A stretch of 64,000 bases of DNA from Candidatus Woesebacteria bacterium (GTDB taxonomy: Bacteria > Patescibacteriota > Microgenomatia > UBA8517): contig CP066686.1 of assembly GCA_016432365.1 (NCBI GenBank), positions 474,906-538,905 of the forward strand. The letters are read 5' to 3'. The notes beneath the pieces are model-generated. The model worked only from the letters and a program-made list of their open reading frames with translations, had not been told where the DNA came from and made no database searches. The stretch's first letter is position 1, and every line of letters begins with the position of its first letter. Positions 1-64,000 of this stretch are shown here, piece after piece. The position numbers and the translations under genes are program-made.

Positions 1-979
1 TGTTATTTTTGAAAAGAAATTTGTGCACACGGAAAGCCTTCTTTCGGGATATTTCGATTACAGACAACATTTTGTGAATTTATATAAACTTTTTATTTCC
101 CGAGAGTGGGGATATGGCTCGTCAGGTTTTCCCAACGAAAAGCTAAACCTATCACTTGGAATTGTGCAGTGGGTCACGGGGTTAGTTATCCTACCTGTTT
201 TGGCAATTTTTAATTTTCGTAAAAACAAGAAAGTTTCATTGTTCGCTTTCGGTTTGATTTTTTTAACACTCCTTAGCATCTTCATGATACATATGAAATC
301 GAGTTTTATTTGGGCGCTTATTCCGCCCCTGTGGTATCTGCAGTTCCCGTGGAGATTTTTGGCCGTATGTATCTTTTTACTCTGTGTCTTATCGGGATTT
401 GCCGTCTATTTTGCAGGACGATTTAAGTATGTTTTGGGGATAGTTTTAGTTATTGCTTCTTTTGTCCTTACAATTTCTTTTTATATTCCAAAAAGCTGGT
501 TAAATATAACTGATACCGACAAGTTTTCGGATATATCTTGGGAAAAGCAACTCACGATTAGCATCTTTGATTACTTGCCGATTTATGGGATATTGCCTCC
601 ATGGAGCAAAGCTCCGGAATTTCCGGAAGTTTTATACGGAGTCGTGAAGTTTTTGGAATATAAAAAGGGGAGTGATTTTCAAACGGGGACAGTCGAGGTG
701 TCAAAGGATTCTCTTATTCGTGTTCCACTTTTTGATTTTCCCGGTATGGTTGTCAGAGTTGATGAAAAAATAGTTTCTCATATTAATGATAATTGCAGTG
801 AAGAGAGGTACTGTCGCGGACTCATTACTTTTTCGGTTCCTTCAGGAAAACACAATATTGATATCAGGCTCTCAGATACTCCGATTAGAAAAATCGGTAA
901 CACTTTAACCTTATTAAGTTTTTTAGCTGTGATACTACTGGCAATATCATTTAAAAGAAATGAAAAAAATACTACTTAA
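1..979 (+). CDS. YfhO-family GT-C membrane glycosyltransferase-like protein, C-terminal ~320 aa (5' end lies upstream of the window)
   Basis: Frame 2 is open from nt 2 with no in-frame ATG near 23. Contains the QFPWRFL motif and the C-terminal FDFPGMVVRVDEK...SGKHNIDIRL block shared with the paralogs at 3262, 4889 and 11411. Confidence 0.55.
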   Translation, partial: VIFEKKFVHTESLLSGYFDYRQHFVNLYKLFISREWGYGSSGFPNEKLNLSLGIVQWVTGLVILPVLAIFNFRKNKKVSLFAFGLIFLTLLSIFMIHMKSSFIWALIPPLWYLQFPWRFLAVCIFLLCVLSGFAVYFAGRFKYVLGIVLVIASFVLTISFYIPKSWLNITDTDKFSDISWEKQLTISIFDYLPIYGILPPWSKAPEFPEVLYGVVKFLEYKKGSDFQTGTVEVSKDSLIRVPLFDFPGMVVRVDEKIVSHINDNCSEERYCRGLITFSVPSGKHNIDIRLSDTPIRKIGNTLTLLSFLAVILLAISFKRNEKNTT

Positions 980-3284
980 GATCTGGCCTTTTATAAGTAT
1001 GATTTTTATTGTCCTTGTTTTTTTTTGGAAAGTTTTAATATTAGGGGAAGTTCCGATTCCCGGAGACTTCATTGTAGGGACATACTACCCTTGGTTAGAT
1101 TATAAATGGAATTATCAGGTCGGTGTTCCTGTGAAGAATCCAATTACTTCTGACGTCGTGTCAATTGTGTATCCTCTTAGGAGCTTCGCAACGGAGATTC
1201 TTAAACAGGGGCATTTGCCTTTATGGAATCCATTTATGTTTAATGGGACCCCTCTTCTTGCTGATTTTCAGGTTGCTGTTTTGTCGCCTACTATGATATT
1301 TTATTTTTTCCTTCCTAAAATTTGGGCTTGGACTTCTCAGATTGTGGCCCAGCCAATCTTAGCCAGTTTTTTTACTTACTTGCTTTTAAGGCATTTCGGT
1401 TTGAAAAAAATCGAATCCATTTTCGGGGGGATTTTCTATGCTTTTAGTGGATTCAATATTATATGGATGGAATGGAATGCCAACACCCTTACGGCTGCTT
1501 TTATTCCACTTTCGATTTTATTAGTTGATAAATTTATTAAGGAGGGAAAATTATATTGGGGATTACTCCTATCGGTGTGTATTTGTTTTCAAATACTTTC
1601 AGGTTATCCGCAAGTTGCAATATACGGAATGATGGCGATTTTAATACTTCTATATTTTCGTATAAAAATATTAACAAAACTGAAGATTTTTCAGACATTA
1701 TTTTTTATAACTTCGGGATTGTTGCTTTCGTCAATTATTGTGGTTCCTGGATTAGAATTTATTTTAAATTCTCAAAGAAGGTATGGACTATTAGAATCTA
1801 ATTTAATATATTTTCCCTGGCAAAACCTAATAACTTTTCTTGCCCCTGATTATTTTGGGAATCCTGCCACGATCAACTACTTTGGTCTAGGTAATTATAC
1901 AGTCAATGCTGGTTACTCGGGCATTGTTGTATTTACCCTTGCGATAATAGGCATTTTTCAGTACTGGGGAAAAATAGAAGTCAAATACTTTTTGACCCTT
2001 ATAGTATTAGCTCTTTTAATGACACTTCCCACCCCCATAGCTAAAGCTATTTTTAATTCTCCGATCCCCGCAATCTCGGCATCTTCAACAACTAGGATTT
2101 TGGTGTTAGTAAATTTATCTTTGTGCATTCTCGCTGCATACGGAATCTCCACTTTGTTTAACAAGAAAAAGGTAGCAAGTATTGGTATGGTTTTCATACC
2201 ACTAATTATTCTTTCAATAGTCTCAGTGTTTACTTTTTTCATAGGAATACATAGCAGTGTTTCTTTAAGGAATATGATATTGCCGATAGCGCTTTCTGTT
2301 TCGACAATAGTTTCTCTGCTAATAATAAATACCCCGCAGGTAACTAAAAATTTTAAATACACACTGATCATAGGAGTATGTTTTTTAGCAGTAGCGGAAC
2401 TTTTTAGATATGGGTGGAAATATACTCCGTTTTCTTCGCCAAAATTAATCTTTCCAGATACGCCGGTTCTAACTTTTTTTCAAGATATTAAAAAACCATT
2501 CAGGTTTTCGGCCGGTAATGTAGTGCCAATGAACATGTGGGTTCCTTACGATCTCGAGTCGGTTTCGGGTTATGATGCCTTATATCCAATACGGTGGGCC
2601 AGATTATTGAATACAATAAATAACCAAGATATTCAATTTACAACCTTTTCTTATTACGCGCCCTTCGAACATTATAATAGTCCTTGGTTTGATTTATTAA
2701 ATAACGAATATCTGATGGTGCTTAAACCGGCAGATAAGCCCGAAAATTGGCCATTGATTAAACAGGTGCAAAAATTAGGTAAATTTAAACAAGTTTTTCA
2801 GGATAAATCTGTTGTGATTTTTAAAAATACCACAGCTGCACCCAGAGCATTTTTTGTTTCAGACTGGGATATTAAATCAGATGAGGATGCCCTTTCTGTT
2901 TTAATGGCTCCGAATTTTCCTCTTGATAAGAAGATAATAATTGATAGAAATATTAATTTTGTTAAAAGTAAAGATTCGCAAAGCAACGTAGTATACAGTT
3001 TATATACGCCAACCAAAAGTATTCTTAATATAAACACCAATAAAGACGGATTTTTGTTTGTATCCGATGCATGGTATCCTGGATGGAAGGCTAAAGTGGA
3101 CGGAAACGACACTTATGTATATAAAGCAGATTATTCATTTCGTGCAGTGCCGGTTACCAGCGGGACTCATGAGGTGGAATTTTGGTACGAACCCGAATCT
3201 TTGAAGTTGGGGCAAATTCTGTCTCTAGCAACAATGGTATGCTTATTGGGGGTATTTATATATGAAAATAAAGTTTTTTCTTAA
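960..3284 (+). CDS. YfhO-family polytopic membrane protein (GT-C type, lipid-linked sugar transferase candidate), 774 aa
   Basis: ATG start at 960. Many TM segments. N-terminal HLPLWNPFMFNGTPLLADFQ block and C-terminal AWYPGWKAKVDGNDTYVYKADYSFRAVPVTSGTHEVEFWYEP block are typical of the YfhO family (recalled from B. subtilis YfhO). Confidence 0.6.
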   Translation: MKKILLKIWPFISMIFIVLVFFWKVLILGEVPIPGDFIVGTYYPWLDYKWNYQVGVPVKNPITSDVVSIVYPLRSFATEILKQGHLPLWNPFMFNGTPLLADFQVAVLSPTMIFYFFLPKIWAWTSQIVAQPILASFFTYLLLRHFGLKKIESIFGGIFYAFSGFNIIWMEWNANTLTAAFIPLSILLVDKFIKEGKLYWGLLLSVCICFQILSGYPQVAIYGMMAILILLYFRIKILTKLKIFQTLFFITSGLLLSSIIVVPGLEFILNSQRRYGLLESNLIYFPWQNLITFLAPDYFGNPATINYFGLGNYTVNAGYSGIVVFTLAIIGIFQYWGKIEVKYFLTLIVLALLMTLPTPIAKAIFNSPIPAISASSTTRILVLVNLSLCILAAYGISTLFNKKKVASIGMVFIPLIILSIVSVFTFFIGIHSSVSLRNMILPIALSVSTIVSLLIINTPQVTKNFKYTLIIGVCFLAVAELFRYGWKYTPFSSPKLIFPDTPVLTFFQDIKKPFRFSAGNVVPMNMWVPYDLESVSGYDALYPIRWARLLNTINNQDIQFTTFSYYAPFEHYNSPWFDLLNNEYLMVLKPADKPENWPLIKQVQKLGKFKQVFQDKSVVIFKNTTAAPRAFFVSDWDIKSDEDALSVLMAPNFPLDKKIIIDRNINFVKSKDSQSNVVYSLYTPTKSILNINTNKDGFLFVSDAWYPGWKAKVDGNDTYVYKADYSFRAVPVTSGTHEVEFWYEPESLKLGQILSLATMVCLLGVFIYENKVFS

Positions 3285-4917
3285 TAATCATTTCTGGATT
3301 TTGATTTTTGCTCTTTCGGCTCTTGTCGTCTGGCCGTTATTTATGCCCGGATATTTTTCTCATCACGACAATCTTCAGGCGATGAGGATTTTTGAGATGA
3401 GGAAGTGTTTTGCCGATTTCCAAATCCCTTGCCGATGGGTTCCCGATATGGGTTACGGAAACGGGTACCCACTTTTTAATTTTTATGGTCCTCTATCTTA
3501 CTATTTAGGAGCCGTTGTGAGTTTTATTTTAGGCTACATTTGGTCAGCAAAACTTTTGTTTTTTCTTCCATTAGTTGTTGGTGGGCTGGGGATGTATCTT
3601 CTGGGAAGAGAACTTTTTGGAAAGATTCCCGGAGCCGTTTCCGCAATACTTTATTTGTTTGCGCCGTACAGGGCGCTAGATTCATACGTAAGAGGGGCTG
3701 TGGGGGAGAGTTTTGCGCTTGCAATCATCCCCTTTGTTTATTACTTGTATTTAAGATTGATTAAAACTAAAGAAAAGAAATATTTTGCACTCGCCATAGT
3801 TTCGATGTCGCTTCTTTTGGTGTCCCACAACATAATGACATTAATTTTTACACCACTGATAATTATATGGGTTTTCTTTTTGTTATATAGAGACAAATGG
3901 AATGGATTAAAAATTGCAATTTTGAGCTTGGGTTTGGCCGTCGGCCTTTCGGCTTTTTTCATTCTACCCGCATTTTTAGAAAAGAGTTTAGTCCAAACGG
4001 AAGCATTGACCAGAAATGAATTGGATTTCAGGGCTCAGTTTGTAAAGGTTTCACAATTATTTATTGACAGGTCGTGGAATTATTCGGGATCCCAGCCCCA
4101 GTCTGCTAATACAATTTCTTACCAAATTGGTTGGCCCCATTGGTGGCTTGTGGTTTTGTCTCTTGTTGCTGTGATTTTTTGTAAGAAAAGAAAAGACATC
4201 GCACTTTTTACTTTTTACTTTTTACTTTTTACTTTTGGAGTGTATATGACTCACAATAAATCATCTTTTATCTGGGAATATATAAAAATATTGGCTTATA
4301 TTCAGTTTCCGTGGAGATTTTTGTCAGTTGTAATTCTTTCGTCAAGCTTACTCGGTGGTTATTTTATATTTATCTTTAAAGGTAAGGTTCGCTACCTATT
4401 CGCTATCACCTTTTCGTTATTAGCCATATTATTGAACTGGCAGTATTTCAAGCCAGAGCATTTCTATTTCAACCTGACAGACAAAGAGCTTCTTTCCGGC
4501 CAAAACTTTATCGACCAGCAAAAGGGTGCTCTTTTAGACTATCTTCCCAAAACGGCACTTGAACCCAGAGAGCTTGCTCCGGATGCGCCGTATGTGGTTT
4601 CGGGAAAGGCGGAAATATTTGATTTTATAAATAAATCAAATAGGTGGACGTTTAAAACAGACGCTGTAAGCGAGTCGAAGGTGGAGATACCGGTTTTTGA
4701 TTTTCCGGGTTGGACCGTATTTGTGAACGGTAAAGAAGTTGTCCACACAAACGACAATGTTTTGGGTAGAATTGGCGTAACTATACCGGGAGGAAAATCG
4801 AATGTCGAAGGAAAATTCAAAAATACACCCATAAGAATTTTGGGGAACACCCTTACGGGGTTAAGTTTTGTTTTATTGGTATTAATATATGCAAAAGGTA
4901 AAAAACTTTTTAGCTAA
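3262..4917 (+). CDS. YfhO-like GT-C membrane protein paralog (HHD...FPWRFL...FDFPGW family), 551 aa
   Basis: ATG at 3262, overlapping the upstream gene by 23 nt. Motifs SHHDNLQAMRIFEM, YIQFPWRFL and C-terminal FDFPGWTVFVNGKEVVH. Multi-TM. Confidence 0.55.
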   Translation: MKIKFFLNNHFWILIFALSALVVWPLFMPGYFSHHDNLQAMRIFEMRKCFADFQIPCRWVPDMGYGNGYPLFNFYGPLSYYLGAVVSFILGYIWSAKLLFFLPLVVGGLGMYLLGRELFGKIPGAVSAILYLFAPYRALDSYVRGAVGESFALAIIPFVYYLYLRLIKTKEKKYFALAIVSMSLLLVSHNIMTLIFTPLIIIWVFFLLYRDKWNGLKIAILSLGLAVGLSAFFILPAFLEKSLVQTEALTRNELDFRAQFVKVSQLFIDRSWNYSGSQPQSANTISYQIGWPHWWLVVLSLVAVIFCKKRKDIALFTFYFLLFTFGVYMTHNKSSFIWEYIKILAYIQFPWRFLSVVILSSSLLGGYFIFIFKGKVRYLFAITFSLLAILLNWQYFKPEHFYFNLTDKELLSGQNFIDQQKGALLDYLPKTALEPRELAPDAPYVVSGKAEIFDFINKSNRWTFKTDAVSESKVEIPVFDFPGWTVFVNGKEVVHTNDNVLGRIGVTIPGGKSNVEGKFKNTPIRILGNTLTGLSFVLLVLIYAKGKKLFS

Positions 4918-6493
4918 ACCCGCACACCAAAAATTTGGTGGTGTGGGTAAATATCCCTTTCTGACGATTCTGTTATTGTCTATCCCTGCTGTTTGGGCAT
5001 TATTTGTACCGGGATATTTTGGCGCCAGCGATGACCTGCATATTGGATGGTTATTTGAGATGAATAGATCACTATCTCTCGGTCAATTTCCTCCCAGATT
5101 TGTTCCGGATCTTTCTTTTGGATTTGGCTACCCTCTTTTTAATTTTGTTTTTCCGTTACCTTTTTACATCGGAGAAATATTCCATAGGTTAGGGTTATCT
5201 TTTGTCGACAGCGTTAAAGCAATATTCCTTATAAGCGTGCCGCTTTCAATGTACTTCATGTATAAGTTTATAAAAGAGTATGCAAACGAGTTCTTGGCGC
5301 TTGCGGGGGCTGTTTTATATGTTTATACCCCGTATAGGGCTACAGACATATATGTCAGGGGGGCAATAGGGGAAATATTGGCGTTTGTTTTCCCTCCACT
5401 AATTGCTTTTGCGATCGCAAAGATAGGTAAAGACAAATCGGCTAAATGGATATGTCTTCTGTCATTGGGTGTAGCGGGACTTATCTTATCTCACGATATC
5501 ATGGCCTATATGTTTATTCCGTTTTTGGCTTTATTTGCGTTGGTACAATGGAAAGGATTACTCAGGTCTGTTTACGGATTTATATTGGGTCTCTTAGTAA
5601 GTTTGTATTTTTGGCTTCCGGCGCTCGTTGAGAGCAAGTTGATGAAGTATGGGACGGGAAATTTTGATTTTATTGATCATTTCCCCACCCTTAGACAACT
5701 GGTCACTCCGTATTTTGGATACGGCGCGTCAGTCCCGGGGCCCTATGACGGAATGAGTTTTTTTATGGGTGCGATAAATGTATTGTTGATTGTCGCCGCA
5801 ATAGTTTTTGTCAAGAAAGGTAGGATAGTTATATATTGGGCGCTTTTTACAATAGCCGTTTCTGTGTTTCTGATGAATTTTAGATCTACTTCTTTATGGA
5901 AAATCATTCCATACTTACCGTACTTTCAGTTTCCATGGAGGTTTTTAAGTTTAACTACGTTTACAACTTCAGTTCTTGTAATATTGTTCGATAAATTCAA
6001 ATTTGCGAAGGCTATTGGTGTCGTAATTATTCTTGCGGCCATCGCTCTTAATTTTACAAATTACAAACCACATGACTTTTTAGGGAGAACTGATGCTTAT
6101 TATTTAAATAGATATATTCCGTTCCCTGTTGCCTCTGCCGAATACCTTAAAACTCAGGAAGAGTATTTGCGCTTACCGGCCGCAACAGAAGTACGACCTG
6201 ATAAAATCTCCCCAAACTCCGGAATGAATACTACATTCAATGTAAGCTATACAAAAGAAACTGTTTATGATTATTACAAATACTATTTCCCTGGATGGGT
6301 GGTTTCAGTTGACGGGAAACAGGTAGAAGTCTACGCCGGCAAACCGTATGGTCAGGTTGAGTTTAAGGTTCCCGCGGGGGAACATCAGGTCGAAGTAGCA
6401 TTTCGGGAAACAAAGTTTAGGGGAATATTAGATATAATTTCCTTGCTGAGTATTCTGGGTATTGTTACAATGCTTGTTAGAAAAAACAAATGA
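4889..6493 (+). CDS. YfhO-like GT-C membrane protein paralog, 534 aa
   Basis: ATG at 4889. Motifs ASDDLHIGWLFEM, YFQFPWRFL and YYFPGWVVSVDGKQVEVY. Overlaps its upstream neighbour by 29 nt. Confidence 0.55.
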   Translation: MQKVKNFLAKPAHQKFGGVGKYPFLTILLLSIPAVWALFVPGYFGASDDLHIGWLFEMNRSLSLGQFPPRFVPDLSFGFGYPLFNFVFPLPFYIGEIFHRLGLSFVDSVKAIFLISVPLSMYFMYKFIKEYANEFLALAGAVLYVYTPYRATDIYVRGAIGEILAFVFPPLIAFAIAKIGKDKSAKWICLLSLGVAGLILSHDIMAYMFIPFLALFALVQWKGLLRSVYGFILGLLVSLYFWLPALVESKLMKYGTGNFDFIDHFPTLRQLVTPYFGYGASVPGPYDGMSFFMGAINVLLIVAAIVFVKKGRIVIYWALFTIAVSVFLMNFRSTSLWKIIPYLPYFQFPWRFLSLTTFTTSVLVILFDKFKFAKAIGVVIILAAIALNFTNYKPHDFLGRTDAYYLNRYIPFPVASAEYLKTQEEYLRLPAATEVRPDKISPNSGMNTTFNVSYTKETVYDYYKYYFPGWVVSVDGKQVEVYAGKPYGQVEFKVPAGEHQVEVAFRETKFRGILDIISLLSILGIVTMLVRKNK

Positions 6494-7842
6494 CAAAAAA
6501 AATCCTCATGGTTCTAACGATAGGAGTTTTAATCCGGTTGTTCTTGGCATTTTCGACATTTCATTCGGATGTCCAGCCGTTCTATTTTGCCGGCGAGGTG
6601 ATTGCCAAAGGAAATGTTTTAAATTTTTACGACTATTTAAGGAACTTGCCTACGCACGACCCGATTTTGAAAATCTATCCTGCTAACCTCTTTAATTACC
6701 CGCCTTTGGTTTACTTTTTCTTGGGCCCGATCAGTTATTTAGTCTCCCTTCCATTCAGCAGAGATCTTCTTCATGGCTTTATATTCAATTTGCCCGCACT
6801 TTTGGGCAATATTCAACTTAATTTTTTGCTACTTATTCTAAAATTTCCGTACCTGCCTTTTGATTTGGGGATAGCCGCTTTACTTTATAAATTTTTCAAA
6901 GATCCCAAAAACAAATTTTTGGCGTTTACCCTATGGATGTTTAATCCTATTAACTTATACGCAACATATATGATGGGACAGTTTGATGTTATCCCCACAT
7001 TTCTGGCCGTTCTTGCGCTTTTTGTGGCTGTCAAAAAAGAAAAATATTTTTTGGCGGCACTGTTTCTGGGATTGGGTGCTTCTTTTAAGATATTCCCGTT
7101 TTTATTTCTTGTACCGCTCGCGTTGATGAAGAGTAAGTGGTTGGATAGAATTAAAATCCTTGGAATCGGAACGTTAACATATCTTGCAACCATCCTACCT
7201 TTCATAAATTCACACGGATTTAGAGCTACTGCCTTACTTGCCGGTCAAACAACAAAAAGTTTGTATGCTACGCTTCCCATATCGGGTGGGGAGGCTATAA
7301 TATTTTTTCCTTTTTTTATACTTTTTACATATATTATTTTCTTTTTCATCAAGGGTACGGCAGACAATCTCTGGCAAAGATTTTTTATGGTGATTTTACT
7401 CTTCTTTGTTTTTACCCATACCCATCCTCAATGGTTTTTATGGTTAACGCCGTTTTTAGTTATTGATTTAATTAAGTCGCGTTTTTCCCATTGGCCGCTA
7501 ACCATTACATTGTTTGTGGTCTGGCTTGGACAGGTGACTTTTTTTGACCCGGGTCTGTCTGTTTGGCTTTTCTCTCCAATTTCTCCAGGCCTCTATGGCC
7601 TGCCTGGTATTTGGACCAATCTGGGAATAAATTTAGACATAAACTTTGCAAGAAGTATCTTACAAACTGTGTTTGTTTCGGTGGCCGCCTATTTTATTTA
7701 TAACAGCATTCAAGAAGACCTCGCAGCTCGCTGCGAGGATGAATTGAACGCCGATATGTCATCCTCCCTTAAGGGGAAACCTCGCACTTTAGTGCGTGGA
7801 GGATATCATAATTATTTCCCCAAAAAAGTTGATAAAAAATGA
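6490..7842 (+). CDS. DUF2029/GT87-like polytopic membrane glycosyltransferase candidate, 450 aa (C-terminal ~40 codons run through a GC-rich palindromic element)
   Basis: ATG at 6490 (ATGA overlap). Motif GLGASFKIFPFLFLVPLAL resembles the K(I/L)YP region of the DUF2029 / alpha-mannosyltransferase GT-C family. Multi-TM. Confidence 0.45.
   Translation: MTKKILMVLTIGVLIRLFLAFSTFHSDVQPFYFAGEVIAKGNVLNFYDYLRNLPTHDPILKIYPANLFNYPPLVYFFLGPISYLVSLPFSRDLLHGFIFNLPALLGNIQLNFLLLILKFPYLPFDLGIAALLYKFFKDPKNKFLAFTLWMFNPINLYATYMMGQFDVIPTFLAVLALFVAVKKEKYFLAALFLGLGASFKIFPFLFLVPLALMKSKWLDRIKILGIGTLTYLATILPFINSHGFRATALLAGQTTKSLYATLPISGGEAIIFFPFFILFTYIIFFFIKGTADNLWQRFFMVILLFFVFTHTHPQWFLWLTPFLVIDLIKSRFSHWPLTITLFVVWLGQVTFFDPGLSVWLFSPISPGLYGLPGIWTNLGINLDINFARSILQTVFVSVAAYFIYNSIQEDLAARCEDELNADMSSSLKGKPRTLVRGGYHNYFPKKVDKK
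7719..7803 (+). repeat. GC-rich multi-hairpin palindromic element (copy A) embedded in the last ~40 codons of gene 6490..7842
   Basis: CCTCGCAGC-TC-GCTGCGAGG (7719..7738). GGATGA-N16-TCATCC (7737..7764). CGCAC-TTTA-GTGCG with TCCTCC/GGAGGA outer pairing (7762..7803). Local GC is far above the surroundings. Confidence 0.4.
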
Positions 7843-9485
7843 TTATCTTAACGGTTTTAACTATCTTGGGTGTAATTTTTCAAGGCGTTGCCATGTTTCG
7901 AAGCGGGTGGCTTTATAATTACGGCGTAGGGTATTTTGGCCCGCTTGCGCGAGACGGAGTATGGCACGAAGCGCTTGCCGGGCAGTTGAATAAAAGTATT
8001 CCTCCCGTTAACCCCGGGCTTGCCGGGCAGGTGTTAACTAATTACCATTATTTTTTCGATATTTTGGTGGCCAAGATCTCGCAATTCACTTTTTTCTCGC
8101 CTCAATTTTTAATTTATCGGTTGTTTCCGGTTATATTTTCCATTCTTCTCGGAATCGGAACGTACAAATTAGCCAACATTCTTTTCAAAGATAAAAAAAC
8201 TGGCCTTTGGGCTGTATTTTTTGCCTATTTTGCAAGTAGTTTTGGCTGGATTGTGAGCCTTGCAAAACACCAACCTTTGGCCGGAGAATCGGCGTTTTGG
8301 GCTAACCAGCCGGTTTCGATGAACCTTAACCCCCCCTATGCAATATCGTTGGTCATAATAATTTTTTCAGTAATTCTTTTAGATTTATATTTAAAAAAAC
8401 CGAACTTTTTAAAAGGTTTTATTTTATCAATTGCGATTGGTTCTCTGGTTGGTTTTAAAGCATATGCTGGCGCAATATGTCTCGGTGCTTTATTTGTTTT
8501 GACGTTAAAGAAAATATTTTTCGACAAAAATTTCAGTCTTCTGCCGGTGTTTATTTTTTCAGCAAGTGTATTCACCATCATCTATCTATCAATTAGTAAG
8601 GGAGCTGCGGGTCTTGTCGGATTTCAACCACTTTGGCTAATCGATACAATGATTGACGCCGGAGACAGGGTCGGTATTCCCAATTTTACCGCAAGAAGAT
8701 TTGCATATTTAGGGGGTCAGAAATGGTTACATTTTGGTTTAATAGAGATCATTGGCCTGTCAATATTTTTTATTGGAAATTTGGGGACGCGTATTGTTGG
8801 ACTCTGGGGATTTAGTAAAAAGTTTTTCAAAGAAGATTTGCACCTATTTATATTTTTGGTGATGGGTGTATCTATTATACCCACGCTTCTGTTCGTTCAA
8901 AAAGGAAACCCTTGGAATATTATTCAATTTTTTTATTATTTCTTATATTTCGCCGGGTTATATGCTGCGAATTCCATAAAAAAGTTTCCGGTATTTCTTA
9001 TGGTTGCGATAGTTCTGATTACACCTATTAGTTCGATCGCTACGTTCCGTAGTTGGCTTTATCCCAACCCCCCGGCTTATCTGTCCGGTATGGAATACAC
9101 CGCCTTAAAATATCTCTCTACTCAGGCAGACGGCACCGTCTTAAAGCATCCGTTCGATAGAGATATGCGTGGTAAATTCAAAGATCCGTATCCATTAAGT
9201 GTTTATGCAGATAATTCGTATGTGTCCGCCTATTCCGGAAAAAGTGTATACATTGAAGACGTTGAGCAACAGATAATCCTTAATACTGATTATGAAACAA
9301 GGGTAAAAAATGCCGACAGGTTTTTTGTTGAAAAAGATTTGAAGTGGTCAAGTAAGTTTTTGAAAGATAACGATATACGTTATGTTTATTTGCCCAAGAT
9401 CTATCAATTGCCAATGGCCGAAGAAGAGTATCCAATAAAAAAGATTTTTGAGAACAATGCTGTTAATATATATAAAGTACAATAG
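7839..9485 (+). CDS. Polytopic membrane protein, probable GT-C glycosyltransferase (GVWHEALAGQ...NYHYFFD family), 548 aa
   Basis: ATG at 7839 (ATGA overlap). Many TM segments. Paralog of the minus-strand gene 13100..15004 (shared DGVWH...L.NYH.F.D, FWA.QP, GNPP blocks). Confidence 0.45.
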   Translation: MIILTVLTILGVIFQGVAMFRSGWLYNYGVGYFGPLARDGVWHEALAGQLNKSIPPVNPGLAGQVLTNYHYFFDILVAKISQFTFFSPQFLIYRLFPVIFSILLGIGTYKLANILFKDKKTGLWAVFFAYFASSFGWIVSLAKHQPLAGESAFWANQPVSMNLNPPYAISLVIIIFSVILLDLYLKKPNFLKGFILSIAIGSLVGFKAYAGAICLGALFVLTLKKIFFDKNFSLLPVFIFSASVFTIIYLSISKGAAGLVGFQPLWLIDTMIDAGDRVGIPNFTARRFAYLGGQKWLHFGLIEIIGLSIFFIGNLGTRIVGLWGFSKKFFKEDLHLFIFLVMGVSIIPTLLFVQKGNPWNIIQFFYYFLYFAGLYAANSIKKFPVFLMVAIVLITPISSIATFRSWLYPNPPAYLSGMEYTALKYLSTQADGTVLKHPFDRDMRGKFKDPYPLSVYADNSYVSAYSGKSVYIEDVEQQIILNTDYETRVKNADRFFVEKDLKWSSKFLKDNDIRYVYLPKIYQLPMAEEEYPIKKIFENNAVNIYKVQ

Positions 9486-9529
9486 CGAACTCAAAACAAA
9501 ATGGAGAATTAATACATTTTTTGAGTTCG
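9486..9529 (+). terminator. Stem-loop (11-bp stem CGAACTCAAAA / TTTTGAGTTCG, ~22-nt loop) immediately after the stop of gene 7839..9485; possible terminator or attenuator, no clean U-tail
   Basis: Read directly. Begins 1 nt after the TAG at 9483..9485. Confidence 0.35.
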
Positions 9530-9553
9530 GTATATAGGAATACTACGTTTGCC

Positions 9554-9584
9554 AAACAAAATGTCAAAAAGTGACATTTTGTTT
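9554..9584 (+). promoter_or_regulatory. 13-bp perfect inverted repeat AAACAAAATGTCA-N5-TGACATTTTGTTT (core TGTCA-N5-TGACA), 12 nt upstream of ATG 9597: candidate operator or RNA hairpin
   Basis: Read directly: 9554..9566 is the reverse complement of 9572..9584. Confidence 0.45.
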
Positions 9585-9596
9585 TAAGATGACTAT

Positions 9597-10766
9597 ATGA
9601 AAAAACTTTTGGTTTTGGCAATTATTTTGAGGCTTTTGGTAGCAGGATTTTTATTTCATCCGGATATTAAAACTATTGACTTCCAGGCTTCTTTCCTAAA
9701 AAAGGGAGTATTTAATATTTATACCTATCTTGTTGAAAATAAGAAATCCCTTACGCTAAAAGATGATTTTGTGTATTTCCCGTTAACATATTTCTCTTTA
9801 GGTGGATATCAATGGGTCGCGTCGCCATTTCTTGGTAAAGGTTTTGATTCTTGGCTTGCTGATGCCGGTTCGTCAACGGTGGTTGAGAATCCGAACATAT
9901 TTAGATATTTGATAGTACTTAAACTGCCATATTTGGTTTTGGATATCCTAATCGCGTTTCTTTTGATGCAGTTTTTTGAAATCAAGGAGGACAAGCGGAA
10001 AGCTTTCGTCTTTTGGCTATTTAACCCATTTACAATAATTATTATTTATGCCTTTTCCAATATCGATATCTTTTCTGTTGTTCTAACAATCCTGTCGTTT
10101 TTAATGATCAAAAAAGAGAAGTTGTTTTCCGCGTCACTCCTTCTGGGTTTGGCCTCCGGTTTTAAATTATATCCGCTACTTTTTATCCCGTTTTTGTTTT
10201 TGGCTGGAAGGAATTTGAAAGAGAAGATCATTCTTTCCATCACCCCGCTCATTACTTTCGGAATAATAATCTTACCTTTTATTTCTAAGGCATTTTTTCA
10301 ATCAGCGTTAGTTTCGGGACTTACTACGGGTATATTTACATCCGACTTTGCAACACTGGCTCTTTCACTCCTATTTTTTTATGCTGCCCTTTTTGATAAA
10401 AAGATTAACCTGCTTAATTATTGGATTTCTATGTTTTTGATTATTTTTTCCTTTGCACTATTTCATATTCAGTGGCTTCTTTGGGTAGCGCCATTTTTGG
10501 TCATATTGTCCGTAAAGAAACCTGAATATTCTTGGTTGTTATTCCTTTTTGGAATAATCGCCTTTGCAATACCGGCTCTTTTCCAGGATAGATATATGAC
10601 AATTTCATTATTTAGGATTTATAGTGTTTGGTTTGACATGCTTCCTACGCCTTTCACTTTTATACAAAAAGTCTACGACCCGGTTAACATCCAGACGGTC
10701 TTTCATTCGATTCTGGCCGCAGGAAGCTTGGTTATGACATATAAGATTTTTAAAGAAGATGAATAA
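9597..10766 (+). CDS. DUF2029/GT87-like polytopic membrane glycosyltransferase candidate, 389 aa
   Basis: ATG at 9597. Motif GLASGFKLYPLLFIPFLFL. Paralog of 6490..7842. Confidence 0.45.
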   Translation: MKKLLVLAIILRLLVAGFLFHPDIKTIDFQASFLKKGVFNIYTYLVENKKSLTLKDDFVYFPLTYFSLGGYQWVASPFLGKGFDSWLADAGSSTVVENPNIFRYLIVLKLPYLVLDILIAFLLMQFFEIKEDKRKAFVFWLFNPFTIIIIYAFSNIDIFSVVLTILSFLMIKKEKLFSASLLLGLASGFKLYPLLFIPFLFLAGRNLKEKIILSITPLITFGIIILPFISKAFFQSALVSGLTTGIFTSDFATLALSLLFFYAALFDKKINLLNYWISMFLIIFSFALFHIQWLLWVAPFLVILSVKKPEYSWLLFLFGIIAFAIPALFQDRYMTISLFRIYSVWFDMLPTPFTFIQKVYDPVNIQTVFHSILAAGSLVMTYKIFKEDE

Positions 10767-10808
10767 GCACGGCTTGTAAATGTTATTTAAATATTGAAAT
10801 AAGAATTT

Positions 10809-11414
10809 ATGAATAAACTAATTTGGTTCACAACTTCGGCGATTCTGTTCTTGGTATTTTTATTCCCTGCGGTTCTTGCATTTGGAATCAAATTAATTCC
10901 AAATGGGGATCAGCCGGGGTATATTTCCGATCAGCGGTTGGGCGTTTACGGTATCCGCGACATTTCGCAAAAATTTACATCAGAAAAAGCAAATCTTTCG
11001 GCCATCGGGACGTCGGTAAGGAATCCAAATCTCCAAAACAAAAAGGATATTACTCTCACTTTATTTGATGAAAAAATGAATATTGTCAGGACGACGACCA
11101 TTAATGGTCGAAATGTAGAGGATGGAAATTTTATAAAGTTTGTTTTTGATCCCATCCCGGATTCAAAAAATAAAACCTACATTTTTACTCTGGCTTCTCC
11201 CGATGCGGGGCCGGGTGAAACGATCGAAATTTTTTACATTGAAAATGACCGACCGGGGCAGACGATGCCAAGCTGGATTGTGGAATACACATACGACAAA
11301 AAAGTACACAATGGCGGACTTCCCATTACTCTCTATTTTAAACCCGTAAGTAAAATGGATGTTATTAAAGAAATCTATGGCGATTTGTTTTTACGACTTC
11401 TAAGTAATCGATGA
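10809..11414 (+). CDS. Hypothetical N-terminally membrane-anchored or secreted protein, 201 aa
   Basis: ATG at 10809. Single N-terminal hydrophobic segment followed by a soluble domain. No recognisable motifs. Confidence 0.35.
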   Translation: MNKLIWFTTSAILFLVFLFPAVLAFGIKLIPNGDQPGYISDQRLGVYGIRDISQKFTSEKANLSAIGTSVRNPNLQNKKDITLTLFDEKMNIVRTTTINGRNVEDGNFIKFVFDPIPDSKNKTYIFTLASPDAGPGETIEIFYIENDRPGQTMPSWIVEYTYDKKVHNGGLPITLYFKPVSKMDVIKEIYGDLFLRLLSNR

Positions 11415-13165
11415 ATAGCTTCAAAAGAATATTTTTAGTTGTGATCGGTCTGGTGGCTATGACGGCTTGGGCAGGAAAAGGCTTATTTAAATATTCAATA
11501 TATCAAACTCATGATTTAGACCACCATCTTGTTAGGACTCTAGATGCAGTTGCCACCCTTAAAGAAGGAGCTTTTCCTTTGAGATGGGCGGGGATATTGA
11601 ATTTTGAGTGCGGAACACCAATTTATAATTTTTTTAATCCTCTTTTTTACTATATTTCGGCAAGTCTAACGTTTGTAACAGGAAATATTATGAATTCTAT
11701 AAAAATAATTAGTTTATTGTCGTTATTTATGGGGAGCCTGTTTTTCTTTTTGTGGTTAAAAAATGAAACAAAAGATTGGTTGGTGTCGTTTGTGGGATCA
11801 CTTTTATATTTGTATGCACCCTATAAATTTTCACTGATTTATGTCAGGGGGAGTCCTGAATATCTGGCTTATGCGATTCTTCCTGCTGTTTTTTATTTTT
11901 ATTCATTAGCCATTGGTAGTAAAAAAAACCGATATGTGTTGTATCTGTTTCTGGCCTCCGTTTCGGGTGGCTTGTTAAGTATCGCTCATAATGTTGTTTT
12001 TCTGTTGGGCCTATCTGTAATAACCGTATATTTAGTGACTAAAGTTTTGTTAAAACAAGTTAAAGAGAAAAAAGAAATTATTTTACTGATATTTTCGTAT
12101 TTAAGTATTATCGGTTTTGGAGCCTTTTTTATTTTTCCTGCATTACTTGAAGAGAAATTTACACAGATCGGTATACCTGTATTTTTCTATAAAGATCACT
12201 TTCCTATTTTATCTCAACTTCTGTATTCGCCGTGGGGATATGGCGATTCGGCAATTGGGACAAAATTAGACGGCATGTCGTTTCAGATAGGACTTGCACA
12301 GTGGATAGTTCTGGTCGTGGCATTAGTATATTTAGCGTGTCGGATATATCTTTCAAAATTTAGACTTAACCGAAAATTTATTTTAGATAACATATGGATT
12401 ATCGTGTTCTCCACATTGTCGTTGTTGTTTATATTTATTGATCTGCCGTCGTCCGGATTCATATGGGAAAAAATAACCATTTTACAGGCGATACAATTTC
12501 CCTGGAGGGTATTGGGAATAATAATATTTGTTTTAAGCGCCGTTTTCGCGTTTGTAGTTTCAAGAATAAAATATAGACCGCTCTACTATTTAATTATATT
12601 GGTAATTCCGTTTCTGGCTTTAATTGCAAACCGGAATTATCTTTTGCCTCAACCCGTATATCAAAAAACTCTTATTTATTATGAAAATCTGAGCACGCTG
12701 AATTACAGCCATAACTCTGTCACACAGTTTCAGGATAATGTGCTCCCTTTAGGAAAATTGGCACAGTGTTCTTCCAAAACACCGGTCGCGTTAACCGACA
12801 CTGGTAAAATTGTTCAAAATAAAGAGATAAAAAGGGGGAGTACATACGGATCCTTAATGCTAACGATTGGAAAAAAAGATATTTTAGGTCAAAAAATAAT
12901 ATTAAATTTGGACTATTTTCCCGGTGTTTTTGCCTTTACTCTAAATGGAAAAACTCAAGTTTACTCCGATTGTGAAGGAAGAGTCTGTCTTGCCGTAAAT
13001 GACTTTATTGAGGGTGATAACGTGATTAGTTGGAATGTCGTTCAGTCTAAAATAGAGCGTTTGTTTAATGCCGTCACGTTGACGTTTATTGTTTTGTGGT
13101 TAATAATTATTGTGTATTTTTGTATCCCAAATTTCCACACTCTGGTTTTGAAAGATCATAGATAA
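11411..13165 (+). CDS. YfhO-like GT-C membrane protein paralog, 584 aa
   Basis: ATG at 11411 (ATGA overlap). Motifs THDLDHHLVRTLD, AIQFPWRVL and LDYFPGVFAFTLNGKTQVY. Confidence 0.55.
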   Translation: MNSFKRIFLVVIGLVAMTAWAGKGLFKYSIYQTHDLDHHLVRTLDAVATLKEGAFPLRWAGILNFECGTPIYNFFNPLFYYISASLTFVTGNIMNSIKIISLLSLFMGSLFFFLWLKNETKDWLVSFVGSLLYLYAPYKFSLIYVRGSPEYLAYAILPAVFYFYSLAIGSKKNRYVLYLFLASVSGGLLSIAHNVVFLLGLSVITVYLVTKVLLKQVKEKKEIILLIFSYLSIIGFGAFFIFPALLEEKFTQIGIPVFFYKDHFPILSQLLYSPWGYGDSAIGTKLDGMSFQIGLAQWIVLVVALVYLACRIYLSKFRLNRKFILDNIWIIVFSTLSLLFIFIDLPSSGFIWEKITILQAIQFPWRVLGIIIFVLSAVFAFVVSRIKYRPLYYLIILVIPFLALIANRNYLLPQPVYQKTLIYYENLSTLNYSHNSVTQFQDNVLPLGKLAQCSSKTPVALTDTGKIVQNKEIKRGSTYGSLMLTIGKKDILGQKIILNLDYFPGVFAFTLNGKTQVYSDCEGRVCLAVNDFIEGDNVISWNVVQSKIERLFNAVTLTFIVLWLIIIVYFCIPNFHTLVLKDHR

Positions 13166-15004
13166 ACCGATTTTATTCAGGTCAACTTTTGGTTTTTCTG
13201 ATAAAGGGAAATAAACTAGATTAGCATTTGTTTTGGCCAAAGCGGCTTTAACTTCGGTGCTGTTATCGCTTTCAAATATTATCTTTTTTATCTCCAGTTT
13301 CGGTTTGTAATCATACCCCATGATGTCTGCTTGTTCGTAATCGTCCATATAAGTTCTTCGCGCTGACAGCGCAGCGATATATGATGTGTCGAACCAGTCC
13401 CAGATATTTGGTATTGAGTCACCCAAGTTCAGATATTGGTTATATGGTGGGGTTACAATAACACTATCAATAGGAGTATTTTCCTTTACAAATTTTAGAG
13501 CGGCCAGTTCCTGTTTGGTAATTTGAGCAAAAGGGGTTCTGGGATGATTTGGTGGTCCGTAGAACTCATTTAAAAGCCCGGCTTGAGTAGGAATTATTGC
13601 CAAAATCATTAAAACGGTAACTATGACACGTGTCAATGTTTTGGCATTTGATAGCATTTGCGCAGTTGTTATTCCTGCCAATATTCCAAAAAGTAATACA
13701 AAGTATTGCAAAAATTGGCCGGTATTGCTGGCAACGCCTTTTTGCAAGAATAGTAATGGTAGTATTAAAGAAATAACGATAATAAGTACAAACATTAAAT
13801 TGAAATAATTTTTTAAAGAATTTTTTGACATTTTGACCATGTCCCAAAGCCCGAGGAAACGCATCCCAAGATTACCGAAAAAGAATATCAAAAATGCCGT
13901 CACTTCAAGTTGAATTACTCTTAAATAAGAAGTAATTCTACCGACCGAAATATATGTTTGACGTCTAAGTTCCCAGTCGATCAAATTGAGTCGTGATGGT
14001 TCAACGACCATTGTTCTTATATACCACCAAGGTTGGAATATCAAAAAAGAGGTCGAGCCGGAGGAATTTGGGAAATACAAAAGTGCCGCCAATATCCCAC
14101 TGAAAAAAGTTATCAAAAGTAATCCGAAGTCATGATCTCTGATTAATTGCCAAAGACCGGCTATTCCTAGGGCACCCAGGAGGACTACACCTGCATATAT
14201 TTTGAAAGCGGAAATGGTTCCTATTAGAAGTACACAAATTGAAAACATCAATTTACTTTTCTTTTTTTGCAAATATGTGATTAAAAAATAGAGGGAAGTT
14301 AAGAGGAGAAAATTTGAAACAATTTGAGGCGGATTTCCGCTTGAACTTTGAGGTTGTGTCGCCCAAAAAATACTTTCTCCACCGATTGTTTTGTTTTTTA
14401 AGTAGGTGACGATAAATCCAAAGCTCCCTGCAAAGTATGTAAAGACAGTCGCCCAGACAGAAGCACTAATATTATTTGTGATTTTTCTGGTTAGATAAAA
14501 AGCTGAGGCACCAAGGAATATTGAATAAATTAACGGAAATATCCTGAAATATAAATCAAGATCCGAAATTGGTAGATACTTGGAAACCATAGCAGGGGCG
14601 ATGTCGGAGAAAAAGTGGTAGTTAACAAGTTTCTCACCCGCAAATGACGGGTCTTGAAAGGGGTATCCTTTTTTGAATTCTTCCATAAGAGCTATATGCC
14701 ACACACCGTCGTGACCGTGAGCCGACCAAAAAACCAAATTGCCGTTTTGGAAAACACCGCTTGGGGAAATTACTGCAAGTTGTCCTAAAATTCCAATGAC
14801 AAAAACAGCCAAAATCAGCCAAGTTTGCGCGTTCCACCTGAATTTGATCTGTCTAACCGTTCCGACTAACGACCTGTATGCAAAAACTACTCCGAGAACG
14901 GTAAATGGAATGATTAAAAAGGGGACATTTAAAACTATCAAAACATAGGAGATCAAAGTGAAAGCGACAAAACCTACAATGCTTCCCATTAGTATTTTCT
15001 CCAT
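13100..15004 (-). CDS. Polytopic membrane protein, GT-C-like (GVWH family paralog of 7839..9485), 634 aa
   Basis: ATG (plus-strand CAT at 15002..15004). Motifs HDGVWHIALMEEF, LVNYHFFSD and IFWATQPQSSSGNPP. Its 3' end overlaps the convergent gene 11411..13165 by 66 nt. Confidence 0.45.
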   Translation of the reverse strand: MEKILMGSIVGFVAFTLISYVLIVLNVPFLIIPFTVLGVVFAYRSLVGTVRQIKFRWNAQTWLILAVFVIGILGQLAVISPSGVFQNGNLVFWSAHGHDGVWHIALMEEFKKGYPFQDPSFAGEKLVNYHFFSDIAPAMVSKYLPISDLDLYFRIFPLIYSIFLGASAFYLTRKITNNISASVWATVFTYFAGSFGFIVTYLKNKTIGGESIFWATQPQSSSGNPPQIVSNFLLLTSLYFLITYLQKKKSKLMFSICVLLIGTISAFKIYAGVVLLGALGIAGLWQLIRDHDFGLLLITFFSGILAALLYFPNSSGSTSFLIFQPWWYIRTMVVEPSRLNLIDWELRRQTYISVGRITSYLRVIQLEVTAFLIFFFGNLGMRFLGLWDMVKMSKNSLKNYFNLMFVLIIVISLILPLLFLQKGVASNTGQFLQYFVLLFGILAGITTAQMLSNAKTLTRVIVTVLMILAIIPTQAGLLNEFYGPPNHPRTPFAQITKQELAALKFVKENTPIDSVIVTPPYNQYLNLGDSIPNIWDWFDTSYIAALSARRTYMDDYEQADIMGYDYKPKLEIKKIIFESDNSTEVKAALAKTNANLVYFPLSEKPKVDLNKIGLSMIFQNQSVEIWDTKIHNNY

Positions 15005-15024
15005 TGCTAAATTATAATGGTTAT

Positions 15025-16443
15025 ATGGCCCGTAAATCCATTCTTGTTCTTCTCGGAATAGTTATCATGGGATTGTTTCTCAGGGTTTATAGAATAACAG
15101 AGCTTCCAATGTACGGTGATGAATTGACAATCGCATTGGACACCTATTCCATAATGAAAACCGGTATGGATTCCACTGGTACAAAGCTACCCGTCACATT
15201 TCAAATGGGGTCGGGGCGCCCCGGGGGATATATATATGCCTCGGTTCCTTTTGTTTATATCTTTGGTCCCACAGAGTGGGGGGTACGAAGTCTTTCAATA
15301 CTGTCTTCGTTGGGAATAATGCTCCTGATGTATTTTTTGGGAAAGAAGTTGTTTGATGAAAAAATTGGGTTGATTGCGAGTTTTATCACCTCGATTTCAC
15401 TTTGGGACATTTATCTTGCAAGAGGTGGTTTTGAGGCGCATTTTGCCCTATTTTTGGCCCTTTTTGGCATAGTATCCTACCTTTACGGAAAGTATATCCC
15501 TTGGGCTGTTGCTTGGGGACTCACAATCTTTACATACCCCACCTTTAAACTGACCCTGCCATTGATGTTTTTAGTTTTAATTTGGTTTGGTGAATTTAAA
15601 AAAGTAATAAAAAATAAATTTTTCATCATCTCGGTTATTATCCTGGCTGTTTTTGGCGGTTTGGCGATTAACGAGACATTTAAAGGGTTAAGTGAACAAC
15701 GGTTTTTAACAATAAATATATTATCTGATATAAATAACCGGGAACAGATAATTCAGCTGAATAACGCAGAAAGGACATTCTCGACACTTCCTGTATTTCT
15801 GAAGCCTGTTTTTTTCAATAAGCCATTTGAATATGCCCACATTCTCTTGGATAGTTATGGAGAAAACTTATCACCGAGTTTTTTGTATTTAAGAGGAGAT
15901 CGTAATCCGGTACATAACCCAGGAGAATGGGGGATGTTTTATTTAGCCGAGCTTCCCCTTCTTATAATTGGGTTAATTATCCTTTGGAATAGAGAAAAGA
16001 GAAAATTAATTTTGATTGGATTGTGGATTCTGATTACCCCACTTGCAACCATGCTTCTGGGCCAGACTCACGGATTACGGAATGCTCTGATGCTCCCTCC
16101 TTTTATTCTATTAGCCTCATTTGCGCTTTCGAACCTTCCAAGAAAACTAACATATTTTTTTGTTGCAGTTATATTAATTCAGTCGGTTTTTGTGCTTCAA
16201 AGAGTCTATTTTTTGGCGCCCGGTAAATTTGCCTCATTTTGGTCTTCCGAAGCTAAAATCAAATCTTTGTCGGCAATGAGTGATAAAGACAGTGGCAAAG
16301 TGATTACCTTATCAACTAAAAAGATTGACAATATTGAGTACGCATATGAAGTCTATGCAAAAATCGACCCAAATTTAGTTATTAAGCAATACGGAATCTT
16401 TCCGAAAATCTATGGAAACGTGAGAATAGACAATGCTAAATAA
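15025..16443 (+). CDS. PMT/ArnT-type (GT39/GT83-like, PMT_2) GT-C glycosyltransferase, ~472 aa
   Basis: Track ORF begins at a TTG at 15004. The first ATG is 15025 (MARKS...). Motif MYGDELTIALDTYSIMKTG in the first loop. Profile similar to 17918..19588. Confidence 0.5.
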   Translation: MARKSILVLLGIVIMGLFLRVYRITELPMYGDELTIALDTYSIMKTGMDSTGTKLPVTFQMGSGRPGGYIYASVPFVYIFGPTEWGVRSLSILSSLGIMLLMYFLGKKLFDEKIGLIASFITSISLWDIYLARGGFEAHFALFLALFGIVSYLYGKYIPWAVAWGLTIFTYPTFKLTLPLMFLVLIWFGEFKKVIKNKFFIISVIILAVFGGLAINETFKGLSEQRFLTINILSDINNREQIIQLNNAERTFSTLPVFLKPVFFNKPFEYAHILLDSYGENLSPSFLYLRGDRNPVHNPGEWGMFYLAELPLLIIGLIILWNREKRKLILIGLWILITPLATMLLGQTHGLRNALMLPPFILLASFALSNLPRKLTYFFVAVILIQSVFVLQRVYFLAPGKFASFWSSEAKIKSLSAMSDKDSGKVITLSTKKIDNIEYAYEVYAKIDPNLVIKQYGIFPKIYGNVRIDNAK

Positions 16444-17902
16444 ACTACCCCTTTTTAAAACGGCCCTTTTTTTAATAGTTTTGATATTTACCTTTATTCT
16501 TCGAGCCCACAATTATGAAAGAGTTCCCACCTCTAACCACCTGGATGAACAATTGTATGCTTGGAGCGGAATAAATTTAGTTGAAACGGGGATACCTGTC
16601 TCATGGTCAACGCTTCCGTACCCAGTCCGCTCTGAAGTGTATAAGGGAGAGGTCAATTATAAGGGCGGATCTCCCAGGGCGTCGGTGACTCTTTATAAAC
16701 CATGGCTTGATGAACCGCCACTTTTTTCGCTTATAGTGGGTTGGTTTGCTCATTTATATGGAGCCAACAGGAATGACTTTATCCCGTCTTCGTATATAAG
16801 AATACCCACGGTTTTAATAAGCACGCTTACGTCAATATTTATTTTTCTGATTGCGAAAAAAATCGGAGGGTTTTGGAGGGGGATCCTGGCAATGCTTATT
16901 TATGGAACAGTGCCGATTATGGTTTTTGCTGCAAGACTGGCGATGCCGGAGACTCTGATTGCGTTTTTATTAACTCTTACCGTCTACCTTCTTATGCTAT
17001 TTTGGCAAAAACCAAATTTTTGGTACATTGCGCCGATACCTTTAGTTGCCGGTATTGCGGGACTATCTAAACCTACCGGTTATTTACTTATCCTACTGGC
17101 CTTGTATTTTACATTCGAAAAACTCTACAAAATTGGCAAAACCAAAACGGCTATTAAGTATTGTTTGTATCTGATTATATCCTGCATTCCTTTTATTGTT
17201 GCGTTTTTTCTATACGGTATGCATTACGATGCGGAGATTTTTAAAATTATTTACGGTGTTCAATCTCAACGTCCTACGGGGTTTGGAAGTTTAGCGTGGT
17301 ATTTTATTACACCGGGCGTTGATACTGTGGTACTACGCGACAGTTGGTTTGTGTTTTGTTTAATATCTGCCGTTTATTTTATCTTTACTGCAAAAGAAGG
17401 TATTCAACGGTTTGTTACAATCCCCTTTATCTTCTCGGTTGCTGTTGTAATGTTTACAGGAGGGGAAAGCGACCTCCTTGCTTGGTACAGATACCCCAGT
17501 TATCCGTTTTTGGCGATTTTGGGGGCTTGGGGAATAGAGTACTTGGTTAAGCGTGCCGATTTTTTTACCACTTTTTTTGCAGCCGGAATGTTATTGGGCA
17601 ACAGGATGCTTCTTGTTAACGCCTTTAGGCCCAGGGTTGAGACGTTAACATATAGAGTTGTTTTTTCATCATTAATGCTTCCGTCTTTGGCTGATACCAT
17701 TTTGAATAGGGACTGGATTAAAGCGATATCCCGCCTGATTATTGTGGTGATAGTTGCTACCGGAATATGGTTTAATATTAAATATATTTACAATGCTTAT
17801 GAACTCGAGTGCCAAAGTAAAACATGTCCAATGGTTCCAACAACCCCGCTATCAAGGATGTATTTTCCATTTTTTTGGCACTTTTTGGTCTTGGAAAAAT
17901 AG
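16433..17902 (+). CDS. PMT/ArnT-type GT-C glycosyltransferase paralog, 489 aa
   Basis: ATG at 16433. Motif NHLDEQLYAWSGINLVETG. Multi-TM. Confidence 0.5.
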   Translation: MLNKLPLFKTALFLIVLIFTFILRAHNYERVPTSNHLDEQLYAWSGINLVETGIPVSWSTLPYPVRSEVYKGEVNYKGGSPRASVTLYKPWLDEPPLFSLIVGWFAHLYGANRNDFIPSSYIRIPTVLISTLTSIFIFLIAKKIGGFWRGILAMLIYGTVPIMVFAARLAMPETLIAFLLTLTVYLLMLFWQKPNFWYIAPIPLVAGIAGLSKPTGYLLILLALYFTFEKLYKIGKTKTAIKYCLYLIISCIPFIVAFFLYGMHYDAEIFKIIYGVQSQRPTGFGSLAWYFITPGVDTVVLRDSWFVFCLISAVYFIFTAKEGIQRFVTIPFIFSVAVVMFTGGESDLLAWYRYPSYPFLAILGAWGIEYLVKRADFFTTFFAAGMLLGNRMLLVNAFRPRVETLTYRVVFSSLMLPSLADTILNRDWIKAISRLIIVVIVATGIWFNIKYIYNAYELECQSKTCPMVPTTPLSRMYFPFFWHFLVLEK

Positions 17903-17917
17903 TATCATAAATAATTC

Positions 17918-19588
17918 ATGATTAAGATAATGAAGAACAAAATCACATTAATCTCATTGGTGCTGATTGTTCTTCTGGGTTTTGGTTTGAGGTTCTATAA
18001 AGTCACTTCAGTCCCCCCCGCACTTAATTGGGATGAGGTTTCGATTGGTTACAATGCGTATTCAATTCTCAAAAACGGTAGAGACGAGTGGGGTAAATTT
18101 ATGCCGTTCCATTTTAAAGCTTATGGTGAATATAAACTTCCGGCTCAGATTTATGCCTCAATTCCGGGAATCGCGATATTTGGTTTGAATGAGTTTGGTG
18201 TAAGGATTACACCGGCTGTTTATGGTGCCTTAACTGTTTTATTCCTGTTTTTTTTGACAAGAGAATTGTTTGAAAATGAATGGGTTGGTCTTACATCCTC
18301 ACTACTCCTGGCAATATCTCCTTGGCATATTCAACTGACGAGGGCTTCGTTTGAATCTAGTTTTTCCGTCTTTTGGGTTGTAATTGGCGCATGGCTTTTT
18401 GCTCGGGGTTTTAAACAAAAAAAATATTGGCTATGGTCATTATTCCCATTCGTTATTTCAATTTATACATATAACGCCGCCAGAGTCTTTACCCCACTGT
18501 TTCTGATCGTACTTTTTCTGATTTACAGAAAGAGTCTTTTGAAGGATGTGAAGATATTTATTCTTGGTATTTTAATATTTGCCGTATTAATGATTCCGCT
18601 TGCCGTTTTTATTATAAGTGGCCAAGCAACCGCCAGGCTTAAGCTTGTAAGCATTACAGACGATCCCGGTTTTGTGCAAAGGGTGAATCAGGCAAGAGGC
18701 AGTACTCACTTTCCTGAGCCCTTGCCGCGCCTCATTCATAACAAAGTTACGCATTATGTTTATGTGTTTACAGGAAATTATCTGAGCCACTTTACTCCCG
18801 ATTTTCTTTTTATTAATGGCGCAGGGCATAAACAACATCACATTCAAGGGATTGGGGAACTTTATGCAATTCAGGCTCCGTTTATCTTAATTGGCCTGTA
18901 CTTCATTTTTAGAAGTAAAAATAAATGGAGATGGCTTCTTACTTCTTGGCTAATTTTGGTATTTATCCCTGTCGCGGCAACTGTAGATAGTATTCCGAAT
19001 GCTCTAAGAACAATTCTGGCGATTATTCCTTATCAGATATTTACAGCACTTGGTTTCTACGAAACATTCATATTTTTCAAGAGGAGAAGATATTTGAGTT
19101 GGATAATTGTTGCGATTTCGGCAATATTCTTGCTGATTGGTTTTAAAGGTTATTTGAACAATTATTATAATAATTACCCTGTGTTTTATTCCCGTGATTG
19201 GCAATATGGTTACAGACAAGTTGCGTCTTTCGTAAAAGATAATTACCAAAATTACGATTTAATTGTTTTCAGTCGGGCTTATGGCGAACCCCATATGTTT
19301 ACCCTCTTTTTTCTAAACTGGAACCCGGGAAGTTATCAAAATGATCCAAATCTTGATCGCTTTGAAGCCTATCAGTGGATATGGGTTTTGAAGTTTGATA
19401 AGTTTTACTTTCCCGATCTGGGAGATTCCGGTACCCGTTATCAGGATATTGTGAATGCCAATCCGGGGAAGAGGATGTTGTTTATTGGTAAACAGGGAGA
19501 CTTTCCCGATAATTTGCCTAGGCTTTTAATAGTCGATTTCCTTAATGGCAATCGGGCTTTTGAAGTTGTAGAAAAAAATGCGAAATAA
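17918..19588 (+). CDS. PMT/ArnT-type GT-C glycosyltransferase paralog, 556 aa
   Basis: ATG at 17918. Motifs LNWDEVSIGYNAYSILKNGRDEWG and FLTRELF...ISPWHIQLTRASFE. Confidence 0.55.
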   Translation: MIKIMKNKITLISLVLIVLLGFGLRFYKVTSVPPALNWDEVSIGYNAYSILKNGRDEWGKFMPFHFKAYGEYKLPAQIYASIPGIAIFGLNEFGVRITPAVYGALTVLFLFFLTRELFENEWVGLTSSLLLAISPWHIQLTRASFESSFSVFWVVIGAWLFARGFKQKKYWLWSLFPFVISIYTYNAARVFTPLFLIVLFLIYRKSLLKDVKIFILGILIFAVLMIPLAVFIISGQATARLKLVSITDDPGFVQRVNQARGSTHFPEPLPRLIHNKVTHYVYVFTGNYLSHFTPDFLFINGAGHKQHHIQGIGELYAIQAPFILIGLYFIFRSKNKWRWLLTSWLILVFIPVAATVDSIPNALRTILAIIPYQIFTALGFYETFIFFKRRRYLSWIIVAISAIFLLIGFKGYLNNYYNNYPVFYSRDWQYGYRQVASFVKDNYQNYDLIVFSRAYGEPHMFTLFFLNWNPGSYQNDPNLDRFEAYQWIWVLKFDKFYFPDLGDSGTRYQDIVNANPGKRMLFIGKQGDFPDNLPRLLIVDFLNGNRAFEVVEKNAK

Positions 19589-20942
19589 TTTAATCCTTGC
19601 GTTTGTATTATTTCTTTTCCTGGTTTCCAGAATTTATAAGATTGCTGAAATTCCGGTATCTGTTTATTGGGATGAGGCATCTATAGGCTACAACGCATTT
19701 TCGGTCGCGACTGACCTAAAAGATGAGTGGGGAGACAAGTTACCTTTACATTTCCGAGCTTTCGGAGAATTTAAACTTCCGGTTTATATCTATAGTGTAG
19801 CTGTTTTTGTAAAATTGATCGGACTTAACGAATATGCGGTCAGACTCCCTGCCGTTTTATATTCTTTGGGAACTCTTATTATTGTTTACTTGCTTGTCAA
19901 AAAAATTACCGAAAGGGATGGACCGGCGATCCTCTCCACTTTTATCCTTAGTTTTTCACCCTGGTTTTTTATATTTTCAAGAACCGGCTATGAAGCCACT
20001 GCCGGTCTATTTTTCTTTTTTCTTGCTACCTATTTATTTTTTCTTATCGATAAAAGTAAATATTTGCTTCCGGTTTTAATGGTCGGATTTATTTTATCTT
20101 TTTATAGTTATAACTCTTTTCGGATAATTATCCCTATTTGGTTGGCAATACTTTTTATATATAAATTTCATAATACAATAGCATTAAGGAAAAATTGGTT
20201 ACCGATTTTAATTTCAGTTTTGCTTTTTGGAGTAAGTCTTATTCCTGTTTACAGACTTTATAAATATGACTCAGGTGGGGCACGTTTTGCTCAGGTAGAG
20301 ATAACAAAGAAAAAGGATTTTGTTAAAAACTATTTTTCTCACTTTAGTCCTAAATTCCTTTTTACAACAGGGGATACAAATCCTAGGAGTCAAATTCCTG
20401 GGCATGGACAACTATATTGGTTCGAATTACCGCTTATTCTTGTGGGTGTGTTTGCAATCTTTAGAAGCAAAAAACTGTTCTACTTTATTCCTTTAGTAAT
20501 TCTGCTACTGGCGCCAATCCCCGCCGCCCTTACCAAAGAATCTCCCCACGCTCTTCGCGCTCTACTTGCCGCTCCGTCTTTTGCAATTATCTCGGCTTTC
20601 GGGGTATTTTTTTTAAAGGATAATTTCAAAAAATTTGGCGTTGTAATTTTGTCGGCGGTTGTAATTGCCTACTATTTATTTTTCGAATTTTATATTCAGG
20701 ATTACATTGTCAGATACCCTAAGCAAAGTGCCAGTGCTTGGCAGTTTGAATATAAGCAGATTTTTGAGAAACAAAGAAGTGGTTTTGTTACGGATAGATA
20801 TGCCCAGCCATACATTTTTGCTCTTTACTATTTAAAATATCCTCCGGAAAAATTCAGGGAAGAAGTCAAACTAAACCCTGTCGGTAACTGGGGATTTTCA
20901 AAAGTGGCTTCATTTGACGGCTTTCAATTTACAAATCGATGA
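19578..20942 (+). CDS. PMT/ArnT-type GT-C glycosyltransferase paralog, 454 aa
   Basis: ATG at 19578. Motif VYWDEASIGYNAFSVATDLKDEWG. Confidence 0.55.
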   Translation: MRNNLILAFVLFLFLVSRIYKIAEIPVSVYWDEASIGYNAFSVATDLKDEWGDKLPLHFRAFGEFKLPVYIYSVAVFVKLIGLNEYAVRLPAVLYSLGTLIIVYLLVKKITERDGPAILSTFILSFSPWFFIFSRTGYEATAGLFFFFLATYLFFLIDKSKYLLPVLMVGFILSFYSYNSFRIIIPIWLAILFIYKFHNTIALRKNWLPILISVLLFGVSLIPVYRLYKYDSGGARFAQVEITKKKDFVKNYFSHFSPKFLFTTGDTNPRSQIPGHGQLYWFELPLILVGVFAIFRSKKLFYFIPLVILLLAPIPAALTKESPHALRALLAAPSFAIISAFGVFFLKDNFKKFGVVILSAVVIAYYLFFEFYIQDYIVRYPKQSASAWQFEYKQIFEKQRSGFVTDRYAQPYIFALYYLKYPPEKFREEVKLNPVGNWGFSKVASFDGFQFTNR

Positions 20943-22513
20943 AAAAATTATCTCTTCTGTTTTTGGCGTTAATTGTTATTTTGGGAAGTATTTTAAGATT
21001 TTACAAACTTGATCAAATCCCCCCGTCACTTAATTGGGATGAAGTCGCGGCTGGGTACAACGCTTGGACAATCGTAAATTGGGGAGCGGATGAATATGGG
21101 GCAAAGTTTCCGTTGGTTTTCAGATCATTTGGAGATGATAAACATCCGGTTCATATTTATCTGACTGCTTTGGTGTATAAAGCTTTTGGAATTTCAGATT
21201 ACAATACCAGGGCAAGTAGTGCAGCTGTTGGGGTTTTGAGTATCGTTGCAATTTATCTTTTGGCAAAGATATTATTTAAAAGTGAGGTAGCAGGTCTTTT
21301 TGCCGCACTATTTATGAGCACTTCCCCGTACGCAATTCACTACTCGAGAGGTCTGTGGGAGGCTAATTTTGCTGTATTTTTCTTTCTGGCCGGTTGTGCT
21401 ATATTTTATTTGGGTTTAACAAAGGCAAAATGGTTGGTTCCATTTTCGTTTCTATTTTGGGGAATAAGTATTTTTGCTTATCAAGCGGCCGAAATAGTTG
21501 TTCCTCCGATTGTTTTTCTTCTTTGTTTGATTCATGTAAAAGAATTTCTTAGTAACAAAAAAACTTTGATTTTGTCTGCCTCAATTGTGTTGTTTTTTGC
21601 AGGGCTGGTTATTATGGATCCAAGGATTTTGGGGTTTGCCAGAATAAACCAAACTAAATTCTCTGAGGAGGTGGTTAATAAATACGGCGGAGAAGTAAAC
21701 ATCTTTTTACATAATTATAAAGAATATTTTACTTATTCTTATCTGTTTCAAACGGGCGATGTCGGCCCGAGAGCTTCGGTCAAGGTAATTGGAGAATTCT
21801 ACAAAATAGACCTAATAATGTCTACTATCGGGCTGCTTGCAATATTAGTGAAGAAAAGATGGGAGACTTTATTCGTTTTGATATCGTGGCTCCTACTTTC
21901 CCCGATTCCGGGGGTAGTTTCATCGTTGACCCCTCATGCCACGAGAGGCATTTTTATAATGGGTCCTATACTGATATTTTCCGCCGGAGGAGCTGCCTGG
22001 GTGGTTGAATTATTTAGGAAAAATTGGCTAAAGGTGATCGTATCTGTTGTTATAATCTCGTTCTTAAGTTTTGAGGTAAAAAATTATGTTGTGTATTATT
22101 TTGGGGAATATGCAAAAAATGAGGCTATTGAATGGCAATACGGCATGAAACAATCAGCACTCTATATTGCCGAACATCCTGAATATGTCGAGGTCTTTGT
22201 AGATAAAATTCGTCAGCAACCATACATTTTCTCTCTATACTACTTAAGAGTTCCATTACCCTTATTCTTAAGCACTGTAAGGTATGATCTAAGTCAATCC
22301 AACAGTTTTAATACTGTTTCCTTCTTTTATAAATATAATTTTGGCAATTGGGACCCAATAGAAAGTTATCCTTCTCCGGGAATTTTATATATCATTACAC
22401 CCAGTTTTTATAGTGGTTTGAGGTTTAAAGACTATTTTGATGTCAAAAAACTGGTAAAATACCCTGATGGGTCTGATGCATTTTATTTAGTCGCCGGACA
22501 TGAAAAAAAATAA
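20939..22513 (+). CDS. PMT/ArnT-type GT-C glycosyltransferase paralog, 524 aa
   Basis: ATG at 20939 (ATGA overlap). Motif LNWDEVAAGYNAWTIVNWGADEYG. Confidence 0.55.
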   Translation: MKKLSLLFLALIVILGSILRFYKLDQIPPSLNWDEVAAGYNAWTIVNWGADEYGAKFPLVFRSFGDDKHPVHIYLTALVYKAFGISDYNTRASSAAVGVLSIVAIYLLAKILFKSEVAGLFAALFMSTSPYAIHYSRGLWEANFAVFFFLAGCAIFYLGLTKAKWLVPFSFLFWGISIFAYQAAEIVVPPIVFLLCLIHVKEFLSNKKTLILSASIVLFFAGLVIMDPRILGFARINQTKFSEEVVNKYGGEVNIFLHNYKEYFTYSYLFQTGDVGPRASVKVIGEFYKIDLIMSTIGLLAILVKKRWETLFVLISWLLLSPIPGVVSSLTPHATRGIFIMGPILIFSAGGAAWVVELFRKNWLKVIVSVVIISFLSFEVKNYVVYYFGEYAKNEAIEWQYGMKQSALYIAEHPEYVEVFVDKIRQQPYIFSLYYLRVPLPLFLSTVRYDLSQSNSFNTVSFFYKYNFGNWDPIESYPSPGILYIITPSFYSGLRFKDYFDVKKLVKYPDGSDAFYLVAGHEKK

Positions 22514-23378
22514 TCTCACTGTAGTTTTAGCCACAAGAAACGAAGAAATAAATATCGGTAGATGTCTCGAATCGGTAAAATCGATTTCGGATGAAATAAT
22601 AGTGGTAGATGAAAACTCTACGGATAAAACACGTGAGATCGCAAAAGAATACGGGGCAGAAGTTTTTCTTGAACCACACCACGATATCTTCCATATAACT
22701 AAGCAAAAAGCTCTCGAGAAGGCTACAGGCGATTGGGTGTTGCAGCTTGATGCCGATGAAGAAGTCACACCTGATCTTGCTAGAGAAATAAAGGAAGTAA
22801 TAGATATGTCGAATGATGATATCAAGAAGAGATTCGACTTTGATATACGCGAAATGTATCACTTCAAAAAACACCAACGTTTGATTGAAGCGCGTGATGG
22901 AAAAATCGGTCAGGAAACCGGAGAAGTTGTCGCGTTTTTTATACCCCGTCTAAATATTTTTTTGGGACGCCCGTTGAGATACGGAGGGGTTTACCCTGAC
23001 GGGGTAATACGATTGGTTAAAAATGGTAAGGCACGTTTTCCACAAAAGTCTGTCCATGAGCAAATCCAAATAGACGGGGAAGTTTCTTGGCTTTTTAACG
23101 ATCTAAAACACTATGATTCCCCCACAATGAAACGTTATCTTGCAAGGTTTAATCGCTACACAGATCTTAAAGCGAGAGAGTTCATTTCTAAGAGGGTTCC
23201 CAAAAATGCATTATTCGTGATTCTTTATTCATTATTCTATCCCCTCTATACTTTCGTTAATATATATTTCCGTCATAAGGGCTTATTGGATGGGTCACAA
23301 GGCTTTTTATGGGCATTTTTCTCGTCAATGCACTTTCCGGTAGCCTATTATAAATATATAACAAATGGAAACAAATGA
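22500..23378 (+). CDS. Family 2 glycosyltransferase (GT-A fold), 292 aa
   Basis: ATG at 22500. N-terminal LTVVLATRNEEINIGRCLESV...IIVVDENSTDKT...LQLDADE (DxD) signature. Confidence 0.8.
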   Translation: MKKNNLTVVLATRNEEINIGRCLESVKSISDEIIVVDENSTDKTREIAKEYGAEVFLEPHHDIFHITKQKALEKATGDWVLQLDADEEVTPDLAREIKEVIDMSNDDIKKRFDFDIREMYHFKKHQRLIEARDGKIGQETGEVVAFFIPRLNIFLGRPLRYGGVYPDGVIRLVKNGKARFPQKSVHEQIQIDGEVSWLFNDLKHYDSPTMKRYLARFNRYTDLKAREFISKRVPKNALFVILYSLFYPLYTFVNIYFRHKGLLDGSQGFLWAFFSSMHFPVAYYKYITNGNK

Positions 23379-24102
23379 ACTGAACGGCAAAATAGCAATA
23401 GTTACGGGCGCGGGAGGTGGGATTGGTAGTGCGTTAGTTAAAAAGCTAACGGAAAAAGGAGTTTTTTGCATAATGGTTGATATGCACGAAAGCTCGAATT
23501 CTAATTTAGTTGAACTGGCTCGTGAAAATAAAGGTGAGTATTTTTCGGTTGATTTAACAGACATACCCGCAATTGATAAATTTTACAACGACGTGGTTGC
23601 TAAATATGACAAAATTGATTTTTTATATAACGTTGCTGGAACGGGAATTTATAAAAAAATCGGCGATCTGACAATTGAAGATTGGAACCTTTCTATCGGT
23701 TTAAACTTAACTGCACCATTTTATCTAACGAAAAAACTTATACCACTACTCCAAAAGTCAGACAAACCTTTGGTATTAAACATTGGGTCTGGCATGGGGG
23801 TGTTTCCTACGGCCGGTAGATCTGCCTACTGTGCTTCAAAGTTTGGTTTGAGAGGATTAACTTTGTCGCTGGCAAAAGAATTTAAAGATGACAAAATCAA
23901 ATTCCAACTTTTGACGTTGGGAAGTGTCATGACAGGTTTTGGAGACGGTGGAGTTGATCACAAAAAAGATCTTCAAAAGACAGGAAAGCAATATCTTACT
24001 ACCGAGTCAGTTTCCGAAAAGATAGTTGGTGCAACTGTCGATAGGAATAGTCCTACTGAAATTGAATTTTACCCCGAGGGATATAAGGAGGAGAACACAT
24101 GA
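23365..24102 (+). CDS. Short-chain dehydrogenase/reductase (SDR), 245 aa
   Basis: Cofactor motif KIAIVTGAGGGIGSAL. Catalytic SGMG...YCASK (YxxxK). Confidence 0.8.
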   Translation: METNELNGKIAIVTGAGGGIGSALVKKLTEKGVFCIMVDMHESSNSNLVELARENKGEYFSVDLTDIPAIDKFYNDVVAKYDKIDFLYNVAGTGIYKKIGDLTIEDWNLSIGLNLTAPFYLTKKLIPLLQKSDKPLVLNIGSGMGVFPTAGRSAYCASKFGLRGLTLSLAKEFKDDKIKFQLLTLGSVMTGFGDGGVDHKKDLQKTGKQYLTTESVSEKIVGATVDRNSPTEIEFYPEGYKEENT

Positions 24103-25121
24103 AGATTGCAATTGATGCCAGACCACTCGTCTCGGGAGATTCTGTTCGCGGAATAGGTGTTTACACCAGAGAGTTAGTTGATGCATTTAAAAAAAGTAAA
24201 AAAGAATTCAGTGTATTAGATCACAATTTCGATAATATTGAGATTTCCAAATTCGATTTGATTCATTTCACTTCATTCAACCCATACATAATTTCCGTTC
24301 CTTTTATAAAACCTAAAAATACGAAGTTTGTTTTAACTATTTATGATTTGATCCCTCTCATCTACCCCGCACATTATCCGTCCGGAATTAGGGGTGGAAT
24401 TAGGTGGACACTAAATAAATTTCTTATCAAAAAGAACATTGATGCGATTTTGACTATATCCGAGACTTCGAAAAAAGACATTTGCAGGTTTTTGGGTGTG
24501 GACCCCGATATTGTTCATGTTGTTTATCTTGCCCCGCGCCCGGTTTTTAGGAAATTGGACACCGGAAAAGACTGCATCACTCCGTGTGGGAAATCGGAAA
24601 TTAAGAAGAAATATAATTTACCGGATCGATTTGCGCTGTATGTTGGGGACGTTAATTACAATAAAAACATTCCCGGTTTGGTCAAAGCTTGCGTCTTGGC
24701 TAAACTACCCTTGGTAATTGCCGGTAAGCAGGCAAAGGAGATTGAAAATTTAGACTTAAACCATCCGGAACTTAAACACCTTAAAAATATTGATTGGACG
24801 GGAGTTATTAGGCTGGGGTTTGTTCCTGATATAGACCTTGCGGCTATTTATAACCTGGCATATGTTTTTGTTCAACCGTCTTTTTATGAGGGTTTCGGTT
24901 TGGGGGTTTTGGAGGCCATTGCTTGTGGAACGCCGGTTGTAGCTTCAAAGACTCAAGCACTGGTCGAGATTGCTGAAGGTGCTGCCACCTTCGTTAACCC
25001 AGATAATAGTGAAGATATGGCAATCGGTTTAAAAAATTTAGCTAAAAGTCCGAAACTCCCCAGGACTTACTCATGGGAAAAAACCGCCAAGGAAACATGG
25101 GAGGTATACCAAAATGTTTAA
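24099..25121 (+). CDS. GT4-family (GT-B) glycosyltransferase, 340 aa
   Basis: ATG at 24099 with upstream AAGGAGG. C-terminal EGFGLGVLEAIACGTPVVASK (E-x7-E region). Confidence 0.8.
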   Translation: MKIAIDARPLVSGDSVRGIGVYTRELVDAFKKSKKEFSVLDHNFDNIEISKFDLIHFTSFNPYIISVPFIKPKNTKFVLTIYDLIPLIYPAHYPSGIRGGIRWTLNKFLIKKNIDAILTISETSKKDICRFLGVDPDIVHVVYLAPRPVFRKLDTGKDCITPCGKSEIKKKYNLPDRFALYVGDVNYNKNIPGLVKACVLAKLPLVIAGKQAKEIENLDLNHPELKHLKNIDWTGVIRLGFVPDIDLAAIYNLAYVFVQPSFYEGFGLGVLEAIACGTPVVASKTQALVEIAEGAATFVNPDNSEDMAIGLKNLAKSPKLPRTYSWEKTAKETWEVYQNV

Positions 25122-26259
25122 AAAGATTTTGACCTCTTTTTTGATCTGGCGTGTAGCTCTGTTTTTTGTTGCGTTCTTATCGATCTGTTTTTTACCGGTT
25201 TTCGGTGCCAGATTTCCATATGTAGATAAAGTATTGGAAATAACCCATTTGCCTTACTGGGTTTGGGGATTTGGAAATTTCGACGGAGTCCATTATCTTC
25301 GGATTGCGCAGGACGGTTATCTTGCTCAATATTCCCAGGCTTTTTTCCCGCTTTTTCCAATCTTAATTCGATTTTTTTCCATTATTTTTCCAAGGGTGGT
25401 AAATCTCGATACTGTTTTTTTTACCGATCCGGCCTTTTTTTATTCAGGGATAATTCTTTCTAATTTATTTTTTCTGGCAGCGCTTTACATTTTATTTAAG
25501 TTAATTAATATTGATTTTAAAAAGGAGATTGCTTTTTATACCGTTATCTTTCTTTTGGTATTTCCAACTTCGTTTTTCTTTGGCTCTATATATACTGAAA
25601 GTCTGTTTTTGCTACTCACGGTTTCTTCCATCTATTTTATTAGAAAAGGGAATTTCTTTTGGGGAGCAATCTTGATTTCGCTTGCTACCATAACCAGGAT
25701 CACGGGAGTGCTTCTTATACCATTGTATTTAATAGAGGTGTTTCAAAGTAGGAACAAAATTAACTATATTTGGACTTTGATTGCTCCATTGGGGCTTTTT
25801 GCATATATGTATTTTCTAAAATCTGCCTTCAACGACCCGCTCTACTTTTTGACCGCACAACCCATTTTTGGGGCGGGGAGAAGTGGAACAGATTTAATTC
25901 TTCTTCCCCAGGTAATTTATAGATACATAAAAATATTTTTGACGACAAGCATTGTGACCTTACCATTTTTCAATGCATTTATCGAATTTGTATTTACTCT
26001 AATTCCTCTTACAATTTTGATAGTCTTTTTTAAGAAAATGAGATTTAGTTATTGGTTCTTTTCTCTTAGCTCGCTTTTGCTCCCAACCTTGACCGGTACA
26101 TTTTCTTCGATGCCAAGATATGTCCTTATGTCTATGGTGTTTATTTTTCCCTATTTAATTATCCGGTTTAGAAAATATGTCACGCCTTTTATTCTTGCAT
26201 CGATGGTTTTTGGAATTTTGTTGACCATGCTTTTTGTTAGGGGGTATTGGGTAGCTTAA
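25114..26259 (+). CDS. Polytopic membrane protein, PIG-V/GT76-like mannosyltransferase candidate (GT-C), 381 aa
   Basis: ATG at 25114 with GGGAGG RBS. Motif FDGVHYLRIAQDGY...QAFFPLFP resembles the conserved loop of the PIG-V/Gpi18 family. ~9 TM segments. Confidence 0.4.
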   Translation: MFKKILTSFLIWRVALFFVAFLSICFLPVFGARFPYVDKVLEITHLPYWVWGFGNFDGVHYLRIAQDGYLAQYSQAFFPLFPILIRFFSIIFPRVVNLDTVFFTDPAFFYSGIILSNLFFLAALYILFKLINIDFKKEIAFYTVIFLLVFPTSFFFGSIYTESLFLLLTVSSIYFIRKGNFFWGAILISLATITRITGVLLIPLYLIEVFQSRNKINYIWTLIAPLGLFAYMYFLKSAFNDPLYFLTAQPIFGAGRSGTDLILLPQVIYRYIKIFLTTSIVTLPFFNAFIEFVFTLIPLTILIVFFKKMRFSYWFFSLSSLLLPTLTGTFSSMPRYVLMSMVFIFPYLIIRFRKYVTPFILASMVFGILLTMLFVRGYWVA

Positions 26260-26261
26260 AT

Positions 26262-27068
26262 ATGAAAATATTAATTACCGGTTCAAAAGGTTTTGTCGGA
26301 ACTCACCTGTCTAGATTGTTGTCAAAAAATCATAAAGTGATTGGTTACGATGTCAAAAACGGCAAAGATATATTTGATACAAAATTATTAAACAACAATC
26401 TGAAAGGTGTTGAAGTCGTCATCCATCTTGCTGCTTACGTTTCCGGACAGGAATCGTGGGAAAAGCCATTGGATTACTTCACGAACAACGGTATTGGAAC
26501 ATTTAAGGTTATTGAGGCTGCAATTAAAAATAAAGTAAAGAGAATTGTCATCTTCTCCTCCGCCGCCGTATATGGAAAACCCCTTACTCCGTACGGAACT
26601 TCAAAAGTTTTTGCAGAAGCGATAGCGACTTCTTACAAAGGCAAGATCGAAACTATTGTTTTGAGACCGTTTAATATTTACGGCAAAGGACAAAATCCGG
26701 CTTACGGTTATGCCATACACAATTTCTATAAAGGTATCAAAAAGGAGGGAAAAATAGAAATATACGGCGACGGTAACCAAACAAGAGATTTTATCTTTAT
26801 CGATGATGTCGTTAAGACAGTTGAGGCGATACTAACGGCTAAGGTGCCGACGGGACCTGTAGATCTGGGGACCGGAAAGGAAGTAAAAATTTTGGATTTG
26901 GCAAAATATATTGGAAAAGTTGCAGGTAAACCTTACACGATTAAGTTTTTGGAATCAAGAAATGAAATTAAGCGAAGCCGGGCAAACATATTGGGGTTAA
27001 ACAGGTTGGGGATTAATGCTAACTTTTTTACGTCCTTAAAAGAGGGACTTAAGATGACCTTGACTTAG
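26262..27068 (+). CDS. NAD-dependent epimerase/dehydratase (extended SDR), ~268 aa
   Basis: Track ORF begins at TTG 26247. ATG at 26262 gives MKILITGSKGFVGTHL (GxxGxxG). Catalytic YGTSK. Confidence 0.75.
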   Translation: MKILITGSKGFVGTHLSRLLSKNHKVIGYDVKNGKDIFDTKLLNNNLKGVEVVIHLAAYVSGQESWEKPLDYFTNNGIGTFKVIEAAIKNKVKRIVIFSSAAVYGKPLTPYGTSKVFAEAIATSYKGKIETIVLRPFNIYGKGQNPAYGYAIHNFYKGIKKEGKIEIYGDGNQTRDFIFIDDVVKTVEAILTAKVPTGPVDLGTGKEVKILDLAKYIGKVAGKPYTIKFLESRNEIKRSRANILGLNRLGINANFFTSLKEGLKMTLT

Positions 27069-27073
27069 AATAT

Positions 27074-28348
27074 ATGAAAACACTTAGAAAATTTATTAAT
27101 CACCCCCTTTTTTCAGGCAGCGCCATAATGATTGGCGGCAGCATGACCATTAACGTGGTGAATTATATATACCATCTGGTTATGGGTCGTATTCTTGGCC
27201 CGGTTAATTACGGCGTTCTTGCCAGTCTGTTTTCAATTTTATACATTGTCGGGATCGTACCGTCATCAACTTCAGTTGCCATTGTAAAATTTATTTCTTC
27301 AGCTAAAAATCCCGGAGAAATGATGACAATTTACAATGCACTAAACAAACTCGTTTTCAAATTGGCATCGGCCATATCAATAGTAACAATTATTGCTGCT
27401 CCTTTTATTGCCAACTTTTTACATATTGATAATGTTTTTCTTATTATTCTTATAACCCCGATTTTATTCTTCTCTCTTTTAACCTTAGTTAATCAAGCCA
27501 CTTCGCAGGGTTTATTGAAATTTATGGGATTTGTCTTACCCAATTTTACGTCTTCTCTTGCCAAAATTTGTTTGGGTGTACTATTTGTCATCATGGGTTA
27601 TTCTGTATTCGGTGCAATGATCGGTGTTTTTGCTGGAGGCTTTTTGGCTTTTTTTGTTTCGAAATGGTATATACGTGACATTAAAAAAATAAGGAAGTTT
27701 AAAAAGAAATATAATTTAAAACCATTTTTGAAATATTCACTGCCTGTTTTTTTACAAGCCTTAGCATTCACTTCGATTTTTACAACAGATGTAATTCTTG
27801 TTAAACATTTCTTAACCCCTTTCGATGCCGGAATCTACGCAGCTCTTTCTACGCTTGGTAAAATAGTTTTTTTTGCATCCGCCCCCATTTCTTCTGTGAT
27901 GTTTCCGGTCGTTTCCGGTAGAAGTGCCAAAGGGGAAAAATACTTAGGAATATTTTGGGGTTCGTTTGGCTTGACGCTTGCTGTTTCGGCTGTAGTAGTC
28001 GGTATTTATTATTTCTTCTCGGATTTTGCGATAAATATTCTTTACGGCCCGGCATATTTGTCAGCGTCAATTGATTTGGTCTGGATGGGTCTTTTTATAC
28101 TCGTATACACCCTTGCTTTATTGTTGGTAAATTTTTCACTTTCTCTTGGAAAAACGCGAATAATAGTATTTCCGGTATTGGCTGCGTTTGGACAAGCAAT
28201 ATTGTTATGGATTTTTCATTCAAGTATTTTGGAGGTTATTCAGGTATCGCTTGCCATATGCACCCTCATGCTTTTTGGTGAAGGCGTTTTTTTGGGATAT
28301 AATTCGCGGTATGGCCTGGCCAAAGGAAAACAATATGGAAAAGCCTAA
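27074..28348 (+). CDS. Polysaccharide/oligosaccharide flippase (Wzx-like, MOP superfamily), 424 aa
   Basis: ATG at 27074. ~12 predicted TM segments. Size and hydropathy pattern typical of the polysaccharide biosynthesis protein family. Confidence 0.6.
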   Translation: MKTLRKFINHPLFSGSAIMIGGSMTINVVNYIYHLVMGRILGPVNYGVLASLFSILYIVGIVPSSTSVAIVKFISSAKNPGEMMTIYNALNKLVFKLASAISIVTIIAAPFIANFLHIDNVFLIILITPILFFSLLTLVNQATSQGLLKFMGFVLPNFTSSLAKICLGVLFVIMGYSVFGAMIGVFAGGFLAFFVSKWYIRDIKKIRKFKKKYNLKPFLKYSLPVFLQALAFTSIFTTDVILVKHFLTPFDAGIYAALSTLGKIVFFASAPISSVMFPVVSGRSAKGEKYLGIFWGSFGLTLAVSAVVVGIYYFFSDFAINILYGPAYLSASIDLVWMGLFILVYTLALLLVNFSLSLGKTRIIVFPVLAAFGQAILLWIFHSSILEVIQVSLAICTLMLFGEGVFLGYNSRYGLAKGKQYGKA

Positions 28349-29108
28349 GATCAAAATTCTTTCAGTAATTGTCCCCGCCTATAAACAGGAGAAAACCATC
28401 AGGCAGGATTTGGATAATATTTTATCAACATTGGGAGAAGGGTTGGGGAGGGACTACGACTTTGAAGTGATCTGTGTTGTGGACGGCGACATGGACAAGA
28501 CCTTTCGGGAGGCATCAAAAATTAAATCTTCAAAATTGAAAGTGTTTACTTATAAAGTTAATAAAGGCAAGGGTCATGCGGTACGTTTTGGAATGGGAAA
28601 AGCTAAAGGTGAAATAATATCCTTTTTAGATGCCGGAATGGATATAAGTCCAAAAGGGATAATGATGCTTTTGGCGCATATGAATTGGTATGATGCAGAC
28701 ATAATAGTGGGATCAAAAAAACACCCTGTTTCCCGTGTTAATTATCCTCTCTTACGAAAAATCTTGAGTTTGGGTTATCATGTTGGTGTTAAGCTTCTTT
28801 TTAATCTTTCTCTTACGGACACTCAAAGCGGAATAAAAATATTTAAACGAAAAGTCGTTGAGAAAATTCTTCCTCGGCTTCTGGTTAAAAGTTACGCAAT
28901 GGATATCGAAATGCTTTCGGTTGCTAAATATTTGGGCTTCAACAGGATCTTCGAAGCTCCGATAGAGGTACGGTTTAATAAATCCAATAGTGCAATAAAA
29001 TGGTCAACTTCTTTTTGGATGGCTTGGGATACAGCGGCAGTTTTTTACAGACTAAAAATTCTTCATTACTATGATGATGCTAATAGAAAAAGCTGGATAA
29101 CAAGTTAA
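28335..29108 (+). CDS. Family 2 glycosyltransferase, ~257 aa
   Basis: Track ORF 28188 overlaps the flippase gene. Internal ATG at 28335 preceded by AAAGGAAAA gives MEKPKIKILSVIVPAYKQEKTI...VVDGDMD. Confidence 0.75.
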   Translation: MEKPKIKILSVIVPAYKQEKTIRQDLDNILSTLGEGLGRDYDFEVICVVDGDMDKTFREASKIKSSKLKVFTYKVNKGKGHAVRFGMGKAKGEIISFLDAGMDISPKGIMMLLAHMNWYDADIIVGSKKHPVSRVNYPLLRKILSLGYHVGVKLLFNLSLTDTQSGIKIFKRKVVEKILPRLLVKSYAMDIEMLSVAKYLGFNRIFEAPIEVRFNKSNSAIKWSTSFWMAWDTAAVFYRLKILHYYDDANRKSWITS

Positions 29109-30977
29109 ATGTACAGATTCAAGATATTCTCCGTGGCCATCATTAGTCTATTTTTCCTTTTATGTTTTCCTTATAAAGTTTTTGCTGAGGATCCCAATCA
29201 ATTCATTACAGTAGTTAACCCCGTAAGAATCTCTGCGTATGGTGGCAAACCCGCAGAGGGGATGAAAAGCGAATACCAAATTATTCGAAAGAATAAAATT
29301 TCAGCGACCTGGCTAATGACTTATGACGCTATGCAAAACCCGGAAGTTATGTCAGTCGCAAGGGGTATGGACAAAAGTCAGGAGTTTGGAATTTTTGTGG
29401 AGGTTACGCCTACTTTTTCAGAAGATTCAAAAATAACTTATCACAATACAGGTTCTTGGCATCATGCGGCAAGTGTGTTTCTATCGGGATATGCACAAGA
29501 GGACAGGAGAGTATTGATAGATAAAGTTTTTCAAACCTTCAAGGGAAAATTCGGATATTACCCGAAGTCTGTTGGGTCTTGGTGGACTGATGCATACTCT
29601 CTCTCCTACATGAAAGAAAAATATGGAATAATTGCAAACTTAGTTTGTTCTGACCAATATTCAACTGACGGTTATCAAATTTGGGGACAGCCATGGGGCT
29701 TACCTTATTATCCAAGCAAACTTTATTCAGCTGTTCCGCCCTCAACGATTGCGGACAAAATTGATGTTGTGAATTTGCAATGGGCGCCTCGAGACCCCCT
29801 TAATGGTTATACAAGTAGTTTGTATAGCACACAAGACTATTTGGGGGCGCCAATTCGTCAGGATGTGGGCTATTTTCAAAAACTAATTAATATTTATATG
29901 TCTATGAATAAAATAAATGGGTTCGCCCAGGTTACGGTGGGGCTTGAGTCAGATCTTGATCCGGATGGTTATAAAGGGGAATTTGCCAAGCAAATAGAAT
30001 ATGTCAACAGTTTGACAACAAACGGAATAAAAATTCTTACGATGGCCGATTTTTCGACGTGGTATCGTCAAAAATTTACGGATGTGTCACCATCCTACAA
30101 AATTGAATCAAAAGATTTACTTGGAAAGAATATGCAATCATTTTGGTATGGAAGTAGTAAATATAGATTATTCTATATAAAAGATTTTGATAAAAAAGAA
30201 ATCAAAATATTGGATCTTAGGATTTACAATAGCACTTTGAAAGATCCGTACTATGATTCACCCAATTTTCAATTTACCTTATCTGAAAATATTCCGGCTG
30301 TTATAGACACAGTTTCCAATACTGACAATATTTGGATATTACAGGGAGATTTTGAAATTATTACTGACGACGACAATTTTACGATTAAGGGCAGGGGAAT
30401 TAAAGTTCCGGATTTTGTTAAAAAGTCACCGCTAATCGATGTCATTCAAACCGGAAGCGAAGTTAAAATCTCTACGATAGGGGAATTGGTACCGGCGGGC
30501 GGAATTGAAATAAAAGATTTCTCCGCGGAAGCGATACATTTCTTCAGACAGAAATTGGCATTTTTTTATCTCCTGACAGGTCGAGGGTGGAACTATTTGA
30601 CTAAAGTCAGTTATACAATACCCCAAGGTGAAGTCTATGCGCTTTTATATTTGAAATCACAACCGTTTGGCCGTGTTCTGGTTTATGACAACGAGTGTTT
30701 ACAGTGTTCGTGGCACACAGAATTTAAACCGCCGGAGTTTTCAAACAGGAGAGGTTATGTTGGTAAATATTCAGGGAATCCTGTTGTGTATAATAAGTCC
30801 GTATTTGCCGCCAAAACTCAAACCGAGGCAAAGAAAGAGTTTGACAAACTTCATGCAAAGTATGTCTATCTGACTAAATTTGAAGATTATACCGAAAAAC
30901 TTCCTTTTTCTCCGGGCGATCTTAATGTTGAAAAAATTTTTAGTAATGCCAATGCTGAGATTTGGAGAGTAAAATGA
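29109..30977 (+). CDS. Secreted hypothetical protein with cleavable signal peptide, 622 aa
   Basis: ATG at 29109 (TAAATG coupling). N-terminus MYRFKIFSVAIISLFFLLCFPYKVFA-EDP. No TM segments after the signal. No motif I recognise. Confidence 0.5.
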   Translation: MYRFKIFSVAIISLFFLLCFPYKVFAEDPNQFITVVNPVRISAYGGKPAEGMKSEYQIIRKNKISATWLMTYDAMQNPEVMSVARGMDKSQEFGIFVEVTPTFSEDSKITYHNTGSWHHAASVFLSGYAQEDRRVLIDKVFQTFKGKFGYYPKSVGSWWTDAYSLSYMKEKYGIIANLVCSDQYSTDGYQIWGQPWGLPYYPSKLYSAVPPSTIADKIDVVNLQWAPRDPLNGYTSSLYSTQDYLGAPIRQDVGYFQKLINIYMSMNKINGFAQVTVGLESDLDPDGYKGEFAKQIEYVNSLTTNGIKILTMADFSTWYRQKFTDVSPSYKIESKDLLGKNMQSFWYGSSKYRLFYIKDFDKKEIKILDLRIYNSTLKDPYYDSPNFQFTLSENIPAVIDTVSNTDNIWILQGDFEIITDDDNFTIKGRGIKVPDFVKKSPLIDVIQTGSEVKISTIGELVPAGGIEIKDFSAEAIHFFRQKLAFFYLLTGRGWNYLTKVSYTIPQGEVYALLYLKSQPFGRVLVYDNECLQCSWHTEFKPPEFSNRRGYVGKYSGNPVVYNKSVFAAKTQTEAKKEFDKLHAKYVYLTKFEDYTEKLPFSPGDLNVEKIFSNANAEIWRVK

Positions 30978-32110
30978 TAAAAATGAATATTTTAATTTTA
31001 AGTTGGCGCGATCCGAAACATCCCCTGGCAGGTGGGGCTGAGCAGAGTGTTTGGGAGCACGCAAAGGGATGGCGTAAAGCCGGTAATGAGATAATTTGGT
31101 TTTCTTCACGGTTCAAAGGATCTGTGGTTACGGAAAATATCGATGGTATAAAAATAGTCAGAAATGGATATCAATACTTAGGGGTTCAAATAGCTGCCCT
31201 TTTTTACTATTTTAAAAATGTTAAAAACGTTGATTTAGTTGTAGATCAATTTCACGGCCTCCCGTTTTTTACCCCGTTATATGTAAAAAAACCAAAATTG
31301 GCTCTTATCCAGGAAGTGGCAGGTAAAGTTTGGCTTTTAAACCCCTTGCCATTCCCTATAAATTTAATAATTGGTGCAATTGGTTTTGTGTTTGAACCAT
31401 TTATTTTCTTACTGTACAGACATGTACAATTTATGACCGGATCAGAATCAGCAAAACTCGAAGTCTCAAAATTCGGAATCCCTCTTAAAAATATTACCGT
31501 AGTTCCTCATGGGGTAATTTTGCCAAAATTAAAAATTAAAAATGAAAAATTAAAAATGAAAACAATCACTTTTCTGGGTACGCTAGCTAAAGATAAAGGA
31601 ATTGAAGATGCTATCGAATGCTTTTCATTGCTAGATAAAAAAGGTGAATGCAATTTCTGGATTATTGGCAAACCTGAAACTGAAGATTATTTCAAAAAAA
31701 TAAAATCAAAGATCTCTGACTTGGGTTTAAATGATAAAGTAAAATTCTGGGGAAGGGTAACGGATGCTAAGAAGTTTGAGCTACTTGCAAAAAGTCACGT
31801 TTTGGTAAATCCGTCAGCTCATGAAGGGTGGGGGCTTGTGAATATTGAGGCAAATGCGGTCGGGACCCCAGTCGTTGCTTATAAATCTTCTGGATTGGTG
31901 GACTCGGTCAAAGACGGGCAAAGTGGGGTTATAGTCTCAACAAACTCACCGGAAAAAATCGCAAATGTAACAATCTCGCTTTTCGAAAATAAGAAACTGT
32001 ATGAAAAACTTCAAAGAGGTTCCATGTCTTGGAGCAAAAATTTTTCTTGGACAGTCTCCAGGGCGAAAAGTCTATTATTGTTAAACAAAGTTTTTAATGC
32101 CGGCCACTAA
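30974..32110 (+). CDS. GT4-family glycosyltransferase, ~378 aa
   Basis: Track ORF begins at TTG 30962. ATG at 30974 overlaps the upstream TGA (ATGA). C-terminal EGWGLVNIEANAVGTPVVAYKSSG. Confidence 0.8.
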   Translation: MIKMNILILSWRDPKHPLAGGAEQSVWEHAKGWRKAGNEIIWFSSRFKGSVVTENIDGIKIVRNGYQYLGVQIAALFYYFKNVKNVDLVVDQFHGLPFFTPLYVKKPKLALIQEVAGKVWLLNPLPFPINLIIGAIGFVFEPFIFLLYRHVQFMTGSESAKLEVSKFGIPLKNITVVPHGVILPKLKIKNEKLKMKTITFLGTLAKDKGIEDAIECFSLLDKKGECNFWIIGKPETEDYFKKIKSKISDLGLNDKVKFWGRVTDAKKFELLAKSHVLVNPSAHEGWGLVNIEANAVGTPVVAYKSSGLVDSVKDGQSGVIVSTNSPEKIANVTISLFENKKLYEKLQRGSMSWSKNFSWTVSRAKSLLLLNKVFNAGH

Positions 32111-32865
32111 TTCTTTTTCAATATAAATATAAACGTAGGCAAGAATGGCTCAAGAAGTTTCAATATTAAAGATGGAGTAAAATTTATTAGCTTTTCGTAT
32201 TTTAAAATTTTACTAAATTTATATTTTTTCGGGTGTTTTATAACTTCCAGAGTATAGTCTTCAATTACGAAATTATTGCAAAGTTTTTTCAAGCCCCAAT
32301 AACTCTTATAACTTCCAATGTAATATGATTTGTAACCCGAAATACTCAGAATGTATTTAGTTATGTTTTTTGGGAGTAATCGAATAAATGGAAGTCTATA
32401 TAGCGGCTCAACAGGACGCAGTAAATTATCACCTGTAAATAAACATATTCCTCCCGGCTTTAAGACCCGTTTAATTTCAAGCATCATTTTGTGGGGATTT
32501 GATACATAGGAATAAACTTGATTGCAGAAAACAATGTCAAAGAAATTCTTCCTGAACGGAATTTTTTCACCCTTTGCCACCCTAAATTTTAAATTTTTAA
32601 CCGACCTAAAATCTACGGCAGCTTTCTTTATTGCATTCCCATCAACATCTATGCCAATCACTTTTCTGCTATGCTTTGCAATTTCCCGAGTGATTATTCC
32701 ACTGGAGCATCCAATATCAAGGACCAGAAATGACTTTAAATTTTTGTGATTGAGGTATACTTGGACAATTGTAAGCAACTGTTTTGCAACTCGCACCCTG
32801 TCGGACTTACCAAGGATTTCTGTATGTGCTATCGAGTAATCTACGTTGCCTAATGTGGTATTCAT
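32107..32865 (-). CDS. Class I SAM-dependent methyltransferase, 252 aa
   Basis: Motif I VLDIGCSSGIITREIA. Post-I acidic GIDVD. Motif II DIVFCNQV. Confidence 0.7.
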   Translation of the reverse strand: MNTTLGNVDYSIAHTEILGKSDRVRVAKQLLTIVQVYLNHKNLKSFLVLDIGCSSGIITREIAKHSRKVIGIDVDGNAIKKAAVDFRSVKNLKFRVAKGEKIPFRKNFFDIVFCNQVYSYVSNPHKMMLEIKRVLKPGGICLFTGDNLLRPVEPLYRLPFIRLLPKNITKYILSISGYKSYYIGSYKSYWGLKKLCNNFVIEDYTLEVIKHPKKYKFSKILKYEKLINFTPSLILKLLEPFLPTFIFILKKN

Positions 32866-34100
32866 ATTTTTTGGAGCAACTTTCCTAATTCCCGCTTTAC
32901 AAGGTTTGAATTAAATGTTTTTTTATAAGCCTCTTTCGCTCCTCTCCCCAGTTTTTTGGCCAGGTTCGGGTTTCTAATTATATCTTCAATTGCGTTCGCC
33001 ATTGCCTCCGGATTTTCCATTGGCACAAGGATTCCCGATTTTCCATTTTTGATATCCTCTACTATACCGTCGCATGCAGTTGTAACTATAGGCAAGCCCA
33101 TCTCCATTGCTTCGTGAATAGTTAGGGCACTAGAGCCCTCCTCAATGGAAGGAAAAGCGAATAGGGCGCACCCCTTCATAAGTGGTTCAGTATCGTTAAC
33201 AAATCCGAAGAATTTGACATTTTTTTCAATTTTGAGTTTCGTGGCAAGCTTCATGTTGTATTTAAGCATATCGCCGCCTCCAGCAATGATCAGAGGAATT
33301 TTGAAGTCTCGTTCAGATAAAATCTTCATTGCATGAAGCAGAAAATTTACGCCTTTTCTGGGATCCTGTCTGGAAAAGAAAAATAAATATTTTGCAGGTA
33401 ATTTTGTAAAATCATTTGAATTACTAATCTTGACGCGCCTTTTATATATTTGAACATAGGAATGGGTTCTGTAGAATTTTTTGAAGTCAATGCCGAACTC
33501 TTTATTAATAATCTGTTCTGTAGAACTGTAATTGGTTATAATCTTATCTGTTCGTTTAAGTGTTATTTTTTCTAATAAAGCCAGGTATTGTGCGATTGTA
33601 AAGTATATAGCCAAGTATTTGATTTTTGGCCACAAGCCGTAATCTTTGATTCTGAGGGCTCTCACACCACCCCACCACTCATGTCGTATTGTTGTAAAGT
33701 AGTTATCGTAAAAGGTGACCTTACTTTTTGAGAATATTTTTAGAAATGCGCCCGCCAGACCCCAGGGTCCGATTCCCCATACTATAAATTTTTTGTATCC
33801 ATTTTGATCGGCAATTTTTTGAATTCCTCGTGCAAAAATAATCGAATAAATGGGTAAACCTGGAAGTGCATAAATATTCACGTTTAGGAGTGGGAGAGTT
33901 GCTTTAAAAAGAAGAAGCTTTCCTGCATCGATTTTAGTTTGCTTAGTTTCATTTCCTAGCGCGACGATATAAACAGTGTGCCCAAGTTTTTTGATAATCT
34001 TTGCAAGGTTAAAAGCAAAACTGGAATATCCACCACCAGATGCTGAAAGTGGAGATTTCCCGGAAATAATAAACACCGGAGTTTTGTCTTTCTTAATCAT
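32862..34100 (-). CDS. GT4-family glycosyltransferase, 412 aa
   Basis: ATG (CAT at 34098..34100). Motif EGSSALTIHEAMEMGLPIVTTACDG. Confidence 0.8.
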   Translation of the reverse strand: MIKKDKTPVFIISGKSPLSASGGGYSSFAFNLAKIIKKLGHTVYIVALGNETKQTKIDAGKLLLFKATLPLLNVNIYALPGLPIYSIIFARGIQKIADQNGYKKFIVWGIGPWGLAGAFLKIFSKSKVTFYDNYFTTIRHEWWGGVRALRIKDYGLWPKIKYLAIYFTIAQYLALLEKITLKRTDKIITNYSSTEQIINKEFGIDFKKFYRTHSYVQIYKRRVKISNSNDFTKLPAKYLFFFSRQDPRKGVNFLLHAMKILSERDFKIPLIIAGGGDMLKYNMKLATKLKIEKNVKFFGFVNDTEPLMKGCALFAFPSIEEGSSALTIHEAMEMGLPIVTTACDGIVEDIKNGKSGILVPMENPEAMANAIEDIIRNPNLAKKLGRGAKEAYKKTFNSNLVKRELGKLLQKI

Positions 34101-34107
34101 CCATTGG

Positions 34108-34509
34108 TTATTCTAAATAAGTCTTAGCTTTGTCGTATCCTGGGTATGGTCCCTGTTTAATTTCAAAAAAAACAGTGTCCTCGAGGATCTCAAATCCATG
34201 ACCCCCTGATGCCGAAAGTATTTTATCAGTAGCTTTTAAAATTCTTTTTGCAACAATTTTTCCTCGATTGTTGTAAATAGACACTTTGACGCGACCCTTT
34301 TCGATATACAAACACTCTTGGGTTGTTCTAACCGTTCTTATGGGCTCGTTGTGCAAATGAGCACGAATTTTCTCGCCCTTTTTTTTGCCGACGGCACCTA
34401 TTTGTAAAGGAAAACTCTCAGGTGAAAAGAACTGATAATTTTTTGTATTTGTTCCTTTAATGATAATAGCTAATATTTTAGTTCTGTCCTTTATTGTCTC
34501 AACTTTCAT
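34108..34509 (-). CDS. Cupin-fold protein, possible sugar ketoisomerase/epimerase (FdtA/WxcM-like), 133 aa
   Basis: ATG (CAT at 34507..34509). His-containing beta-barrel motifs (RAHLHNE, GGHGFEI). Size and context fit sugar-nucleotide cupins. Homology not verified. Confidence 0.4.
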   Translation of the reverse strand: MKVETIKDRTKILAIIIKGTNTKNYQFFSPESFPLQIGAVGKKKGEKIRAHLHNEPIRTVRTTQECLYIEKGRVKVSIYNNRGKIVAKRILKATDKILSASGGHGFEILEDTVFFEIKQGPYPGYDKAKTYLE

Positions 34510-34585
34510 ATCGCTACATTATAATCCTTTCAGGGTCATATAGTATAAATAAAAATTCATTTAGTCAAACAGGAGTATTTGGTAC

Positions 34586-34614
34586 TTAATTTGATCGGTT
34601 TGTTGGTGTAGAAT
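34586..34614 (+). promoter_or_regulatory. Putative promoter (-10 TAGAAT at 34609..34614, weak -35 TTAATT at 34586..34591) for methyltransferase gene 34621
   Basis: Read in the divergent intergenic region 34510..34620. Only 6 nt between the -10 and the ATG, which would be near-leaderless. Confidence 0.25.
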
Positions 34615-34620
34615 CACTAA

Positions 34621-35277
34621 ATGATATCAAAGTCGATTAACACATGGGATCAGACAAAGCATTGGGAAGAAGCCTGTATCGAGACAAGGCGCAATCCAGA
34701 TGAAAGAATAAGAAGACTCCGTTTTTTTAGAATAAAGAAAAAAGAAAAAATTTTAGATTTGGGTTGCGGGGATGGTCTTAATGTCCACATTTTATATAAA
34801 AAAGGTGTTAAAAATATATTCGGTGTTGATATTTCTGATGCACTTATTAAAAGCGCAAAGCGGCTGACACCGAAGGCCAAATTTTATTTAGCCAGCGCTG
34901 AAAAACTTCCGTTTAAAGATGAAACATTCGATGTTGTATTGGTGGATTCGGTTTTCCATCATTTCATGAAGTATCGTAAGGCTTTGGGAGAAATCAATCG
35001 GGTCTTAAAGAAGAAGGGCAGGCTTTGTTTCATAGAACCGCACAAAAGTATTGTAAGAAGTTTGTACGACGCTGTTTGTGAGTTACCAATAAGCAAATAT
35101 ATCCCTTTTCTTAAAAAGCGGCGGATATCGTATTTGGGTGAGATAAAATTTATGAGACATTGGTTGAAAACAGAAGACGATTTTTATGAAACGTTGACAG
35201 AACTGAAGTTTGTAGAAAGATTACGTAAATTAGACATTATGAGTACCATAGGAATATATGAGAAAGCTTCTTATTAA
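34621..35277 (+). CDS. Class I SAM-dependent methyltransferase, 218 aa
   Basis: ATG at 34621. Motif I ILDLGCGDGLNVHIL. DVVLVDSVFHHF. LKKKGRLCF. Confidence 0.7.
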   Translation: MISKSINTWDQTKHWEEACIETRRNPDERIRRLRFFRIKKKEKILDLGCGDGLNVHILYKKGVKNIFGVDISDALIKSAKRLTPKAKFYLASAEKLPFKDETFDVVLVDSVFHHFMKYRKALGEINRVLKKKGRLCFIEPHKSIVRSLYDAVCELPISKYIPFLKKRRISYLGEIKFMRHWLKTEDDFYETLTELKFVERLRKLDIMSTIGIYEKASY

Positions 35278-37411
35278 ATATTTTTTCCCGATTCTGTTTG
35301 TACCGATTTTGTTTTTGTTTTTTGGTGTTGGCACGATTAAAGACTACGGAATTAATTGGGATGAACCTTATCATTTCATGCGGGGTCAGGCGTATTTGCA
35401 CTTTTTTTTGACTGGAGAAAAAGACTATTCAACCTTACCAAAATATCCGAGGGTGAATAGCAACTGTCCATCGTGGGCAAACAACAAATGCAATATATCT
35501 CCTGGCGGCGCCACTGACACAATGCCTTCAAATGTAAAAGGTCCGATTTATGAGGACGCCATAACTGCCCAATATCCACGCAAGCTTTTTTCGTTGTGGC
35601 GCAGCGCTTACCAACACGATACTTATGATTATAATTATATTGTTATAAATGAAGGCGGGCACCCTCCGATTAATGATATTTTGGCTGCCTTGACTAATAC
35701 AATTTTTTACCAAAGGCTTCATTTAATGGGAGACCTAGACTCCCATCATTTATATGAGGTGCTAACGAGTTTCTTAATAGTTTTAGCAGTTGGTGTAGCA
35801 ACTTACCTTAATTATGGAGCCCTACCGGCTTTTGTTGCTTCTTCATCCTTGGCGATCTACCCCTTATTTTTTTCGGAATCACATTTTAATATCAAGGACC
35901 CGCCACTGGCATCTTATTATGGTCTTACTTTGCTTTTTCTTTTCTTTGGTATTACAAGAAAAGAATGGAAATTGGTATTAATATCTTCAATTTTTGCGGG
36001 ACTAGGTTTGGGAACTAAGTTAAACATTGCTTTTGCTCCACTTATTGTTGTTCCATGGCTTTTGTATTTTTTGTTAACAAAATATATTGAAACGAAAAAA
36101 CTATTTTTGTCAAAAGGCACGTTTGTAATGCTGATCTTTTACGCTCCGGTTGTGCTGGGAATAGTTTACGCTTTATGGCCCTATTTATGGTCAGATCCTT
36201 TTAGAAATACAATGCACATACTAGATTATTACAGGCAGATAGGTACCGGCACCGCCGCGGAGATGACTTCATATCTAGTCGGCAAATGGAATACCTATCC
36301 TGTTTTATGGATTGTTTATACTACTCAAGTTCCAATTTTGTTACTGGCACTAATAGGGGTTGTCTATTCTGTTTACTCGACTGTTAAAGGAAAAGACAGT
36401 TTCCCACTACTGGTTTTGCTTTGGTTATTGGTACCAATTTTACGTGTATCTTGGCCGGGAGCGGGGATATATGGAGGTGTTAGACAGCTATTGGAATACG
36501 TACCGGCATTGGCAATTGAGGCAGGCATTGGGGCCTATGCCTTAACTCGGTATGTAAAATATAAAATTGCAATATCAATACTGATTGTAATTTCAATCGT
36601 TTTTTCCATGTATGAAATAGTGATGATACACCCAAATGAGAATGTTTATTTTAACCAGTTGATAGGTGGTCTGTCCGGGGCAAGAAGTAAAAACATTCCT
36701 TACTGGGGGAATACATATGGAAATGCTTACCAGCAGGGGGTGGATTGGCTCAATAAAAATGCGGTGCCTAACGCAAGGTTGGGTTTGGCTATTGCAACAC
36801 AGGCAAACATAAGTAGAAACAGTCTGCGTTCAGATATTGAATATTACAACGGTTCTTGGAGCGGCACCAAAAGAGAAGGGGAATATGAAATAGAACTGGA
36901 TTTTGAGTGGCCGTTTAAATATTGGTATAGTTTTCAATATTATGATAAATATTTGGATCCGGTTTATATATCAAGTGTCGACGGCGTACCGCTTGTTAAG
37001 GTTTGGAAAAATGATATTGAACACACAAAGCCTGCGTTTCGTGAAGAAATAAATTACCAACCGGCTTCGACATTGTTAAGAAAAAACACAGCAAATAAGG
37101 AGTTGTGGATTGACATGGGGAAAGATATTTTTTTGACGGGCTTGAAAATTTGGCATAGTAATGTGGGATGTAGCGTACAGAAGGGGGGATATGTTGCCCT
37201 TTCCACAGATAACAAGACATGGGTGAGGGAGGCAGATCCGCCCGACACAGCACAGGTTCCTCCGACGACTGCTGAGTGGAAAAAGGGAAATTTTCTATTT
37301 TTATTTCCCGGAACAAAGGCTAGATATATTTTATTTGACCCGCAAATGAACGACACCTGTATATTTAAAAACATGAGGATACAAATTTCAGGGCTTAAAA
37401 TTCTACCTTAA
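35258..37411 (+). CDS. PMT/ArnT-like GT-C membrane glycosyltransferase fused to a C-terminal discoidin (F5/8 type C)-like carbohydrate-binding domain, 717 aa
   Basis: ATG at 35258. First-loop NWDEPYHFMRGQAY. ~12 TM segments. C-terminal ~150 aa soluble with WIDMGKDIFLTGLKIW...ARYILFDP...MRIQISGLKI, resembling the discoidin-domain pattern. Confidence 0.5.
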   Translation: MRKLLIKYFFPILFVPILFLFFGVGTIKDYGINWDEPYHFMRGQAYLHFFLTGEKDYSTLPKYPRVNSNCPSWANNKCNISPGGATDTMPSNVKGPIYEDAITAQYPRKLFSLWRSAYQHDTYDYNYIVINEGGHPPINDILAALTNTIFYQRLHLMGDLDSHHLYEVLTSFLIVLAVGVATYLNYGALPAFVASSSLAIYPLFFSESHFNIKDPPLASYYGLTLLFLFFGITRKEWKLVLISSIFAGLGLGTKLNIAFAPLIVVPWLLYFLLTKYIETKKLFLSKGTFVMLIFYAPVVLGIVYALWPYLWSDPFRNTMHILDYYRQIGTGTAAEMTSYLVGKWNTYPVLWIVYTTQVPILLLALIGVVYSVYSTVKGKDSFPLLVLLWLLVPILRVSWPGAGIYGGVRQLLEYVPALAIEAGIGAYALTRYVKYKIAISILIVISIVFSMYEIVMIHPNENVYFNQLIGGLSGARSKNIPYWGNTYGNAYQQGVDWLNKNAVPNARLGLAIATQANISRNSLRSDIEYYNGSWSGTKREGEYEIELDFEWPFKYWYSFQYYDKYLDPVYISSVDGVPLVKVWKNDIEHTKPAFREEINYQPASTLLRKNTANKELWIDMGKDIFLTGLKIWHSNVGCSVQKGGYVALSTDNKTWVREADPPDTAQVPPTTAEWKKGNFLFLFPGTKARYILFDPQMNDTCIFKNMRIQISGLKILP

Positions 37412-38352
37412 GGGCTTGTTTCTTCAATATATTTATTTTTTGACAGATCTTTCTGGTTTAAGTTGACGATCATTTCTGCGACCAACCCGGTAGATATAAG
37501 TTGTACACCGATTATCATCAAGAGCATTCCCAAAAACAATAGTGGTTGGCGAAATTGGATTGAACCGGTTGTGACTCTCAGATAGGTAATATAAATACCG
37601 ATTAAGAAACCGATAAAAAACGAAGCTATGCCCCAAAATCCAAAAAAATGGCCGGGGCGTCTAATGTACCCTGTTAGAAAAACTATAGTTATCAAATCGA
37701 GTACACCTTTAATATTTCTTTCTATACCAAATTTACTTTTACCAAATTTTCTGGGTTTGTGAGATACCACGATTTCTGTAACTTTAAAATTTTGATGTGC
37801 GACAAGAACTGGTATGAATTTGTATAGTTCTCCATAAAGATGAATATTTGTCAAAACTCTTTTTCTGTAGGCTTTAAAGCCACAATTCAAGTCATGAATT
37901 GTTACGCCCGTAAGCTTTCTTGTTAGTAGGTTGCCAATTTTTGAAGGTATAGTTTTACTGAGGGGGTCATATCTTTTCTTTTTCCAACCAGAGACCAGGT
38001 CGTAACCCTCCTCAATTTTTTTTACGAACTTTGGTATTTCCCGCGGGTCATCCTGCAGATCGGCATCCATTGTGATCACTATTTCGCCGCGGCTGGCATC
38101 AAAACCACTTTGTAATGCTATCGATTTTCCGAAATTCCCTCGATGTTTTATAATCTTAATATTCTTATTGTTGCGGCTGAGCTTTTTTGCGATTTCAAAA
38201 GTGGAATCCGTCGAACCGTCGTCTACAAAAATAATCTCAAAAGATTTACGAAGTTTTTTCATCTCAACAACAACTTGAGAATATAGCGACGAAATCGTTT
38301 TTTCTTCGTCCTTAGCAGGAATAATAAATGAAACTTGCGGAACTTTTGTCAT
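37408..38352 (-). CDS. Polyprenyl-phosphate sugar synthase, GT2 with C-terminal TM helices (GtrB/CsbB/DPM1-like), 314 aa
   Basis: ATG (CAT at 38350..38352). Motif SFIIPAKDEEKTI...IIFVDDGSTDST...TMDADLQDDP. Two C-terminal TM helices (FFGFWGIASFFIGFLIGIYI, LFLGMLLMIIGVQLISTGL). Confidence 0.8.
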   Translation of the reverse strand: MTKVPQVSFIIPAKDEEKTISSLYSQVVVEMKKLRKSFEIIFVDDGSTDSTFEIAKKLSRNNKNIKIIKHRGNFGKSIALQSGFDASRGEIVITMDADLQDDPREIPKFVKKIEEGYDLVSGWKKKRYDPLSKTIPSKIGNLLTRKLTGVTIHDLNCGFKAYRKRVLTNIHLYGELYKFIPVLVAHQNFKVTEIVVSHKPRKFGKSKFGIERNIKGVLDLITIVFLTGYIRRPGHFFGFWGIASFFIGFLIGIYITYLRVTTGSIQFRQPLLFLGMLLMIIGVQLISTGLVAEMIVNLNQKDLSKNKYIEETSP

Positions 38353-38852
38353 TACTTAAGTTTTTCGATCAAAATATTCATTGTATCAATGTCTTGTTGA
38401 GACAAGAGCCAGTAGGGAGTATTGGCAGGGAAGTTGTCCCTCATCTTTCCAAGGATTGGCTTGTATTTTTCAAACAAACTGATAATTTCTGACTTTTTTT
38501 CTTGAGATTCTTTGACAGAACTTTCAGCAAGGACCCCCGCCGCAAAAGCCAGCCTTTGCGAGGCGTCCGAGATTTGTGACTGCTCCTTATTCTCTACAAG
38601 GCTTACGTATTCGGACACTCTTCTTTCAAGTAGCCATTTTCTGTACTCATACTTTGAATTTTTGGAAAATTTAAACTTTTCTGATACTTTCTCCTTTGCC
38701 CTTTTGAACAAATAGCCGGAACTCCCTGGAAGCGTTTTTTGGGGAGTTAATCCAAAAGATTCCGGAGACTCCGCAAAAACGGCTGGGGCGATTGACAAGA
38801 AGAGAACTAAGACCGAAAATACTGCCAAAAGACGCAACTTGAAAGATGTCAT
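38352..38852 (-). CDS. Small secreted hypothetical protein, 166 aa
   Basis: ATG (CAT at 38850..38852). Signal peptide MTSFKLRLLAVFSVLVLFLSIAPAVFA. Charged, helical-looking remainder. Confidence 0.45.
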   Translation of the reverse strand: MTSFKLRLLAVFSVLVLFLSIAPAVFAESPESFGLTPQKTLPGSSGYLFKRAKEKVSEKFKFSKNSKYEYRKWLLERRVSEYVSLVENKEQSQISDASQRLAFAAGVLAESSVKESQEKKSEIISLFEKYKPILGKMRDNFPANTPYWLLSQQDIDTMNILIEKLK

Positions 38853-38906
38853 ACAAGGGGATTATATTCCAGTATGGTATCATTTTACAATAGCAGGGGA
38901 AAAAGC

Positions 38907-39707
38907 ATGATTTCAATTATAGTAACTACAAAAAACGAATCTCTACATTTACCAAAATTTTTGGAAAGTCTTAGGCGGCAAACATACCGAGATTTTGAGG
39001 TAATTGTAGTTGATAACGAATCAACCGATGATACCAAAGATATCGCCAGGAAGTTTGAAGCTAGAGTTTTTAATAAAGGACCGGAAAGGTCCGCCCAAAG
39101 AAACTATGGAGTGAAAATGTCTCGGGGTCAGTATGTTCTTGTTTTGGACGCAGACATGACCTTGTCGCCCAGGGTCTTGGAAGATTGTTTCGGTGTCATT
39201 ACAAAAGACCCCGAAGTTGAGGCGATCACTGTTCCGGAGAAATCTTTTGGTACCGGCTTTTGGACAAAATTTAAAGTTTTTGAAAGGGAATTTTATGTAG
39301 GAGATGAAACGATCGAGGCTCCTAGATTTTTCAAAAAATCCACTTTTAAAAAGTTTAACGGCTATGATATGAGCATCACGGGCCCGGAGGATTTCGATTT
39401 GCCGCTGAGAATGCGAAAAGAAGGAATCAAAATTGGCCGAATTAAAAGTTTTATATACCACGATGAAGGCAAATTCTCCCCATTTAGGTCAGCCAAAAAG
39501 AAATACTATTACGCTGCTCACGCTAGAGGGTTTTTGAAAAAGCACCCAGAGCAAATTTTAGGTCTTGGCAATTTGGTTTTAAGGCCGGTCTTTTTTAAAA
39601 AATGGAGAAAGATAGTTTCACATCCATTTTTGTCTTTGGGAATGGTAACAGTAAAAGTAATTGAGGGTATAGGTGCAATGCTTGGCATTCTATATTCAAG
39701 TATTTAA
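38907..39707 (+). CDS. Family 2 glycosyltransferase, ~266 aa
   Basis: Track ORF begins at 38874, only 21 bp from the divergent neighbour. ATG at 38907 preceded by AGGGGA gives MISIIVTTKNESLHL...VIVVDNESTDDT...LDADM. Confidence 0.75.
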   Translation: MISIIVTTKNESLHLPKFLESLRRQTYRDFEVIVVDNESTDDTKDIARKFEARVFNKGPERSAQRNYGVKMSRGQYVLVLDADMTLSPRVLEDCFGVITKDPEVEAITVPEKSFGTGFWTKFKVFEREFYVGDETIEAPRFFKKSTFKKFNGYDMSITGPEDFDLPLRMRKEGIKIGRIKSFIYHDEGKFSPFRSAKKKYYYAAHARGFLKKHPEQILGLGNLVLRPVFFKKWRKIVSHPFLSLGMVTVKVIEGIGAMLGILYSSI

Positions 39708-39790
39708 GCAGAATAATAAATGCTACTTCTAGCTCACTCTAATTCATAAGTTTTTTTTATAATTGTCTTTTACTAGCGGTCTTGCGTTTT

Positions 39791-40462
39791 ATGTCTGCGA
39801 TGATTAGAATGCAGGTCACAGTTATGTTTAAAGAATTGTTGGATTACGAAGATGAATTTCACCTCCTTTATTTAGGGAAACTCACTAAACGCGAAGGCTG
39901 GAAAAACGTTAGAGAACATGGCGTTACCCAACTACTTGGTGCAAAAGTGTTGGGAGCCTTGCTTGGATTAACAGACGGAGAGCGAAGAGCCTTGGAGTCG
40001 GTTGCAATTATTCATGATTGGGAAAAAAGACTGGATAATTTTCCTGATGATTTTTCGCCAGCTGAGAAAGAAAAAATAGAGCTTTATTACAAAAAAATCA
40101 AACCCGACGAAAGATTGATGGCTGCAACCGGTCCGGATTTTTTGGAAAAAGTTTTATATGCAGAAGTTTCAATATTAGAATTTCTCCAGTTCTATTTAGA
40201 TGATATAACCATGGGGTCTGAGATTGTTCCTTTTGACAAGCGCATCGAAGAAGTCTCTACAAGGAAACAGTATTTAAATGATGACGGCGATTTAACACAA
40301 AGATTAGGTGGAAGAAAATACTGGGAACTTGAAATGGAAGTCGGACATTTGGTGGAGAATATGATTTTCGATTCTTTGAAAGCTCGTGGTGTTGAAATTG
40401 GCAGTCCAAAAGATATACCCTATCTTATAAAGAACAAAATTATAGAACTATCAAATGTTTAA
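39791..40462 (+). CDS. Hypothetical cytoplasmic protein, possible HD-domain phosphohydrolase, ~223 aa
   Basis: Track ORF begins at TTG 39782. First ATG is 39791. Motif H...HD (VREHG...VAIIHDWEK) suggests an HD fold. Weak. Confidence 0.35.
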   Translation: MSAMIRMQVTVMFKELLDYEDEFHLLYLGKLTKREGWKNVREHGVTQLLGAKVLGALLGLTDGERRALESVAIIHDWEKRLDNFPDDFSPAEKEKIELYYKKIKPDERLMAATGPDFLEKVLYAEVSILEFLQFYLDDITMGSEIVPFDKRIEEVSTRKQYLNDDGDLTQRLGGRKYWELEMEVGHLVENMIFDSLKARGVEIGSPKDIPYLIKNKIIELSNV

Positions 40463-41576
40463 CCACATTCCAGTTAACGAACCCGTTTTGTCTGAGGACT
40501 CGAAGATATTTGTAAATAAGGCACTTGATAGTGGATGGATATCCTCATCAGGCAATTATGTAAAGGAGCTAGAGGAAAAGTTTGCTTCTTATATTGGTAT
40601 GAAATACGGAATAGCCGTTTGTAACGGTACGGCCGCACTTCATGTCGCGTTATTATCATTAGGGGTTGGCCCCGGAGATGAGGTAATTGTTCCCGCTTTT
40701 ACAATGGGTGCAACATGGCTTGCAGTGTTATATACAGGAGCGAAACCGGTTTTCGTCGATTGTGAACCTGATACTTTTAATATTGATGTTAAACAAATCG
40801 AAAATAAAATTACAAAAAGAACAAAGGTAATCATTCCGGTTCACATTTATGGGCACGCGGCAGAGATGTCTGAAATTATGAAAATTGCAGGTAGACATAA
40901 AACTATGGTTTTAGAAGACGCAGCGGAAGCTTGCGGCGGGGAATACAAGGGGAAAAAATGTGGTTCTTTCGGAGAAATAAACGCATTTAGTTTTTATGCC
41001 AACAAAATAGTCACGACAGGCGAAGGGGGAATGATGGTAACTAATAACGAGGTCTTAGCAACAAAAGCAAGAATGTTTAGAGATTTGCACCACTCGGCAG
41101 CCAAACGGTTTATCCATGATGGTATCGGGTTTAATTATAGAATGACTAACCTACAAGGCGCGCTGGGGTGCGGGGAAATAGCCCATATCGACGAGTATCT
41201 TCTTAAAAAGCAGTATATGGCCTCCCTATACGATATCCTGCTTAAAGATGTCCCAGGAATCAGATTGCCAAAAACTAAAAGCTATGTAAAAAACGTTTAC
41301 TGGATGTATGGGATTTTGCTTGACGAAGAAAAATTTGGAATGAGTAAGAATAGGCTTCGTGAGGAACTTAGCAATAAAGGGATTGAGACAAGGGACTTCT
41401 TTTATTCGCCTAACAACCAACCCGTCTTGAAAAAATATCTGAAAAACAACGATAAGTTTGTTAATACGGAAAATATTGAAAGAAATGGTTTATATATTCC
41501 TTCTGGGTTGGCACTAACTGATAAACAAATGATTAGTGTGGCATCTGCAATAAAAAGTTTGTACGTTGCAAAATAG
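40455..41576 (+). CDS. DegT/DnrJ/EryC1/StrS-family PLP-dependent sugar aminotransferase, 373 aa
   Basis: ATG at 40455. Motifs GTAALHVALLSLGVGPGDEVIVP and FSFYANKIVTTGEGGMM (PLP lysine). Confidence 0.85.
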   Translation: MFNHIPVNEPVLSEDSKIFVNKALDSGWISSSGNYVKELEEKFASYIGMKYGIAVCNGTAALHVALLSLGVGPGDEVIVPAFTMGATWLAVLYTGAKPVFVDCEPDTFNIDVKQIENKITKRTKVIIPVHIYGHAAEMSEIMKIAGRHKTMVLEDAAEACGGEYKGKKCGSFGEINAFSFYANKIVTTGEGGMMVTNNEVLATKARMFRDLHHSAAKRFIHDGIGFNYRMTNLQGALGCGEIAHIDEYLLKKQYMASLYDILLKDVPGIRLPKTKSYVKNVYWMYGILLDEEKFGMSKNRLREELSNKGIETRDFFYSPNNQPVLKKYLKNNDKFVNTENIERNGLYIPSGLALTDKQMISVASAIKSLYVAK

Positions 41577-41642
41577 CCCCTTTGCACGATTTTACATGGA
41601 GACTCAAATTATTATCGATACATTCCTAGTGGCGATTAATTC

Positions 41643-41651
41643 TGGTATAAT
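41643..41651 (+). promoter_or_regulatory. Extended -10 promoter element TGgTATAAT upstream of the PseB-like dehydratase gene
   Basis: Perfect TGnTATAAT at 41643..41651, 14 nt before ATG 41666. No SD, which implies a very short leader. Confidence 0.4.
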
Positions 41652-41665
41652 CGTGACAACCAAAC

Positions 41666-42664
41666 ATGACAAAAATTCTTAAGGGGAAACGAATATTAGT
41701 TACGGGAGGCACGGGATCCTTTGGACGCATGTTCATCGGTGAAATTCTGAAGTACGAACCCAAAGAAATAATTGTTTTTAGCAGAGACGAAGACAAACAG
41801 GGTATTATGAGGTTGGAATATAAGGATAAACTGGGTATTCGTTTTGTGTTGGGGGACATAAGAGATTTTAGAAGTGTTCGTGAGGCCGTGCGAGGCGTGG
41901 ATATCATCGTTCATGCGGCTGCTCTAAAGTGGATCACAGAGGTTGAATATAATGTTTGGGAAGGTGTAAAAACTAACGTAATTGGCGCAGAAAACATAAT
42001 TGAAGCGGCCAGAGATGAGGGTGTAGAAAAAGTTGTCGCACTTTCGACTGACAAAGCCGTTGAACCGATTAATGCTTACGGAATGGCAAAAGCGCTTCAG
42101 GAGCGACTTATTACAACTGCAAATCTCTACGATGTGGGCAACACCGTTTTTGTTTCTACAAGGTATGGGAATGTTCTTGGATCAAGAGGGTCTGTAGTGC
42201 CACATTTTAAGAAATTAATTTCGGAAGGCAAGCCATTAACTATTACAGACACCGGGATGACCCGTTTCATTCTAACTCTCCAAAAAAGCGTTGAGTTGGT
42301 ATTAACGGCAATGACAGAAGGTGTAGGTGGAGAGGTGTTTGTAAGAAAAATGCCGGGCCATTCCATCATAGATCTTGCCGAAGTCCTTCTGGAGGCCAAC
42401 GGTAAAAATACTAAGAATATTATTAATATGGGAATCCGTCCCGGTGAAAAAATTCATGAAACACTGATTAGTCCGGCAGAAAGTGTGAGAACAGTTGAAT
42501 TTGGAGATTACTATGTAATTTTACCCCAGATTTCTATCCCGGCGGTAGAGAAAAAATATTCAGGTAAAAAGACGTTAAAAGAATTCAGATACGCCTCAGA
42601 CACCACTGAACAAATCGGAAAAAAAGAACTCCGTTCGTTATTAGAGAAAGAGGGTTGGATATGA
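41666..42664 (+). CDS. UDP-HexNAc 4,6-dehydratase, PseB/FlaA1/CapD (PglF-like) family, 332 aa
   Basis: ATG at 41666. Motifs KRILVTGGTGSFG, STDKAV and YGMAKAL. Confidence 0.8.
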   Translation: MTKILKGKRILVTGGTGSFGRMFIGEILKYEPKEIIVFSRDEDKQGIMRLEYKDKLGIRFVLGDIRDFRSVREAVRGVDIIVHAAALKWITEVEYNVWEGVKTNVIGAENIIEAARDEGVEKVVALSTDKAVEPINAYGMAKALQERLITTANLYDVGNTVFVSTRYGNVLGSRGSVVPHFKKLISEGKPLTITDTGMTRFILTLQKSVELVLTAMTEGVGGEVFVRKMPGHSIIDLAEVLLEANGKNTKNIINMGIRPGEKIHETLISPAESVRTVEFGDYYVILPQISIPAVEKKYSGKKTLKEFRYASDTTEQIGKKELRSLLEKEGWI

Positions 42665-42693
42665 AGCTCCCCAACACAATCGGCAGGGTATCT

Positions 42694-42790
42694 TCTCCCA
42701 GCGCTTTGTCGGGAGCGGAATCCCTCCGAAGCGAAACCTCTTCGCTTTCACCCTCAGAGGCTTTAAGCCCGGGGTATTCGCGAAGGGGGA
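42694..42790 (+). repeat. GC-rich palindromic element (copy B) between the PseB-like gene and ATG 42796, sharing the GAAACCTC core and CCTCC...GAGG architecture with copy A
   Basis: CTCCC-N11-GGGAG (42695..42715). GAAGCGAA-ACCTC-TTCGCTTT (42728..42748). CCTCC.../...GAGG flanks. High local GC. Confidence 0.4.
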
Positions 42791-42795
42791 TAAAA

Positions 42796-43671
42796 ATGAA
42801 AATTGGTATAACCGGTGCAACAGGGTTCATGGGCAGGCATATTATTAATAAACTTCAAGGTGAGGGTCACTCAATTAGTGTTCTTGCAATAGAAGAAAAA
42901 CCTACACTACCCAAGGATATAAAGTGGGTACATGGCAATTTAGTTAGCGGGGTAGGCATAGCGAAGTTTTTAAAGGATGTTGAAGTGGTTATTCATTTAG
43001 CGGGAAGAAATTTGCCGCCGGAAGAGGAATTAATTAAAGATAACGTTTTGGCTACCCGCAATCTGGTGATAGAAATGTTAAAGCACCCAATAAAACAACT
43101 CATCTTTACTTCATCGGTAGCTGTTTATGGAAAAGACAAAAAAAGTAAATTTAAGGAAACCGATGAATGTTTCCCGAACACCGAATACGGATTGACAAAA
43201 TATCTCGCTGAAAAGGAGGTTCAATATTGGGTTACAAAAACCGGCAATCCTGCAACTATTTTCCGCCCCTTTAACGTTTATGGTCCTGGAAATTCTAAGG
43301 GGATAATTTACACATTTTACTCAAACATAAAAAACGATGGCAAGGTGATTATTTACGGTGATGGTAAACAAGAAAGAGATTATTTGTATGTCGGTGACAT
43401 AGTTGAAGCATTTTCTACAGCAATACGAATCAAGAAAAGGGGAATTTTCAACTTAGGGGCGGCTAAAAAATATTCGGTTTTAGAAGTGCTTGAAGTTTTC
43501 AAAAAGGTGATGAGGAGAGATATCGAAGTTGACTTTACCTCTACGGAGGAGGGTAAGGTCTTCAACATTAACCAGGATTTGTCCTTGGCGAAAAAAGAAC
43601 TCAAGTGGGAGGCGAAAACTTCATTTGAGAAGGGTTTAAGAAAAACAATTGAATGGTATGAAAAGCAGTAA
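42796..43671 (+). CDS. NAD-dependent epimerase/dehydratase (extended SDR), 291 aa from ATG 42796 (alternative ATGA-coupled start at 42661 would add a 45-aa Ser/Pro-rich N-terminal extension)
   Basis: AAGGGGGA RBS then ATG 42796 gives MKIGITGATGFMGRHI. Catalytic YGLTK. The frame is open back to 42655 (TTG) and 42661 (ATG overlapping the upstream TGA). Confidence 0.7.
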   Translation: MKIGITGATGFMGRHIINKLQGEGHSISVLAIEEKPTLPKDIKWVHGNLVSGVGIAKFLKDVEVVIHLAGRNLPPEEELIKDNVLATRNLVIEMLKHPIKQLIFTSSVAVYGKDKKSKFKETDECFPNTEYGLTKYLAEKEVQYWVTKTGNPATIFRPFNVYGPGNSKGIIYTFYSNIKNDGKVIIYGDGKQERDYLYVGDIVEAFSTAIRIKKRGIFNLGAAKKYSVLEVLEVFKKVMRRDIEVDFTSTEEGKVFNINQDLSLAKKELKWEAKTSFEKGLRKTIEWYEKQ

Positions 43672-44734
43672 GAACTTTCAAAGGGGTAGAATTCTTCTTG
43701 TAAGCCACGTTTACCACACTGAATCAGGGCCTGTATACGGACCTTTTAATGTAATTAAAGATTTTCTAAACACAAACAAAAGGTCGTTTCAAACGATCGA
43801 GTATCCGTTAGTCTCCCGTACACCGCTTATCATAAAATCTGTTTTTGAAACGGTTAAAACAGTAATGACAGCTGCTGTTTACAAACCGAAAATTTTTATT
43901 GGAATTGACCCCTTGAATGCGTTCGCTGGTGTGATTCTAGAGAGGTTTGGTTTAGTGAAGAAGGTGGTTTTTTATTGCGTTGATTATACACCAACCAGAT
44001 TTAAAAATAAGATTTTAAATAGCGTTTATCTTGGTATTGACAAGTTTGTATCAAAAAATTCCGATGAGGTCTGGAACGTTTCTTCGAGAATTGTCGAAGT
44101 TAGAAAAAAACAAGGTATATCTGATTCGAAAATAAAGTTTGTTCCAAATGCACCGATTTTTGGAAGTTGCCCAAGATTACCTGCTGAGAAAGTGAATAGA
44201 AATAATATAGTTATGGTCGCCGGACTGACCCATGGTCCCGTGTTGGATCTTGTTCTGAAAGCCTTTAAGAACGTTGTGGCTAAATTTTCCAAGGCAAGAC
44301 TTTTAATAATTGGGACCGGACCTTATCAAGATAAATTGAGACTGAAAACCAAGAAAATGGGACTTTCTGAAAATATAAAATTCTCGGGACAATTACCAAA
44401 CAAAAATTTATTACACGAGGTTTCAAAATCAGGTATAGCCTTAGCAATTTACACCTTCTCGGATGATTACAGCTGGATTTATTATGGAGATTCAAAAAAG
44501 GCGAGAGAATATTTGGCTTGCGGTACACCGGTCATTATTACTGATGTGGTCGCTACCGCGGGGGATGTGAGAGACTACAACGCCGGCTTGGTAATTAAAC
44601 CGAATTCAGAAAGCCTGGAGCAGGCGCTAAGTAAAATTTTAGGAGATAAAAATTATTGGTTGAAATGTAGGAAAAACGCAGCCAAATTGGGCAAAGATTA
44701 CGATATCGACTCGATATTAGGCAAAATAATCTAA
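43658..44734 (+). CDS. GT4-family glycosyltransferase, ~358 aa
   Basis: Track ORF begins at TTG 43649. ATG at 43658. C-terminal ...SKKAREYLACGTPVIITDV... GT-B pattern. Confidence 0.7.
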   Translation: MKSSKNFQRGRILLVSHVYHTESGPVYGPFNVIKDFLNTNKRSFQTIEYPLVSRTPLIIKSVFETVKTVMTAAVYKPKIFIGIDPLNAFAGVILERFGLVKKVVFYCVDYTPTRFKNKILNSVYLGIDKFVSKNSDEVWNVSSRIVEVRKKQGISDSKIKFVPNAPIFGSCPRLPAEKVNRNNIVMVAGLTHGPVLDLVLKAFKNVVAKFSKARLLIIGTGPYQDKLRLKTKKMGLSENIKFSGQLPNKNLLHEVSKSGIALAIYTFSDDYSWIYYGDSKKAREYLACGTPVIITDVVATAGDVRDYNAGLVIKPNSESLEQALSKILGDKNYWLKCRKNAAKLGKDYDIDSILGKII

Positions 44735-45669
44735 TTTTCTCGTTTGAGGTAATCTTCAATTGTTTTTTTTAATCCTGTTTTGAAATCTGTTTTGGCTTTA
44801 AACCCAAATTCTTTTATAGCTTTACCTACATACAATCTTCTTCTTGGCTGACCGTCCGGTTTTGATTTATCGAATATAATGCTGCCTTTAAAACCAATCA
44901 TTTTTGAGATTGTTCTTGCCAGTTCTTTAATGGATATCTCAAACCCCGACCCCAAGTTTATAGGGTCAGGTTTATTGTATTTTTCGCATGCCTTTAATAT
45001 TCCCTCTGCGGCGTCATCCACGTAAAGAAATTCACGGGTGGGTTTCCCGGATCCCCAAATTACAACTTTCTTGGATTTGGTATTTCTTGCTTCGGCAAAC
45101 TTCTTAATAAGTGCTGGGATTACATGCGAAGAGGTGGGATCAAAGTTGTCTCCCGGTCCGTACATATTTACAGGTAGAAGGTAGATGGAATTAAACCCAT
45201 ACTGTTTTCTATACGCTTGAGATTGAACCAAAAGCATTTTTTTAGCTAGGCCGTAGGGCGCGTTTGTTTCCTCAGGGTACCCATCCCAAAGATGCTCTTC
45301 CTTAAAAGGAACAGGTGTAAATTTTGGATATGCGCAGATTGTACCTATCAAAACGACCTTTTGTACATTGCAGGCCTTCGCTGCACGCATAATGTTGATA
45401 CCCATTATGATGTTGTCGTCAAAAAGTTCTGCTGGTTTACTTTGGTTGTATCCAATTCCACCTACATTTCCTGCAAGATGGATTACAATATCTGCATTTT
45501 TAAATGCTTTAAGGCAGGATCGATAATCTCTTAAATCGGTTTTTTTGTGGTTAGGAATCACTATTTTTGCCGGTTTTAACTTTAAAAGTTTTTTGACAAG
45601 GTGGATTCCCAGGAAGCCACTTCCTCCGGTTACTACAACGATTTTACTTTTCCAAAAATTCTTCATCAT
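44731..45669 (-). CDS. fcl: GDP-L-fucose synthase (GDP-4-keto-6-deoxy-D-mannose 3,5-epimerase/4-reductase)
   Basis: ATG (CAT at 45667..45669). Motif [13 protein letters not shown]. Long collinear match to E. coli Fcl as recalled ([24 protein letters not shown] vs [39 protein letters not shown] vs WGSGTPMREFLHVDD). Confidence 0.85.
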   Translation of the reverse strand: [312 protein letters not shown]

Positions 45670-45673
45670 TGGA

Positions 45674-46633
45674 TTATTTTACCTTATTTTTGAAGTTGAT
45701 CTTTTCTGAAATAAGGTAGATTGGTCTATTGATAATTTCTTTATGCAAAAAACTGACATATATGGCGACGATTCCCATACTTGCTATGACAAAACCGATT
45801 AAAAGTGTGTTAAACACAACTAATACGATTGTGGGGGAAAAATATCTAATATTTTTTTCGTAAAGTATTACTGAAATCATGCAAATAAGACATATTAGTG
45901 AGGTGATAATAAGAAAAAGGCCGAAATACAGAATATATTTTAAAGGTTTAGTTGAAAGTGAAAGAATTCCGGTTTTGGCAAACTCCAGATTTCTCCCGAA
46001 GTTATACCAGGCCTTCCCCGCAGTTCTCCTTCTTGCTACATAGTCCACTACGGCAGTGGGATACCCCATCCAGGAGACCATCCCTCTCAGGAATCTGTTT
46101 TTTTCTTTCATGGTTTGAAGCCGTTGGTAGACCTCTTTATCAAGCAATTTAAAGTCCGCCATTCCTTCTTTGATTTGTGTGTCTGAAAGCGCATTAGTAA
46201 AAGCATAAAAAAATTTAGACATTAGATTTTTAAAGAAGGGAATATCTTCGGTTTCCACCCGTCTTGTGTGTACAATTTTTGCGCCCTTCAACCACTTGGA
46301 TATTAATTTCGGAAATAAACTTGGAGGATGTTGTAGGTCCGAATCAAGGTAGATGACAGCATCACCTTTTGCTGCATCAATTCCGGCGGTTATTGCTATT
46401 TGTTGTCCAAAATTACGTGTTAATCTTATGCCCTTTACTTTTTTATTGTGTTTGGCGATCCGCGATATTTCGGGCCATGTACCATCCGAGCTTCCATCGT
46501 CAACAATAATACATTCGTAATTAAATCGACCAATTTTTTGCATTACACCGTTCACCTCGTCTGCCAATTTTGCCAAACTTTTTTCTTCGTTGTGGGCCGG
46601 GGTTACAATGGTGATAAGTTTTCGTTTTGTCAC
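45674..46633 (-). CDS. Polyprenyl-phosphate sugar synthase, GT2 with C-terminal TM helices (GtrB/CsbB-like), 319 aa
   Basis: GTG start (plus-strand CAC 46631..46633). Motif ITIVTPAHNEEKSL...IIVDDGSSDGT...LDSDLQHPP. Two C-terminal TM helices. Confidence 0.75.
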   Translation of the reverse strand: MTKRKLITIVTPAHNEEKSLAKLADEVNGVMQKIGRFNYECIIVDDGSSDGTWPEISRIAKHNKKVKGIRLTRNFGQQIAITAGIDAAKGDAVIYLDSDLQHPPSLFPKLISKWLKGAKIVHTRRVETEDIPFFKNLMSKFFYAFTNALSDTQIKEGMADFKLLDKEVYQRLQTMKEKNRFLRGMVSWMGYPTAVVDYVARRRTAGKAWYNFGRNLEFAKTGILSLSTKPLKYILYFGLFLIITSLICLICMISVILYEKNIRYFSPTIVLVVFNTLLIGFVIASMGIVAIYVSFLHKEIINRPIYLISEKINFKNKVK

Positions 46634-46727
46634 GGTTTCAATTTGTGGCTATAGTCTATACTCCGTATCCCCATTTGTCCATTCCAGTGGGGAATGTTTT
46701 TTACTCGGTACATGATAAAATAGCCGG

Positions 46728-47546
46728 ATGAGGGGAATGAAAATTTCGGTTTTAATGCCCGTATACAATTGTGCAAAATATCTTGATGTGGCAATTAAAA
46801 GTATTCTGTCCCAGACGTTTAGAGAATTTGAATTCATTATTGTTGATGATGCGTCTATCGATTCCTCGAGAACGATTATAAAAAAGTACTCAAAAAAAGA
46901 CCCCAGAATAGTTTTTATCCCTCTTGAAAAACATGTTGGTACATCAAAAGCATTAAACAAAGGTCTTTCCTCTGCGGTCGGCAAATATATTGTCCGAATG
47001 GACGCTGACGATTGGAGCTATCCGGACAGACTTGAAAAACAATATCGTTTTATGGAGTCACATAAAGAAGTTGGTGTTAGCGGCGGTGCAGCCGAAATAT
47101 GTGATGAAAAATTAAATAGACGTTACACGAGAAGATATCCCGTAGGGGATTCTGATTTAAGAAAAATAATATTTTTATATAGCCCATTCGCCCATCCGGC
47201 GACTATTTGGAATAAGAAATTGTTGGAGGAGTTAAATGGGTATGATGAAAATATTCCCTTAAGCCAAGATGCGGAACTCTATTTCAGGATTGGGGCAAAA
47301 TCGAAATTTGCGAACATCAAAGATGTTTTAATTAAGTTGAGAATGCATGATAAATCCAGCTCTATTGCAAAAAACAGACTGCAAGAAAAATACGCGATCT
47401 ATGCAAGAATAAAGGGAGTAATGGAGTATAGATACAAAGCAAGGATAATAGATTGGTTGTATATTTTTTTTCGTTTGATGTCCGCGTTTTTTATACCAAC
47501 CCAAATAAAGTTTTTTATGTTTAATTTATTAAGGAGGAAAAAATAA
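46728..47546 (+). CDS. Family 2 glycosyltransferase, 272 aa (start may instead be ATG 46737)
   Basis: Motif MKISVLMPVYNCAKYLDVAIKSILSQTF...FIIVDDASIDSS...MDADD. Confidence 0.8.
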   Translation: MRGMKISVLMPVYNCAKYLDVAIKSILSQTFREFEFIIVDDASIDSSRTIIKKYSKKDPRIVFIPLEKHVGTSKALNKGLSSAVGKYIVRMDADDWSYPDRLEKQYRFMESHKEVGVSGGAAEICDEKLNRRYTRRYPVGDSDLRKIIFLYSPFAHPATIWNKKLLEELNGYDENIPLSQDAELYFRIGAKSKFANIKDVLIKLRMHDKSSSIAKNRLQEKYAIYARIKGVMEYRYKARIIDWLYIFFRLMSAFFIPTQIKFFMFNLLRRKK

Positions 47547-47547
47547 C

Positions 47548-49395
47548 ATGTGCGGAATAGTCGGGTATGTGGGTGACGTAAATCATGAAAAGATCGATAA
47601 AATGCTTCAAAAAACCAGGCATCGTGGGCCGGATGACAGCGGAATATTTATAAGAGGGAATGTGGGTTTGGGTAGCAACAGATTGGCAATAATTGATCTT
47701 TCGGCAAAAGGCCACCAGCCAATGTTTGACGACAAAAAAAGTATTTGTATCGTCTATAACGGTGAAATATACAATTTCATGGATATAAGACGGAAACTCG
47801 AGAAGCAATATAAATTCAGAAGCAACTCTGATACCGAGGTAATAATTTATGCATATAAAAAATGGGGAATCAATTGTTTAAGGTACCTAAACGGAATGTT
47901 TGCGTTTGTAATTTATGATATGAGGAACAACTTACTTTTCGGAGCAAGAGATAGACGGGGTGAGAAACCTCTAAAATATTTTTTTGACGGAAAAACTTTC
48001 ATTTTTTCGTCAGAGATAAAGGGAATACTGTCTGTACTTAAAGAAAAACCTGAAATGGATATCGAGGCAATAAGCGATTATCTAACGCTTCAATATGTCC
48101 CCGCGCCCAAAACCGGATTCCGAAATATCTACAAGTTGCCATCCGCAAGTTATTTTATGTTTAAAGAAGGGAAATTAAAAATTAATAAATACTGGAATTT
48201 GGATTTTTCTAAAAAACTTAATCTGAGCGAAGATGAGTGGGTTGAGATGTTAGAAGAAAAAGTTAACAAATCAGTTAAGGACCGGATGGTGTCGGACGTT
48301 CCAATAGGGGCATTTCTAAGTGGTGGTGTAGATTCGAGTGCAACAACTGCATTTATGGCAATGAACTCCTCAAAACGCATTAAGACTTTCAGTATAGGAT
48401 TTACAGACCCGAAATTTGATGAAACCAAATATTCAAAACAGATAGCGGATCTCTATTGTACAGACCATTCATATATTAAGATCAACTCTAAGATATTCAA
48501 AGAAGAGCTTCCTAATATTTCAGATTATTACGATGAGCCCTTTGCCGACAACTCTTTGATTCCAACACTTTTCCTATCAAGATTTGCAAGAAAGGGTGTT
48601 ACTGTGGCTTTAAGTGGTGATGGCGGGGATGAGAATTTTGCTGGTTATGATAGATATAACGTTGTTGCATTCGGCGCATATTATCGTTTAATACCCAAAA
48701 TACTAAGAAGTCACTTGGTCAGTCCGGTTGTAGATACACTTTTTAATCTATCTCCGAATCTGTTAAATGCAAGATTAAAGATATTTTCAAACACTTTCGA
48801 GGAGCCTTTTTATAAGAGGTATTTGCATTATAAGAGTTTTTTTGACAAAAAAGATAAAGAATATATTCTTTCTAAACCGGGTCACGATACATTTTTGATT
48901 GACAGAGACCAATTCGATAGTAAATTATCCGATGTCGATAACGCTCTAAAAGCGGATATAAATTCGTATTTACCTGAGGACCTGCTTTACAAAATGGACA
49001 TAGCTTCTATGAGCGCGAGTCTGGAAGTAAGGGCACCACTTTTGGATTATGAATTAATGGAGTTAACTGCAAAGATGCCATCGAACCTGAAAATCAAAAA
49101 TTTTAATAAAAAATATATTTTTAAAAAGATGCTTATTGAAAAAAATATAGTGCCGGAAAATATCGTCAACCGTCCCAAAAGAGGGTTCAACGCTCCAATC
49201 GGTGATTGGTTAAGGAAGGATCTAAAAGAATATACACTAAGCCAATTAAACTCGAAAAAGTTTAGACAAACTGATTTGTTTGACGACGACAAACTTGATA
49301 GCTACACAGATAAATATTTTTCAAGTGATTTGGGTTACCATAACAATATTTTTGCACTTCTAACTTTGTCTAATTGGATTGATAAATTTTTTTAA
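47548..49395 (+). CDS. asnB: Asparagine synthase (glutamine-hydrolysing) homolog; in this context likely a sugar/uronate amidotransferase
   Basis: ATG at 47548 with AAGGAGG RBS. N-terminal MCGIVGY (Ntn Cys2). SGGVDSS PP-loop. 615 aa. Confidence 0.85.
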   Translation: MCGIVGYVGDVNHEKIDKMLQKTRHRGPDDSGIFIRGNVGLGSNRLAIIDLSAKGHQPMFDDKKSICIVYNGEIYNFMDIRRKLEKQYKFRSNSDTEVIIYAYKKWGINCLRYLNGMFAFVIYDMRNNLLFGARDRRGEKPLKYFFDGKTFIFSSEIKGILSVLKEKPEMDIEAISDYLTLQYVPAPKTGFRNIYKLPSASYFMFKEGKLKINKYWNLDFSKKLNLSEDEWVEMLEEKVNKSVKDRMVSDVPIGAFLSGGVDSSATTAFMAMNSSKRIKTFSIGFTDPKFDETKYSKQIADLYCTDHSYIKINSKIFKEELPNISDYYDEPFADNSLIPTLFLSRFARKGVTVALSGDGGDENFAGYDRYNVVAFGAYYRLIPKILRSHLVSPVVDTLFNLSPNLLNARLKIFSNTFEEPFYKRYLHYKSFFDKKDKEYILSKPGHDTFLIDRDQFDSKLSDVDNALKADINSYLPEDLLYKMDIASMSASLEVRAPLLDYELMELTAKMPSNLKIKNFNKKYIFKKMLIEKNIVPENIVNRPKRGFNAPIGDWLRKDLKEYTLSQLNSKKFRQTDLFDDDKLDSYTDKYFSSDLGYHNNIFALLTLSNWIDKFF

Positions 49396-49397
49396 AT

Positions 49398-50531
49398 ATG
49401 AAAAATATTGCAATTGTTGCGCATAAGCACCTACCCCAACCGGACGATGATTTAGTATATTTTTTGCACAAAAGGAACGGTTACAACATCTTCCATATTA
49501 AACATAGTTTCTCAGATACAAAAGACAGAAAGAGCGTTCTTGATCTATATCCAAATTGGAGAAAAATCAAAAGAGAGAAGTCTTTGGACTACGCTTTTCT
49601 TCCTGAGTTGCTTATTTATTTTAAGGAGTTCTTTTTTACGGCAAAGTGGCTTTTATCAGCAAAAAGAAAAATCGATCTGTTTATTGGAATGGATGGCCTT
49701 TGTGCGCTTTTTGGAATATTATTAAGAGCGTTTGGAGTTTGTAAAAAAGTGGTGTATTGGAACATGGATTTTGTCCCTTTTAGCCGATTCGACAGTGAAT
49801 GGAAGAACTCAATTTACCATCGAATTAATATTTTCGCTTGTAAAAACTCCGACGAAGTTTGGGATCTTTCACCAAAAATGATTGAGGGTAGGAAAAAATT
49901 TTTTAAAGTTAATGAGCGTGATTATAGGTTCCACAGAGTTGTTTCGTATGGGGTTTGGACGGATCGTATTAAAAGGGTGTCATATAGATCATGTCAAAAA
50001 AATACATTAGTATTTATGGGTCATTTACTGGCGAAACAAGGGGTAGATATAGTTATCAAAAAAATACCCGAAATAGTAAAAAAGAATCCAAATTTTATAT
50101 TTAAAATAATCGGAGACGGAAATTATAAGGACGAACTTGTAAAATTGGCCAACGAACTTACGGTAAGTAGGTATTGTAAATTTCTTGGCAGAATCGATAC
50201 TCTTGAGCTGGAAAAAGAAGTTGCAAAGTCGGCTGTGGCTATTGCTCCTTATCTAAAAACAAAGGACTCATACACTCGTTACTCAGACCCGGGGAAAGTA
50301 AAGACATATTTGGCTTGTGGAGTTCCTATTCTTTTGACGGATTTACCGTGGAATGCCAAGGATATCGAAAAGAACGGATGTGGATTGATTATTAACGATG
50401 ATGGAACCGATTTGATTGAGAAACTATTAAGAATAATGAACCCCAAAGTTAATATGGAGTTTAGGAAGAATGCCATTAAATATTCTGAAAAATACAATTA
50501 TGAAAAAATATTTGAATCCTTAAAATTATAA
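49398..50531 (+). CDS. GT4-family glycosyltransferase, 377 aa
   Basis: ATG at 49398. GT-B-like C-terminal ...KTYLACGVPILLTD... Confidence 0.65.
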   Translation: MKNIAIVAHKHLPQPDDDLVYFLHKRNGYNIFHIKHSFSDTKDRKSVLDLYPNWRKIKREKSLDYAFLPELLIYFKEFFFTAKWLLSAKRKIDLFIGMDGLCALFGILLRAFGVCKKVVYWNMDFVPFSRFDSEWKNSIYHRINIFACKNSDEVWDLSPKMIEGRKKFFKVNERDYRFHRVVSYGVWTDRIKRVSYRSCQKNTLVFMGHLLAKQGVDIVIKKIPEIVKKNPNFIFKIIGDGNYKDELVKLANELTVSRYCKFLGRIDTLELEKEVAKSAVAIAPYLKTKDSYTRYSDPGKVKTYLACGVPILLTDLPWNAKDIEKNGCGLIINDDGTDLIEKLLRIMNPKVNMEFRKNAIKYSEKYNYEKIFESLKL

Positions 50532-50533
50532 AC

Positions 50534-51481
50534 ATGTTGAAAAAATGGACAAAGTATCTATGTGACCCAGTCGATAAATCGCCTCTGAAGATAGTTAAAA
50601 TAATTGAGAAAAAAGGGAACGATGTTATTGCCGGTACGTTAAAAAGCAAATCCGGGAGAATCTATCAGATAAAAGATGGAATACCCATTTTACTTAATCG
50701 ATATACACAGTCAGTCAAGAGTGTTGCTAGTTTTGCATATGAGTGGGACGAATTTGATTTTGATTACGGCAAAAAAAGTTGGTTGACGGATATTGTAAAA
50801 CCGACACTTGGTAGCACTAAATTTTTTAAAAACAAAACAATTATTGATTGTGGTTCCGGTTCAGGCAGGCAAAGCTTATGGATGAGTCAAGCAGGGGCAA
50901 AACTTATTTTTTCACTGGAGCTTTCAAATGCTTCCAGGACCACAACCAAAAGGGTTGCCGAAATGTCAAATGGAAAAGTTTTTGTTATTCAGTGTGACAT
51001 TTCCAACCCACCCGTTAATGTTAGAACGGTGAAGGTGGATTTGATCTATTGCGTAAACGTGATCCAGCATACAAAAAACGTTAATCGGGCGGTGATGAGT
51101 ATTTCAAAACTGATGAACAAAAGTACTGATTTTATTTTTAACATATATTTAGTGAATGGGAGAGAAAAATTTTTAAAGTTTTTGGGTATTGTAAGAATAG
51201 TTACAAAATTGATTCCACACGCCCTACTCAAGTATTTGTCATTTGTACTTGCGGTATTTTCTTTTCTTTTATCAAATGTACCCCCGATGGGAAATTGGCT
51301 TAAGAAATCCCTTCCTCTTAAACACGGATTCAAAGAAACCTGGTTAGATATTTATGATATTTTGGGTTCTCATGAATATCAAAAATTTTATTCAGAAAAA
51401 GAACTTCTGGAAATATTGGATTATTCGAAACTTGATATTAAGAAACGATCGAGATATGCAATGATGTTAAATAAGAGATAA
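50534..51481 (+). CDS. SAM-dependent methyltransferase with N-terminal Trm112-like mini-domain, 315 aa
   Basis: ATG at 50534. N-terminus YLCDPVDKSPLKIV...YQIKDGIPILL (Trm112-like). Motif I IIDCGSGSGRQSLWM. Confidence 0.6.
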   Translation: MLKKWTKYLCDPVDKSPLKIVKIIEKKGNDVIAGTLKSKSGRIYQIKDGIPILLNRYTQSVKSVASFAYEWDEFDFDYGKKSWLTDIVKPTLGSTKFFKNKTIIDCGSGSGRQSLWMSQAGAKLIFSLELSNASRTTTKRVAEMSNGKVFVIQCDISNPPVNVRTVKVDLIYCVNVIQHTKNVNRAVMSISKLMNKSTDFIFNIYLVNGREKFLKFLGIVRIVTKLIPHALLKYLSFVLAVFSFLLSNVPPMGNWLKKSLPLKHGFKETWLDIYDILGSHEYQKFYSEKELLEILDYSKLDIKKRSRYAMMLNKR

Positions 51482-51490
51482 AATGTCAAA

Positions 51491-52216
51491 ATGAGTATTA
51501 AAAATATAACATTTTTTTTGTTTCCGTATCTTCTTAACGAACAAATGAGAGTTGAGTGGGTTAAAAGGCAATTATTGAAGATACAGAGAGGTGCAAGTAT
51601 CCTAGATGTTGGGGCCGGTGAAATGAGGTACAGAAAATTTTGCTTACATTTAAAATACAAAAGTCAGGATTTTAACGAATATACAGGTAAGGGGGATGGT
51701 ATCGGATTGCAAACTGGAAGTTGGGATACTTCTAAGATTGATATTGTTTCCGATATTGTTAAGATTCCAGTCAAAAATTCTTCATTCGATAATATTTTGT
51801 GCACTGAAGTACTAGAACACGTTCCCCATCCGGATATGGCGATAAAGGAAATATCGAGGATTTTGAGGAAAAGAGGAAGGTTAATCCTAACTGCCCCATT
51901 TGCTTCTCAGACACACTATTCTCCTTATTTTTTTTCAACCGGATTTAGCATTAATTGGTATAAGAAGGTTTTGGGCGAAAATAATTTTAGGGTATTGAAA
52001 ATAGAAGCAAATGGAAACTTTTTTGATTATTTAAATCAGGAGCTATGCAGATTTCCCGTTATGATAAGAAAATACAGTAGTTTAGGATGGTTGTCACTTT
52101 TGTTGTATGTTTTGGTTGTTCCGTTGGTTTTTATTATATGGATTGTATCTAAAATTTCTGCCAAATCTGAGAAACAGCTTTGTTTCGGGTATCATGTAGT
52201 TGCCGTAAAAGTTTAG
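51491..52216 (+). CDS. Class I SAM-dependent methyltransferase, 241 aa
   Basis: ATG at 51491. Motif I ILDVGAGEMRY. NILCTEVLEHV. LRKRGRLIL. Confidence 0.7.
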   Translation: MSIKNITFFLFPYLLNEQMRVEWVKRQLLKIQRGASILDVGAGEMRYRKFCLHLKYKSQDFNEYTGKGDGIGLQTGSWDTSKIDIVSDIVKIPVKNSSFDNILCTEVLEHVPHPDMAIKEISRILRKRGRLILTAPFASQTHYSPYFFSTGFSINWYKKVLGENNFRVLKIEANGNFFDYLNQELCRFPVMIRKYSSLGWLSLLLYVLVVPLVFIIWIVSKISAKSEKQLCFGYHVVAVKV

Positions 52217-53007
52217 ACCTGCTGTTTGCGTGTAAAAGACTCCCAAACGAATGGGTAAGAGAAGAGTGTCCGGTGGGTTTTGTGAAGCCCTTTTATTATA
52301 CTTAACCGTCTCGCTTCGCAGTTGGGAACGACTCTATGGAATTGTATTTGAATGTTTTTGATGCGTTTGATGACCCCGGAGTCAATAATTCGCTCAACGA
52401 CATCATATTCCGACCCCTCGATATTTATCGAGATTAAATCAATAGCACTATATTTTTTTAAAGCGATTGCCGCGTCGAGAAATCGTACTTTTTCCATTTC
52501 TCCACTTTTGCTGTAAATTGAGGTGCCGTCACCTGAGAGTCTTACCTTGGTTAGGGTGTTTTTATTTGACAGACCCCAATTCAAAACACTCACTGAGTTC
52601 TTTGTCCGGTATCTTCTTTTTAGATTTAAAAAAAATTTTTTCACCGGTTCATAAATCACGATTTTGGGATTATATAAGGTAATTATTTGGTCTGAGAACT
52701 TACCTTCGTATCCACCAATATCTAATACTAAGCTTTTGGAAGAAAGCGGGTACTTGGTATATAGTGTTTCATCACCATGGTCGATAATCCATTTTGAATA
52801 ATAATATTCTCTGTTTTTTATTTTAAATGTAGCCAAAGTAACATTAATTATTTTATAGAAAGCCCATTTGGCTTTTTTATAAACATTACTTTGTTTGATG
52901 TAATACTGCATATCGTTTGTTGGCGTTTGCTGTAGATGGAATACGAAATAATTGTATAATAATACCGCATTATCAAATAAAAATATGCATTGGGTTTTAG
53001 TGGACAC
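52213..53007 (-). CDS. FkbM-family methyltransferase, 264 aa (GTG start; true start may be the internal ATG near 52911)
   Basis: Plus-strand CAC at 53005..53007 (GTG). Motif VLDIGGYEGKFS...LISINIEGSEYDV is characteristic of the FkbM family. Confidence 0.6.
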   Translation of the reverse strand: MSTKTQCIFLFDNAVLLYNYFVFHLQQTPTNDMQYYIKQSNVYKKAKWAFYKIINVTLATFKIKNREYYYSKWIIDHGDETLYTKYPLSSKSLVLDIGGYEGKFSDQIITLYNPKIVIYEPVKKFFLNLKRRYRTKNSVSVLNWGLSNKNTLTKVRLSGDGTSIYSKSGEMEKVRFLDAAIALKKYSAIDLISINIEGSEYDVVERIIDSGVIKRIKNIQIQFHRVVPNCEARRLSIIKGLHKTHRTLFSYPFVWESFTRKQQV

Positions 53008-53021
53008 GTTAGCAATTAAAT

Positions 53022-54647
53022 ATGATTAAAAACTGGAAAATAGTTTTGTACTGTCTGATTATAGTTGTGGCAATACTAGCTGTTTACATGCCGGTTACTA
53101 GGCTTTTTTTCCAACAAGATGAATGGTTGGGTTATGGACTTTCCTTGGTTAAAGGACGTGGAATGATATTGCAAAGTACGGGTGGGGTGTGGGGAATAAT
53201 TCTTGGTCAAGGAAGAATATTCACAAATGTCTTACTGTATTTATTTCACAATTTTTTCCCTAGAAACATTCTTCCGGTAGCGGTGTTTGCAATCTCACTT
53301 CACATCACAAACAGTTTGCTTGTTTTTTATTTGACCGGGAAATTATTTAAGAGCTCGCTTATGGCCTTCTTTGCAGGTCTGTTTTTTGCAGTAAATAGTG
53401 TTTCTCAGAATGCAGTTACCTGGATGGCTGCCTCGGTAAATACACTACCTTCGACAGCTTTGATTTTGATTTCCCTTGTCTTCTATTTTAAGTATTTGGA
53501 AAGCGATAAACCAAAATGGTTAATTACCACTTTTGCCTTGGTCTACCTCTCCCTCTTTTTTAAAGAAACAGGTATATTTTTACTCTTATTTTTACCTGTT
53601 TCTACTTTAATTTTTAAAAAGTATTCCCTGAAAAAATTTATTTATACGTACTGGTACTTCTTTTTATCTTCGCTGACAATTGTAGTTTTTCGTTTGCTAC
53701 AGTTTAAATTGACACCCAATCCGGACGCATTATTCTTGACCGGGGCGACATCCAATTATTGGGCGGTGTTATTAACCAGGGTGCTATTTTACCCGCTTAC
53801 ATCTTTTTCGTTGGTTTTTGTACCTTCCGAACCCTTTTTATGGTTTGCCAGATTATTTACCTTGGCGTATTACCCGTTCCCATCGTCGCCGACGACTATT
53901 TTGATTGCACAGACTGCTGTATTAGATTTATTGGCGGTTTGTTTAAGTGGAATTATTCTGATCTTGATAGGCTTTTTCATAAAGCTTTCTTCAAGTCTGG
54001 AAAAAAAACATATAAGCTTTTTCTGTATATTTTTACTTGTTAATTATTTGCCTTTTACTGTGGTGTCCAAGAGTTTTTCATATCTGGAGTCCAGGTATTA
54101 TTATTTATCCTCGGTTGCGGCAGGCGTAATACTTGCCTGGCTTTTATTTAGTGTTTATAGAAAAATAAAAATTTTTTATATTAAACCTGTCATAATTCTT
54201 TTTTTTCTACTATTTATGGCGTGGCATGTAAAGTATATTAACGACGGTTTAAAAAGAGACGTAGAGACGGCATCAGAACGAAAGAATTTTATATATCAAC
54301 TCATGACTTCAGTCCCAAGTCTCGACCAAAACATAAATGTATTTTACTTTAACTCCGATTCTGACTATTACATTGCAGGAAATAAAGTTCCTTTCCAGGA
54401 GGGAATGGGATATACGCTAATGACTTTATATTACAACGGTGGAAAAATCCCTGCTGATTTGTTGCGAGATAGCTATTTGTTTGAAATCGGTGGTAATGGA
54501 TATTCTCAGGTTGGTAATTACGGATTTGGATATTTCACTGACAAAGAAAAATTAGAGCTTACAATAAAGGCGAATAAGTTAAATAAATCCAAAGTTTACT
54601 CGTTTTATTATAATTCTAAAACCAAAACACTTAGCATGACAGAATAG
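53022..54647 (+). CDS. Polytopic membrane protein, possible GT-C glycosyltransferase (acidic DEW loop motif), 541 aa
   Basis: ATG at 53022. ~12 TM segments. FFQQDEWLGYG in the first extracytoplasmic loop. Family unrecognised. Confidence 0.4.
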   Translation: MIKNWKIVLYCLIIVVAILAVYMPVTRLFFQQDEWLGYGLSLVKGRGMILQSTGGVWGIILGQGRIFTNVLLYLFHNFFPRNILPVAVFAISLHITNSLLVFYLTGKLFKSSLMAFFAGLFFAVNSVSQNAVTWMAASVNTLPSTALILISLVFYFKYLESDKPKWLITTFALVYLSLFFKETGIFLLLFLPVSTLIFKKYSLKKFIYTYWYFFLSSLTIVVFRLLQFKLTPNPDALFLTGATSNYWAVLLTRVLFYPLTSFSLVFVPSEPFLWFARLFTLAYYPFPSSPTTILIAQTAVLDLLAVCLSGIILILIGFFIKLSSSLEKKHISFFCIFLLVNYLPFTVVSKSFSYLESRYYYLSSVAAGVILAWLLFSVYRKIKIFYIKPVIILFFLLFMAWHVKYINDGLKRDVETASERKNFIYQLMTSVPSLDQNINVFYFNSDSDYYIAGNKVPFQEGMGYTLMTLYYNGGKIPADLLRDSYLFEIGGNGYSQVGNYGFGYFTDKEKLELTIKANKLNKSKVYSFYYNSKTKTLSMTE

Positions 54648-54716
54648 ATTTTTCTGGGATTCACTATCGCTGTCGTTGCTCCATCAAATAAACAGTTTGA
54701 TGTCAGGCGTGCATCA

Positions 54717-55943
54717 CTAATTGGTAAGGTCCATTTTGTTAAGAGCGGAACTATATGAATTTTCCCAGGTATTTTCTTTAGCAGCGGATATTGCGGCTTT
54801 TCTCATTTTTAAATATGTTTTTTTATTTGAAAAAATATTTATAATGACATTTGCCAAGTCCTTGGGGTTATCCTTTGTTATTATTCCGGCTCCTGCTTTT
54901 TCAGCCAACTTTCCGTTTGGGGGGACTTGGGTGGTGACGACCGGCAAACCACATGCCAAGGCCATTCTTATTTTTACGGCATCAGCGTACCACCGAACGG
55001 ATTCGCGTATGGCTTTGTATGGTGCAATTAAAAGCCTGTGCTTTCGGACGAGTGAGTAAAGCTCTTTATTACTTGGAACGAACCCAACAAAGTTAATACT
55101 TTTTTCGAGATTTAATTTTTTAATTAAATTTTTGAGCAACTTTTCATCTTCCGGCCTTCCGCCACCAGCAACTGTTAACGAGGCGGATGGGAACCTTCTA
55201 ATTATCTGTGGCATCATTTGAATTGCCAAGTCTGGCCCGTTTTCCAGACCTAAAGTTCCGGCGTAGATAATGCTAAAGGGTTTTGTTTTATCAAGAGGTA
55301 AGAATTTAATTTCCTTTCTAAAAAAAGCGTTGGGTGCAAGTATTTGTGGAGAGAAGTCCTTCATGTTATAGCCCAGCTTTTCCCGGGCCGCAGGCATTGC
55401 TTCCGAAACGTTCCATGTCGCGTCAGAATACCTGGCCGCCGTTTTATCAAGGAATAGGTAAAATTTATTGAACCATTTGGATTTATACCTCTTTGGAGAA
55501 AAGTCAGAAACGTAATAAACAACTTTTTTTATAAAGCCAACCTTTTTAAGAAAAATTCCCGCTATCGCGTTAACCGATTCGAAGCCTATAAATAAGTCAA
55601 TTTTTAGCTTTTGTCCGATCACCAGATCGATTACCGACAAAAAATCCCTGAGTTTAAATGAAACCTGCGTTGCCGAGACATTTTGAGCAGCAAGAAGTGG
55701 TGAGAGAGCTGAAATAAGAAAAGATGAGCTTTGGACTTTTTTTAATTTACCATATTTGTATACTTCGATTCTTGGCATAAGAATGTCGGACCCCGGGTGC
55801 GGTTGGTCCAACAAGTAGACACTTTTATACCTAGTTGAAAAATATTCAACCAATGGTTCAACCATTCCGTTTGTAGGCATTCTCTTGCCGTTTTTCCATG
55901 GTGAAAAGGTGGCTATAAGTATTTGGCTGGTGTTGTTTAGCAT
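54717..55943 (-). CDS. GT4-family glycosyltransferase, 408 aa
   Basis: ATG (CAT at 55941..55943). GT-B-like ...ALACGLPVVTTQVPPNG. Confidence 0.65.
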   Translation of the reverse strand: MLNNTSQILIATFSPWKNGKRMPTNGMVEPLVEYFSTRYKSVYLLDQPHPGSDILMPRIEVYKYGKLKKVQSSSFLISALSPLLAAQNVSATQVSFKLRDFLSVIDLVIGQKLKIDLFIGFESVNAIAGIFLKKVGFIKKVVYYVSDFSPKRYKSKWFNKFYLFLDKTAARYSDATWNVSEAMPAAREKLGYNMKDFSPQILAPNAFFRKEIKFLPLDKTKPFSIIYAGTLGLENGPDLAIQMMPQIIRRFPSASLTVAGGGRPEDEKLLKNLIKKLNLEKSINFVGFVPSNKELYSLVRKHRLLIAPYKAIRESVRWYADAVKIRMALACGLPVVTTQVPPNGKLAEKAGAGIITKDNPKDLANVIINIFSNKKTYLKMRKAAISAAKENTWENSYSSALNKMDLTN

Positions 55944-55974
55944 ATTTAAATTGACTTTAATATGATATATACTC

Positions 55975-56063
55975 CTCTTACTTGAGTTTGCAACTCTTCG
56001 TAAGAGATTATATACCCGAAAATTCTCGTTTGCCTATACAAACTCGAGTTTCTTGGGTATAGG
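55975..56063 (+). promoter_or_regulatory. Divergent intergenic region with nested palindromes and a perfect TATAAT on the minus strand
   Basis: CTCTTAC..GAGTT-TGC-AACTC..GTAAGAG at 55975..56006. CCTATAC-AAACTCGAGTTT-CTTGG-GTATAGG at 56033..56063. Minus-strand TATAAT at 56012..56007, upstream of GT4 gene 54717..55943. Confidence 0.35.
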
Positions 56064-56091
56064 ATTGCTTCTTGATAAACAAACGATCTTT

Positions 56092-57378
56092 ATGTACCAT
56101 AGCCGTGTGCTTAAAGAAAATAACATAGTGGTTTTTGGCATTGGAAGGGTTGGTTTACCCCTAGCCCTTGTTCTCGCAGACAAAGGATTTGATGTTTCGG
56201 GAATTGATGTAGACCCGGCAAGAGTTGCTTTTCTTCAGAGTAAGAAGATGCCTTTTTTAGAAGAAGGTGCAGATGAGCTGCTTCAAAAATATATAGGTAA
56301 CAAATTTAGAATTTATGCATCCGATCACATAAAAGAATCGCTATCAGAAAATAAATATATTATTCTCACCCTGGGGACTCCAATTGACGCAACCTATAGT
56401 CCTGACCATAGTCAAATCGAAAAACTTTTCTCAGAGTTAGTTCCATTTATACAAAAAGGTCACGTTATAATTTTAAGAAGCACTATTTCTCCGGGAAGCC
56501 TAAGACAGTTGGTGAGATTTGTTGAGGAGCGTACAAAATTAAAAGTTGGGAAGGACATTTATATGGCATATTGCCCGGAACGTATTGCAGAGGGCAAATC
56601 TGTAGAAGAGTTGGCCCAAATTCCTCAAATCATAGGAACAACCGAACCGGAGAGTGCTAAAGAAGCTACTAAGATCTTTTCAAAAATTACAAAAACAATT
56701 CATTATTCAAAACCAGAAGCTGCCGAACTTTCAAAACTTTTCTGTAACATGTACCGTTATATCGATTTCGCAATCGGAAACGAATTCATGATGATTGCCG
56801 AAGATTACGGATGCGATATCTATGAAGTGTTGAATCTTGTTAATAACGGATACAAACGCGCAGGACTTAAGTCACCGGGTCTTACCGCAGGTCCGTGTTT
56901 AGTTAAAGACGGATTTTTCTTAATCGATAAAAGTCCCTTTATGGAGCTTGTTATGGCATCTTGGAGACTTAATGAAAATATCCCTGGCTATCTTTTTAAG
57001 AGAGTCAAAGCCGAAGTTGGGAATGTAAACGGGAAAAAAGTTGCAATGCTGGGTTTGGCCTTTAAGAAAAACATCGATGATTCAAGATTTTCCCTGGTTC
57101 CCAAATTAGTTAAATATTTTAGTGCCGAGGGTGCCAGAGTTCTGGTTACTGACGCACTAATGTATTCAGAACCTCTTGATGAGACGTTGAAAGACGCGGA
57201 TATTGTAGTGGTGGGGACAAATCACGATGCTTATAAAGATTTGTCGTTAGACAACCTTAGCAAAGTCGTGTCAAAAGATTGTCTGGTTTGTGATATTTGG
57301 AACATGTTTGGTACGGGCAAAATTGTTTTCAGACTTCATGATTTTGCTTCGAAGTCCGGTAAGGAGTCCAAAAAATAA
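56092..57378 (+). CDS. UDP-sugar 6-dehydrogenase (UDP-glucose/GDP-mannose dehydrogenase family; UDP-ManNAc/GlcNAc dehydrogenase-like), ~428 aa
   Basis: Track ORF begins at TTG 56053. ATG at 56092 gives MYHSRVLKENNIVVFGIGRVGLPLALVLA (GxGxxG). Catalytic-Cys region LTAGPCLVKDGFF. Confidence 0.8.
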   Translation: MYHSRVLKENNIVVFGIGRVGLPLALVLADKGFDVSGIDVDPARVAFLQSKKMPFLEEGADELLQKYIGNKFRIYASDHIKESLSENKYIILTLGTPIDATYSPDHSQIEKLFSELVPFIQKGHVIILRSTISPGSLRQLVRFVEERTKLKVGKDIYMAYCPERIAEGKSVEELAQIPQIIGTTEPESAKEATKIFSKITKTIHYSKPEAAELSKLFCNMYRYIDFAIGNEFMMIAEDYGCDIYEVLNLVNNGYKRAGLKSPGLTAGPCLVKDGFFLIDKSPFMELVMASWRLNENIPGYLFKRVKAEVGNVNGKKVAMLGLAFKKNIDDSRFSLVPKLVKYFSAEGARVLVTDALMYSEPLDETLKDADIVVVGTNHDAYKDLSLDNLSKVVSKDCLVCDIWNMFGTGKIVFRLHDFASKSGKESKK

Positions 57379-57388
57379 TCGGATTTTT

Positions 57389-58480
57389 TTAAATACCGCC
57401 TAATTTAATCTGCTCTTTTATCCAGGGGATTACTTCATCGAGCATTTGACTCAAGGTTGTTTTTGCCTCGTAGCCCAACATTTTTTTCGCTTTACGGGTA
57501 TCCGGGACTCTTTTTTGAACATCATATAAAAAGGCTTCGTCCGAAACATAATGAAATGGTTTGTTTCCGTTTACTTTTTTCCAAATGGCTTTTGCAAGCT
57601 GTAAAACTGAAGTTGCTTCGTTGGTGGAAAGGTTGAAATCTTCGTTCTTGGCCTTAGGTGAGAAAGTTGCTGTGACAATTCCTTTTGCCAGGTCCGTCCC
57701 ATATGTGTAGCAACGAATTTGGTTCCCTTTGCCCAGTATGTGTAAAGGGTCTTGCCCCGCCAACACTTTTTGTACAAGATCTGGAACGACATGGCTCATT
57801 GCAAGTTTCACATTTCCGCTTTTTATCTCAACTTCATTTTTAGCCCGCTTTTCGCCGATTCCAACACAATTAAAAGGGCGGAGTATTGTGTAAGGGAGCT
57901 TGTATTGTTCCCATGCGCCTTTGCAGAAATATTCACAGGCCAGCTTTTGAAAACCATAGGTAGATTTGGGTGGAGGGGTTTTTTCAATTATATTTTCGGG
58001 GGTGGGGTATACATTCGTAGACTCAAATACCATACTACTGCTTAAAACCACTATTTTTTTGAGTTTACCATTCTTATGGGCGTCAATTGCCGCATCGAAT
58101 GTGGAGGCTAAGATTCGTTCATTTTCGGCTAACAGGTCGTAGGCAAATTTGTGAAAGTAGGTGATCCCCCCTATCATGGCCGCAAGGGCCACAATATAGT
58201 CGCAATCTTTAGCGATCTTGGTCAAAAATTTTGTATCCTTTACATCATGAACATAAAGCTTGTAGTTTGGGTGATTGTCGTAGCTTTTTTTAACCTTTCC
58301 ATATTTGGAGTAATTATCTATACCGATTACTGTATGCCCTTGATCTAAGAATTCCTGAACAAGATAACCGCCGATAAATCCGGCAGACCCTGTTATCAAT
58401 ATTTTTTGAGGTTGAATAGGCTTGGCCACGGTGCTATTATGCACCCATGGGTCTTGCGAGTCAATGTAAAAATGGTACAC
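57389..58480 (-). CDS. NAD-dependent epimerase/dehydratase (extended SDR), 363 aa from GTG 58480 (alternative GTG start near 58429)
   Basis: Motifs KILITGSAGFIGGYLVQEFL and STYGFQK (YxxxK). The GTG start overlaps the divergent methyltransferase, so the true start is probably downstream. Confidence 0.7.
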   Translation of the reverse strand: MYHFYIDSQDPWVHNSTVAKPIQPQKILITGSAGFIGGYLVQEFLDQGHTVIGIDNYSKYGKVKKSYDNHPNYKLYVHDVKDTKFLTKIAKDCDYIVALAAMIGGITYFHKFAYDLLAENERILASTFDAAIDAHKNGKLKKIVVLSSSMVFESTNVYPTPENIIEKTPPPKSTYGFQKLACEYFCKGAWEQYKLPYTILRPFNCVGIGEKRAKNEVEIKSGNVKLAMSHVVPDLVQKVLAGQDPLHILGKGNQIRCYTYGTDLAKGIVTATFSPKAKNEDFNLSTNEATSVLQLAKAIWKKVNGNKPFHYVSDEAFLYDVQKRVPDTRKAKKMLGYEAKTTLSQMLDEVIPWIKEQIKLGGI

Positions 58481-59137
58481 GGTAATTCAAATTTCGACCA
58501 AAAGTATTACAGGAGGTTTTTTGATAAATATACAAAATCTGAATTTGACACATACGTCAACTGGGCCGATGGTTGGATCCGCTTTTTGGACAGATATTTA
58601 GATATCAAAAAAGGCAACAGGAGAAAGCTTCACGAGTTGGGGGCCTCACTGGGATATTTTTCAAGGATTTTTAAAGACAGGGGATTTAATGTATCGGCAA
58701 GCGACATTTCTTCGTTTATAGTTGGTAAGGCAGGTAGGATCCAAAAAGATATTAAGTTTTTCAAATTCGACGTGGAAAAGGATAAGACTGAAAAAAAGTA
58801 CGATTTTATAGTGGCATTTGAGGTCCTTGAGCATCTTGAAAACCCCGAAAAATCCCTAAAAAATATTAAGAGAATGCTAAAAAAGGGCGGAACTTTTGTT
58901 TTTTCTACTCCGTTCCCTACAAAAAGATCACTTGCCGACCCAACACATATTAATGTCCATCCGGCCTCTTGGTGGGTAAAAACCGGTAAATTGGTAGGTT
59001 TTTCCAAAACAAAAGTGATTTATGCGACTTTTGTCCCCTTCCTGTATAGAATAAGCAAATATTTTAGTATTGGATTTCCGATTAAAACGAACCTTCCCTA
59101 TGTTAACAGTACCTGCTTCCTTATATTTGAAAAATAA
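58472..59137 (+). CDS. Class I SAM-dependent methyltransferase, ~221 aa
   Basis: Track ORF begins at 58406, inside the opposite gene. ATG at 58472 (MVHGNS...). Motif I LHELGASLGYFSRIF. FEVLEHLENP. LKKGGTFVF. Confidence 0.6.
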   Translation: MVHGNSNFDQKYYRRFFDKYTKSEFDTYVNWADGWIRFLDRYLDIKKGNRRKLHELGASLGYFSRIFKDRGFNVSASDISSFIVGKAGRIQKDIKFFKFDVEKDKTEKKYDFIVAFEVLEHLENPEKSLKNIKRMLKKGGTFVFSTPFPTKRSLADPTHINVHPASWWVKTGKLVGFSKTKVIYATFVPFLYRISKYFSIGFPIKTNLPYVNSTCFLIFEK

Positions 59138-59143
59138 GTCACA

Positions 59144-62100
59144 ATGAAAAAACTTTTGAATAAAGATTGGATTATTTACGTTTTGTATGTTGTAGTAGCC
59201 TTGGTTGGTATATGGTTTCTTACTAAGACCTGGATGCCTGCGGGTTATGTTGTTGCAGGCCACGATTCAGGATTGGCTCTCAATGCCGAAAGTTTTTTAA
59301 AAACTCGCTTTTTTGCTTGGGATGACCGAATTGATTTTGGTGCTGACAACTCGCCTCATTTTGGGAGCATCATGCTGCATTTGATTGATCGAATACTGTC
59401 GATCTTTGCTCCCGGGTTGTTTGCAGGTACTCGTTTCGCAGTGTTTTTTTGGTTGGGTATACTTTTTATTTTTTCGTCAGTGTTTTCATATTCGTTGAAA
59501 CAAAAGCTTGGGCGGCTGGTTCCTTATTTTTTCCCGGTATTTTTAACTTTTAACTTTTTTATTTTTCAGTCTATTTTTATTTTGGAGAGAGCCAAATACG
59601 AAATTGTTTGCGTTATTCTCCTTTTTTTGACTTTTGCACTAAAGATATTATTCGATAAGACAAAATCGATTCTCGGAAATTCCATCATTTTTTCACTTGT
59701 CTTTTCTGTGTTTAATGGTGGTAGTTGGCTAGGCCTACCTCTCTATGGCGGTTTGTTTGTAACCGGTTTGGTGTATCTTTTTTTTGCTGTCATTATGGCA
59801 AGGCGTGAAAGAGATGTGTCTCTTTTTAAAAGGGCGTTGATTTTCAATATCCTGAATATCGCCTTTTTTGTTTTACTTAATTTATATTCGATTTTGCCAT
59901 TTGTTACTACTTTAGTAAGTTCTGATTATGCTAAGGTTGTGGGAACAGCGACGATTTCTGCCGGTAAAGAATGGCTGGTTTATATAAGTAGGGGTTCATT
60001 TTTTATTAACTTATTTAGACTTCAGGGAGTTCCTGATTGGTATTTGACTGGCGGGTTACCAAATCCGGAAATCTCGTATGCCTCTATTTATTTAACCAAC
60101 AGGTTTTTAACCTTGATCAGTTTCGCGTTTCCGATATTGGCATTTTCAGGGATATTGTTTGCTAAAAGCAAAACTGAGAAGTATATAATTTCTTTTTTTG
60201 CTATCTTGTTGTTAGCCTCTATGTTTTTTACCTCAGGGACCAATTCACCGTTGGGTTTTATCTATGTTTTTTTGTATGAAAGAATTCCCGGCTTTTCAAT
60301 TTTTAGATCTCCTTATTTTAAATTTGCCAGCTCGTTTATAATTTCTTATTCTGTTTTCCTTGCATATTCGTTATCAAAACTGGGGGAATTTATATATACA
60401 AAGGCCAATGTTGGGTTTTTGTCTCGACTGAAGGTGTTATCTTTTGTAATAACTCCGCTTTTTGTATTAGTTGTAGTCGGGAGCTGGTTATCCTACAATT
60501 TCATCATTTTTGATAGTAACTATTTATTTAAATGGCAACCTGATAAAAGTACACTTGTAACAGTTCCTGAGTATGCAGTCGAATTTGATCAATGGTTAAA
60601 ACTTACCAATTTTAATGGCAGGGCGCTAATTGTCCCGGCATTCGATGGGGAATTTGGGAATGATAACTACACTTGGGGATATTGGAGTCTCTCCCCCCTA
60701 CCATCCGTGTTGTTTTCCAATGGTTCTTTTGTTGTCAACGACGCTTCCAACAACCCCGTCGAATCAGACATCGTAAACAAACTTTACGTGCTTTTATTGA
60801 AAAAAGATCCCGCTTTTTTTGATTATTCAAAAAAACTTGGAATAAAGTACTTCTTTTTGAGAGAGGACTACCTTGCCCAGGACAGCAATTTGAAAGAAGA
60901 GTACGTCAGAATTATAAAGAATCTTGCCGACCTTGGAAGTCTAAGGCTTGTCAAAAATGTTGGGCCTTGGTCGCTCTATGAGATTGCCGAGGATGGGCCT
61001 GATGGGACGTTTAGACTTGTCAGCACATTTTTTTCAATCCCCGAAGATCACGCATATCTATCAAAAGAAATTACAATCCCAAAATATATAAATGGTGACT
61101 GGATTGTTCAGGAAAACACCGGCCCCTTGGGGTTTAAGAATCTCGTTTCTCAGGAATTTTTTCCCTTAGATTGCAACTCCTGTTTAGTCGAAAATTTAGG
61201 GAGACACGCGGATTATCCTCCCGTAAGAGTCCTGCCCAATTCTCCTTTTTATGTGATAAAAGAAAAAAGAAATGAAAAAATTTTACTAAATGCTATAGAC
61301 GAGAATTCCAAACTCGCCGCTTATCTGGGCTTAATGATGACGAAGCTAAGCGAAGTCAGGTCAATGGTCGATTTGAAGATTGACAAGAAATATGTAAACC
61401 GTGGTTTAAACGATATAAATAGTTATTTATTAAATATAAACAAAATAATTTCCACCTCAGCTTCACTGAAATCTGATTTTTATTTTGCATCTAAGATTTA
61501 CGAGTCTGTTAATCCGGTTCAGCGGTATTTTAGAGACTATATAAATAATTCGAATTTTGTCTTTGAAAAATCGGAGACAAAAGATAGTATGTTTAAAATA
61601 CTTTGGCAGAGCTTGTTGTTAAAAAAGCAATTTGATGGTTTGGTTGCTGGAAACGAGGATTGGCGTAAAGATAAAATTTACGACATAGATCTCCCGTCGG
61701 ATGGTCAGTACGGTTTTCTGATCGATGGAGCTACATTACCCAGCGACCACAAGGGGGGAGTTATCTATCCTTCAAATGTTAAATTAAGTACGGGTCAAAG
61801 TCTAAGCTTCGGGAGTAATCAGGGCGGACGTTGGATGTTTGTTGGCCCGGCAGAACTTCCTAAAACCGGTAAGCTTAGTTTAACCTTTCAAAATCTACCA
61901 GATTTGTCTCACATTACAAGTAAGGAACAAGTTGATTTCCCAACAGGAACACGCGGATGCCTAATCAGCAAGATCGACAATTTTAACAAATATAGAAATT
62001 ATGTTTTGACTTTATCTTCTGATGCATATTTACCGAACATGAGACTATATATCAAGGAGAACAGTCAACGCTATTTACTAACCGATGAGTTTTTGAGAGG

Positions 62101-62641
62101 AGATATTGAAGTTGATGTTTCGTTAAATCCGAATGGTGAACCGTTCAAATATTTCTTTGATCCTTCAATCGGAGCGAGCGAGCCAATGGTCTATGTTTGT
62201 AGGTACGACGGCGCTATTCCTCAAAATGTAAAAATAAACGTACTCGAGATTTTTAAACCCGAAATTTATGCAGTTAAGAACAATGCCGTTGATGTCGAAT
62301 CGGCGCAAATCATTTACAAAAAAATCGATCCAACGAGGTATCAAATCACAACAGAAAAATTGAGCGGAGACATGGTTTTAGTTTTCAATCAGCTGTTTAA
62401 CAGTCAGTGGTATCTTATGGACAAAAGCGATATGTCGGTTATACACCCTTTTAAAGTTAATGGATACGAAAACGGCTGGTTACTGCCGGGAGGAAAGGCC
62501 TATGATCTATCATTGGTTTACCACCCTCAAGAGTTATTTGAAAAAGGTCTAAAGATTTCAGCATCAGTGGCGATAATACTTATTATTGTATATTTGAGAT
62601 TAACATTTCGCATAAATGTAAAAAATAAAAATGAAAATTAA
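59144..62641 (+). CDS. Giant polytopic membrane protein (N-terminal ~470 aa with about 12 TM segments plus ~690-aa extracytoplasmic C-terminal region), GT-C-like candidate, 1165 aa
   Basis: ATG at 59144. N-terminal AGHDSGLALNAESF loop resembles the H/SxD loop of the YfhO-like paralogs. Long soluble C-terminus with no recognised motif. Final TM helix at the very C-terminus. Confidence 0.45.
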   Translation: MKKLLNKDWIIYVLYVVVALVGIWFLTKTWMPAGYVVAGHDSGLALNAESFLKTRFFAWDDRIDFGADNSPHFGSIMLHLIDRILSIFAPGLFAGTRFAVFFWLGILFIFSSVFSYSLKQKLGRLVPYFFPVFLTFNFFIFQSIFILERAKYEIVCVILLFLTFALKILFDKTKSILGNSIIFSLVFSVFNGGSWLGLPLYGGLFVTGLVYLFFAVIMARRERDVSLFKRALIFNILNIAFFVLLNLYSILPFVTTLVSSDYAKVVGTATISAGKEWLVYISRGSFFINLFRLQGVPDWYLTGGLPNPEISYASIYLTNRFLTLISFAFPILAFSGILFAKSKTEKYIISFFAILLLASMFFTSGTNSPLGFIYVFLYERIPGFSIFRSPYFKFASSFIISYSVFLAYSLSKLGEFIYTKANVGFLSRLKVLSFVITPLFVLVVVGSWLSYNFIIFDSNYLFKWQPDKSTLVTVPEYAVEFDQWLKLTNFNGRALIVPAFDGEFGNDNYTWGYWSLSPLPSVLFSNGSFVVNDASNNPVESDIVNKLYVLLLKKDPAFFDYSKKLGIKYFFLREDYLAQDSNLKEEYVRIIKNLADLGSLRLVKNVGPWSLYEIAEDGPDGTFRLVSTFFSIPEDHAYLSKEITIPKYINGDWIVQENTGPLGFKNLVSQEFFPLDCNSCLVENLGRHADYPPVRVLPNSPFYVIKEKRNEKILLNAIDENSKLAAYLGLMMTKLSEVRSMVDLKIDKKYVNRGLNDINSYLLNINKIISTSASLKSDFYFASKIYESVNPVQRYFRDYINNSNFVFEKSETKDSMFKILWQSLLLKKQFDGLVAGNEDWRKDKIYDIDLPSDGQYGFLIDGATLPSDHKGGVIYPSNVKLSTGQSLSFGSNQGGRWMFVGPAELPKTGKLSLTFQNLPDLSHITSKEQVDFPTGTRGCLISKIDNFNKYRNYVLTLSSDAYLPNMRLYIKENSQRYLLTDEFLRGDIEVDVSLNPNGEPFKYFFDPSIGASEPMVYVCRYDGAIPQNVKINVLEIFKPEIYAVKNNAVDVESAQIIYKKIDPTRYQITTEKLSGDMVLVFNQLFNSQWYLMDKSDMSVIHPFKVNGYENGWLLPGGKAYDLSLVYHPQELFEKGLKISASVAIILIIVYLRLTFRINVKNKNEN

Positions 62642-62999
62642 CACACAACACTTAAATGTTTTGCTAGATGCTTATTTGGAACGTATTTTGGTGTGGACAA
62701 GAACAAACCGCCTCCGTGTCGTTCTCTTTGTATTAATAGTATCAATGTTGTCTACTTTTTCCTGGTTGCCATATTTTAATCTGATATTTATAAAAGAAAC
62801 AGTTATTTTTCTGACCTTGTTAAGTCTATATGTAATATTCAGAGTTGATTGGAAGGCGATAATGTATGTTTGTTTCGGTTTATTTGTAATCTCTTACTTT
62901 TTTGATTTGTTTGGCATGTTGCCTTTGTCGGAGCTAATCGGTAGTTATATTTATGGTTTTATGGTTTTAATTGTAATTAAATTTACTTCTTCAATTTAG
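62631..62999 (+). CDS. Small membrane protein (3-4 TM), 122 aa, unknown function
   Basis: ATG at 62631, overlapping the upstream gene by 11 nt. Hydrophobic segments. No motif. Confidence 0.4.
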   Translation: MKINTQHLNVLLDAYLERILVWTRTNRLRVVLFVLIVSMLSTFSWLPYFNLIFIKETVIFLTLLSLYVIFRVDWKAIMYVCFGLFVISYFFDLFGMLPLSELIGSYIYGFMVLIVIKFTSSI

Positions 63000-63009
63000 T
63001 ATAATTAGG

Positions 63010-64000
63010 ATGATGAAAATTATTGTATTGGGAATTTTAGGATTATGCTTCTTGGGTTTTGTTCTTGTGGGAGCCATATTGTTTTTTGGGCACGCCGGGT
63101 TGGGGATCAAAGCCGCAAATTATCTATTCATTTTCCTATGTTTTGGAGTTGCCTTTAAATATCTTTTTTATGAATAGGTATTTCAAAATTTTGTTCTATA
63201 TTCTTCTGATTTTAATTCCCTCTTTATTTGTTTTTATGTCCTTTTTCAAGAATCTTCATTTGTCTTGGGGGGATGCTCCGTATTTTTACTCAGAAAGATT
63301 GAAGGAACTTAATTCGGGGCTTTCTATTTGGTCCCAAAATGGTACCGATTTTGGTGGAAGGAATCTTGCTCTTTGGCTTTCTCCGATAATGGTGGTTTAT
63401 GGAGCTTTCAACAAGTATCTAGGATTTGGGAATGATGTTATTGTCAGAATCCTTTTTTATTTTCCTTCCGTAATACTTGCAGGACTCGGTCCTTATTTTT
63501 TAACCAGATATCTAAAGTTGTCAAAAACTGTACAATTCTTTTCTTCATTGTTTTATCTTTTAAATACTTATTTTATTTTATTGATAGATGGCGGACAGGT
63601 TGGCATAGCTCTAAGCTATGGTGTATTTCCTTTTGTAATACTATTTTGGAAAAAGTTTTTTGACGGTTATTCAACCCATAAGTTTGCCGTTGCGTTTTTT
63701 GCGACTGTAGCACTTTGTTACATTGATCCCCGCATTGCAATCATATCTTTTTTGGTGATTTTTTTGTGGCAAATTTTAGAAGGCCGGGTTATAAATTTGC
63801 TTTGGTTAATATTGGCCGGAATACTTTTAATTCCCATTAACGCTTCCTGGCTCTTGCCGATAATTAAAGGTGGAGGGGGAGGGCTTAGTACCTCAGTTAC
63901 AGATCTTCAACTTTCGTCGCTTCTTAATTCTCTGTTTCTGTTTGCGCCACACTGGCCGTCTAACATTTTTGGTAAAGTGGTTCAGCCATTCTTTTACTTC
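63010..64000 (+). CDS. Polytopic membrane protein, 5' portion (runs off the window end); possible further GT-C paralog
   Basis: ATGATG at 63010. Frame 1 is open to the window end and is absent from the ORF track because there is no stop. An internal ATG at 63169 is in the same frame. Multiple hydrophobic segments. Confidence 0.45.

Follow-up and report, generated by a model that had tools for sequence, protein, structure and literature searches.

The window analysed here comprises 64,000 nt of the genome of a Candidatus Woesebacteria bacterium (GCA_016432365.1, contig CP066686.1, positions 474,906-538,905, forward strand), a CPR organism with a tiny genome of ~1.08 Mb that carries a glycosyltransferase gene island of at least 84 kb as a single cluster. 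All coordinates below refer to the window. Nineteen large polytopic membrane ORFs were found, two of which are truncated by the window ends. Thirteen scored at or above the Pfam gathering cut-off of one of the GT-C-type families (PMT_2, PMT, PTPS_related, GT87, PIG-V or YfhO), three were tied to the GT-C set by sub-threshold matches or by BLAST to the Pfam-positive proteins, and three were GT-C-like by architecture alone; an acidic motif shortly past TM1 was present in all 19. Fourteen GT-C-like polytopic membrane genes stand in tandem (23..22513); the array starts with a gene truncated by the window start, includes one stretch on the minus strand (13100-15004) and an unrelated 1-TM ORF (10809-11414), and contains four paralogue groups (25-34% identity). 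It is followed by a PIG-V-like (Mannosyl_trans2) GT-C of 381 aa with 7 TM (25114..26259, plus strand; Pfam 3.2e-16). Near the other end lie a 1165-aa polytopic membrane protein with 10 TM (59144..62641, plus strand), which showed faint matches to AftD-type GT-C (E 0.02) and DUF5667 (E 0.2), and a PTPS_related GT-C-like protein of 841 aa (63170..64000, plus strand), whose start is seen and which exits the window. Other glycan genes of the island include six GT4, four other GT2, several methyltransferase and three Wzx-like genes.

Embedded among these GT-C genes, as an earlier note on this DNA had claimed, are two GT2 genes, here termed GT2a (37408..38352, minus strand, 314 aa) and GT2b (45674..46633, minus strand, 319 aa, GTG start). 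Both ORFs exist at the positions and on the strand first reported, and their description as a DxD-containing GT-A domain plus two C-terminal TM helices was borne out by Pfam, hydropathy and full-length alignments to ArnC and GtrB. The Pfam domain Glycos_transf_2 (PF00535) covers the N-terminal part of each protein (GT2a, 5e-33, 114.8 bits; GT2b, 1e-31, 110.3 bits; cut-off 23.3). Exactly two C-terminal TM segments were obtained by Kyte-Doolittle hydropathy for GT2a (237-255 and 273-291) and for GT2b (239-257 and 277-295); the lack of such helices had been named beforehand as an argument against the assignment, and in each protein they are real. The window's other GT2 genes with one hydrophobic C-terminal helix are of a different type, with chondroitin synthase and GmaR as best matches.

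Residues 4-300 of GT2a were aligned to the ArnC structure chain (E 8.9e-46, full-length identity about 31%) and residues 7-310 of GT2b to the chain of GtrB sll0501 (E 8.2e-52), both through the TM helices; the ArnC and GtrB references are cryo-EM/crystal chains. Matches to the other solved polyprenyl-phosphate glycosyltransferases (Pren-P GTs; CAZy GT2) were GtrB at 4e-29 and DPMS at 3e-19 for GT2a, and ArnC at 8e-28 and DPMS at 7e-21 for GT2b, all far beyond chance. The best NCBIfam profiles of the pair (ArnC, PgfS and AglJ) are all lipid-phosphate sugar transferases. The reading as GtrB-like polyprenyl-phosphate sugar synthases is thereby supported, with ArnC, GtrB, PgfS and DPMS, and not soluble WcaA-type GT2 proteins, as the best profiles or structures. 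The DxDLQ motif of the references (GtrB 94DADLQD99, ArnC 100DADLQN105, DPMS 89DADLQH94; PMC12690121, PMC12698845) is present as DADLQD in GT2a (96-101; D96/D98/Q100) and as DSDLQH in GT2b (97-102; D97/D99/Q101).

By alignment and model, the closest solved relative of GT2a is ArnC (PmrF), the undecaprenyl-P-L-Ara4FN synthase of Salmonella/E. coli, whose GT-C partner is ArnT. The AF2 model of GT2a (pLDDT 80) shows the ArnC domain order, namely a GT-A domain, two juxtamembrane helices (131-148 and 210-228, the latter amphipathic), a pair of long helices (233-262 and 269-301) and a beta strand at the C-terminus. It matched ArnC with a Foldseek E of 1e-24, and its best 25 PDB fold matches were all ArnC, GtrB or DPMS (TM-score 0.6-0.68). 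In the juxtamembrane region, ArnC R131 is retained as R127, whereas R128 and R137 are replaced by lysine (K124 and K133). The lipid-phosphate-binding arginine at the position of K124 (GtrB R122 / ArnC R128) has been described as universally conserved in the class (PMC12690121, PMC12698845). K124 is invariant across 20 orthologues and sits in a GWKKxR motif common to a wide bacterial subfamily found in many phyla and varied contexts; the basic charge is retained, but the residue is not Arg.

For GT2b, the closest solved relative by sequence is GtrB (Synechocystis sll0501), of which it keeps the equivalents of D94, D96, Q98, R122, K132 and D157 (the last three as R125, K135 and D160), whereas GtrB R125, R197 and W207 have no counterparts at the aligned positions. 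Its best NCBIfam match was PgfS (3e-70), at 236.8 bits against a cut-off of 500, and it was not assigned as a PgfS equivalog. The PgfS profile (NF047588) gave 139.2 bits with GT2a against the same equivalog cut-off of 500. The two proteins share 27% identity and thus represent two subfamilies, which suggests that they probably carry two different sugars.

The gene convergent with GT2a (35258..37411, plus strand; 3' ends overlapping tail-to-tail by 4 nt) encodes a 717-aa GT39/PMT_2 protein (PMT_2 33.6 bits, cut-off 26.1), the proposed cognate GT-C of GT2a. Its predicted structure (AF2 pLDDT 84.8) has a GT-C fold, and the best 31 Foldseek matches were all GT-C enzymes, among them AglB, STT3, ArnT, AftD, Emb, PglB, ALG12 and Pmt4. 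A WDE motif (W34-D35-E36) directly past TM1 contains an aspartate, D35, that is invariant in 30 homologues; an acidic motif is important in PMTs according to Lommel et al. 2011, as cited in PMC7801869. The neighbourhood resembles that of ArnC in having an ArnT/PMT-clan GT-C next to a DADLQ-bearing GT2, and differs in that the 717-aa protein, unlike ArnT, ends in a discoidin-like beta-sandwich domain. On the other side, GT2a is translationally coupled by a TAATG overlap to a gene for a signal-anchored DUF5667 protein (38352..38852, minus strand, 166 aa), a conserved GT2a companion in relatives that may be an accessory factor or an acceptor.

The pairing of GT2a with a GT-C recurs on Woesebacteria/Microgenomates contigs. 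Orthologues of GT2a (66-76% identity) adjoin a PMT_2 protein of 676-721 aa at loci L004, L005/6, L007/8 and L089, and the 120 best homologues of GT2a and the 120 best of the 717-aa protein have at least 19 contigs in common; of the 19 listed, 11 are no longer than 20 kb and some measure only 3.7-7 kb. At three of nine CPR loci, no PMT_2 gene was found within three genes of the GT2a homologue, and in two of these three the contig is short on that side. As judged from these comparisons, GT2a, the 717-aa GT-C and the DUF5667 protein form a conserved Woesebacteria module.

Immediately downstream of GT2b (4 nt) and in the same operon lies a gene for a GDP-L-fucose-synthase-like SDR (44731..45669, minus strand, 312 aa), which matched the NCBIfam profile Fcl over its full length (9e-87, 291 bits, cut-off 500); its best 18 PDB sequence matches were all GDP-L-fucose synthases (top 1.2e-65). 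The pair is retained at loci L004, L089 and L099. No GDP-mannose 4,6-dehydratase (Gmd) was recognisable in the window (best gmd match 2.5e-7), and the SDR gives the sole clue as to which sugar GT2b handles. The arrangement is reminiscent of streptococcal pgfS-pgfE, in which the GT2 gene is likewise co-operonic with a nucleotide-sugar SDR, although the SDR there is GalE-like and not GDP-fucose-synthase-like, and GT2b resembles GtrB/PgfS systems in its GT-C-rich context. No GT-C gene directly adjoins GT2b in this genome. As the nearest candidate consumer of its product we consider a 541-aa GT-C-like protein with 9 TM and a QDE motif after TM1 (53022..54647, plus strand; PMT_2 4.6e-5, 24.1 bits, below the cut-off), whose gene marks the far end of a ~19-kb module that contains GT2b and GT2a and is conserved at loci L089 and L099. 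In a more distant clade, the gene for the GT2b homologue and that for a TMTC-like GT-C (9-10 TM plus TPR) form a divergent pair. The conserved gene neighbourhoods of GT2a and GT2b support a logic in which a donor synthase serves a GT-C. Between the two genes, a set of four on the plus strand (39782..43671), encoding a 226-aa protein, a LegC/PseC-like aminotransferase, a PseB/FnlA-like UDP-GlcNAc 4,6-dehydratase and an SDR, could supply a 6-deoxy or 4-amino HexNAc.

The earlier note had counted two donor synthases. For GT2a and GT2b this reading was supported, but two is a minimum, since a third GT2 had been missed. It is encoded at 28347..29108 (plus strand; 253 aa from an internal ATG, the mechanical ORF start being 28188), directly after a Wzx-like gene, lacks a TM helix and has a divergent DAGMD motif. 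This DPM1/PpgS-like protein matched P. furiosus DPMS best in the PDB (3.5e-11), then GtrB and ArnC, and the NCBIfam profiles PgfS (5.7e-14) and PpgS (2.2e-13, over 4-199 of 226), and is a weak candidate for an additional lipid-sugar synthase. An AglJ-like 388-aa GT2 is encoded ~9 kb beyond the window end.

Among the window ORFs, none matched GtrA (PF04138), and none was present in precomputed Pfam lists for the 10-kb flanks and related loci, in agreement with the initial report of no GtrA-like flippase, which holds by Pfam for the window and 10 kb on each side. Over the same range, no ArnE/F-type or other recognised Pren-P-sugar flippase was detected. A three-component system of the Gtr type (GtrA-GtrB-GtrC) was rejected because no GtrA is encoded with the GT2 genes in the window or its 10-kb flanks; unlike in Shigella phage Gtr, GT2b also has no adjoining GtrC/YfhO partner. 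Of the two flippase candidates put forward previously, the Wzx-like protein stands (27074..28348, plus strand, 424 aa, 10 TM; MOP family; Polysacc_synt 3.5e-15, Polysacc_synt_3 7e-15), albeit as one of the three Wzx-like proteins of the island. The other, a 122-aa 4-TM protein (62631..62999, plus strand) whose gene overlaps the stop of the 1165-aa gene by 11 nt, falls into a small family of its own, in which a P-Y-x-N motif is invariant. HMM searches identified it as non-GtrA (no PF04138 match even at E<=10, and none of 41 family members at E<=1), and a role as a flippase would be pure speculation.

Lipid-linked sugar donor synthases are already well known as an enzyme type; it is the setting that is unusual. 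We consider it likely that GT2a and GT2b both belong to the inverting Pren-P GTs of the GtrB/ArnC/DPMS type, with a GT-A fold, and supply GT-C donors as follows. Each enzyme would be anchored in the cytoplasmic membrane via its two C-terminal helices, probably as a tetramer; on the cytoplasmic side, its DxDLQ motif would bind a nucleotide sugar along with Mg2+/Mn2+. The phosphate head of the carrier, undecaprenyl phosphate or the like, would be threaded between the two juxtamembrane helices to reach a basic patch, and one sugar is predicted to be transferred to yield a polyprenyl-P-sugar. This product would reach the outer leaflet by a non-GtrA flippase, with the Wzx-like proteins as candidates, as for archaeal AglR, or by another one, and there would act as donor for GT-C enzymes glycosylating surface proteins or cell-envelope polymers. 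GT2a would be partnered by the 717-aa PMT-like GT-C beside it, with the co-translated DUF5667 protein as a probable further partner. GT2b would form a separate donor line, co-expressed with the GDP-fucose-synthase-like SDR, and other GT-C paralogues in the island would probably draw on its product; we infer that the two enzymes may together feed all ~19 GT-C paralogues. If this is true, two lipid-carrier loading enzymes equip a very large outward-facing glycosyltransferase set for cell-surface decoration. Weighing against this reading are scores of both proteins far under the equivalog cut-offs of all named families, the lysine of GT2a in place of the conserved arginine, the lack of a recognised flippase in the window and its 10-kb flanks, the lack of a GT-C gene directly beside GT2b, and the three CPR loci at which no PMT_2 gene was near the GT2a homologue.

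A phosphoglycosyltransferase, whether of the Bac_transf or of the MraY/WecA type, was found neither among the window ORFs nor in the 10-kb flanks. Instead of solely providing single sugars, a GT2 protein could therefore start a monophosphate-linked oligosaccharide in the manner of AglJ. GT2a and/or GT2b would then place the first sugar on a polyprenyl monophosphate, cytoplasmic GT2/GT4 enzymes and methyltransferases would extend it, a Wzx-like protein would flip it and a GT-C would transfer it en bloc. The lack of that enzyme, despite ~10 cytoplasmic GT2/GT4 and the Wzx-like genes, fits this scheme equally well, GT2b is transcribed divergently from a soluble GT2-AsnB-GT4-methyltransferase operon, and GT2a gives a full-length match to the NCBIfam profile AglJ (TIGR04182; 1.6e-26, residues 6-303 against 1-290 of 293). 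The 93.4 bits reached are, however, far under the cut-off of 325, which led us to reject GT2a as an AglJ equivalog, and the single-sugar donors ArnC and GtrB are closer relatives; the close and conserved association of GT2a with one PMT-like GT-C resembles the two-gene logic of csbB-yfhO and arnC-arnT, and a phosphoglycosyltransferase may sit elsewhere in the 1.08-Mb genome, beyond the range searched. Haloferax volcanii has both modes, an AglJ start and the addition of a single mannose by AglD/AglR/AglS (PMC3871713). Its Agl system (AglJ, AglD, AglR, AglS, AglB) shares with the island two DPM1-like GT2 proteins, a Wzx-like protein (AglR, a Wzx homologue, is implicated in Dol-P-mannose translocation), a GT-C, clustered methyltransferases and sugar-modifying enzymes and no diphosphate-forming initiating enzyme (PMC3871713); in contrast, the present host is a bacterium and no AglB/STT3-type Pfam match was obtained. 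On balance, initiation of the AglJ type appears unlikely.

ArnC is the best NCBIfam and PDB match of GT2a, relatives of GT2a have been auto-annotated as ArnC, and the window encodes an ArnB-like aminotransferase (1.9e-66), a nucleotide-sugar dehydrogenase and an ArnA-C-terminal-like SDR (6e-13). A true ArnC orthologue, making undecaprenyl-P-4-formamido-arabinose for cationic modification of lipid A or the cell wall, is nonetheless highly improbable. GT2a scored 183.2 bits against the equivalog cut-off of 529 (NF007986), its identity to ArnC is about 31%, its GWKKxR subfamily occurs in many phyla and in varied contexts, and the aminotransferase is better described as LegC/PseC (8.8e-101) and adjoins the PseB/FnlA-like dehydratase. 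The ArnA formyltransferase, an ArnD-type deformylase and ArnE/F were not found among the ORFs scanned in the window, which thus lack the Arn pathway context. Lipid A synthesis is not known in Patescibacteria, which also counts against an ArnC role in this CPR host. Equally hard to credit is an ordinary membrane-tethered GT2 that adds sugars directly or acts processively without a lipid-monophosphate product. It would accord with the generic Pfam GT2 domain being the only curated threshold that GT2a and GT2b reach, but both can be aligned co-linearly to three solved Pren-P GT families over their full length, juxtamembrane and TM helices included, whereas the profiles of the processive synthases PgaC and NodC match only the first ~110 residues and soluble GT2 structures match the GT-A core of the GT2a model only, with lower scores.

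As donor synthases for GT-C enzymes, GT2a and GT2b have parallels in several systems. Three operons of B. subtilis, csbB-yfhO, ykcBC and ykoST, each consist of a GT2(2TM) and a GT-C gene (PMC5836110); the B. subtilis/Listeria systems CsbB-YfhO, YkcC-YkcB, YkoT-YkoS and GtlA-GtlB share with GT2a the placing of a 2-TM GT2 beside a GT-C. In CsbB-YfhO-type systems, too, a flippase is often not encoded alongside (PMC5836110). These have one GT-C per GT2, whereas two canonical GT2 proteins here face at least 19-21 GT-C-like genes, and the partner of CsbB is of the YfhO type, that of GT2a of the PMT_2 type. In mycobacterial LM/LAM synthesis, one Ppm1 donor serves many GT-C enzymes (PMC3485146). One or two lipid-monophosphate sugar donors for many GT-C paralogues are common to actinobacterial Ppm1 (with Pmt, PimE and Mpt enzymes) and eukaryotic DPM1/ALG5 (with GT-C enzymes of the ER), and the GT-C families of these systems (PMT, GT87, PIG-V/PIG-M-like) are the same mix as in the window (PMC3485146, PMC5882110). 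Ppm1 and DPM1, which have at most one TM helix, form another branch, and the present genes differ from their systems in lying together in a single island.

The window has a G+C content of about 37%, is coding almost throughout and devotes nearly all of its ORFs to glycan biosynthesis; its DNA is also present in the Logan assemblies of the groundwater samples SRR12113420 and SRR12113421. Both glycosyltransferase family 2 (GT2) genes that the earlier note had described as polyprenyl-phosphate sugar synthases were recovered, namely GT2a (37408-38352, minus strand; 314 aa) and GT2b (45674-46633, minus strand; 319 aa, GTG start). Their products contain the Pfam GT2 domain (5e-33 and 1e-31, respectively) and, as claimed, exactly two C-terminal transmembrane (TM) helices, seen as hydrophobic segments at residues 237-255/273-291 of GT2a and 239-257/277-295 of GT2b. 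Against PDB sequences, GT2a matched ArnC (8.9e-46, residues 4-300) ahead of GtrB (4e-29) and P. furiosus DPMS (3e-19), and GT2b matched GtrB sll0501 (8.2e-52, residues 7-310) ahead of ArnC (8e-28) and DPMS (7e-21); the GT2a-ArnC and GT2b-GtrB alignments cover both TM helices of the solved structures. The top full-length NCBIfam profiles were ArnC for GT2a (6e-54) and PgfS for GT2b (3e-70), followed at lower rank by AglJ and other lipid-phosphate hexosyltransferases, with every score lying far under the equivalog cut-off; GT2a was accordingly rejected as a true ArnC orthologue. An AF2 model of GT2a (20 orthologues as input; pLDDT 80.4) comprises a GT-A core, a helix at residues 210-228, two long helices (233-262 and 269-301) and a terminal strand (309-313), the same domain order as in ArnC, where the GT-A domain is followed by JM1/JM2, TM1/TM2 and a C-terminal hairpin bridging protomers (PMC12690121). 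The best 25 PDB matches of this model in Foldseek were ArnC, GtrB or DPMS only (E 1e-24 to 5e-14; TM-score 0.59-0.68), and soluble GT2 enzymes ranked after them with matches to the core only.

Residue equivalences were taken from HMMER alignments. Structural papers on GtrB name the motif 94DADLQD99 (D96 and Q98 on Mg2+, D94 as the probable base) together with R122 (called universally conserved), R125, K132, K180, R197, D157 and W207; in ArnC, the motif is 100DADLQN105 and the lipid phosphate is contacted by R128 and R137. GT2b keeps D97-S-D99-L-Q101-H, R125, K135, D160 and R183, with T128, A200 (followed by R201-R203) and Y210 at the positions of GtrB R125, R197 and W207. GT2a carries D96-A-D98-L-Q100-D, as well as K124, R127 and K133 at the positions of ArnC R128, R131 and R137. 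By this mapping, the catalytic machinery is intact in both proteins, with one conservative change in GT2a. K124, which falls within the motif GWKKxRxDP, is the same in all of 20 orthologues. A genome-contig scan with the GT2a alignment (at least 600 matches, mostly from non-CPR phyla among the matches listed) placed the GWKKxR subfamily, at 45-52% identity, in a broad range of phyla (Ignavibacteriota, Bacteroidota, Calditrichota and Cyanobacteria among them), and a metagenome-contig scan from GT2b with over-specific patterns returned only 4 weak relatives. With an identity of 27%, GT2a and GT2b represent two subfamilies rather than recent duplicates.

GT2a is convergent with the gene of a 717-aa protein (35258-37411, plus strand), the two overlapping by 4 nt, and adjoins the gene of a signal-anchored DUF5667 protein of 166 aa (38352-38852, minus strand) through a TAATG junction that shares one base with the GT2a start. 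In the related loci L004, L005/6, L007/8 and L089 (Woesebacteria/Microgenomates), a PMT_2 protein of 676-721 aa is encoded 1-3 genes from the GT2a orthologue (66-76% identity), mostly in tail-to-tail arrangement, and a DUF5667 gene was found near GT2a/PMT_2 in every related Woesebacteria locus examined (L004, L005, L007, L089 and L099). Nineteen contigs (equated by identical length in bp) appear among the top 120 homologues both of GT2a and of the 717-aa protein; 11 of these measure 20 kb or less and some just 3.7-7 kb, so that the two homologues must adjoin on the latter. The name given to relatives of this 717-aa protein is 'glycosyltransferase family 39'. No useful match to a PDB sequence was obtained for the protein (best E 0.33), and its GT-C fold was revealed only by an AF2 model (pLDDT 84.8, pTM 0.84) and Foldseek: the best 31 PDB matches are all GT-C enzymes (AglB, STT3, ArnT, AftD, EmbA/B/C, PglB, ALG12, Pmt4 and AftA), followed by discoidin-type domains that match the C-terminal beta-sandwich. 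Its residue D35 is invariant and lies in W34-D35-E36 directly after TM1, a position at which PMTs need an acidic motif according to the passage of PMC7801869 that cites Lommel et al. 2011. Based on the conserved neighbourhood, the GT-C fold and the invariant D35 after TM1, we propose that GT2a, the 717-aa GT-C and the DUF5667 protein form one functional module, analogous to arnC-arnT and to three GT2-GT-C operons of B. subtilis (PMC5836110). The 717-aa protein is a fairly likely partner of GT2a, and the DUF5667 protein could be an accessory factor or acceptor of the module. The beta-sandwich of the 717-aa model (residues ~597-713) resembles discoidin/F5_F8 type C domains, with Foldseek matches to factor VIII C2 and neuropilin b1, and PF00754 is present in some homologues; as modelled, it is probably an extracytoplasmic carbohydrate- or acceptor-binding domain. 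A 1165-aa membrane protein of the window also shows faint similarity to DUF5667 over aa 696-771 (E 0.2).

The gene downstream of GT2b encodes a 312-aa SDR (44731-45669, minus strand) and starts 4 nt past the GT2b stop. Over its full length, the SDR matches the NCBIfam profile of GDP-L-fucose synthase at 9e-87, under the cut-off, and its top 18 PDB matches are all Fcl (best 1.2e-65). The GT2b-SDR pair recurs in L004, L089 and L099, where a stretch of ~19 kb holding both GT2b and GT2a is kept whole: a GT-C-like gene of 539-541 aa (here 53022-54647), FkbM-like and other methyltransferases, a GT4, an AsnB-like amidotransferase and a soluble GT2 are followed by GT2b-SDR, DUF5667-GT2a and the PMT_2 gene. 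The GT2b homologues of a clade with ~57% identity form divergent pairs with a gene whose product (576-623 aa) has the TMTC-like GT-C architecture, namely 9-10 TM helices, the motif SDD past TM1 and TPR repeats at the C-terminus; a GT2 gene and a gene of the fucosyltransferase family GT11 follow. This pairing indicates that GT2b-type enzymes also travel with GT-C-like proteins. The TMTC-like proteins of these pairs are encoded in other Patescibacteria (L090, 6086-7957; L100, 3623-5353). GT2b-type enzymes occur twice with fucose-related genes; since no GDP-mannose dehydratase was recognisable in the window, the fucose link is a lead only. Between GT2a and GT2b lie genes for a PseB/FnlA-like UDP-GlcNAc 4,6-dehydratase, a LegC/PseC-like aminotransferase and another SDR, which, judged by their sequences, could supply a 6-deoxy or 4-amino HexNAc.

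The canonical two-TM architecture is confined to GT2a and GT2b among the GT2 genes of the window and its 10-kb flanks, the two genes of the earlier note; as a number of donors, two is a lower bound, given two further candidate proteins. One is encoded directly 3' of a Wzx-like gene (28347-29108, plus strand), has no TM helix and shows a divergent DAGMD where DADLQ is expected; its best PDB match is DPMS (3.5e-11), and among NCBIfam profiles it matches best PgfS and PpgS, a mycobacterial enzyme that lacks TM helices (2.2e-13 for PpgS, over almost its whole length). The other, a 388-aa GT2 encoded ~9 kb past the window end (19063-20229 in the downstream flank, L092), has a catalytic domain resembling AglJ (1e-33), one TM helix and, at its N-terminus, a piece similar to methyltransferases. 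They are possible candidates for a third lipid-sugar synthase, unlisted in the earlier note, and a fourth lipid-phosphate hexosyltransferase of the island, respectively. The GT2 genes 22500-23378 and 38874-39707, whose products have a hydrophobic C-terminal helix, were rejected as lipid-sugar synthases, their best matches being GmaR/SunS and chondroitin synthase.

Nineteen large polytopic ORFs were found in the window, all with an acidic motif shortly past TM1. Thirteen reached the Pfam gathering score of PMT_2/PMT, PTPS_related, GT87, PIG-V or YfhO, families that we take to belong to the GT-C clan; three more were tied to them by sub-threshold matches or BLAST to paralogues, and three (7839-9485, 13100-15004 and 59144-62641) by architecture alone. 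Apart from singletons, they fall into four groups of paralogues whose identity of 25-34% points to old duplications. Fourteen GT-C-like genes form a near-continuous array at 23-22513, and 7839-9485 and 13100-15004 pair together without any Pfam family. The glycan island runs past both window ends, to at least 84 kb with at least 21 GT-C-like genes in a genome of ~1.08 Mb. The upstream flank (L094, 10 kb) encodes a PMT (509 aa), a Wzx-like protein, four soluble GT2 and a GT4, and the downstream flank (10 kb) an 841-aa PTPS_related protein, a Wzx-like protein, a PMT_2 (452 aa), a GT4 and a soluble GT2 (279 aa) in addition to the AglJ-like GT2; the flanks thus contribute two more PMT-type GT-C, two more Wzx-like and further GT2/GT4 genes. 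Two genomes carry small 23S_rRNA_IVP/bAvd-like genes within their glycan islands (L004, 19854-20228; L094, 5144-5500). Proteins of this type are four-helix bundles known from diversity-generating retroelements and rRNA intervening sequences.

The reported absence of GtrA held up, with no PF04138 match in any ORF of the window, the 10-kb flanks or the related loci. Of the proposed flippase candidates, the 122-aa ORF (62631-62999, plus strand) is real and overlaps the stop of the 1165-aa membrane protein gene by 11 nt, being coupled to this gene and to neither GT2. Its family (40 cluster representatives of 101-133 aa) has 4 TM helices, invariant P47, Y48 and N50 (P-Y-x-N) and no Pfam match; at the HMM level it was rejected as GtrA, with 0/41 members matching even at E<=1. 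For the Wzx-like candidate, AglR offers a precedent, being a homologue of Wzx that has been implicated in the translocation of Dol-P-mannose (PMC3871713); the island contains three Wzx-like genes, not one. A missing GtrA is not unusual, since the flippase of B. subtilis CsbB-YfhO is likewise unknown and not encoded nearby (PMC5836110).

Taken together, GT2a and GT2b probably synthesise polyprenyl-phosphate sugars that serve GT-C enzymes as donors. A non-lipid GT2 function is disfavoured: neither a lack of membrane helices nor best profiles of soluble WcaA type, named beforehand as refuting the assignment, was found, since the TM helices are present and the best profiles and structures are ArnC, PgfS, GtrB and DPMS. 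Alternatively, one of the two enzymes might, like AglJ of Haloferax, act as the priming enzyme of a monophosphate-linked oligosaccharide (PMC3871713). This is conceivable because no phosphoglycosyltransferase (Bac_transf or MraY/WecA type) was found in the ~84 kb of window and flanks, which hold some fifteen cytoplasmic GT2/GT4 genes (about ten in the window, together with many methyltransferases) and three Wzx-like genes; Wzy/ligase genes were not found there either. However, the closer relatives of GT2a and GT2b are single-sugar donor synthases and GT2a is tightly paired with a GT-C, which makes such priming unlikely. In the most far-reaching reading, which we consider improbable, this ~1-Mb CPR bacterium would assemble the bulk of its surface glycans extracellularly, in an ER- or mycobacterium-like manner, with 2-4 polyprenyl-monophosphate donors feeding >20 GT-C enzymes through flippases unrelated to GtrA (Wzx/AglR-like or of the 122-aa P-Y-x-N family), and the donor made by GT2b and the fucose-synthase-like SDR would be a polyprenyl-P-6-deoxyhexose, e.g. 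polyprenyl-P-L-fucose.

The enzyme class itself is textbook knowledge and relatives are already auto-named GT2 or 'ArnC', so that assigning GT2a and GT2b to it is no discovery in itself. The literature searched yielded no report of a polyprenyl-P-fucose or polyprenyl-P-6-deoxyhexose donor class, none tying Patescibacteria to GT-C enzymes and no description of this genomic setting. The two genes instead provide a handle on an undescribed system of at least 84 kb of glycan genes with 19-21 GT-C-like members in a ~1.08-Mb genome. Targets for reconstitution are the conserved three-gene module of GT2a, DUF5667 and the 717-aa PMT-like protein and the pair of GT2b and the fucose-synthase-like SDR; both could reveal the content of the CPR cell surface, likely central to the episymbiotic life style, and how lipid-linked monosaccharides are flipped where GtrA is absent.

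The short membrane ORFs that neighbour GT2a homologues in other phyla were rejected as GtrA, as they match DUF4199, DUF5362 or, weakly, CTP_transf_1. In Bacteroidota, one or two small genes encoding 3-4 TM helices (164-195 aa) regularly lie upstream of GWKKxR-type GT2a homologues (L040, L051, L062, L065, L072, L076, L080, L081, L086 and L088). The four of their products that were scanned (two from L040, one each from L051 and L081) are DUF4199 proteins, and the association might bear on lipid-sugar handling.
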